DNA of 32,000 nt from Opitutia bacterium KCR 482 (lineage in GTDB: Bacteria; Verrucomicrobiota; Verrucomicrobiia; Opitutales; Intestinicryptomonadaceae), in assembly GCA_029269845.2 (NCBI GenBank), contig CP149973.1:1560001-1592000 (forward strand). The letters are read 5' to 3'. Below, piece by piece: positions 1 to 32,000 of the stretch. The translations under genes were made by a program, and so were the position numbers. How positions within the stretch are numbered: position 1 is the stretch's first letter; each line of letters begins with the position of its first letter. The notes beneath the pieces are model-generated. The model worked only from the letters and a program-made list of their open reading frames with translations. It was not told the DNA's origin and searched no databases.

Positions 1-1134
1 GCAACGGGCACTGTCGAACCCGAAGATCTGGTTGACGTAGCCGCCCGCGTTTCGGGCGAAATCATCGCGTTCGGAAAGGACAAGGACGGCAAGGAGGTCG
101 ATTACGGCTCGGAAATCCGCGAGGGCGACGTCATCGCGCTTATCGACGACCAAATCCAGCAGTCGAACTACCTCAGCGCGAACGCGAAGCTCGAAGCCGC
201 AAAGGCGGCGCAGACGCAGGCGAACGCAAACCTCGTCGTGGCGCAAACCAACCTGCGTCAGGCTGAGCGCGACTGGAAACGCGCCGAGCGTCTGGGAGCG
301 TCGGAAGCGCTCTCGCAGGCGTCGTACGACTCCTACCTTGCCGCGTGGGAAAAGGCGACCGCCGAAATCGACGTGGCAAAGGCAAAAATTTTGCAGGCAA
401 ACGCGGACGTCGTGCAGGCTGAGGCGAACATGAAAGAGGCAAAGCGCAACCTCGAATACTGCGTCATCAAAGCTCCCGTCAACGGCGTCGTCATCGACCG
501 CAAGGTGAACGTGGGGCAGACGGTTGTTTCGAACATGAGCGCAAGCAGCCTGTTTTCCATCGCAAAAGACCTGCGCCGCATGGAGGTCTGGGCTTCGGTG
601 AACGAAGCGGACATCGGCGGAATCCACAAGGGACAGCCCGTGTCGTTTACGGTTGACGCGTTCCCGTCGGAAAAATTCGCGGGCACAGTCGGGAAAATCC
701 GCCTTAACGCCACGATGTCGCAAAACGTGGTGACGTACGTCGTGGAGGTTCTCACGGACAACTCCGACCTCAAACTTTTGCCCTATCTTTCGGCGAATCT
801 GAGCTTCGAAACCGCCCGCAAAAACGGCGCGCTCGCCGTGCCGAACGCGGCTCTGCGCTTCTCGCCCGACGCAAAATACATAGCCGACGGCGAAGCCGCG
901 CCCGAAAACTCGCGCTGCGTGTGGGTGCTTGCGGGCGAAAACAAAGTGCGCCCCGTGAAAGTCAAAACCCTTATCAACGATGGCGCGTGGACTGCGGTCG
1001 AAGCGTCGGAAATCAAGGCGGGCGACGTCCTCATAACGGGCGTCGAAACAGCCGCCGCAAAGTCCGCGGTGAGCACGCCGTTCATGCCGAAAATGCCGCA
1101 ACGCAAAAAGGGCAACGCGCCCGCAAAAAAATGA
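1..1134 (+). CDS. Efflux transporter periplasmic adaptor subunit (membrane-fusion protein, HlyD/MacA family); 5' end lies outside the window
   Basis: Frame 1 is open from nt 1, with no stop before the track's GTG at 238. The translation starts ATGTVEPEDLVDVAARVSGEIIAFG...GDVIALIDD. A long Ala/Gln/Asn-rich coiled-coil hairpin follows (AKLEAAKAAQTQANANLVVAQTNLRQAERD...), then CVIKAPVNGVVIDRKVNVGQTV, which is typical of MFP beta-barrel domains. Its stop overlaps the next start (ATGA at 1131-1134). Confidence 0.85.
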   Translation, partial: ATGTVEPEDLVDVAARVSGEIIAFGKDKDGKEVDYGSEIREGDVIALIDDQIQQSNYLSANAKLEAAKAAQTQANANLVVAQTNLRQAERDWKRAERLGASEALSQASYDSYLAAWEKATAEIDVAKAKILQANADVVQAEANMKEAKRNLEYCVIKAPVNGVVIDRKVNVGQTVVSNMSASSLFSIAKDLRRMEVWASVNEADIGGIHKGQPVSFTVDAFPSEKFAGTVGKIRLNATMSQNVVTYVVEVLTDNSDLKLLPYLSANLSFETARKNGALAVPNAALRFSPDAKYIADGEAAPENSRCVWVLAGENKVRPVKVKTLINDGAWTAVEASEIKAGDVLITGVETAAAKSAVSTPFMPKMPQRKKGNAPAKK

Positions 1135-1826
1135 GCCTGATTTCGCTTAAAAACATTCAAAAAACCTACTTCATGGGCGACATCTCGCTGCCCGTCTTGA
1201 AGGGCATTACCCTGAATGTGGAGCGCGGCGAAATGGTCGCGCTCACGGGGGTTTCGGGTTCGGGCAAAAGCACGCTGATGAACATTCTGGGCTGTCTCGA
1301 CAGACCCACGGGCGGCGAGTACTGGCTCGACGGCAGGGAGATTTCCAAGCTCGACAACGACGGACGCGCGGACGTCAGAAACAAGAAAATCGGCTTCGTC
1401 TTCCAGAATTTCAACCTGCTCGCAAGGACGACCGCCCTCGAAAACGTCATAATGCCGCTCGGCTACACCGCGGCGCATTTGTCGGAAAAGAAGATGCTCG
1501 AAATGGGCAAGGCAATGCTCGAACGCGTCGGGCTTGCCGACCGCATGGATCACGAGCCGTCGCGGCTTTCGGGCGGACAGCAGCAGCGCGTGGCAATCGC
1601 CCGCGCGCTCGTCAACAAGCCGCAAATCGTCTTCGCCGACGAGCCGACGGGCAACCTCGACACGAAAATGAGCGAAGAAATCCTGCGGATTTTCAACGAA
1701 ATCAACGAAAAGGACGGCGTGACAATCGTTCTTGTAACCCACGAAATGGACGTCGCGCAAAGCGCGAAACGCATTATCAAACTCAAAGACGGGGAAATTT
1801 CCTCCGACACCGTATTGCGAAAATGA
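1131..1826 (+). CDS. ABC transporter ATP-binding protein (MacB/LolD-type ATPase)
   Basis: The ATG at 1131 gives MSLISLKNIQKTYF.... It has Walker A GVSGSGKST, ABC signature LSGGQQQR, Walker B IVFADEPTGNLD and an H-loop VTHE. The start is coupled to the upstream adaptor by ATGA and the stop overlaps the next start (ATGA at 1823). Confidence 0.93.
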   Translation: MSLISLKNIQKTYFMGDISLPVLKGITLNVERGEMVALTGVSGSGKSTLMNILGCLDRPTGGEYWLDGREISKLDNDGRADVRNKKIGFVFQNFNLLARTTALENVIMPLGYTAAHLSEKKMLEMGKAMLERVGLADRMDHEPSRLSGGQQQRVAIARALVNKPQIVFADEPTGNLDTKMSEEILRIFNEINEKDGVTIVLVTHEMDVAQSAKRIIKLKDGEISSDTVLRK

Positions 1827-3175
1827 GAAGACTGCGCGTATTGAAATGGGCGTTGAAGGCAATCTGCCGCAACCCCACCCGGACTTTCCTGACGACGCTC
1901 GGCATTGTCATCGGCATTGCCGCGGTTATCGCGCTGATGGAAATAGGCAACGGCGCGCGCGAGACGCTGGCGAAAAACATCGCCAACATGGGCGTGAACA
2001 CAATCCGCGTCTGGCCCGGGACTATCACAAGAAGCGGCGTAAGCTCGGGGTCGAGCGGCAGGGCGAACATCACGCTCACCGACGTCGCCGCAATCAAAAA
2101 GGGCTGTCCGTCGGTCGTGTCTGTTTCGCCCGTGGTGAACGTGCGCGGGCAGATTATCTACGGCGGAAAAAATTGGAGCCCGTTCAGCATTATAGGCGTC
2201 AACGCCGACTACCTGAAAATCGCGAACTGGTACATAGAGGACGGCGAGCCGATAGACCCCGTGCACGTCGCGCGCGGCTCGAAGGTCTGCCTCGTGGGTT
2301 CTACGATTGTTCGCGAGCTTTTCGGCGGCGAAAATCCCGTCGGCAAGGATTTGCGCATTCAGAATGTCGTCTTCAAAATCATCGGCGTGCTCAAAACGAA
2401 GGGCGCAAACATGATGGGCTTCGACCAGGACGACACGGTAATCGCGCCGTGGACTACCGTGAAAATGCGCCTGCGCGGCGCGGGAAGCACTTCGCTTAGC
2501 TCGACTTCGACGACAAGCTCGACAAGCAGCGCGTCGAGCACGTCCGACTTCTACGTCGGAAGCCTCGACCTCTACCCGTCGTCGTCAAGCTCGAACCGCC
2601 CGCCCGTGCGCTTCGCAAACGTGGACTCTCTTATTCTCTCCGCGCCGAGTCAGGCGGAAGTGCCCCGTGCGGTGGAGGAAATCACCGCCGTCATGCGCGA
2701 AACCCACAGGCTTGCGCCCGAAAACGACGACGATTTCAGAATCCGCACCATGGCGGAATTCTCCGAATTTTTCACGTCGCAGACCGAGACTATTACGAAT
2801 TTGCTCCTGTGCGTGGCGTTCGTTTCGCTGCTTGTAGGCGGCATAGGAATCATGAACATAATGCTCGTTTCTGTAACGGAGCGCACGCGCGAAATCGGGC
2901 TGCGCATGGCGGTCGGCGCGCGGGGCGGCGACATTCTCAAACAGTTTTTGGTGGAATCAATCGTGATTTGCATGCTCGGCGGGCTGTTGGGAATCGCGCT
3001 CGGGCACGGGCTGTCGGTTGCGATGTCGGTTCTTATGCACTGGCCGTCGTCTGTTTCGTACGGCGCGATAGTTTTGGCGGTGGGCGTTTCGGCTCTCGTG
3101 GGCGTGGTTTTCGGATACTACCCCGCGTGGAAGGCGGCGCGGCTCGACCCAATTGAGGCTCTTAGATATGAATAG
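1823..3175 (+). CDS. ABC transporter permease, MacB/FtsX family (MacB periplasmic core domain plus FtsX C-terminal TM bundle)
   Basis: 450 aa. There is an N-terminal TM (TFLTTLGIVIGIAAVIALMEI), a large periplasmic domain and a C-terminal FtsX-like region (LLVGGIGIMNIMLVSVTERTREIGLRMAVGA...YPAWKAARLDPIEALRYE). It carries an unusual Ser/Thr-rich insert (see findings). Confidence 0.9.
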   Translation: MRRLRVLKWALKAICRNPTRTFLTTLGIVIGIAAVIALMEIGNGARETLAKNIANMGVNTIRVWPGTITRSGVSSGSSGRANITLTDVAAIKKGCPSVVSVSPVVNVRGQIIYGGKNWSPFSIIGVNADYLKIANWYIEDGEPIDPVHVARGSKVCLVGSTIVRELFGGENPVGKDLRIQNVVFKIIGVLKTKGANMMGFDQDDTVIAPWTTVKMRLRGAGSTSLSSTSTTSSTSSASSTSDFYVGSLDLYPSSSSSNRPPVRFANVDSLILSAPSQAEVPRAVEEITAVMRETHRLAPENDDDFRIRTMAEFSEFFTSQTETITNLLLCVAFVSLLVGGIGIMNIMLVSVTERTREIGLRMAVGARGGDILKQFLVESIVICMLGGLLGIALGHGLSVAMSVLMHWPSSVSYGAIVLAVGVSALVGVVFGYYPAWKAARLDPIEALRYE

Positions 3176-4655
3176 AATTTGTCAGAAAATAATAACGGCT
3201 TTCGCGTGCGCCGCGCTGTGCGGCTGCATGGTCGGCCCCGACTTCGAAAAACCGAAAGCCGACGCGCTTCCCGAAAAATATTCGTCCGACGGCAAAAGCG
3301 TGGCGAACCCGCGCGAGCCGTCCGACGCCGAGCTTGCCGAATGGTGGGGCGTCTTCGGCGACGAAACGCTGTCGTCGCTTGTGCGCCGCGCGTTCGAAAA
3401 GAATTTCGATTTGGCTACGGCGGTCGCGAAAATCAAGCAGGCTCGCGCAACGCTCGGCATTACGCAAAGCGGCTTTTTCCCGTCGCTCGACGCCGACGCG
3501 GGCTTCAAGCAGGCGGGGAAGATTTCGGCGTCGAACCACTCGTTTTCGTGGGGCGCGGACGCGGCGTGGGAGGTCGATATTTTCGGCGGCACGCGTCGCG
3601 GCATAGAGGCGGCGGTGTCCGACTACAAGGCGGCTCTCGCCGACAAGTGCGCGACGAAGATTTCGGTCGCGGCGGAGGTCGCAAAAAATTATTTTCTGTA
3701 CAGAGGCTATCAACAGGAGCTGATTATTACCAAGCGGAATCTCGAAGCCCAGCGCAAAACATACAACATAACCGTGAAACGCAAGTCCAACGGTTTTGTA
3801 TCCGATTTGGACGTCGTGCGCGCCGCCGCGCAGCTCGACAGCACGTCCGCGCAGATTCCGCAGCTCGAAAGCAAAATGCTGCTCGCCCGCCACGCGCTCG
3901 AACTGCTTTTGGCTCTTCCCGCAGGCTCGCTCGAAAAGGAGCTTGAAGCCCCGCGCGTGCTTCCGATTTTGGAAAGCTTTGTGCCGACGGGCGTTCCCGC
4001 AAAGCTCGTGCGCCGCCGCCCCGACATTCTTTCGGCGGAAAACAAACTGCACGCGGCGGTCGCAAAAATCGGCAACGCAAAGTCGGACTTCTACCCCAAA
4101 TTTTTCATAACGGGGCAGATTTCCTATCAGGCGCCCGACATCGGAAAGCTCGTGCAAAACCAGTACGGCACATGGTCGGCTGGGCCGAGCGCAAGCTGGA
4201 ATCTCTTTCAGGCGGGCAAGACGTATTTCAACGTGAAACTCCAAAAGGCGGTCGCGGAGGCTGCGGGCGTTTCGTGGAATTCGGCGGTGCTTGCGGCGTT
4301 GAAGGAGGTTGAGGACGCAATCGTTTCGGCGCAGAAGGAGCGCGAGAGAATCGCCCACATAAACAAGCTTGTTGAGAGCAACAAAAAGGCGTTCGAGCTG
4401 TCGTCCAAACTCTATTCGGAGGGCGAAATCGAATTCCTCGATTTGCTCGACACACAGCGTTCCATGCTCTCTTCGGAGCAGAGCCAAGTTTCGAGCAGGC
4501 GGCAGTTCGTCTCGAACATAGTTTCGCTTTACGCCGCGCTCGGCGGCGGTTGGAGCGAGTCCGACTTGCAGGACACGGAGGAGGACTCCCAGTGGCTCTT
4601 CTTTAAGGAGGCTTTCGGCGACGGCGAAACTGCCGATTCCGCAAACACGCAATAG
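3168..4655 (+). CDS. Efflux outer-membrane lipoprotein, NodT/OprM (TolC-like) family
   Basis: I prefer the start at ATG 3168 (MNRICQKIITAFACAALCGC), which gives a signal peptide with an LCGC lipobox followed by MVGPDFEKP, the NodT hallmark. The protein has two OEP repeats and the C-terminal LYAALGGGW motif, followed by an acidic ~33-aa tail. An in-frame alternative start lies at 3153. Confidence 0.88.
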   Translation: MNRICQKIITAFACAALCGCMVGPDFEKPKADALPEKYSSDGKSVANPREPSDAELAEWWGVFGDETLSSLVRRAFEKNFDLATAVAKIKQARATLGITQSGFFPSLDADAGFKQAGKISASNHSFSWGADAAWEVDIFGGTRRGIEAAVSDYKAALADKCATKISVAAEVAKNYFLYRGYQQELIITKRNLEAQRKTYNITVKRKSNGFVSDLDVVRAAAQLDSTSAQIPQLESKMLLARHALELLLALPAGSLEKELEAPRVLPILESFVPTGVPAKLVRRRPDILSAENKLHAAVAKIGNAKSDFYPKFFITGQISYQAPDIGKLVQNQYGTWSAGPSASWNLFQAGKTYFNVKLQKAVAEAAGVSWNSAVLAALKEVEDAIVSAQKERERIAHINKLVESNKKAFELSSKLYSEGEIEFLDLLDTQRSMLSSEQSQVSSRRQFVSNIVSLYAALGGGWSESDLQDTEEDSQWLFFKEAFGDGETADSANTQ

Positions 4656-4727
4656 AAGCCTGCCGCGCGGACTCTCTCTTTCGGATTCGCCCTTTCTTCC
4701 GCATCGCAAAGTTTGAATTTTAGGCAC

Positions 4728-4760
4728 CGCCCGCCGATTTTTTCTCGGCGGGCGTTTTTG
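4728..4760 (+). terminator. Rho-independent terminator of the efflux operon
   Basis: A perfect 10-bp stem, CGCCCGCCGA (4728-4737) with TCGGCGGGCG (4745-4754), encloses a T-rich loop and is followed by TTTTT. Confidence 0.75.
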
Positions 4761-5063
4761 CTTTTTAGGCGTCTTTCCCGAAATGGGCGGCGAATGTTTT
4801 GCGGTTAAACGCAGGCGTTTTAGCTTTCCTAAAATTCCGTTTTCCGCGCGAAATTCAAAGCGCGGGTTTTTGCCCGCGTCCGCATTTTTGTCCCGACGTG
4901 CCCGCGCGTCGCCTCTGGTTTTGCACGCGCCCGTCTTGAACCGCGCGGGCGGCGGTTTGCGGGGGTTCGGCAAGCCGTAAAAATGAGGCAAGGGGGGGGC
5001 GTCGGCTTTCCCGCTTTGCCCAATCACAAAAAAACCGACCGCTTGTTGCGTTCGGCATGAAAA

Positions 5064-5134
5064 AGGCGTGGATCGGAATCGAACCGATGATGAAGCTTTT
5101 GCAGAGCCTTGCCTTACCACTTGGCTACCACGCC
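5064..5134 (-). tRNA. tRNA-Cys: tRNA-Cys (anticodon GCA)
   Basis: The reverse complement reads GGCGTGGTAGCCAAGTGGTAAGGCAAGGCTCTGCAAAAGCTTCATCATCGGTTCGATTCCGATCCACGCCT. This folds with a 7-bp acceptor stem (GGCGTGG/CCACGCC), a D arm GCC-AAGTGGTAA-GGC and an anticodon stem AGGCT/AGCTT with loop CTGCAAA (GCA). The T arm is ATCGG-TTCGATT-CCGAT. CCA is not encoded. Confidence 0.93.
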
Positions 5135-5153
5135 GAATAAATTAAAGTTTTGC

Positions 5154-5182
5154 ATTTAAGCGCACGCGCGCGCCCAATGCAA
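5154..5182 (-). promoter_or_regulatory. Candidate sigma70-type promoter for tRNA-Cys
   Basis: The minus strand reads TTGCAT (5182-5177), a 17-nt spacer, then TTAAAT (5159-5154), about 20 nt upstream of the mature tRNA 5' end. Confidence 0.4.
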
Positions 5183-5190
5183 GCCTTTTT

Positions 5191-5655
5191 TTATTTGAGT
5201 GGGATTTTCAGCAGGATTTTTTTCACCGCGTGCTGTTTGCCTGTGTGCAGGCTTGGCTTGTGGGCGTCGTCGGGGAAAAACACCGCAAATTCGCCCGCCT
5301 TCAAGACCGACGCCTCCGCCGATTCCGACTTCTCGAAATCCGCGCTGTCGTAAAATTCAACGTCCTTTTCGGCGTTGTAGGGCTCGGTGATTTTGAAGAT
5401 TTTTTTGTCGGCGAAAAAGAATTTTTCCTCGCCCTCGGCGACGTACTGAATGTCGATGTATTTTTCGTGCGCCTCCATGCGCTTTTCCGCCGCCGCGCGG
5501 GTTGTGTACGACTGCACCATGCGCTTTATGCCGTCGAATTCCGTCGCGCCGTCGGGTTGGTCGGCGGGCGTGTCGAGAATGATTTTGAAGGCTCTTTTGA
5601 ATTCGGGGTGGGCGTTTTCGTAGAGCGACAGATTGCGGATATTGTCTTTTATCAT
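5191..5655 (-). CDS. YhcH/YjgK/YiaL family protein (DUF386, EbgC-like cupin)
   Basis: 154 aa, starting MIKDNIRNLSLYENAHPEFKRAF. It continues ...YIDIQYVAEGEE...AGEFAVFFPDDAHKP, the pattern typical of this family. It starts 1 nt after the prmC stop, so it looks co-transcribed. Confidence 0.75.
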   Translation of the reverse strand: MIKDNIRNLSLYENAHPEFKRAFKIILDTPADQPDGATEFDGIKRMVQSYTTRAAAEKRMEAHEKYIDIQYVAEGEEKFFFADKKIFKITEPYNAEKDVEFYDSADFEKSESAEASVLKAGEFAVFFPDDAHKPSLHTGKQHAVKKILLKIPLK

Positions 5656-5656
5656 G

Positions 5657-6502
5657 TTATTTTTTGCAGATTAAAAATCTTTCGCGCTTTGAGAGGTCGG
5701 GGAGGGCGCGGGCTTCCGAAAAGCCGAATTTTTCGACGGCCTCCCGCGCGAGGATTTGCGGCTGCCCAAGCCCGCATTCGCACGCGATGAATCCGCCGTC
5801 GAGCAGGTGCTCCCGCGCTTCGGATAGGATTTTCCTCAGGTCGCGTAGTCCGCCGTCGGGCGACGACAGCGCGGAGGGGGGGTCGTAGTTCCGCACTTCG
5901 GGCTGGGCTTCGCGCACTTCGGATTCGTCGAGGTAGGGCGGGTTCGCCAAAATCAGATTGTATGATTTTTTGATGTTTTCGAACCAGTCCGATTTTACGA
6001 TGTTTATTTTTAGTTTGAGCGATTCCGCGTTTTCGGCCGCGAGCGAAATTGCGGCGTCGGAAATTTCCGCCGCGTCGACCGACGCGTTCGGACACGCAGA
6101 CGCCATCGCCAGCGCGATTGCGCCCGACCCCGTGCCGAGGTCGAGAATTTCGGGCTTAGCGGAGGCGTCGGGGAGGAGTTTTTCGACCGCGATTTCGCAG
6201 AGCGTTTCGGTTTCGTGGCGCGGCACAAGGGCGCGGGCGTCGCATTTAAGCGTCAGCCCGAAGAAGTCTACCGAGCCTATTATGTGTTGCAGCGGCTCGC
6301 GCCTTGCGCGGCGTTTCGCCATTTCGCGGAAGGGCGCAAGCTTGGCTTCGGGGAGCGGCTCTTCGAAGCGCAGAAACAGTTCGAGCCTCTTGCAGCCGAG
6401 CGCGTGCGCAAGGAGCAGTTCGGCGTCGAGCTTGGGCGTCTCGATACCCTTTGCGGCGAAGTATCCCGCGCATTTTTGCAGAATTTCGAGAACGCTTTGC
6501 AC
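5657..6502 (-). CDS. prmC: Peptide chain release factor N(5)-glutamine methyltransferase
   Basis: 281 aa. It has the SAM-binding motif ILDLGTGSGAIAL and the catalytic NPPY motif (ILANPPYL). It lies immediately downstream of prfA, the conserved prfA-prmC synteny. Confidence 0.92.
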   Translation of the reverse strand: MQSVLEILQKCAGYFAAKGIETPKLDAELLLAHALGCKRLELFLRFEEPLPEAKLAPFREMAKRRARREPLQHIIGSVDFFGLTLKCDARALVPRHETETLCEIAVEKLLPDASAKPEILDLGTGSGAIALAMASACPNASVDAAEISDAAISLAAENAESLKLKINIVKSDWFENIKKSYNLILANPPYLDESEVREAQPEVRNYDPPSALSSPDGGLRDLRKILSEAREHLLDGGFIACECGLGQPQILAREAVEKFGFSEARALPDLSKRERFLICKK

Positions 6503-6505
6503 GTC

Positions 6506-7585
6506 TTATTTTTCCGTCAGAGCCTTGACTTTTTGGACGTAGTCCGCCTCTTCAAGGGCGCGGATCATTTCGTCGATGTCGCCGTCCATGAACTGCGGCA
6601 GCGAGTGGATTGTCATGCCGATTCGGTGGTCGGTAATGCGGCTTTGCGGGTAGTTGTATGTTCTGATTCGCTCAGAGCGGTCGCCCGAGCCGATTTGTTC
6701 GCGGCGGTTTGCGGCGTATTTGTCGTGCTCTTCCTGCTGTTTCATTTCGAGCAGGCGCGAGCGCAGAACTTTGAGTGCCTTTGTCTTGTTTTTGAGCTGC
6801 GAGCGTTCGTCGGCGCATTTGACAATCATGCCCGTGGGCTTGTGGAGAATTTGAACGGCAGAGTCTGTCGTGTTGACGCCCTGCCCTCCGGGGCCGCTTG
6901 CGCGCGCGATTGAAATTTCGATGTCGTTGGGGTCTATGTGAATGTCGACCTCCTCGGCTTCCGGGAGAACCGCGACCGTCGCCGCCGACGTGTGGATTCT
7001 GCCGGCCGCCTCCGTCACGGGCACGCGCTGCACGCGGTGCGTTCCGCATTCGTATTTCATCGAGCGGTAGACGTCCGTTCCCGAAAGCAGGAAGCAGATT
7101 TCCTTGAAGCCGCCCGCGGGCGATTCGCTGGAGCTTAGGTTTTCAACCTTCCAGCCGCGCGAGTCGGCATAGCGGCAGTACATTCTGTAAAGGTCGGCGG
7201 CGAACAGCGACGCCTCGTCTCCGCCCGTGCCCGCGCGGATTTCCACGACAGTATTGCGCGAGTCGGTGGGGTCGGCGGGAATCATCATTTTGAGGATTTC
7301 GTTTTTCGTGGGTTCGAATTTCGCTTCAAGCTCGGCGATGTCCTCCCGCGCAAGCTCGACAAATTCGGGGTCGGCGTTTTCCTCGATGATTTTTTTGTTT
7401 TCCTCTATTTGTTCGCGCTCCTTTTCGAGCTGTTCGTAGAGGTCTTTCAGTTTGGAAAGTTGCTGGTGTTCTCGCGAGACCGCGCTTGCGGCGCGTTGGT
7501 CGTTATAGAAATCCGACTCCGCCATTTTTTTGTCCAAATCGGCGAGCCTGTCGAGAAAAGGTTTGATTGGTGGTATGCCTTCCAT
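6506..7585 (-). CDS. prfA: Peptide chain release factor 1
   Basis: 359 aa. It has the GGQ motif (SGPGGQGVNTTDSAVQILHKPTG) and an RF1-type tripeptide region RVQRVPVTEAAGRIHTSAATVAVLPE (PxT rather than the RF2 SPF). There is no frameshift site. Confidence 0.95.
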   Translation of the reverse strand: MEGIPPIKPFLDRLADLDKKMAESDFYNDQRAASAVSREHQQLSKLKDLYEQLEKEREQIEENKKIIEENADPEFVELAREDIAELEAKFEPTKNEILKMMIPADPTDSRNTVVEIRAGTGGDEASLFAADLYRMYCRYADSRGWKVENLSSSESPAGGFKEICFLLSGTDVYRSMKYECGTHRVQRVPVTEAAGRIHTSAATVAVLPEAEEVDIHIDPNDIEISIARASGPGGQGVNTTDSAVQILHKPTGMIVKCADERSQLKNKTKALKVLRSRLLEMKQQEEHDKYAANRREQIGSGDRSERIRTYNYPQSRITDHRIGMTIHSLPQFMDGDIDEMIRALEEADYVQKVKALTEK

Positions 7586-7591
7586 TGTCCG

Positions 7592-7620
7592 AATCTCTAA
7601 AAAAAAACCTCAACTTGCAA
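7592..7620 (-). promoter_or_regulatory. Candidate leaderless-type promoter of prfA
   Basis: The minus strand reads TTGCAA (7620-7615), a 17-nt spacer, GAGATT (7597-7592), then 6 nt (cggaca) and the ATG (7585-7583). Confidence 0.4.
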
Positions 7621-7661
7621 GAAAATACGCAGACTTCCGCCGCCCGCGTCCCAAAATAAAC

Positions 7662-7691
7662 TTGTAAACGCGCCCCGATTTTTACGATAAT
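7662..7691 (+). promoter_or_regulatory. Candidate leaderless-type promoter of the IMPase-family gene
   Basis: TTGTAA (7662-7667), an 18-nt spacer, GATAAT (7686-7691), then 6 nt (gcccgc) and the ATG at 7698. Confidence 0.45.
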
Positions 7692-7697
7692 GCCCGC

Positions 7698-8459
7698 ATG
7701 GATAAAAAAGATTCCGAACAGTATTACGGCATTGTCCGCGAAGTCGCGCAGGCGGCGGGCGACAGGCTCAAAAAAATTTCCGAACGCCGCGTCAATTCGG
7801 ACGCAGGCAACGACGTAAAACTTCAAGAGGACGTGGAAAGCGAACTGTTTATCCGCGAAAAGCTCGCGGCCACCGGCGTGCGCGTCGTGGGCGAGGAAAA
7901 GGGCGGCGACGCCTCTCTGCTTTCTTCGGGCGAATTGTACTGGGTTGTCGATCCCATCGACGGCACCTACAACTTTTTGCGCGGTATCCCAGGTGTGTGC
8001 GTGAGCATCGGGCTGATGTCGGGACTTACTCCCGTGGTCGGCGCGATTTACGATTTCACCCGCAACGAGCTGTTCTTAGGAGGCAAGGGCTTCCCGCTTA
8101 CGGTAAACGGCGAAAAGGTCTCGCCGAAATGGGCGAAGAGCGTCTCGCAGGGAGTCCTCATGACGGGCTTCCCGAGCGCGACGGACTACTCGGACGACAA
8201 TCTCAAACGCTTCGTCATGGCGGCGCAGAAGTTCAAGAAAGTCAGAATGTGCGGCAGCGCGGCGTGCGCAATGGCGTGGGTGGCGTCGGGACGCGCGGAC
8301 TCGTACCATGAAGAGCGTCTGTATTTGTGGGACGTCGCGGGCGGGCTTTCGCTGATGGAGTCGGTCGGCGCGGCGTACGAAGTCGTTCCGCAGGGCATAC
8401 CCGAAAAGCCTTTCTGCATTTCGATTCGCGCGGCGGCAAACAGGGAATTTTTTATCTAA
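7698..8459 (+). CDS. Inositol monophosphatase family protein (SuhB/CysQ-like)
   Basis: 253 aa. It has the metal-binding motifs VGEEKG and WVVDPIDGTYNF, plus a C-terminal WDVAGG motif. Confidence 0.88.
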   Translation: MDKKDSEQYYGIVREVAQAAGDRLKKISERRVNSDAGNDVKLQEDVESELFIREKLAATGVRVVGEEKGGDASLLSSGELYWVVDPIDGTYNFLRGIPGVCVSIGLMSGLTPVVGAIYDFTRNELFLGGKGFPLTVNGEKVSPKWAKSVSQGVLMTGFPSATDYSDDNLKRFVMAAQKFKKVRMCGSAACAMAWVASGRADSYHEERLYLWDVAGGLSLMESVGAAYEVVPQGIPEKPFCISIRAAANREFFI

Positions 8460-8460
8460 A

Positions 8461-9396
8461 ATGAAAAGCGAAAAATTTAAATCACACCTCGTCCGACGCC
8501 TCACTTGGGGCGACCTCGACGAAAAATATCTCGAAAATCTCGTCCGCACGGCTCGCGCCGAGGACATCGAAGGCGCGGGGCTGAAAGTAAAGCCCGCCCG
8601 CTGCGCCGACATCACGACGGCGACGATTACGCCGCGCTCCGAAATAAGGTCGTTTCTCGTCGCCCGACGCGAAATGATTATGTGCGGAATCAACATCATT
8701 CCGATTATCCTCAAAGTCTACGAATCGACGGTTGACGGCGAAACGTGCGCATTCACGCCCTTTGTCTCCGACGGCGACCGCGTTGAAAAGGGCGGGCAAA
8801 TCGGGGAAATTTCGGGGTCTGCCCGCATTATTTTGCAGGCGGAGCGCATAATGCTCAATTTCATTCAGAGGCTTTCGGGCGTGGCGACGGTCACGGCGGA
8901 GTACGTCAAGGCTTTGGGAGATTCCAAGACGCGCCTGCTCGACACCCGCAAGACGACGCCCTGTCTGCGCGTTCTCGAAAAATACGCGTTCGCCTGCGGC
9001 GGCGGTTTCAACCACAGAATAGGGCTGTTCGACCGCGTAATGCTCAAAGACAACCACCTTGTCGCCGCCCGCGCCGTCACGGGCGACATGCTCGCGAACG
9101 CCGTAAGGCTTGCCAAAGACGAAAATCCCGACGTCGCGGTCGAAGTGGAGGTCGATTCGCTTTTGCAAATCCAGCCCGTTCTCGACGCCGACGCCGACGT
9201 AATCATGCTCGACAACTTCTCGTACGCCGATCTCAAAACCGCCGTCGATATGATTGGCGACAAGGCTTGGACGGAGGCTTCGGGGGGCGTCAAACTCGAC
9301 AACATCGGCGCGATTGCCCGCATCGGGCCCGACTTCGTCTCGACCGCCGCGCCCGTGCATTCGGGTCGCTGGATTGACATCGGCTTGGACTCGTAG
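8461..9396 (+). CDS. nadC: Nicotinate-nucleotide diphosphorylase (carboxylating) / quinolinate phosphoribosyltransferase
   Basis: 311 aa. The region ERIMLNFIQRLSGVATVTAEYV...LLDTRKTTPCLRVLEKYAFACGGGFNHRIGLFDRVMLKDNH...IMLDNF...EASGG is characteristic of the NadC TIM-barrel domain. Confidence 0.92.
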   Translation: MKSEKFKSHLVRRLTWGDLDEKYLENLVRTARAEDIEGAGLKVKPARCADITTATITPRSEIRSFLVARREMIMCGINIIPIILKVYESTVDGETCAFTPFVSDGDRVEKGGQIGEISGSARIILQAERIMLNFIQRLSGVATVTAEYVKALGDSKTRLLDTRKTTPCLRVLEKYAFACGGGFNHRIGLFDRVMLKDNHLVAARAVTGDMLANAVRLAKDENPDVAVEVEVDSLLQIQPVLDADADVIMLDNFSYADLKTAVDMIGDKAWTEASGGVKLDNIGAIARIGPDFVSTAAPVHSGRWIDIGLDS

Positions 9397-9415
9397 AATC
9401 TCCGCGCCTTAAACG

Positions 9416-9452
9416 CAAAAAACCGCGCGCCATGCGACGCGCGGTTTTTTTA
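9416..9452. terminator. Bidirectional rho-independent terminator between convergent nadC and the 95-aa gene
   Basis: A 9-bp stem, AACCGCGCG (9421-9429) with CGCGCGGTT (9438-9446), is flanked by an A-run upstream and a T-run downstream. The hairpin therefore works on both strands. Confidence 0.75.
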
Positions 9453-9468
9453 TGGGGCGGGGGAAATT

Positions 9469-9756
9469 TTAGCTGCGCTTGAAAACTACGAGCGCGAAGT
9501 ATTCGGTGTAGTTTTGCTCGCGCTGCACGGAAACGGCAAGAGAGGCGCTCCTTATTTCGAGCTTGTTTTCGAGCGCGTACATTGCAATTTGCTCGTCGAG
9601 TTTTGTGGCGTCGGAGGCTACGAACGATTTTGCAAAAGTCGCCATGTTTTTCTGGGCGGCTTCGAGGTCGAATTTGCTTCCTTTTTTCATTGCCGCCGCG
9701 TCCGCGCAAAATGCGAAAGCGGGAAGCATGGCAAGTATAAGTAGAAAACGTTTCAT
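9469..9756 (-). CDS. Small secreted hypothetical protein (95 aa)
   Basis: It has an N-terminal signal peptide, MKRFLLILAMLPAFAFCADAAA. The mature part is ~70-75 aa with no motif I recognise. Codon usage resembles the neighbouring genes, and its own promoter-like and terminator signals flank it. Confidence 0.6.
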   Translation of the reverse strand: MKRFLLILAMLPAFAFCADAAAMKKGSKFDLEAAQKNMATFAKSFVASDATKLDEQIAMYALENKLEIRSASLAVSVQREQNYTEYFALVVFKRS

Positions 9757-9762
9757 TTTGTC

Positions 9763-9791
9763 ATTGTCTGTTGCCCGCCGATTTTTTGCAA
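9763..9791 (-). promoter_or_regulatory. Candidate leaderless-type promoter of the 95-aa gene
   Basis: The minus strand reads TTGCAA (9791-9786), a 17-nt spacer, GACAAT (9768-9763), then 6 nt (gacaaa) and the ATG (9756-9754). Confidence 0.4.
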
Positions 9792-10056
9792 GACATATTT
9801 ATTTGCGGCGGGCGTGTGCAAAAACGGCGGTTTGCAGTCCGTTTCGCGGGCTTGTTCCCATGCAAACGGTGGTTTGCTCCGCCGTTCGGGGGACGTTTTG
9901 TCGTGCGCGGCTTGCCGTCGGAAAATCGGCATTGCGGCGTTTTCTATCGGAGCTTTGCGTCTCGGTCTGGCGGTACGCCGTGTGCGCGGGCATTAGTTGC
10001 AGTTTGCGCGCAATGGCGTGGGCATTGCTTGCGCATTTCGCGTTTTTATTGGGTGC

Positions 10057-10085
10057 AAAAAAAACGGACTCCCTGCGGTGTCCGT
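10057..10085 (-). terminator. Rho-independent terminator of the PEGA lipoprotein gene
   Basis: The minus strand has ACGGAC-ACCGCAGGGA-GTCCGT followed by TTTTTTTT (the A8 run at 10057-10064 on the plus strand). Confidence 0.7.
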
Positions 10086-10111
10086 TCCTTCGCGAAAATT
10101 TACGTTTCTTG

Positions 10112-10585
10112 TTATTTGTAGAATTCGGTGATTTGCATGAGCAGGTAGCTGTGCTCGTCGCGCGAAATCTTGCCGTCTTTTCTCAACTGGTCTACTTTCA
10201 AAATCGCGCCCGCCATGTCTTCGAAGGGCTTTACGCCTTTCGTCGCGGGGAGGAATGCGGGTTTGAGCGACTGGTTCACGGGGGCGGGCGTCAATTTCTT
10301 GTAGTAGCCCATGTCAACCAGAGGACCGAACTTTACGAGGGGATTGGCGCGAACCGAGGCGAGGCTGACCGTCTGGTCTTTATAGCCTTCCTTTACGAGC
10401 TTGATTTCGTAGACGCTTTTGGTGTCGAGCGAGAGGACTGTGGGGGTTTGTCCTGCAAGTTCGCCGTTGACGAACACTTTTGCGCCCGACGGAATGCTGT
10501 CTACCGAAACGTCTTCCGTGAACGTCATTGTGGAGCATGCCGAAAGAAGTGCTGCTGTAAACGAAAGAAGGAGTATTTTTTTCAT
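10112..10585 (-). CDS. PEGA domain lipoprotein with a SHOCT-like C-terminal helix
   Basis: I prefer the start MKKILLLSFTAALLSAC (ATG at 10585-10583), which gives a lipobox LSAC. A PEGA-like beta domain follows (VDSIPSGAKVFVNGELAGQTPTVLSLDTKSVYEIKLVKEGYKDQTVSL). The C-terminus ILKVDQLRKDGKISRDEHSYLLMQI resembles the SHOCT motif. The track's longer ORF, starting at 10636, only adds a non-signal extension. Confidence 0.7.
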   Translation of the reverse strand: MKKILLLSFTAALLSACSTMTFTEDVSVDSIPSGAKVFVNGELAGQTPTVLSLDTKSVYEIKLVKEGYKDQTVSLASVRANPLVKFGPLVDMGYYKKLTPAPVNQSLKPAFLPATKGVKPFEDMAGAILKVDQLRKDGKISRDEHSYLLMQITEFYK

Positions 10586-10692
10586 AAAGGGTTTTGTTGT
10601 AGATTTATTGCGGTTGATTGGTTGACAATGTGCCATTCATTTTGTGTTCAGTCAAGCTTTTTGCTTAAAAAAACGCTAAAATGTCGGTTTTA

Positions 10693-11493
10693 TTACAGTT
10701 TGGACAGCTCTTTTGAGCGTTTTTCTGCGGCTTTGAGCGCGTCGGCGACCGTTTTGCGGAAGCCGCTCTTTTCGAAAACGTCGAGAGCCGCGAGCGTCGT
10801 ACCCCCCGGGCTTGACACCGCGATTCGCAGTTCGTCCGCGCTCAGGGGCGATTTTTCGAGCAACACCGCCGAGCCTAGGAGCGTGCGTTCGACGAGTTTT
10901 TTTGCCTCTTCGTCCGAAAAGCCTATTTCCCTTGCGCCGGCAATCATTGCCGCGGCGAATTCGAAGATGTAGCCCGGGCCGCTTCCCGAAAGCGCGGTTA
11001 CGGCGTCGAGACGCGCCTCCTCTATTTCCATGTATTCGCCGATTGCAGAAAGCACCGTGTCTACCGTTTTCTTTTCGTCGTCCGCAAGGGGCGATTCGGG
11101 CGCGTAGCACGAGATTCCCAGCGAAATTTGCGCGGGCATGTTCGGCATTACCCTCACGATTTTCCCGACGTTCGGGAAGCACTCGCGCAGGCGGGCAATC
11201 GAAGTTCCCGCGAGAATCGACACAAGCACCTTGCTCTTTGCCGACTTCCCCGCCGCCGCAACGTCTTTGAGCTGCTGGGGCTTGCACGCGGCGACAATCG
11301 TTTCGGACTGCGCGAAGAGCGATTCGAGGCTGTCGGCGAGCGCAATCGACGTTTCCGCCGAGAGTTTTTTGCCCGTGTCGTCGTTGCCGCACGAGCACGC
11401 CACTTCGGCGGCGGACACCTTGCCGCTCGCCAAAATTCCGTGGATAATTGCGCCTGCCATTTTGCCTGCGCCTATGAAGCCGAATTTTTTCAT
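10693..11493 (-). CDS. proC: Pyrroline-5-carboxylate reductase
   Basis: 266 aa. It has an N-terminal Rossmann motif, MKKFGFIGAGKMAGAII, and a C-terminal dimerisation domain with SPGGTTLAAL. Confidence 0.92.
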   Translation of the reverse strand: MKKFGFIGAGKMAGAIIHGILASGKVSAAEVACSCGNDDTGKKLSAETSIALADSLESLFAQSETIVAACKPQQLKDVAAAGKSAKSKVLVSILAGTSIARLRECFPNVGKIVRVMPNMPAQISLGISCYAPESPLADDEKKTVDTVLSAIGEYMEIEEARLDAVTALSGSGPGYIFEFAAAMIAGAREIGFSDEEAKKLVERTLLGSAVLLEKSPLSADELRIAVSSPGGTTLAALDVFEKSGFRKTVADALKAAEKRSKELSKL

Positions 11494-11505
11494 TCTTTTA
11501 TGCGA

Positions 11506-12636
11506 TTAAAGTTGTTTTACAAATTCCTTCGCCAAGTGCGATAGGAATTTCGGCGCCCTGTTTTGCGCCTCAACGAGGTTCGGGGCGAGGGGCAGAATCT
11601 GCCCGATTTTCGCGTTGGGGATTCCCATTTCGTCGATGTCCTTTTGCGAGAGCGTGGAAGAGCCGCAGAAAATCCACACGGGTTTTTTGTGTTTCGCCGC
11701 GAGTTTCGCGAGCGCGTACGGGCCTTTGCCCTGCTTGTCGGTCGCGTCGAAGACGCCTTCGCCCGTGATTACGATGTTCGAGTTTTTCACCGCCGTTTCG
11801 AGGTCGGCGTATTTTGCGAACAGCTCGAAGCCGCTCACGCGCTTGGCGTTTAGAAAGGTCATCAAACCGTATCCGCAGCCGCCCGCCGAGCCTGCGCCCG
11901 CCTGTTCGTGCGCGCTTTTGCCGACGCATTTTTTTGCGACTTCCGTGAGGCGTTTCATGTTCCGTTCGAGAGCCTCCGCCTGTTCTTTCGTCGCGCCCTT
12001 TTGTTCTGCGTAGGCGAGAGCCGCGCCCGTCTTGCCGAGCAGCGGGTTGCCGACGTCGGTCGCAACGACGAACTTTGTTGAAAACTTCTTTTCGGGCGGC
12101 ACGATTTTATCGAGCTTCGCAAGCCCCTCGCCAGTCGGTTCGATGTCTTTGCCGTCCTTGTCCAAAAATTTGAAGCCGAGGGGAATGAGAAGCCCTATGC
12201 CGCCGTCGTTTGTCGCGCTTCCGCCGACGCCCACGATAATCGTTTTGTAGCCGCGTTCGACGAGTTTTTCGAGAATCTGTCCCGAACCTATGTTCGTAAG
12301 CTTTGCGGGGTTGCGCTCCTGCTCCGAAACGAGGTTGATTCCCGACGCCTCCGTAAGCCCTACAAGAGCCGTGGATTCGTCAAGCAGGGCGCATTTTGCC
12401 GTGAGCACCTGCCCCGTGGGGTCGATAGTTTTGAGCCTTATGACCTTAGAGCCTTTTATTGCCTTCGAAACTGTGTCTACAAAGCCGTCGCCGCCGTCGG
12501 TGAGCGTGTATTCGGAAATCTGGGCGTCTTTCGATTCGGCGAGAATCCCCATTTTTATGGCGTGCGCAGCCTGACTCGCCGAGAGCGAGCCGCGGAATTT
12601 ATCGGGTGCTACCAAGAATTTCAGTGTTTTGCTCAT
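11506..12636 (-). CDS. Glycerate kinase (GlxK/GarK family)
   Basis: 376 aa. It has LVAPDKFRGSLSASQAA near the N-terminus, TDGGDGFVD, and a C-terminal ITGEGVFDATDKQGKGP, all family hallmarks. Confidence 0.88.
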   Translation of the reverse strand: MSKTLKFLVAPDKFRGSLSASQAAHAIKMGILAESKDAQISEYTLTDGGDGFVDTVSKAIKGSKVIRLKTIDPTGQVLTAKCALLDESTALVGLTEASGINLVSEQERNPAKLTNIGSGQILEKLVERGYKTIIVGVGGSATNDGGIGLLIPLGFKFLDKDGKDIEPTGEGLAKLDKIVPPEKKFSTKFVVATDVGNPLLGKTGAALAYAEQKGATKEQAEALERNMKRLTEVAKKCVGKSAHEQAGAGSAGGCGYGLMTFLNAKRVSGFELFAKYADLETAVKNSNIVITGEGVFDATDKQGKGPYALAKLAAKHKKPVWIFCGSSTLSQKDIDEMGIPNAKIGQILPLAPNLVEAQNRAPKFLSHLAKEFVKQL

Positions 12637-12897
12637 GATAAGTAATGCTGTAATTTTTTAGAATTATGGGAAATTCCAACTAACCGCCATTATTTCTATA
12701 ATTTCAAAAAAATCACTTAAAGGCAATTATTTTTTTATCCGCGCGGTCATTTTTTTGAACAAGCGGCGGTTGCTTCGCGTCTCCCCGCGCCGAATCGCGG
12801 GCAAAGCGACGGGGCGGGACGCGGATAAAGGGCGTCGCCGAATTTGCGCCGCCGTTTGGGTTTTCGTCTGTTTTTGTTTAAAAACTTTAAAATATGC

Positions 12898-12926
12898 TTG
12901 CAATCGGCGCGGGGCTTCCTATGAAT
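12898..12926 (+). promoter_or_regulatory. Candidate promoter of rhaA (near-leaderless)
   Basis: TTGCAA (12898-12903), a 17-nt spacer, ATGAAT (12921-12926), then 9 nt and the ATG at 12936. Confidence 0.35.
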
Positions 12927-12935
12927 TTTTGTCAT

Positions 12936-14186
12936 ATGGCAAACACTTATAAAGACGCAAAAGAACAGTACGCCAAGTTCGGGGTAGACACCGAAAAGGC
13001 GATTCAAATTCTCGATTCCATTCCGCTTTCCATGCACTGCTGGCAGGGCGACGACGTGTGCGGCTTCGAAACTCCCGACGCGGGTCTTTCGGGCGACGGC
13101 ATTCAGGCTACGGGCAACTACCCCGGCAAGGCTCGCAATCCCGACGAACTCCGCGCCGACATCGACGAAGCCGTAAAATATATCCCCGGAAAAATCCGTC
13201 TCAACCTACACGCAATCTACGGCGAATTCGGCGGCAAAAAGGTTGAGCGCAACAAAATCGGCTACGAAAATTTCAAGGGCTGGGTAGACTGGTGCAAGTC
13301 GCGCAAAATGGGCATAGACTTCAACCCGACGTATTTCTCGCACCCGCTCGTAAAAGACGGCATGACGCTTTCAAGCCCCGACAAGGGCGTGCGCCAGTAC
13401 TGGGTTGAGCACGGCATTGCGTGCCGCAAAATCGCCGAAAGAATCGGCAAGGAACTCGGCGACACCGTAATCACGAACTTCTGGATGCCCGACGGCATGA
13501 AGGACATGCCCGCCGACAGGCTCGCGCCCCGCGAACGCATGGCGGACTCTCTCGACAAGATTTTCAAGGTCAAAATCTCGAAGAAATACAACAAGGATTC
13601 CTTCGAAAGCAAGCTCTTCGGCATCGGCAGCGAAAGCTACGTCGTAGGCTCGCACGAATTCGTAATGGGCTATGCGGTAAAGAACGGCATTCTCATCACT
13701 TTCGACTCCGGGCACTTCCACCCGACCGAAACGATTGCCGACAAAATCTCCTCGGCTCTCCTTTTCGTCCCCGAACTCCTCCTGCACGTCTCTCGCGGCG
13801 TAAGGTGGGACAGCGACCACGTCGTGCTTTTCGACGACAACACCACGGCAATCATGCAGGAAATCGTCCGCACGAACGCAATCGACAAGGTGCACATCGG
13901 CATGGACTACTTCGACGCGTCGATTAACCGCATTTTCGCGTGGGCTCTCGGCATGCGCGCCGCCCGCAAAGCTCTGCTCTACGCTCTGCTCGAGCCCGTA
14001 GCGATGATGCGCAAGGCGGAAAACGACGTCGATTTCGGCATGCGCCTCGCCCTCATGGAGGAATCGCGCACGCTTCCGTTCGCCGACGTTTGGGCGGAAT
14101 ACTGCAAGCGCAGCGGCAAGCCCTGCGGCTTGAAGATGGTTGAAGGCATCAAGAAGTACGAACAGAAAGTGCTTTCGAAGCGTTAA
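12936..14186 (+). CDS. rhaA: L-rhamnose isomerase
   Basis: I prefer the start MANTYKDAKEQYAKFGVD...PLSMHCWQGDDVCGFE. This matches the conserved RhaA N-terminal SMHCWQGDD block at the expected distance from the N-terminus. The protein is ~416 aa with a TIM-barrel-like remainder (HFHPTE, WDSDHVV). Confidence 0.9.
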   Translation: MANTYKDAKEQYAKFGVDTEKAIQILDSIPLSMHCWQGDDVCGFETPDAGLSGDGIQATGNYPGKARNPDELRADIDEAVKYIPGKIRLNLHAIYGEFGGKKVERNKIGYENFKGWVDWCKSRKMGIDFNPTYFSHPLVKDGMTLSSPDKGVRQYWVEHGIACRKIAERIGKELGDTVITNFWMPDGMKDMPADRLAPRERMADSLDKIFKVKISKKYNKDSFESKLFGIGSESYVVGSHEFVMGYAVKNGILITFDSGHFHPTETIADKISSALLFVPELLLHVSRGVRWDSDHVVLFDDNTTAIMQEIVRTNAIDKVHIGMDYFDASINRIFAWALGMRAARKALLYALLEPVAMMRKAENDVDFGMRLALMEESRTLPFADVWAEYCKRSGKPCGLKMVEGIKKYEQKVLSKR

Positions 14187-14204
14187 TTGTCCGGATTTTC
14201 CGCG

Positions 14205-14236
14205 AACCGCCGACATTCTCGGCGGTTTGTTTTTTT
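14205..14236 (+). terminator. Strong intrinsic terminator between rhaA and rhaT
   Basis: A perfect 9-bp stem, AACCGCCGA (14205-14213) with TCGGCGGTT (14219-14227), encloses the loop CATTC and is followed by TGTTTTTTT. Confidence 0.75.
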
Positions 14237-14282
14237 CAACCCCGTGCGCCGCTTTCGGCGCGAAAACAAAAGGAGACAACAA

Positions 14283-15320
14283 ATGGATTCGTTTTACGGA
14301 ATTATGCTTTTTGCGCTCGCGGGCTTTGTGTCGGCGGCGTTCTACACACCGCTCAAATACGTCAAGTGGAAGTGGGAGGTAATGTGGATATTCTGGTCGC
14401 TTGCGGCTCTCATCATTTGCCCGACGCTTATCGCAAGCTTCGCAATCCCCAGCTGCTGGCAGGCGATAGGGGAGGTCGAGTTCGACACAATTATCTGGAC
14501 ATTCGTCTACGGCGCGCTTTGGGGCGTCGGCGGGCTTACGTTCGGGCTTTCGATGCGCTATTTGGGAATCGGCTTGGGCACGGCGGTCGCCCTCGGCTTC
14601 TGCGCGTTGGTGGGAACGCTAATTCCGCCGATTAAGTCGGGCAAGATTCTCGAAATCGCCTCCGACCGCGCGGGGCTTCTGGTGCTCATAGGCGTGTTCA
14701 TTTGCGCGCTGGGAATAGCAATAAACGGCGTTGCGGGCATGATGAAAGAGCGCGACGCAAAGGCGGCGGGCGCGGACGGCGGCTCGTCGGAATTCAGCCT
14801 TGCGAAGGGCTTTGCCGTGGCGATTGTAGCGGGCTTTCTGAGCGCGTGCATGTCGCTTTCAATGGACGCGGGCAAGCCGATTGCCGAAAAGGCGAAGGCT
14901 CTTGCCGCGATAGACCCAGCGCAGGCGGAGCTTTTCAAAAACAGCGCAATCCTCATAATCACGCTCGTCGGCGGCTTTGCCACGAATTTCGCGTGGTGTC
15001 TGTTCCTTTCCTTTAAAAACAAAAGCTTTGCCGACGCCAAGGCGGCGGGCGCGGGCAGGGGGATTGTCTACATGCTTCTGTGCGCTCTGGGCGGTCTGCT
15101 CTGGTACTGCCAGTTCTTCCTCTACGGCATGGGGCAGACGAAACTTTCGGAGCAGTACGCGTTTGCAAGCTGGGCTATTCTGATGGCGTTTGTAATCGTG
15201 TTCGCGGGCGTAATCGGGCTGCTTATCGGCGAATGGAAAGGCTCGTCCAAGCTCACAAAGGCGGTGCTTTGGCTCGGCATTCTGGTTCTTGCTGCGTCCA
15301 CGTTCGTGATGTCGATATAA
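14283..15320 (+). CDS. rhaT: L-rhamnose/proton symporter (RhaT family, 10-TM DMT-type)
   Basis: The start MDSFYGIMLFALAGFVSAAFYTPLKYVKWKWEVMW is preceded by the only clear SD in the window (AAGGAG, 8 nt upstream). The protein is polytopic and shows the RhaT-like repeat GVGGLTFGLSMRYLGIGLG. The track's N-terminal extension, starting at 14187, covers the terminator and is Arg-rich noise. Confidence 0.85.
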   Translation: MDSFYGIMLFALAGFVSAAFYTPLKYVKWKWEVMWIFWSLAALIICPTLIASFAIPSCWQAIGEVEFDTIIWTFVYGALWGVGGLTFGLSMRYLGIGLGTAVALGFCALVGTLIPPIKSGKILEIASDRAGLLVLIGVFICALGIAINGVAGMMKERDAKAAGADGGSSEFSLAKGFAVAIVAGFLSACMSLSMDAGKPIAEKAKALAAIDPAQAELFKNSAILIITLVGGFATNFAWCLFLSFKNKSFADAKAAGAGRGIVYMLLCALGGLLWYCQFFLYGMGQTKLSEQYAFASWAILMAFVIVFAGVIGLLIGEWKGSSKLTKAVLWLGILVLAASTFVMSI

Positions 15321-15369
15321 CGAAGTTAACACATTGACGCCCGACTCTTGTTCGTGGCTTGCGAAACTC

Positions 15370-15397
15370 GGCGCGGATACCTGTCCGCGCCTTTTTG
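15370..15397 (+). terminator. Rho-independent terminator after rhaT
   Basis: An 8-bp stem, GGCGCGGA (15370-15377) with TCCGCGCC (15384-15391), encloses the loop TACCTG and is followed by TTTTTG. Confidence 0.75.
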
Positions 15398-15540
15398 TTT
15401 GCGGGCAAAAACGCGCTTTGCGGCGGCTTTGCGCGGGCGGGCTGTCCGACTTTCTCCGCGGACGGCTTCCGCTTTGCAATAGCCGAAATTTCAATGTGTT
15501 GTAAATTTATGGGAAAAATTTTTACGAATAGTGTTGCCAT

Positions 15541-15561
15541 ACCCGCTCCTTTCGGGTTTTT
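15541..15561 (+). promoter_or_regulatory. Small leader hairpin plus U-run just upstream of pyrG (possible attenuator)
   Basis: The stem ACCCG pairs with CGGGT around the loop CTCCTTT, followed by TTTTTAATT, ending 15 nt before the pyrG ATG. A candidate promoter, TTGTAA (15499-15504)-N18-TACGAA, lies upstream. Confidence 0.3.
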
Positions 15562-15567
15562 AATTAA

Positions 15568-17184
<1,617 letters not shown>

Positions 17185-17985
17185 ATGATTTTTCAGGACG
17201 GAAAACTTCTTCTTATCGCGGGACCGTGCTCTCTGGAATGCAGGGAGCTTAGCTTCCGCGTGGCGGAGCGCGTGGCGGCGGTCGCCGAAAAATTCGCCGA
17301 CTCGCTCACGGTTCTCTTCAAGGGCAGCTTCGACAAGGCAAACCGCACAAGCCTTTCAAGCCCGCGCGGGCCGGGAATCGACGAGGGGCTGAAAATCCTC
17401 GCCGATGTCCGCAAAACGTTCGGACTTCCCGTGATTACAGACGTTCACGAATCCGCCCAGTGCGCGAAAATCGGCGAAGTCTGCGACGCCCTCCAAATTC
17501 CCGCGTTCCTCTGCCGTCAGACCGACCTCCTTGTGGCGGCGGCAAAAACGGGCAAATGCGTGAACGTCAAAAAGGGGCAGTTCCTCTCGCCCTACGACAT
17601 GAAATACGCCGTGGCGAAACTGCGCGACGCGGGGGCTTCGGAAGTCTGGCAGACAGAGCGCGGAACGACCTTCGGCTACGGAAACCTCGTGGTGGATATG
17701 CGCTCGTTCTCGATAATGGCGCAAAACGGAACGCCCACTATCATGGACGCAACGCATTCGACCCAGCTCCCCGGAGCGGGCAACGGCGTAAGCGGCGGCG
17801 AGCGCAAATACGCGGAAATCCTCGCGCGGGCGGCAGTAGCGGCGGGCGCGGACGGTCTGTTTATCGAAACGCACCCCGAACCCGAAAAAGCTCTTTCGGA
17901 CGCGGCGACACAGCTCCCGCTCGACAGGCTCGAACACCTCGTGGAGTCGTGCCTTGCAATCCGCGCGGCATTGGGCAAAGCCTAA
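17185..17985 (+). CDS. kdsA: 3-deoxy-8-phosphooctulonate (KDO-8-P) synthase
   Basis: 266 aa. It has [31 protein letters not shown] and DATHS motifs. Its ATG directly abuts the pyrG TAG, so the two are co-transcribed. Confidence 0.93.
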
Positions 17986-18013
17986 AAAAACGCCGAATTT
18001 TCTTTTCAACGCG

Positions 18014-18046
18014 CCCTGCGGAACTCCTTTCGCGGGGTATTTTTTT
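18014..18046 (+). terminator. Rho-independent terminator after kdsA
   Basis: A 7-bp stem, CCCTGCG (18014-18020) with CGCGGGG (18031-18037), includes one G-U pair and encloses a 10-nt loop. It is followed by TATTTTTTT. Confidence 0.65.
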
Positions 18047-18168
18047 GTAGGCAAACTTCGACAGTTTCTGAAAGTAAACTGTTTACCAAATTTCTCCAAA
18101 AATATGTTGTAAAATGCGGGCGCGTCGAAAAAATAGCTTCATCAAAAGTCAACTCGATATAGCTATAT

Positions 18169-19605
18169 ATGAACGTGAAAAAACTCTCATCATTCGCCGC
18201 CCTTTCGCTCTTTGCCGCATCGCTTTTCGGCGCGCCCGCAAACGCCTCGGATAAAACCGCAAGACCCACGACGGAATTTTTCCAAAAGTCGGTCGTCTAC
18301 CAAATCCTCCCCCAACACTTCACGCAGGAGGGAACTCTCGCAAAGGCGGCGGAATTTCTGCCGCACATCAAGTCGCTCGGAATGGACATCGTGTACCTCT
18401 GCCCGATTGTCGAGTCGGACGACGACGGCGACACCCGCTTTTGGAGCAAACGCCAAAAGGCGTCGGGGCTGAACAACCCCCGCAACCCCTACCGAATGAA
18501 GGACTATTTCAAAATCGACCCCCGCTTCGGCACGGACAAAGACCTTAAAAACTTCGTAGAGCAGGCGCACGCGCTCGGTTTGAAAGTCGTGCTCGACCTC
18601 GTTTACTACCACTGCGGGCCGAAAGCCGTCTTCATCGAAACCAACCCCGACTTCGTCGTGCGCGACGCCGACGGCAAAGTCAAGAACGGCCGCTGGAGTT
18701 TCCCCGAACTCAACTTCAAAAGCAGGGGACTTCGCGACTACCTCATCAAAAACATGGAGTACTTCGTCGAAAAATTCGACGTAGACGGCTACCGCACCGA
18801 CGTAGAACCGTCTGTTCCCGCCGACTTCTGGGCGGAGGCGTACACCCGCATCGCAAAAATCAAGCCCGACGTCATCATGATTGCCGAGGGCGAACGCAAA
18901 GACGCGCAGGTTGACGCCTACGACGCAAATTACTCTTTCAAATGGGAATACGGAATCATTAACGTATTTCAGGGCAAAAAGCCCGCCGACTCGCTCCGCA
19001 AAATTTGGGAAGATCAGGACGCGGCGTTCGCAAAAGGCTCGCGCCTGCTCCGCGCCCTCGACAACCACGACACCGCAAGCGACGCCTGCCAACCCGACAA
19101 GGGCGGCGCGCGCTACGAAAAACAGTTCGGCAACCGCGGCATGGACGCAATCCAAGTGCTGAACTTTACAATCGACGGCATTCCCTTTGTCTATAACGGA
19201 AACGAATTCGCCGACGACGCGTACTTCTCGATGTTCGCCGACAACACGCACGGACGCACGTTCGTCGCGTGGGAGAATATCGCAACCCGCGAGGGTTGGA
19301 AGCGAATGCAGCTGATTCGCGCGCTTTCCAAAATGCGCAAGGAAAACACGGCATTGTGGAGCGGCGCTACGACGTGGGTCGATAACGGCGCCCCCGAAAG
19401 CGTGCTTTCGTTCACGCGCAACGCGAAGTGGGAAAACGTGCTCGTGGTGGTTAATACGCGGAACGCGGAAGTGGATACGGACGTGTTCCTGAAAGCGGAC
19501 AAGTTTTCGACAATGCTCGCAGGCGGCGCGACATACAGAAAATACGGCGACGGCTTGAAGGCGAAGCTCGCGCCGTACGGCTATCTTGTTGTTAGGTATG
19601 AGTAA
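18169..19605 (+). CDS. Secreted alpha-amylase family glycoside hydrolase (GH13)
   Basis: It has a signal peptide, MNVKKLSSFAALSLFAASLFGAPANA. All four GH13 conserved regions are recognisable: I DLVYYHCG, II DGYRTDVEPS (nucleophile Asp), III IMIAEGE (acid/base Glu) and IV LDNHDT. Confidence 0.85.
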   Translation: MNVKKLSSFAALSLFAASLFGAPANASDKTARPTTEFFQKSVVYQILPQHFTQEGTLAKAAEFLPHIKSLGMDIVYLCPIVESDDDGDTRFWSKRQKASGLNNPRNPYRMKDYFKIDPRFGTDKDLKNFVEQAHALGLKVVLDLVYYHCGPKAVFIETNPDFVVRDADGKVKNGRWSFPELNFKSRGLRDYLIKNMEYFVEKFDVDGYRTDVEPSVPADFWAEAYTRIAKIKPDVIMIAEGERKDAQVDAYDANYSFKWEYGIINVFQGKKPADSLRKIWEDQDAAFAKGSRLLRALDNHDTASDACQPDKGGARYEKQFGNRGMDAIQVLNFTIDGIPFVYNGNEFADDAYFSMFADNTHGRTFVAWENIATREGWKRMQLIRALSKMRKENTALWSGATTWVDNGAPESVLSFTRNAKWENVLVVVNTRNAEVDTDVFLKADKFSTMLAGGATYRKYGDGLKAKLAPYGYLVVRYE

Positions 19606-19640
19606 TCCCTAATAGTATATAGTAAGTGATATGGTAAAGC

Positions 19641-19680
19641 GGGGCGCGAACCGTAAGGTTCGCGCCCCGTCCTGCGTTTT
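19641..19680 (+). terminator. Stable GC hairpin or terminator after the amylase gene
   Basis: A perfect 12-bp stem, GGGGCGCGAACC (19641-19652) with GGTTCGCGCCCC (19657-19668), encloses a GTAA tetraloop. The T-run (TTTT at 19677-19680) is 8 nt away rather than adjacent. Confidence 0.55.
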
Positions 19681-19782
19681 AATGCTTGCGGAATTTCTGT
19701 TTTGCGGCGGTTCGGGGAAATAATCTTGTTGACTTATTCGCCCGCATTTTTAGCTTTTAAGAATAATTATACACGAGTTATT

Positions 19783-20538
19783 ATGAATAACATTAAAGTT
19801 GGAATTGTGGGCTGCGGTTTTATCGGCGGCGCATTGCGTAAATGGCTTGGAGAGCACAATAAAGACGTGGAAGTTTTTGTCTCCGACCCGCCGAAAGGCA
19901 TGAACGATTCTTTGGACTGCGTAGACGTCGTGTTTGTTTCCATTCACATTCCGACGGAAGCCGACGGCTCGCAAAATTTGTCTTTGCTCAAAGACATAAT
20001 CCGCGGACTGCCCGACAAGCCGATTTTTATCCGCACCACAATTCTTCCCGGAACAAGCGAAATGCTTTCGAAAGAGTGCGGCAAAAGCGTCTATTTCATG
20101 CCCGAATTTTTGACGGAACGCACGGCATACGAAGATTTCTCCCGCCAACCCATGGTATTTACCGCCGTCCCCGAATTGCTCGCCAAGATTTTCGTCGGCA
20201 AAAAATATATCGTGATGTCGTCGAAGGAGGCGGAAATTACAAAATACGCGCACAACGTGTTCGGCGCGTTGAAAGTCAGCTATTTCAACGGCATTTACGA
20301 CATTTGCAAAAAACTCGGTCTCAGCTACGAGAACGTTCAAAAAGGCGTGCTGCTAAGCGGCTATATAAACGAACCGCACACGCAAGTTCCAGGGCCAGAC
20401 GGAAAATTCGGCTACGGCGGAAAGTGCTTCCCGAAAGACGTCAACGCCTTTACCGAAATGTTTGCCGACTACCCGATACACGAGATTCTCAAATCTTTGA
20501 AACCCCTGAATATCCTGTTCAGAGGCGAGGATAAGTAG
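19783..20538 (+). CDS. UDP-glucose/GDP-mannose dehydrogenase-like NAD-binding protein, short form lacking the C-terminal nucleotide-sugar-binding domain
   Basis: The start MNNIKVGIVGCGFIGGAL provides the Rossmann motif. The central helical domain is SKEAEITKYAHNVFGALKVSYFNGIYDICKKLGLSYENV. The catalytic-Cys signature GYGGKCFPKDVNAF is present. The protein is only 251 aa, ending ~25 aa after that signature. Confidence 0.65.
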   Translation: MNNIKVGIVGCGFIGGALRKWLGEHNKDVEVFVSDPPKGMNDSLDCVDVVFVSIHIPTEADGSQNLSLLKDIIRGLPDKPIFIRTTILPGTSEMLSKECGKSVYFMPEFLTERTAYEDFSRQPMVFTAVPELLAKIFVGKKYIVMSSKEAEITKYAHNVFGALKVSYFNGIYDICKKLGLSYENVQKGVLLSGYINEPHTQVPGPDGKFGYGGKCFPKDVNAFTEMFADYPIHEILKSLKPLNILFRGEDK

Positions 20539-20559
20539 CAGCTTTTGCCAATCGACGCC

Positions 20560-21717
20560 ATGAAAATTGTCCATCTTGTTTTGGGTGATAGGTTCAACGA
20601 CGGTTGGCTGTACCAGCATAACTTGCTTGCTCTTCAAAACCGTTTGGACGGGCACGAAGTGTCGATAATCACGGGCTGCAATTCCTATTCGACAAACGCG
20701 GGGAAAGAGGGCGAATGCCCCGCAGGGCGTTATGTCGATTCAAACGGAATAACGGTGATAAGAATGGCGCGTCCGAAGCTTGTTCCGCCGTTTTTGCATT
20801 ATTACAAAATCAGATATTACTCCGCATTGCCAAATATTTTGGAGGGCGAAAATCCGGATATAGTTTTCCTCCACGGCATTCAGACGTTTTCCCTAATTCC
20901 GCTTTCGAAATACGCAAAAAAACACCCGAACGTGCGCTTCTACGCGGACAACCACGCCGACGATTTCAACGTTTCCAAGAGCTTTGTCGGACGCCGCATT
21001 TTGCACGGAGTTGTCTACGCGCGGCTTTACAAATTGTTCGGCGGCTTTATCTCGAAGCTGTTTTATGTAACTCCCGAACGGCGCGATTTCCTCGTTTCCG
21101 TCTACGGGTTGGACGAAAAGAAAAACAAAATGGAGTTCCTGCCGCTCGGCGGGATTTCGTATTCCGATGAAAAGTACGCGGAAATTCGGAAATCGGAGCG
21201 CGAAAAATTGGGATTGCAGGACAGCGATGTAGCGTTTGTCCATTCGGGCAAACTCGAACCAAGAAAGCGCACGCTCGACGACATCAAGGCGTTTATCGAC
21301 GCCGACGCGCCGAATGCAAAACTGTTTCTGGCGGGAAGCATAACCGATTCCATTCGCGGAGAGTTTGAAAAATTGGTGGCATCGTCGGACAAGGTCGAAT
21401 ACCTCGGCTGGAAGACGCCCGACGAATTGAACAATCTGCTTTGCGGGTGCGACGTTCTTTTGCAAACGGGGTCGCAGTCGGTAATTTTCGAACAGGGCAT
21501 ATGCTTCGGAATGGCGGCGATTTTGGACAGGGCGGACAACAACAAGTTTTTGCTTTCCGACGGGAACGGAATTTTTGCGGACAACCACGACGAAACCGTA
21601 TCGGCAATCCGCAAATTAAGTTCTTCTCCCGCAATGCTTGCCGATATGAAGCAAAAATCGAAGGTATTTTCGAAACGCGAACTGCTTTATTCCTCACTTG
21701 TTAAAAAATTTTATTGA
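20560..21717 (+). CDS. Glycosyltransferase (GT-B fold, GT4-like)
   Basis: The start MKIVHLVLGD...DGHEVSIITG is a typical GT-B N-terminus. The C-terminal half (FVHSGKLEPRKR...LFLAGS...YLGW...LL..CDVLLQTGSQSVIFEQ) resembles the GT1/GT4 donor-binding domain, but with a degenerate EX7E motif. Confidence 0.6.
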   Translation: MKIVHLVLGDRFNDGWLYQHNLLALQNRLDGHEVSIITGCNSYSTNAGKEGECPAGRYVDSNGITVIRMARPKLVPPFLHYYKIRYYSALPNILEGENPDIVFLHGIQTFSLIPLSKYAKKHPNVRFYADNHADDFNVSKSFVGRRILHGVVYARLYKLFGGFISKLFYVTPERRDFLVSVYGLDEKKNKMEFLPLGGISYSDEKYAEIRKSEREKLGLQDSDVAFVHSGKLEPRKRTLDDIKAFIDADAPNAKLFLAGSITDSIRGEFEKLVASSDKVEYLGWKTPDELNNLLCGCDVLLQTGSQSVIFEQGICFGMAAILDRADNNKFLLSDGNGIFADNHDETVSAIRKLSSSPAMLADMKQKSKVFSKRELLYSSLVKKFY

Positions 21718-21749
21718 TTTTTATCATTTTTTAGGCGGTTTTTTTTTTC

Positions 21750-22913
21750 ATGAACATTTTGTTTTGCCAAAAATTTTTCAACCCATCAAAAGGCGGAATT
21801 GGAAAAGTCACTTGGGTTTTAATTCGCGCATTTAGACGATTGGGTATTAATGTTCATGTAATAGCGATAAAAAATACAGGTTATTTCGGGGAAAACGTCG
21901 TGTTTATGCCGTCGGGCAATTTCGACGATTCTTCCGAAAACAAATCATTTCTATCGAATTTCATTCGAGAAAACTCCATTGATGTTTTGATAAATCAGGA
22001 AGGTTTGGGGCGATATGGCTTTGATTTATTTCGCAAGGTATGTGCAAACAAATGCGCATTGGTGTCTGTTGTGCATTCCCAACCTTTGGGAGCTGTAAAG
22101 AATTTTATATATTCCAAACGCCTGAAATTCCAAAAATACAAGCTTGTTTGGCTTCTAAATTTGCTGTGGGTTCGCCCGCTTAGGGATATTGTTGTTTTTC
22201 TCTATAAGTTAAAATATGTCGGGCATTTTAGAAAGCTGTGTGAGTTTTCCGACAGGGTTGTGTTGTTGTCCGAGCTTCACAAGTCGGATATTGTAGAGTA
22301 TTTGGGCAGATGTCCCGACAATGTGGTCGCAATTCCGAACCCAATCGATATTTCCGAGCCAGCTTTGAACTGCAAAAAAAAGAAACAGGTTTTGTGGGTA
22401 GGCCGTGTCGATTCGGGGAAGCGTCTCGACGTATTTATAAAAATTTGGGAACGTTTGTATTCGGAATTTCCGGACTGGGAGGCGTTTGTTTTGGGCGACG
22501 GAGTGTGTCTGCCCGCGCAGAAAGAGTATGTGCAAAATCGGAAAATTCCGCGCGTGAACTTTATGGGGTTTCAGCCGTCTAAAAAATATTTTGACGAATC
22601 CGAAATTTATTGCGCAACGACGTCGTTCGAGGGCTTCGGCATGACAATTCTCGAAGCGGTTTTGGCAAAGTGCGTTCCCGTTGCATTTAGGACGTTCGAT
22701 TCCATTGAAGATTTGATTTTGGACGGGAAAAACGGCTTTCTTGTCCCGCCTTACGACATTGAAAAGTATGTCGGCACAATGCGCCGCCTCATGTCGGACT
22801 CCGAGTTGCGGGAATCTTTGCGCAAGAACATGGAATGCGTTTCAAACCGTTTCGACTCGGACGCCATTGCAAAAAGATGGTTCGATTTGTTGTCGCAAAT
22901 CGTTAAGCGTTAG
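21750..22913 (+). CDS. Glycosyltransferase family 4
   Basis: 387 aa, starting MNILFCQKFFNPSKGGIGKV. The C-terminal domain has VLWVGRVDSGKRLD...LGDG...TTSFEGFGMTILEAVLAKCVPVAF (EX7E region). The gene is low in GC. Confidence 0.8.
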   Translation: MNILFCQKFFNPSKGGIGKVTWVLIRAFRRLGINVHVIAIKNTGYFGENVVFMPSGNFDDSSENKSFLSNFIRENSIDVLINQEGLGRYGFDLFRKVCANKCALVSVVHSQPLGAVKNFIYSKRLKFQKYKLVWLLNLLWVRPLRDIVVFLYKLKYVGHFRKLCEFSDRVVLLSELHKSDIVEYLGRCPDNVVAIPNPIDISEPALNCKKKKQVLWVGRVDSGKRLDVFIKIWERLYSEFPDWEAFVLGDGVCLPAQKEYVQNRKIPRVNFMGFQPSKKYFDESEIYCATTSFEGFGMTILEAVLAKCVPVAFRTFDSIEDLILDGKNGFLVPPYDIEKYVGTMRRLMSDSELRESLRKNMECVSNRFDSDAIAKRWFDLLSQIVKR

Positions 22914-24207
22914 GTCCGAAAAGCCTTTTTGTTTTGGAGATAATTACCAAGACTATCATCATCAACGTAGCATCTTTTGTTCTGATGGTGAACAAGCCGC
23001 CTGCGATAATGTCGTACAACAGGTACAGCATTGCAAACAATGCCACCCAATATTCGGGGTATAATTCTTTGTGCCTTATTATATAAAATGTTTTAAGCCC
23101 CGCATAGGCGATAATCCAAATGAAAAATGCGCCTCCGATTATTCCGAAAAGTGCCAATGCGTCAATTATCGCAGTGTGGTATCCTGTAAGGGGGCTGACT
23201 GTTAATGTGAAATCTATCGTCGGTGTCCCCAATATAGGGCTTGATTTAAATTTGTCCCAGCCGGCCATGGCGATAATCGTGTGGGGGTTGTTGCCCGTAT
23301 CCTCTATGAGTGCTTCCATTCTGTTTGCCGCAAATTGCGAAACTGTTGCGATAACTGAGACAATTGCGTGTTTGCAAATGTATGCTAAACCGCCCAAAAG
23401 TCCGACTCCCGCAAGTGCAAGTACGAAATTTTTGAAAAATGACGCAAAAAATATGATTGTGCAAATAAGCAAAACCACGATAGGCGAGCGGCTTCCCGAA
23501 AAAACCGTGATATAAAAGCCGAGAATTACTCCCAACGCGGCGGGGATTTTCCATATAAATTTTATTCTTTTATTGAATATGAGGGCGAGGCTAAGAAGGC
23601 AGAGCGAAGCTCCGGCATACCCGAAGCTGATTGAATTCATGCCGACTGCAACGGACTGTCGTTGGCGCGATATATCTATTAAGAGGTCGGTATCGGCAGT
23701 GTGTGAAAATCCGAGAGGTTTGAGCATGCAGACAAACGCCAGCATTAATAAAATAAGGGGCAGCGCCTTTTTGAAGTCGATTTTATTGAACGTAATCCAT
23801 ATCGAAATTGCGCTGAAAAACGCGTACAAAGTAAAAAACCAAGTTCTTGTTGTATCCAAAAAGAACGGTTCGTTTACAATATTCACAAATACTTTTAAAA
23901 TATACGCTACGCAACAGCCGAACATTATATACATCGGCGTTGTTATTTTTTCCCTCGGGATTTCCTTTAAAAGGCATAATCCGCAAGCCGAAAAGAGCAC
24001 AGCAAGCGAGAAAATTCTGTACGGAATGGATATCGTTTGCGAGTTTGAAAAGCCGAGCAATGTCGAGAAAGACGCCGCAAATTCGTATCCGGGAAGCATG
24101 CAAAGCAGGTTTAAGATGCACACGAATACGGTGAAATCGAGTTTTCTTTCCGAGTGGAATATAGGTTCTGGTGTAAATTGATTCATTGGAAAATGGTGAT
24201 AGTTCAA
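22903..24207 (-). CDS. Polytopic membrane protein, O-antigen/EPS polymerase-like (Wzy family)
   Basis: 434 aa with roughly 10-12 hydrophobic helices and very low GC. It sits among the GT genes, as Wzy genes typically do. No strict motif was recognised, so the call rests on topology and context. Its 3' end overlaps the convergent GT gene by 11 nt. Confidence 0.5.
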   Translation of the reverse strand: MNYHHFPMNQFTPEPIFHSERKLDFTVFVCILNLLCMLPGYEFAASFSTLLGFSNSQTISIPYRIFSLAVLFSACGLCLLKEIPREKITTPMYIMFGCCVAYILKVFVNIVNEPFFLDTTRTWFFTLYAFFSAISIWITFNKIDFKKALPLILLMLAFVCMLKPLGFSHTADTDLLIDISRQRQSVAVGMNSISFGYAGASLCLLSLALIFNKRIKFIWKIPAALGVILGFYITVFSGSRSPIVVLLICTIIFFASFFKNFVLALAGVGLLGGLAYICKHAIVSVIATVSQFAANRMEALIEDTGNNPHTIIAMAGWDKFKSSPILGTPTIDFTLTVSPLTGYHTAIIDALALFGIIGGAFFIWIIAYAGLKTFYIIRHKELYPEYWVALFAMLYLLYDIIAGGLFTIRTKDATLMMIVLVIISKTKRLFGPNA

Positions 24208-24223
24208 AAAATCCGAACGGGTT

Positions 24224-25129
24224 TTATTTTACAAGCGATTTTCTGATATTTACGGCAACTTGTGTGATTCCCGTTTTGTTTAAAAATGCGCCGATATACG
24301 GCGTTCTATATGCCAGTCCATCGACAACTGCGAGTCCGTTCCGGAAGTTGAAAGTATGCAGTCCGTGTTTCCATTTTGCGTTGGACGGATATACGCGTTT
24401 GATTTCTTTAAAGCGGAAGAGTTTTCCGTCTTCTACTATTTGTTGAAATACAAGGCCTTTGCCGTATCCGTTGTTGCAGTCTTGGGCGGGGCGGACGATA
24501 TGTCCATTCCTCTTAAAGAACGCGCCGGCATTTCTTGCGCACCTGTCTTTGAAAGAGACTTCCCCTATCTTTTCATATTTGCCAAGCGGACGGTCGGATT
24601 CATATATGTTTAATATTTTCCCGTTCGGATCTGCGGAGGTTGTCGAGAAAATCAGGTTTCTACCGCCGAAGTTTTTGCAGTCCACGACGGCGTCTGTAAG
24701 CGGCTCTTGTAATAGTTCCGCAACTTTTACAAGTTTGTTCCTCTCCAACAGGTATGCTGAGAATGTTCCCGATTTACAATTTTCGGGCAGAATGTAAGTG
24801 TTGTCTTTGTCTCTAAGTATATAGGGGAAAGACAGGTGGGTGGGCAGTTCCAAAATGGGGAAAGAGTCCTCCAATTTGAAGCCTTTTTGTGAAACGGTAA
24901 GAAGGGATATAACTCCCTTCTTTTTTGAGTCGAACCACTCTTCGGCGAGTATTTTTATTAAATCTCCGTCTGCCGACAATATAAACGGGTCGGCATACCA
25001 TCTGTCTTTGCGGTTGTGTTTTAACCACGATACGGTTTCCCACTTCGGCATTTCGGTTTTGCCGTCGAATTGCAGAAAGCCGATGTTCCACTTTGTGTCG
25101 GTAAGGGTTCTTGCAATGTTTCTTAGCAT
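24224..25129 (-). CDS. Hypothetical protein (301 aa), possible GH43-like/GINT1_N-like beta-propeller, glycan-locus associated
   Basis: I prefer the start MLRNIARTLTDTKWNIGFL at 25129. The track's longer form is an Arg-rich extension that overlaps the upstream GT gene. The motif RWYADPFIL and a predicted beta-rich composition are notable. There is no signal peptide or TM. It is coupled to the upstream GT by a 7-nt overlap. Confidence 0.55.
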   Translation of the reverse strand: MLRNIARTLTDTKWNIGFLQFDGKTEMPKWETVSWLKHNRKDRWYADPFILSADGDLIKILAEEWFDSKKKGVISLLTVSQKGFKLEDSFPILELPTHLSFPYILRDKDNTYILPENCKSGTFSAYLLERNKLVKVAELLQEPLTDAVVDCKNFGGRNLIFSTTSADPNGKILNIYESDRPLGKYEKIGEVSFKDRCARNAGAFFKRNGHIVRPAQDCNNGYGKGLVFQQIVEDGKLFRFKEIKRVYPSNAKWKHGLHTFNFRNGLAVVDGLAYRTPYIGAFLNKTGITQVAVNIRKSLVK

Positions 25130-26352
25130 GGCTTTGCGGGGTTGACTTGCTCGATGAGGGCGGAGACTCGTTTTGTGATTATGTCGCGCGAGTATTCCGT
25201 CTCGGCGAGTTTTCTGGCGTTTATTCCCATCTCTTTGCATGTTTCGGGATTGTCCGCAAGAAAGGCGAAGTTGTCGGCGAACGCATCGGCGTCGTGCGGT
25301 TCGGAGAACAGCCCGCATTTGTTGTCTTTTACTCCGTTTTCGACAAATCCCTTCATGTTCGTAAGCATTGGCAGCCCCGCCGCCAGAAATTCGAAGTACT
25401 TGTTCGGAGAATTTCCGTAATGGAAGAGGGGGATGTCGCTATTGACCATTAGCCCGACGTCGCACTTTGCGGTTATTTCGGCAATCCGCGTTTTTGGCAT
25501 CGGCGGGTAGAACTTTACGTTGTCGAGATTTTCGGCTTTTGCGCGCCGCTCCAACTCGGGTTTTTCCCTGCCGTCTCCGATTAGGAGTATTGCGATGTCG
25601 GTTCTGCCTTTTTTCTTCAACGAAGCCGCAACGTCCAGCAAAAATCCGAGGTTGTTTACTTTGCCGTGCGCGCCCGCGAAAATCCCCGTAAAGAGGGAAT
25701 CGTCGAGTCCGTCGAGATTTTTTGCGCGGTCCGACGTCGGCACGAACTGCCCGATATTAGACATGTTCGGCGCGAGGATTATCGGCTTTGCCTTATTCCG
25801 CGTGCGCTTCTTCATAATATCGACCATTCCCGACGAAAGTCCGACAAGCCCGTCCGCCAGATTGTATGCGCCCAGCTCCAAAATTTTCATCGGAAGAATG
25901 AACAGCGGATTTTTCACACCCATTGCAATCGGGACGTCGGGCCACGGGTCGCGGATTTCGAATACGAACTTTTTTGACGGTCTGAATATTTTTGCAAGTA
26001 TTCCGGGGAATGCCGTCGAAATCGGTGTGCTTGTGGCAAAGAGTAGGTCGTATTTCTCGGTGAAGACAAGGGACGCGCTTCTGAGGGCGAATTTTGCGAA
26101 CGCGACGGCGCGTTTGAACAGCCCCATTTTGTTGTCGTACGGAATGTCGAACGCAATTATTTTCAGCCCGTTCACCGCTCCTTCGTATCTGCCCTTGGCG
26201 GTTTCTTTCAATGTGGAGAAGGCCTTGTCGTATGAACATACCATCGTGACATTGTGCCCTCTCGAAATCAACTCAGACGCGATTTCAAAAGACCGCGTTC
26301 CGCCCGCCTGATAGGGAAATTTGAAATACTGGTGGTAGTATAATATGTTCAT
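25123..26352 (-). CDS. Glycosyltransferase family 4 (WbuB-like)
   Basis: I prefer the start MNILYYHQYFKFPYQAGGTRSFEIASELISRGHNVTMV, the canonical WbuB-type N-terminus. The C-terminal domain reads LLIGDGREKPELE...FYPPMPK...CDVGL.... Confidence 0.82.
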   Translation of the reverse strand: MNILYYHQYFKFPYQAGGTRSFEIASELISRGHNVTMVCSYDKAFSTLKETAKGRYEGAVNGLKIIAFDIPYDNKMGLFKRAVAFAKFALRSASLVFTEKYDLLFATSTPISTAFPGILAKIFRPSKKFVFEIRDPWPDVPIAMGVKNPLFILPMKILELGAYNLADGLVGLSSGMVDIMKKRTRNKAKPIILAPNMSNIGQFVPTSDRAKNLDGLDDSLFTGIFAGAHGKVNNLGFLLDVAASLKKKGRTDIAILLIGDGREKPELERRAKAENLDNVKFYPPMPKTRIAEITAKCDVGLMVNSDIPLFHYGNSPNKYFEFLAAGLPMLTNMKGFVENGVKDNKCGLFSEPHDADAFADNFAFLADNPETCKEMGINARKLAETEYSRDIITKRVSALIEQVNPAKPC

Positions 26353-26359
26353 TCCCCCG

Positions 26360-26388
26360 AATCTTTCCATTTTGTCCGATGTTCGCAA
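26360..26388 (-). promoter_or_regulatory. Candidate leaderless-type promoter of the GT4-hypothetical-Wzy operon
   Basis: The minus strand reads TTGCGA (26388-26383), a 17-nt spacer, AAGATT (26365-26360), then 7 nt (cggggga) and the ATG (26352-26350). Confidence 0.35.
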
Positions 26389-26442
26389 GGAAATAAGTTG
26401 TTGTTGCTTGACAATGAACGCGGTATTTTTTTCGCTAGCGGC

Positions 26443-27798
26443 ATGAATTTGTCGACGGGAGATTCGTTGAATGCGTACGAAAAATGCGGTGTTTGCTTGC
26501 TATGCTTCGCAGTGCTTGCTTCGACATGGTGCGCGTCGGGCACGCGTCCGGAATTTCTGATGCCGATACTGGCGGCTTCGATGCTTGCGGGGTTCATTCC
26601 CATGCTTTTTTGCCGGCATTTTCGGGGAAACAAAGGCGGGGTTGCGCTGTTTATGTTTTTTTTGCTTATGATTGTCGGGCTATTTCAGCCGTTCAATCAT
26701 TGGGGAGTTTTTCATCGCAACGAATTCGGTTCGTTTGTAAAGCCGTGTGCGTATTTGCCTTTTTTGCCTGCTTCCGTAGATGCGCCGTTTCGGGAGGGAA
26801 ACCCGTTTTCGGCTCTTGCAAGAATCGTGATTCTGACTTCCGTGTTTGCGGGAGCCCGCTTGGTATATTCGGCGCCGAAAGCGTTGCGGTACGTTTTGGC
26901 TTTCTTCTGTCTCAACGGTGTTGCGATGTCCGTGTTTGCGGTTTTGCAAAAATATTGCGGGGTTCAGGCTATGTACGGCGTTTTGTATTCTGCGTCCGAG
27001 ATGTACGGAACTTTTTTTCTCTCGAATGCCGCCGCCGCATATTTGGTCTTGGCGATGTCCGCCAATTTTGCGATGTCGTTGGAGTGTTTTCGTCGGGGCA
27101 GCGTTGCTTCCGCGGCATTGTACTTTGCGGGAGCTGCGATTTGCGGCGTCGGCGCATGGTATTCCGAGAGTACGTTCGGTTTTGTCTCCGCGCTTGCGGT
27201 GTCGTCGCTGTTTGTTTTGATTTGCTTTTATTGCGCTTTGAAGAAGATTGTCGGCAATGTCTCTGTTTCGTCCGCGATAACGTTGGTAGTTGCCTCGCTC
27301 TGCGTCGCCATTGCATGGGGATACTCCGAAAGTGTCGGTGCCGAAAAATTAATATCGGAAAATGGGGGGTATTGCGACAGAATGTTGTTTTATCGTGAAA
27401 CTGCGGGGTTTATCGCAAAAGCCCCCGTTTGGGGCTACGGCGGCGATTGTCTGCGCTACAAGCTTGCGCCGAGAATCGTCGAGTTGCAAAAGAAGTCGGG
27501 AAAAATTTCATACTCGGCTCCCGTGCACGCGCATAGCGATGTCTTGGAGCTTGTTGCCGAATACGGGGTTGTAGGCGCACTTTTTGTGGCCATTGCGCTT
27601 GTCTCCGTGCTTGCGGACGCGCTCTGCAACCGGCGCAATTTTAGTGCGGTAAATATGGTTGTCGTTGCGGGGCTTTTTGTATTTTTTGCGCATTCGGCGT
27701 TTGATATGAACATGTTGATTCCTTCGAATGTTGCGGCGTTTGCATTGCTGTTGCCGGTTTGCTTCTCGCGATTCGACGGAAAGGAGCCGCGCAGATGA
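26443..27798 (+). CDS. O-antigen ligase family (Wzy_C domain) polytopic membrane protein; possible exosortase-associated O-glycosylation ligase
   Basis: It is polytopic. The Wzy_C signature region is PVWGYGGDCLRY...APVHAHSDVLELVAEYGVVGALFVAIAL. The start is uncertain: ATG 26443 is preferred, and the track's non-ATG start at 26398 is possible. Confidence 0.75.
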   Translation: MNLSTGDSLNAYEKCGVCLLCFAVLASTWCASGTRPEFLMPILAASMLAGFIPMLFCRHFRGNKGGVALFMFFLLMIVGLFQPFNHWGVFHRNEFGSFVKPCAYLPFLPASVDAPFREGNPFSALARIVILTSVFAGARLVYSAPKALRYVLAFFCLNGVAMSVFAVLQKYCGVQAMYGVLYSASEMYGTFFLSNAAAAYLVLAMSANFAMSLECFRRGSVASAALYFAGAAICGVGAWYSESTFGFVSALAVSSLFVLICFYCALKKIVGNVSVSSAITLVVASLCVAIAWGYSESVGAEKLISENGGYCDRMLFYRETAGFIAKAPVWGYGGDCLRYKLAPRIVELQKKSGKISYSAPVHAHSDVLELVAEYGVVGALFVAIALVSVLADALCNRRNFSAVNMVVVAGLFVFFAHSAFDMNMLIPSNVAAFALLLPVCFSRFDGKEPRR

Positions 27799-28877
27799 AA
27801 AAATTTTTCGGAGTATTCGGGGCGGTACTTATTTTGCTTGCCGGCGCATTTGCCGCGTTCGACTGCTTGAATTGTCCCGATACCGACAGCGACATTGCGC
27901 GTGCCGTTCTTTGCGAAAAGCTTGCGGACGGCGGAAATTACGACGCGCTAAAATCGCAAATCGGGAAAATTCACGATGCGGAAATTCGGTGCGAACTCAA
28001 TGCCGTGTATTCGGCATGCATCGGAGAAACGCCTTCGGAGTTTTCGGCTTCCGATGTGTATAAATTCTGGCGCATAAAAAAGCACCCCGCGCTTTCGAAG
28101 CGGGGCGAGTTTTACGGGCTTGTTGCGGAGGCTTCGACTATTTCGAATGGGGGTTTGCGGGCGCGCGCGATGCTCGAAATCGCCCGCTTGTCTAAGCCTG
28201 TGGTGTCGCGGCGGGAATTCGAAACCGTTTGTCAAAACGCGTTGTTTTTGCTGTCCAAATTGCGCTCGCCCGCTTTTGATATTGATAAAATCGAATGCTG
28301 CAAACTTTTGCTGACGATGGACGAGCCGTCGCTGCTTTCCGATTTTATTCCTCTGTTGGTGTTGGATTCAAATTCCGCGCTTTTTATTTACGGCGCAATT
28401 TCGAGCGATTCCGTAGTTGCGGAATATAAAAAGAAGATGAAATCGAAGACTGCAGATAGGAGGTTGAAAATGCGTTTGCGCTATGCCGTATATGCCGCTG
28501 AAAAAGGCGCGACGGATTCATACAAGGATATAGAAAAATTTTTATACTATATCCGCGCCGATTTTGGTTTTTCTTGGCGCATAAAAAACGAGCCGGCGTA
28601 CAAGTATCCTGCGATTGCCTTTCTGATGAAAAAATGCGGGAACGAAGCCGCGTATTCCAAATACAGAAATCTGTCATTGTCGGAATCCCAATTAAAAGAC
28701 ATGGCGGGCGGGTACGAGAATTACATAACCTATGCCGTCTCGGTTTTTGCCGAATGCGGAGACTATTCCGCCGCCGCCCGACTACTCGATACGCTGTCGC
28801 CTGCAATGCGGGGCAGGGTTCTTAGGCGCACCGCAAGGCATTGGGATTGGCGGGAATTGGCTTCCGCCATTGATTAA
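27795..28877 (+). CDS. Hypothetical membrane-anchored protein (361 aa), mostly alpha-helical, function unknown
   Basis: The start MKKFFGVFGAVLILLAGAFAAF forms a single N-terminal TM. Its ATG overlaps the ligase stop (ATGA at 27795-27798). I recognise no motif. Confidence 0.6.
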   Translation: MKKFFGVFGAVLILLAGAFAAFDCLNCPDTDSDIARAVLCEKLADGGNYDALKSQIGKIHDAEIRCELNAVYSACIGETPSEFSASDVYKFWRIKKHPALSKRGEFYGLVAEASTISNGGLRARAMLEIARLSKPVVSRREFETVCQNALFLLSKLRSPAFDIDKIECCKLLLTMDEPSLLSDFIPLLVLDSNSALFIYGAISSDSVVAEYKKKMKSKTADRRLKMRLRYAVYAAEKGATDSYKDIEKFLYYIRADFGFSWRIKNEPAYKYPAIAFLMKKCGNEAAYSKYRNLSLSESQLKDMAGGYENYITYAVSVFAECGDYSAAARLLDTLSPAMRGRVLRRTARHWDWRELASAID

Positions 28878-29866
28878 TCCGTCTTGCGCTTGCCGTCTTC
28901 CCTGAATTCTTCGGGCACGGGGTTTATGTTGAGAATTTTGCCTATGAGCAAAAGCCCCGCCACAGTGCAACCCAAAATTACATAGCCCGCGGCGTCGTGT
29001 ACCGTGCCGCTTATTGAGTCGGGCCCGTTTTGATATGCCCAGAATGCGAGGAACAGCGCGCGGCACAGATTGAAAAAAAATGCCAGCGCCATTGATAAAA
29101 TTACGAGCGTGACTTTTTTCCACGTCTTTTCGAAAAACACCGCCGCCAGAAAGCTTCCCGCAAAAATGCATGCGGTTAGCGAGCGTATACCGCTGCATGC
29201 GTCGGCGACGCCGATGCTTCCGCTCGGAAATTGTATCGTGTTGCCGTGCAATTCCGCCGCGAAGCCCAGTCCTGTCATTATATTGAAGACCACTTTTGCA
29301 ACTATCGAAAGCAGAAAAAGGCTAACTCTGCTTTCCACAACCTGAAACAGCGGGGCTGCAATCAACCATATGAACGACGGGAAAACAAACATCGACACAA
29401 ACGCAAGCCTTTCCGACGTTTTCGGGCGCATGCCGGAATTGTCTTTGCCCGAAAGCAAATATGCCGACGCAAAAATTGTGAACGAGAGCGCGAACGTCAT
29501 TGTGAATCCAGGGACGCCGCGGTTTTGTGTGAGGTAAAAGAGGAACGCAAACGCCAAAAACGTGGCGATTCCGCATGCGAACATTCCGCCGAAGACGAAA
29601 TCCGCCGCAAGCGAAGCCGCTCCGCGAGGGGCGGATTTTCCCCTGCGTTTTTCAAAAAATTCGGCTATTTTCTCCTTTCTGTCGAACAGTACGTACAGGA
29701 CGAAAAGCGGGGTGAGGTATCCGAAAGAGTAGTCCTGCCGCTTGCTCCAAACGGGTATGAGAATTTTGCAGACCGATACCGCCATGAGCAAAAGCCCTGC
29801 GCCCGCAATTTTCACCTGCGCGGGAAGTGCCGAAAATGTAAACGGCTTTTGATTTCTGGATTCCAT
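28874..29866 (-). CDS. Exosortase family protein (EpsH/Xrt)
   Basis: 330 aa and polytopic. The conserved exosortase catalytic motifs are present: Cys in VADACSGIRSL, Arg in FFFNLCRALFL and His in GTVHDAAGY. Confidence 0.85.
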   Translation of the reverse strand: MESRNQKPFTFSALPAQVKIAGAGLLLMAVSVCKILIPVWSKRQDYSFGYLTPLFVLYVLFDRKEKIAEFFEKRRGKSAPRGAASLAADFVFGGMFACGIATFLAFAFLFYLTQNRGVPGFTMTFALSFTIFASAYLLSGKDNSGMRPKTSERLAFVSMFVFPSFIWLIAAPLFQVVESRVSLFLLSIVAKVVFNIMTGLGFAAELHGNTIQFPSGSIGVADACSGIRSLTACIFAGSFLAAVFFEKTWKKVTLVILSMALAFFFNLCRALFLAFWAYQNGPDSISGTVHDAAGYVILGCTVAGLLLIGKILNINPVPEEFREDGKRKTD

Positions 29867-29868
29867 TG

Positions 29869-30588
29869 TTATTCCTTGTTTTTTGGATAGAGAACCATTG
29901 TTCCCAGCTTGTCCAGCAGTTCGAGAAAGTCTTTGTTGTTTATGAAATTTTCAAGGGGATATTCGCTGTCTATTCTGACAAAAAACTGTTCGGGCGAGCC
30001 TGCGAGCGCGTCGGAGAACGCGTGCCCCAAGTAGGAAATCGGATTCGAAATCAAAGCGTCCTGCCCGTATTCGTAGCGTTTGCCGTCTACGATAAACCAA
30101 AACCACACATTGCGGTGGTAGGTGCTGAACTCGGTTTTGAAATCGTATTCGCGGTAGTAGGCGGGGAAAAGTTTGCCGTTTTTTGCCGACAGAAAGTAGT
30201 CGTGCTTCTTTTTGTCGTGAAGGTTTGTCCAGCCGTTTTCCACCCAACATCTGTCGGGTGTGTGTAGCGAAGCGTAGCGGACGTCGAGCTTGTTCGGCGC
30301 CCAGTACGAAATGTAGAGCTGGAATGTTTTGCCGTCGGGGAGCGTGTATTCGCGGTTGAGCCACTCCGTTACCGAGAGCAGGCGTTCCGAGGCTCTTACA
30401 ACTTCCTCCGTGCTGCCGAGCGGAAGGTCTTTCGACTTCGTTTGTCCGATTTCCGCGGGTATTGTCAGTTTGAGGTAGCCGTCGGGTTTTTTCTCGAAAT
30501 CGCGCGTGTTTCTTTCGAATTTCACCGACACGAAGAATACCCCGAGTATTCCCGCAATCAGCGTTATGATTCCCAAAAAATATTTCAT
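29869..30588 (-). CDS. epsI: Exosortase-associated EpsI family protein
   Basis: 239 aa with an N-terminal TM (MKYFLGIITLIAGILGVFFV). It has the EpsI hallmark HTPDRCWVENGW (H-x-P-x-x-C...GW). Its stop is 2 nt upstream of the exosortase start. Confidence 0.8.
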   Translation of the reverse strand: MKYFLGIITLIAGILGVFFVSVKFERNTRDFEKKPDGYLKLTIPAEIGQTKSKDLPLGSTEEVVRASERLLSVTEWLNREYTLPDGKTFQLYISYWAPNKLDVRYASLHTPDRCWVENGWTNLHDKKKHDYFLSAKNGKLFPAYYREYDFKTEFSTYHRNVWFWFIVDGKRYEYGQDALISNPISYLGHAFSDALAGSPEQFFVRIDSEYPLENFINNKDFLELLDKLGTMVLYPKNKE

Positions 30589-30607
30589 GGTTGTGTGATT
30601 TTGTGCT

Positions 30608-31333
30608 TTAAATTGTCCCGTTGTCGGCGTTGATTGTCTGCCCCGTGATTGCCGCCGCGCCGTCGGAGAGCAGGTAGGCTACCGTCTTTGCCACGGACTC
30701 CGCGCTTGTCGCGCTTTTGAGCGACGTTCTTGCGTAGATTTTCGCCCGCTGCTCCTCCGTTAGCGACGCGCTCATGTCGGTCTGCATGAAGCCCGCCGCA
30801 ACCGCGTTCGAGCGTATCCCGCGGACGCCCCATTCCCTTGCGGTGTTTTTCGAGAACGCCTCCAACGCGCCCTTGCTTGCCGCATACATCGCAAGTCCCT
30901 TGTAGCCCGTGTGCACGCTCACCGACGAAATGTGGACAATAGCTCCGCGCGTTCCGTGCAGAATCATGTTGCGGATTGCGCATTTCGCAAGAATCATCGG
31001 CGCGAACGTGTTGACTTCGAACATTGCGCGGAGCTTGTCGGCGTTCATGTTTGTGATGATGTCGTCGTAGGCGGTCGCGGCGTTGTTGACGAACGCGCCG
31101 AGGACGGTTTCGGGCGAGACGAAGTCGGCTGCGAAAATTGCGCGCCGAGCGGCGTCGGCGTCGGAGAGGTCCGCGCTTTTGAAGCGGAGTTTGTCGGGGA
31201 ATTGTTCGCCGAGTTTTTCCAGCGCGTCCGACTGCCTGCGGCTGACGGCGAAAACTTCGTCGCCCCGCGCAAGCAGCACTTCGCAAATTTTAAGCCCCAG
31301 TCCCCTCGACGCTCCCGTTAGAAGAATTTTCAT
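30608..31333 (-). CDS. Short-chain dehydrogenase/reductase (classical SDR, FabG-like)
   Basis: 241 aa. It has the cofactor motif TGASRGLG, NNAA, and the catalytic Ser...YAASK (YxxxK). Its start overlaps the upstream ligase stop (ATGA). Confidence 0.88.
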   Translation of the reverse strand: MKILLTGASRGLGLKICEVLLARGDEVFAVSRRQSDALEKLGEQFPDKLRFKSADLSDADAARRAIFAADFVSPETVLGAFVNNAATAYDDIITNMNADKLRAMFEVNTFAPMILAKCAIRNMILHGTRGAIVHISSVSVHTGYKGLAMYAASKGALEAFSKNTAREWGVRGIRSNAVAAGFMQTDMSASLTEEQRAKIYARTSLKSATSAESVAKTVAYLLSDGAAAITGQTINADNGTI

Positions 31334-32000
31334 GCGCGTTTTACCTTTCCAGTCCGCGTGGTTTCAAGTTTTTCGACGAATTTTACGATTCGCGGAATTT
31401 TGAATTGTTGCAATGATTCGGCAAGTTTTTTCCGCAGCGTCGGCTCGTCGATTTCCGCTCCGCGCTCGGCGACGATGTCGGCGCAGAGAATGTTGCCGAG
31501 AACCGAATTTTTTTTACCGAACACCGCGGCGTCGGCGATTCCCTCCACACCGCGCAGCGCGGCTTCGACCTCCGCGGGATTGACCTTGTAGCCCCCGACG
31601 TTCACCATGCCGTTTGCCCGCGCGACGATTCTGAATTTTGTCTTATCGGCGTCCGCCCATTCTATTTTGTCGCCCGTGCGGTAGAAGCCGTCGGCGTCGA
31701 AAGAAAAGCTTTCCGACGTTCCGAGAATGTCGCGGCGCAGGAGGATTTCGCCGTCGGAAATTTTCACGGAGTCCGCGATGTCGGGCGGAATCGAAAACGC
31801 GTCGCCGTCGCACGCGAAGAGCGCGCCCGCTTCGGTCGAAGCGTAGACGTTGTTGATTTTTGCCGACGGAAACATTTTTTCCACCCTGCGGCAGAGCGGC
31901 TCGTCAACGCGCTCGCCGCCGAAAGTCGCGCGGACGACGTTCGGAAATTCCGCACCAGCTCCCGCGAGCATGCGGTAAAAAGTGGGCGTCGCCGAGATGT
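31330..32000 (-). CDS. AMP-dependent synthetase/ligase (acyl-CoA/acyl-carrier ligase family), C-terminal ~223 aa; the N-terminus lies outside the window
   Basis: The reading frame stays open to the window edge (...ISATPTFYRMLAGAG...). The ANL-superfamily motifs YASTEAG (A5), YRTGD (A7), GGYKVNPAEVE (A8) and TRTGKVKR (A10) are present. Confidence 0.85.
   Translation of the reverse strand, partial: ISATPTFYRMLAGAGAEFPNVVRATFGGERVDEPLCRRVEKMFPSAKINNVYASTEAGALFACDGDAFSIPPDIADSVKISDGEILLRRDILGTSESFSFDADGFYRTGDKIEWADADKTKFRIVARANGMVNVGGYKVNPAEVEAALRGVEGIADAAVFGKKNSVLGNILCADIVAERGAEIDEPTLRKKLAESLQQFKIPRIVKFVEKLETTRTGKVKRA

Follow-up and report, generated by a model that had tools for sequence, protein, structure and literature searches.

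The 32,000-nt stretch of DNA analysed here (the window) comes from Opitutia bacterium KCR 482, a gut bacterium with a complete genome of 2.30 Mb. ORF calls place four closely packed minus-strand genes in the window, encoding a partial AMP-ligase, an SDR, EpsI and an exosortase (Table 1), and the sequence together with Pfam and NCBIfam profiles confirmed the identities and junctions that the original prediction had assigned to them. The ligase stop and SDR start overlap as ATGA at positions 31330-31333, within GCATGAAA; the gap between the SDR TAA and the EpsI ATG is 19 nt, and the EpsI TAA is followed after 2 nt (CA) by the exosortase ATG.

Table 1. Features of the KCR 482 locus, in window coordinates
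Feature	Position	Strand	Details
Exosortase	28874..29866	-	330 aa; WYJ06900.1; PF09721 + TIGR04178
EpsI, standalone	29869..30588	-	239 aa; PF11984 above cutoff
Classical SDR	30608..31333	-	241 aa; third gene of ACP-ligase-SDR cassette
ANL adenylate-forming ligase, C-terminal 222 residues of 407 aa	31330..32000	-	AMP-binding_C; second cassette gene
Convergent ORF, neighbour outside operon	27759..28877	+	372 aa as listed, 360 aa as called; N-terminal hydrophobic segment
Rest of Wzx/Wzy-type polysaccharide locus in window	19702..27798		Pfam matches

The operon had been expected to begin beyond nt 32000, and extended contigs put its start ~1.5 kb further on. The same extension, proposed as a search for an ACP or other partners, yielded an ACP and, as the first gene of the operon, a small PglC-like polyprenyl-phosphate sugar-phosphate transferase. 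On the extended contig L001, the six genes run in the order sugar-phosphate transferase, ACP (7091-7321), ligase (7314-8537), SDR (8534-9259), EpsI and exosortase. The full ligase gene ends outside the window, at window-equivalent position ~32553, and the window contains the 3′ two-thirds of the operon. All six genes point the same way and adjoin at distances of -4 to 70 nt, so they are probably co-transcribed; such close spacing is ordinary for operons and represents no statistical anomaly.

Genes for Wzx, a pyruvyl transferase, GT4 and Wzy surround the operon in the window and its extension. The polysaccharide-locus region of the window, where GC falls to 0.43-0.45, holds Pfam matches to a short UDPG-dehydrogenase-like ORF, three GT4 glycosyltransferases, a GINT1_N protein and two Wzy_C-like polymerases. 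Transferases of the locus stay below the cutoffs of the XrtA/PEP-CTERM-system glycosyltransferase models (TIGR03013, 164.6 against 393; TIGR04063, 50.4 against 442; TIGR03088, 46.6 against 409). Across the ~42 kb read, no aminotransferase or dehydratase that could provide an amino-sugar acceptor is visible, nor is a clear acyltransferase, and a 159-aa protein is weakly GNAT-like, below threshold (19.3 against 20.7). The convergent ORF, whose stop overlaps that of the exosortase (TTAA), has no Pfam or NCBIfam match and is not conserved beside the exosortase in relatives.

The EpsI-exosortase pair

Both profile matches (PF09721, 159.1 bits, cutoff 25.7; TIGR04178, 62.7, cutoff 23) and a Cys/Arg/His core place the protein in the exosortase/archaeosortase superfamily. 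An alignment of 20 family members at 38-69% identity (A1) shows no variation in the motifs A223-C224-S225-G226, N266..R269 and H290-D291..G294, and the catalytic triad (C224, R269, H290) is invariant across Opitutae together with ~55 further positions. The enzyme thus looks catalytically competent, as predicted from its intact motifs. The original prediction had also asked whether a profile search would place it in a known or a new Xrt subclass. Among models for XrtA, B, C, D, M, N, O, T, V, W and X and the cyanoexosortases, no curated cutoff of a named subclass was reached; XrtA came best (86.2 against 208), with XrtD at 84.5 against 400, XrtW at 79.7 against 425 and XrtV at 52.6 against 313. 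TIGR02602 likewise scored under its cutoff (87.8 against 105.55). Because only general family models passed, we assign the exosortase, by sequence, to an Opitutae-wide clade without a named subclass, with at least 541 species-level genome matches.

EpsI combines an N-terminal membrane helix with an alpha/beta domain (model pLDDT 89.4), and one homologue is annotated as 'exosortase-associated EpsI family protein'. The identification held for PF11984 (DUF3485/EpsI; 32.3 bits, cutoff 26.1) and failed for TIGR02914, the model originally put forward (17.9, cutoff 42.8), so that its sequence assigns it to the family through Pfam only. Its position as a separate gene upstream of the exosortase, pointed out earlier as opposite to the order in fused forms and in the Methylobacillus prototype, recurs in 29 of 30 related gut Opitutales loci. 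EpsI and exosortase overlap by 4 nt in L171 and by 8 nt in L172. While gut Opitutales keep this EpsI-then-exosortase order, EpsI was undetected in other Opitutae.

In agreement with the original prediction, no window ORF of at least 60 aa ends in a hydrophobic helix and basic tail, and neither the window nor the ~10 kb beyond it on L001 contains a PEP-CTERM tail. Tails positive for TIGR02595 (cutoff 16) do occur within 10 kb of the exosortase in the gut-clade loci L020 (22.8 bits) and L034 (21.8), and likewise in L038 and L068, all four relatives scoring 18-23 bits. Since PEP-CTERM substrate genes are as a rule scattered across the genome (PMC1569441) and relatives encode such proteins, the lack of a substrate in 32 kb is ordinary. 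Location among polysaccharide genes is likewise familiar, as epsH homologues are nearly always found among EPS genes (Haft et al. 2006, PMC1569441). An exosortase without a sorting role, acting on the polysaccharide pathway or persisting as a relic in a genome devoid of PEP-CTERM substrates, would fit both the missing tails and a gene placed inside a polysaccharide locus. We regard this as very improbable given the dispersal of substrates, the invariance of the triad and its ~55 companion positions, the canonical tails beside orthologous exosortases in gut-clade relatives, and the occurrence of the identical protein in ~100 blocks of a metagenome collection, which argues for purifying selection.

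The ACP-ligase-SDR cassette

The ligase, visible at its full 407 aa in L001, matches AMP-binding_C (54 bits) and retains intact adenylation motifs that are invariant in alignment A2. It scores 99.9 against a cutoff of 592.35 for TIGR03098, the model originally put forward for checking it, and is not the XrtA-system-associated acyl-CoA ligase. The SDR is a classical one (PF13561, 143.8 bits; PF00106, 134.1 bits) with both TGxxxGxG and YxxxK, though not the housekeeping FabG equivalog (TIGR01830, 161.5, cutoff 297.75). The ACP bears a DSF serine motif.

We surveyed 84 loci of the ligase family (~1.0 Mb, median GC 0.40), most of them metagenome contigs, with GC and one named member as the basis for inferring their taxonomy. 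An SDR lies immediately downstream of the ligase in 83 of these loci and an ACP immediately upstream in 77; the complete pattern is present in 76, with contig ends cutting most exceptions. The window cassette conforms to it: a ~75-aa PP-binding protein, a ~405-aa ANL ligase and a ~240-aa SDR with overlapping or near-zero junctions. Only in L091, from the window's own species, is an exosortase or EpsI near the ligase. The other 83 loci have neither, whether sought by motif or with a threshold as lax as E<=50, and the cassettes of the three next-closest ligases lack them too. Annotated examples without an exosortase include L087-L090, L174-L176 and one cluster member from Mediterranea sp. An20, and SDRs of exosortase-free cassettes are 61-68% identical to that of KCR 482. 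ACP-ligase-SDR is therefore a self-contained, fixed-order triplet that overwhelmingly occurs without exosortase. As a capsule-locus cassette it is very common in gut and rumen bacteria and apparently uncharacterised; a literature search found no experimental paper on it.

Its gene neighbourhoods point towards surface glycans. A PglC-like transferase goes with the cassette in the window, in L035 and L013, and in the metagenome loci L110, L141, L146, L156 and L157; KASIII, an extra ACP/SDR and a PglD_N+Hexapep acyltransferase accompany it in L008, L013 and L171; and some copies of the cassette lie within glycosyltransferase, pyruvyl-transferase or dTDP-sugar loci. These associations argue against synthesis of a separate small acylated metabolite or lipid by a cassette that sits in a polysaccharide locus by chance. 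That reading would suit L176, where a FabD/ACP/SDR/KASIII/MBL-hydrolase set surrounds the triplet and glycosyltransferases are not in view, L175, where few polysaccharide genes surround the cassette, and the window's own locus, with no acceptor-sugar pathway visible; we nevertheless hold it to be distinctly unlikely.

Independence of the cassette and the exosortase pair

Approaching from the exosortase side, we sought the cassette within 10 kb of the 30 related gut Opitutales exosortase loci. It is upstream of EpsI-exosortase in L007 and L008 only, downstream in L035, and divergently oriented in L013 as well as in L171, a near-copy of that locus; 26 of the 30 have no cassette within that distance. 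The ligase-SDR-EpsI-exosortase order, whose conservation had been proposed as a test, is consequently matched by an upstream cassette in L007 and L008 and not in the other 28 loci. Counting the window, five species-level loci (with L007, L008, L035 and L013) bring the cassette within 10 kb of the pair, in four arrangements. In L172, EpsI-exosortase lies amid housekeeping genes with no polysaccharide genes at all, and distant Opitutae orthologues of the exosortase are also located amid housekeeping genes. The cassette is thus optional and shifts position within the exosortase clade.

Sequence divergence between L035 and the window differs sharply across the two gene sets. ACP, ligase and SDR are 96, 95 and 97% identical (DNA 95.6%), whereas EpsI and exosortase are 63 and 69% identical (DNA 74.6%). 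Because a cassette at 95-97% identity adjoins an exosortase at only 69%, these comparisons indicate that cassette and EpsI-exosortase have been exchanged independently and have separate histories.

The original prediction had tied acyl activation and reduction to exosortase function. Ligase and SDR, with the ACP, would then be dedicated accessories making an activated, reduced acyl group, as exosortase acceptor or to modify sorted proteins. Six probably co-transcribed genes, recurrent proximity in five related species-level loci despite rearrangement, and the precedent of an NCBIfam model for an 'exosortase A system-associated' acyl-CoA ligase would all accord with this. We judge it unlikely, however, since the cassette is mostly exosortase-free (83 of 84 ligase-family loci and the next-closest ligases) and both optional and mobile within the exosortase clade (26 of 30 loci without it); EpsI-exosortase persists without polysaccharide genes in L172 and amid housekeeping genes in distant Opitutae; the L035 identities imply separate histories; the ligase falls far below the TIGR03098 cutoff; and relatives pair the cassette with KASIII and a PglD-type sugar acyltransferase.

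Instead, we think it likely that two independent modules, a glycan acylation cassette and a resident sorting pair, are co-transcribed by happenstance in a Wzx/Wzy-type surface-polysaccharide locus. Gene content, order and conservation patterns establish the independence of the modules; each step of their biochemistry is our inference. The first module, the transferase with ACP-ligase-SDR, would serve polysaccharide synthesis: the ligase would adenylate a small carboxylic acid and load it onto the dedicated ACP, the SDR would reduce a keto group (e.g. 3-oxoacyl to 3-hydroxyacyl), and an acyltransferase would move the acyl group onto a repeat-unit sugar. This last enzyme would be PglD-type in relatives and may be the 159-aa weakly GNAT-like protein in KCR 482. 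The product is probably an acyl decoration of the surface glycan; the cassette chemistry in KCR 482 is uncertain because no amino-sugar pathway and no clear acyltransferase are visible in ~42 kb. The second module, EpsI-exosortase, would be the lineage's resident protein-sorting pair. Judging from their families, the Cys/Arg/His exosortase would cleave off the PEP-CTERM anchor at the C-terminus of secreted proteins whose genes lie elsewhere in the genome, with membrane-anchored EpsI as its accessory.

Proximity of cassette and EpsI-exosortase that is retained despite rearrangement could signal a functional link, and common residence in polysaccharide loci also accounts for it. We consider it quite improbable that some gut Opitutales deliver the (hydroxy)acyl group made by the cassette to the exosortase acceptor or to sorted PEP-CTERM proteins; if they did, the repeated adjacency in four arrangements would reflect a real link of polysaccharide acylation to protein anchoring. 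In view of the exosortase acceptor and the role of EpsI, neither of which is known to have been established, a partner dedicated to acyl activation would have offered a helpful lead. The evidence points instead to a resident EpsI-exosortase pair with polysaccharide genes exchanged around it, and the arrangement is largely ordinary, a juxtaposition of known modules. What retains modest value is an Opitutae-wide exosortase clade that lacks a curated subclass model, the reversed gene order kept in gut Opitutales, and the product of a common capsule-locus cassette, which is worth determining.

Comparison with known systems

Like the PEP-CTERM/exosortase (EpsH) system and its XrtA prototype (TIGR03109), the KCR 482 locus encodes a multi-pass PF09721/TIGR04178 membrane protein with a Cys/Arg/His core among exopolysaccharide genes, with TIGR02595 tails nearby in relatives. 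It differs from the XrtA system in belonging to a clade specific to Opitutae, far below the XrtA cutoff, and in matching neither the glycosyltransferase nor the ligase models of that system; PrsK/PrsR/PrsT-type genes were not seen among its annotated ORFs. As in Methylobacillus sp. 12S epsH-epsI, a PF11984 EpsI immediately adjoins the exosortase in tight coupling. EpsI is downstream of the exosortase in that prototype (PMC1569441) and C-terminal in fused forms such as XrtD (TIGR04152; exosortase part at profile positions 89-242, EpsI part at 289-387), whereas in KCR 482 it is a separate upstream gene of divergent sequence, as its TIGR02914 score reflects. The XrtA-associated ligase set (TIGR03098 and partners) shares an ANL ligase and an ACP encoded beside an exosortase. 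The KCR 482 ligase is shorter (407 aa against ~517), has an SDR rather than a decarboxylase and hydrolases as its fixed partner, and belongs to a family found almost entirely in exosortase-free loci.

For the cassette, the Campylobacter pgl pathway combines PglD-type N-acylation of an amino sugar with a PglC-type initiating transferase, and perosamine acylation in V. cholerae O1 uses a dedicated ACP and ligase. Sphingolipid synthesis employs a dedicated ACP and an acyl-CoA-synthetase-like loader (PMC9386255). The cassette and these three systems share a logic in which an adenylating enzyme loads a dedicated carrier that supplies acyl groups to a surface glycan or lipid. The likeness extends to PglD_N+Hexapep proteins beside the cassette in L008, L013 and L171. 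KCR 482 differs in that its own locus shows no homologue of PglD and neither an aminotransferase nor a dehydratase. The capsule-type triplets of gut and rumen bacteria, such as that of Mediterranea sp. An20, have the same genes in the same order with overlapping junctions, at identities to KCR 482 of 46-48% for the ligase, ~50% for the ACP and 61-68% for the SDR. In Bacteroidales-type versions the triplet is usually preceded by another ACP, another SDR and KASIII, whereas KCR 482 carries the minimal triplet behind its PglC-like transferase.

The four-gene operon tail and its exosortase

The four minus-strand genes closing the window lie where the original prediction placed them, with the junctions it described, as judged from ORF coordinates and direct reading of the sequence. 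The ligase and SDR genes share an ATGA (31330-31333), which holds the stop of the first and the start of the second; the next gaps measure 19 nt (SDR stop to EpsI start) and 2 nt (CA; EpsI stop to exosortase start). Such close packing is usual in operons and does not count as an anomaly. At the far end, the exosortase stop overlaps, within TTAA (28874-28877), that of a convergent 372-aa ORF. This ORF (360-372 aa) has an N-terminal hydrophobic segment, lacks any Pfam or NCBIfam match and is not kept beside the exosortase in relatives.

Profile scores from Pfam and NCBIfam confirm the proposed gene identities: the exosortase reaches 159 bits with PF09721 (cutoff 25.7) and 62.7 with TIGR04178 (cutoff 23), the SDR 144 bits with PF13561 (cutoff 27), the ligase 54 bits with AMP-binding_C (cutoff 24.5), and EpsI 32.3 bits with PF11984 (cutoff 26.1). 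EpsI does not reach the TIGR02914 cutoff (17.9 bits versus 42.8).

Across 20 aligned exosortase family members (38-69% identity), A223-C224-S225-G226, N266..R269 and H290-D291 are invariant; the Cys/Arg/His core is intact. Annotated as an 'exosortase/archaeosortase family protein' (WYJ06900.1), the KCR 482 enzyme recurs identically in ~100 blocks of a metagenome collection, with assembly names suggestive of human-gut studies; no solved structure is homologous to it. When compared with the subclass models, it came near no cutoff (XrtA 86 against 208, XrtD 84 against 400, XrtW 80 against 425, XrtV 53 against 313, others lower) and also missed the general TIGR02602 model (87.8 versus 105.55). It is thus unclassified, and we found no named subclass documented with a matching neighbourhood. 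All homologues among the matches listed belong to class Opitutae (gut 'uncultured Opitutales', Coraliomargarita sp. CAG:312, Ca. Merdousia, Opitutaceae, Puniceicoccaceae, Lacunisphaera, Rariglobus and Oleiharenicola), and at least 541 stretches in a species-representative genome set encode a relative. This exosortase belongs to an unnamed, lineage-wide clade.

Features of the operon, its locus and compared loci (L001-L006, extended contigs of the window species, whose + strand corresponds to the minus strand of the window; other L numbers, further loci compared)
Feature	Location	Strand	Details
Exosortase	window 28874-29866	-	330 aa; PF09721, TIGR04178
EpsI	window 29869-30588	-	239 aa; PF11984
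SDR	window 30608-31333	-	241 aa; PF13561
AMP-ligase, last 222 codons	window 31330 to end	-	AMP-binding_C
Bac_transf transferase	L001 6388-7020		210 aa; TIGR03025 240 bits, C-terminal catalytic domain only
PP-binding carrier protein (ACP)	L001 7091-7321		76 aa; DSF serine motif
Ligase, full length	L001 7314-8537		407 aa; followed by SDR, EpsI, exosortase
159-aa protein	L001 4760-5239	-	beside ATP-grasp and PLP enzymes
Homologue of 159-aa protein	L124 160-612		rumen contig, directly upstream of ACP
Convergent ORF	window 27759-28877	+
First Wzy_C-like polymerase gene	window 26398-27798
Second Wzy_C-like polymerase gene	window 22903-24207
Strain-variable polymerase regions	L002-L006 12069-13365 and 15686-16964
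UDP-glucose/GDP-mannose-dehydrogenase-like ORF	window 19702-20538
Segments 94-96% DNA-identical	L035 158-1627 and 10996-12880; L001 1179-2649 and 7091-8975		Wzx-like gene; ACP-ligase-SDR cassette
First ~600-aa paralogue	L034 4466-6352		adjacent to second paralogue
KAS II, small ORF, exosortase neighbourhood	L173 6246-9011
Extended cassette	L176 5582-12384

The surrounding polysaccharide locus

The extended contigs place the operon start ~1.5 kb past nt 32000, in agreement with its predicted position beyond the window, and the suggested upstream search for an ACP recovered one directly before the ligase. The transferase is PglC-like in size, given its length and single C-terminal catalytic domain. 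Divergent genes upstream of the operon encode an ATP-grasp enzyme, the 159-aa protein, a PLP enzyme, a pyruvyl transferase and a Wzx-like flippase; downstream, within the window, Pfam identifies two Wzy_C-like proteins, three GT4 glycosyltransferases, a GINT1_N protein and a short UDP-glucose-dehydrogenase-like ORF. Positions 1-19.6 kb hold largely housekeeping-type genes. From these neighbours and the extended contigs, the window's four genes close a six-gene operon amid a Wzx/Wzy-type polysaccharide locus.

Of the two Wzy_C-like polymerase genes, the first is whole in the window and L001 and falls into 138- and 298-aa pieces in L002-L006. L001 and L002 have an intact second gene, in whose place L003-L006 carry ORFs of 151 and 138 aa. 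These differences suggest strain-level inactivation or replacement. Window positions 21000-25000 have a GC content of 0.43-0.45, against 0.55-0.60 on either side, as would fit horizontal acquisition of the glycosyltransferase and polymerase genes. The dehydrogenase-like ORF, only 251-278 aa and without the C-terminal domain (its L087 homologue is full-length at 436 aa), is probably a truncated gene at the locus edge.

Two modules and their conservation

Synteny around the exosortase was surveyed in 80 genome loci, whose six-frame ORFs were compared with the operon proteins and an iterated EpsI HMM. The gut clade is represented by 30 loci (45-69% exosortase identity) and the more distant relatives by 51. 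A same-strand EpsI lies directly upstream of the exosortase in 29/30 gut-clade loci, with overlaps of 4 and 8 nt in two annotated ones (L171 and L172). The order is the reverse of that in the Methylobacillus prototype and in fused forms such as the XrtD model, which our exosortase matches at positions 89-242 and our EpsI at 289-387. An earlier study places EpsI 'fused with or adjacent to' the exosortase and gives it no known function (PMC1569441). The reversed order noticed in the original prediction is a real, conserved, minor variant.

The exception, L034, carries two paralogous ~600-aa proteins just upstream of its exosortase, at least one of which ends in a TIGR02595-positive PEP-CTERM tail. 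In the 51 distant loci the iterated HMM detected no EpsI within 10 kb, and the exosortase sits among housekeeping genes; in Oleiharenicola lentus the order is TetR, FabF, a 119-aa ORF and exosortase; PhoH, an HD-domain membrane protein, a HIT protein and an M16 peptidase are encoded close by. Loci L036-L086 and L173 (Opitutaceae/Puniceicoccaceae) share a neighbourhood of FabF-like KAS II, small ORF and exosortase, together with PhoH, HD-domain membrane protein, HIT, M16 peptidase and KdtA-like or GlgA-like genes; next to the exosortase we found no polysaccharide genes there.

By family, EpsI and the exosortase would form a PEP-CTERM protein-sorting pair. As originally reported, no window ORF ends in a hydrophobic helix and basic tail (all stop-terminated ORFs of at least 60 aa scanned). 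Relatives do carry VPEP-helix-basic tails passing TIGR02595 (cutoff 16). Two gut-clade loci encode them no further than 10 kb from the orthologous exosortase (L020, 22.8 bits; L034, 21.8), and L038 (22.4) and L068 (18.2) are further positives; a missing substrate in 32 kb is therefore unremarkable. Haft et al. 2006 (PMC1569441) report several PEP-CTERM proteins per genome and find EpsH homologues nearly always within EPS loci. The confidently predicted EpsI structure (pLDDT 89.4) combines a membrane helix at the N-terminus with an alpha/beta domain. In the PDB it has only weak matches (E 0.012-0.07; TM-scores 0.27/0.38 for the best, E 0.012), which include DcrB, LpqN, TiME and SciW/Eag-type chaperones that bind transmembrane helices, a modelled likeness we treat as a lead rather than a result. 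The EpsI motif H109-x-P111-D112-x-C114-W115 is invariant in our alignment.

The ACP-ligase-SDR cassette is less constant. It lies upstream of EpsI in the window species, L007 and L008, downstream of the exosortase in L035, and divergently on the opposite strand in L013 and its near-copy L171; it is absent within 10 kb of EpsI-exosortase in the other 26 gut-clade loci. Of the proposed ligase-SDR-EpsI-exosortase synteny, it is the EpsI-exosortase half that is kept across the gut clade. In L172 this pair is flanked by YidC, aconitase and a PMT-family transferase, and no polysaccharide cluster is present. Between L035 and the window species, ACP, ligase and SDR are 96%, 95% and 97% identical (DNA 95.6%) and the Wzx segment 94%, versus 63% for EpsI and 69% for the exosortase (DNA 74.6%). 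It follows that EpsI and the exosortase are a resident pair around which polysaccharide genes have been swapped, and these near-identical sequences indicate recent inter-species exchange of locus parts.

Viewed from the ligase, a family of 403-408-aa proteins with >3,200 matches (one cluster member from Mediterranea sp. An20, Bacteroidales), the cassette stands apart. Annotated contexts show the ACP-ligase-SDR order with overlapping junctions, often with ACP-SDR-KASIII in front and no exosortase, in glycosyltransferase, pyruvyl-transferase or dTDP-sugar loci. Among 84 ligase-family loci (80 from a metagenome scan, four look-ups; ~1.0 Mb, median GC 0.40), the SDR directly follows the ligase in 83 and an ACP directly precedes it in 77. 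Only L091, the window's own species (ligase 97% identical), contains exosortase or EpsI; rerunning their HMMs with filters off (E<=50) and a CSG-motif search over these loci yielded nothing further. Coupling of ligase and SDR through an ATGA-type overlap thus characterises the cassette in general rather than this locus. A facultative link between cassette and EpsI-exosortase, to which their repeated proximity in five related species-level loci might point, seems to us improbable. The proposed tie between the ligase-SDR step and exosortase function is not supported, as the modules are independent in synteny and identity comparisons. The best explanation of the arrangement is that two independent modules, each already recognisable, lie side by side in a polysaccharide locus that recombines.

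A putative acylation cassette

The cassette keeps its signature motifs: the ligase adenylation motifs (TSGTTGxPK, YASTE, GD, GGYK and C-terminal GK) are invariant in alignment, the ACP keeps its serine, and the SDR retains TGxxxGxG and YxxxK. In L008, two KASIII-ACP-SDR sets and a PglD_N+Hexapep acyltransferase precede the triplet; L013 and L171 have the same partners, and linkage to PglC-like transferases recurs. In L176 a FabD-like transacylase and an MBL-fold hydrolase are also present; with an ACP, two SDRs and KASIII they surround the triplet as a compact type-II FAS/PKS-like set, suggesting assembly of a longer hydroxyacyl chain by some versions.

Based on these motifs and partners, on the most economical reading the ligase would load a short acid onto its dedicated ACP, the SDR would then reduce a keto group, and the acyl group would pass to a sugar of the polysaccharide repeat unit. 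We saw no amino-sugar pathway or clear acyltransferase in the window's own locus. The 159-aa protein gives a sub-threshold GNAT signal (19.3 versus 20.7); because its rumen homologue adjoins an ACP, it may be the cassette's acyltransferase. Our literature search found no experimental work on the ACP-ligase-SDR cassette. Acylation of this kind has analogies in the PglD/PglC system and in V. cholerae O1. For the pairing of an adenylating enzyme with a dedicated ACP, a parallel is reported from sphingolipid synthesis in bacteria (PMC9386255).
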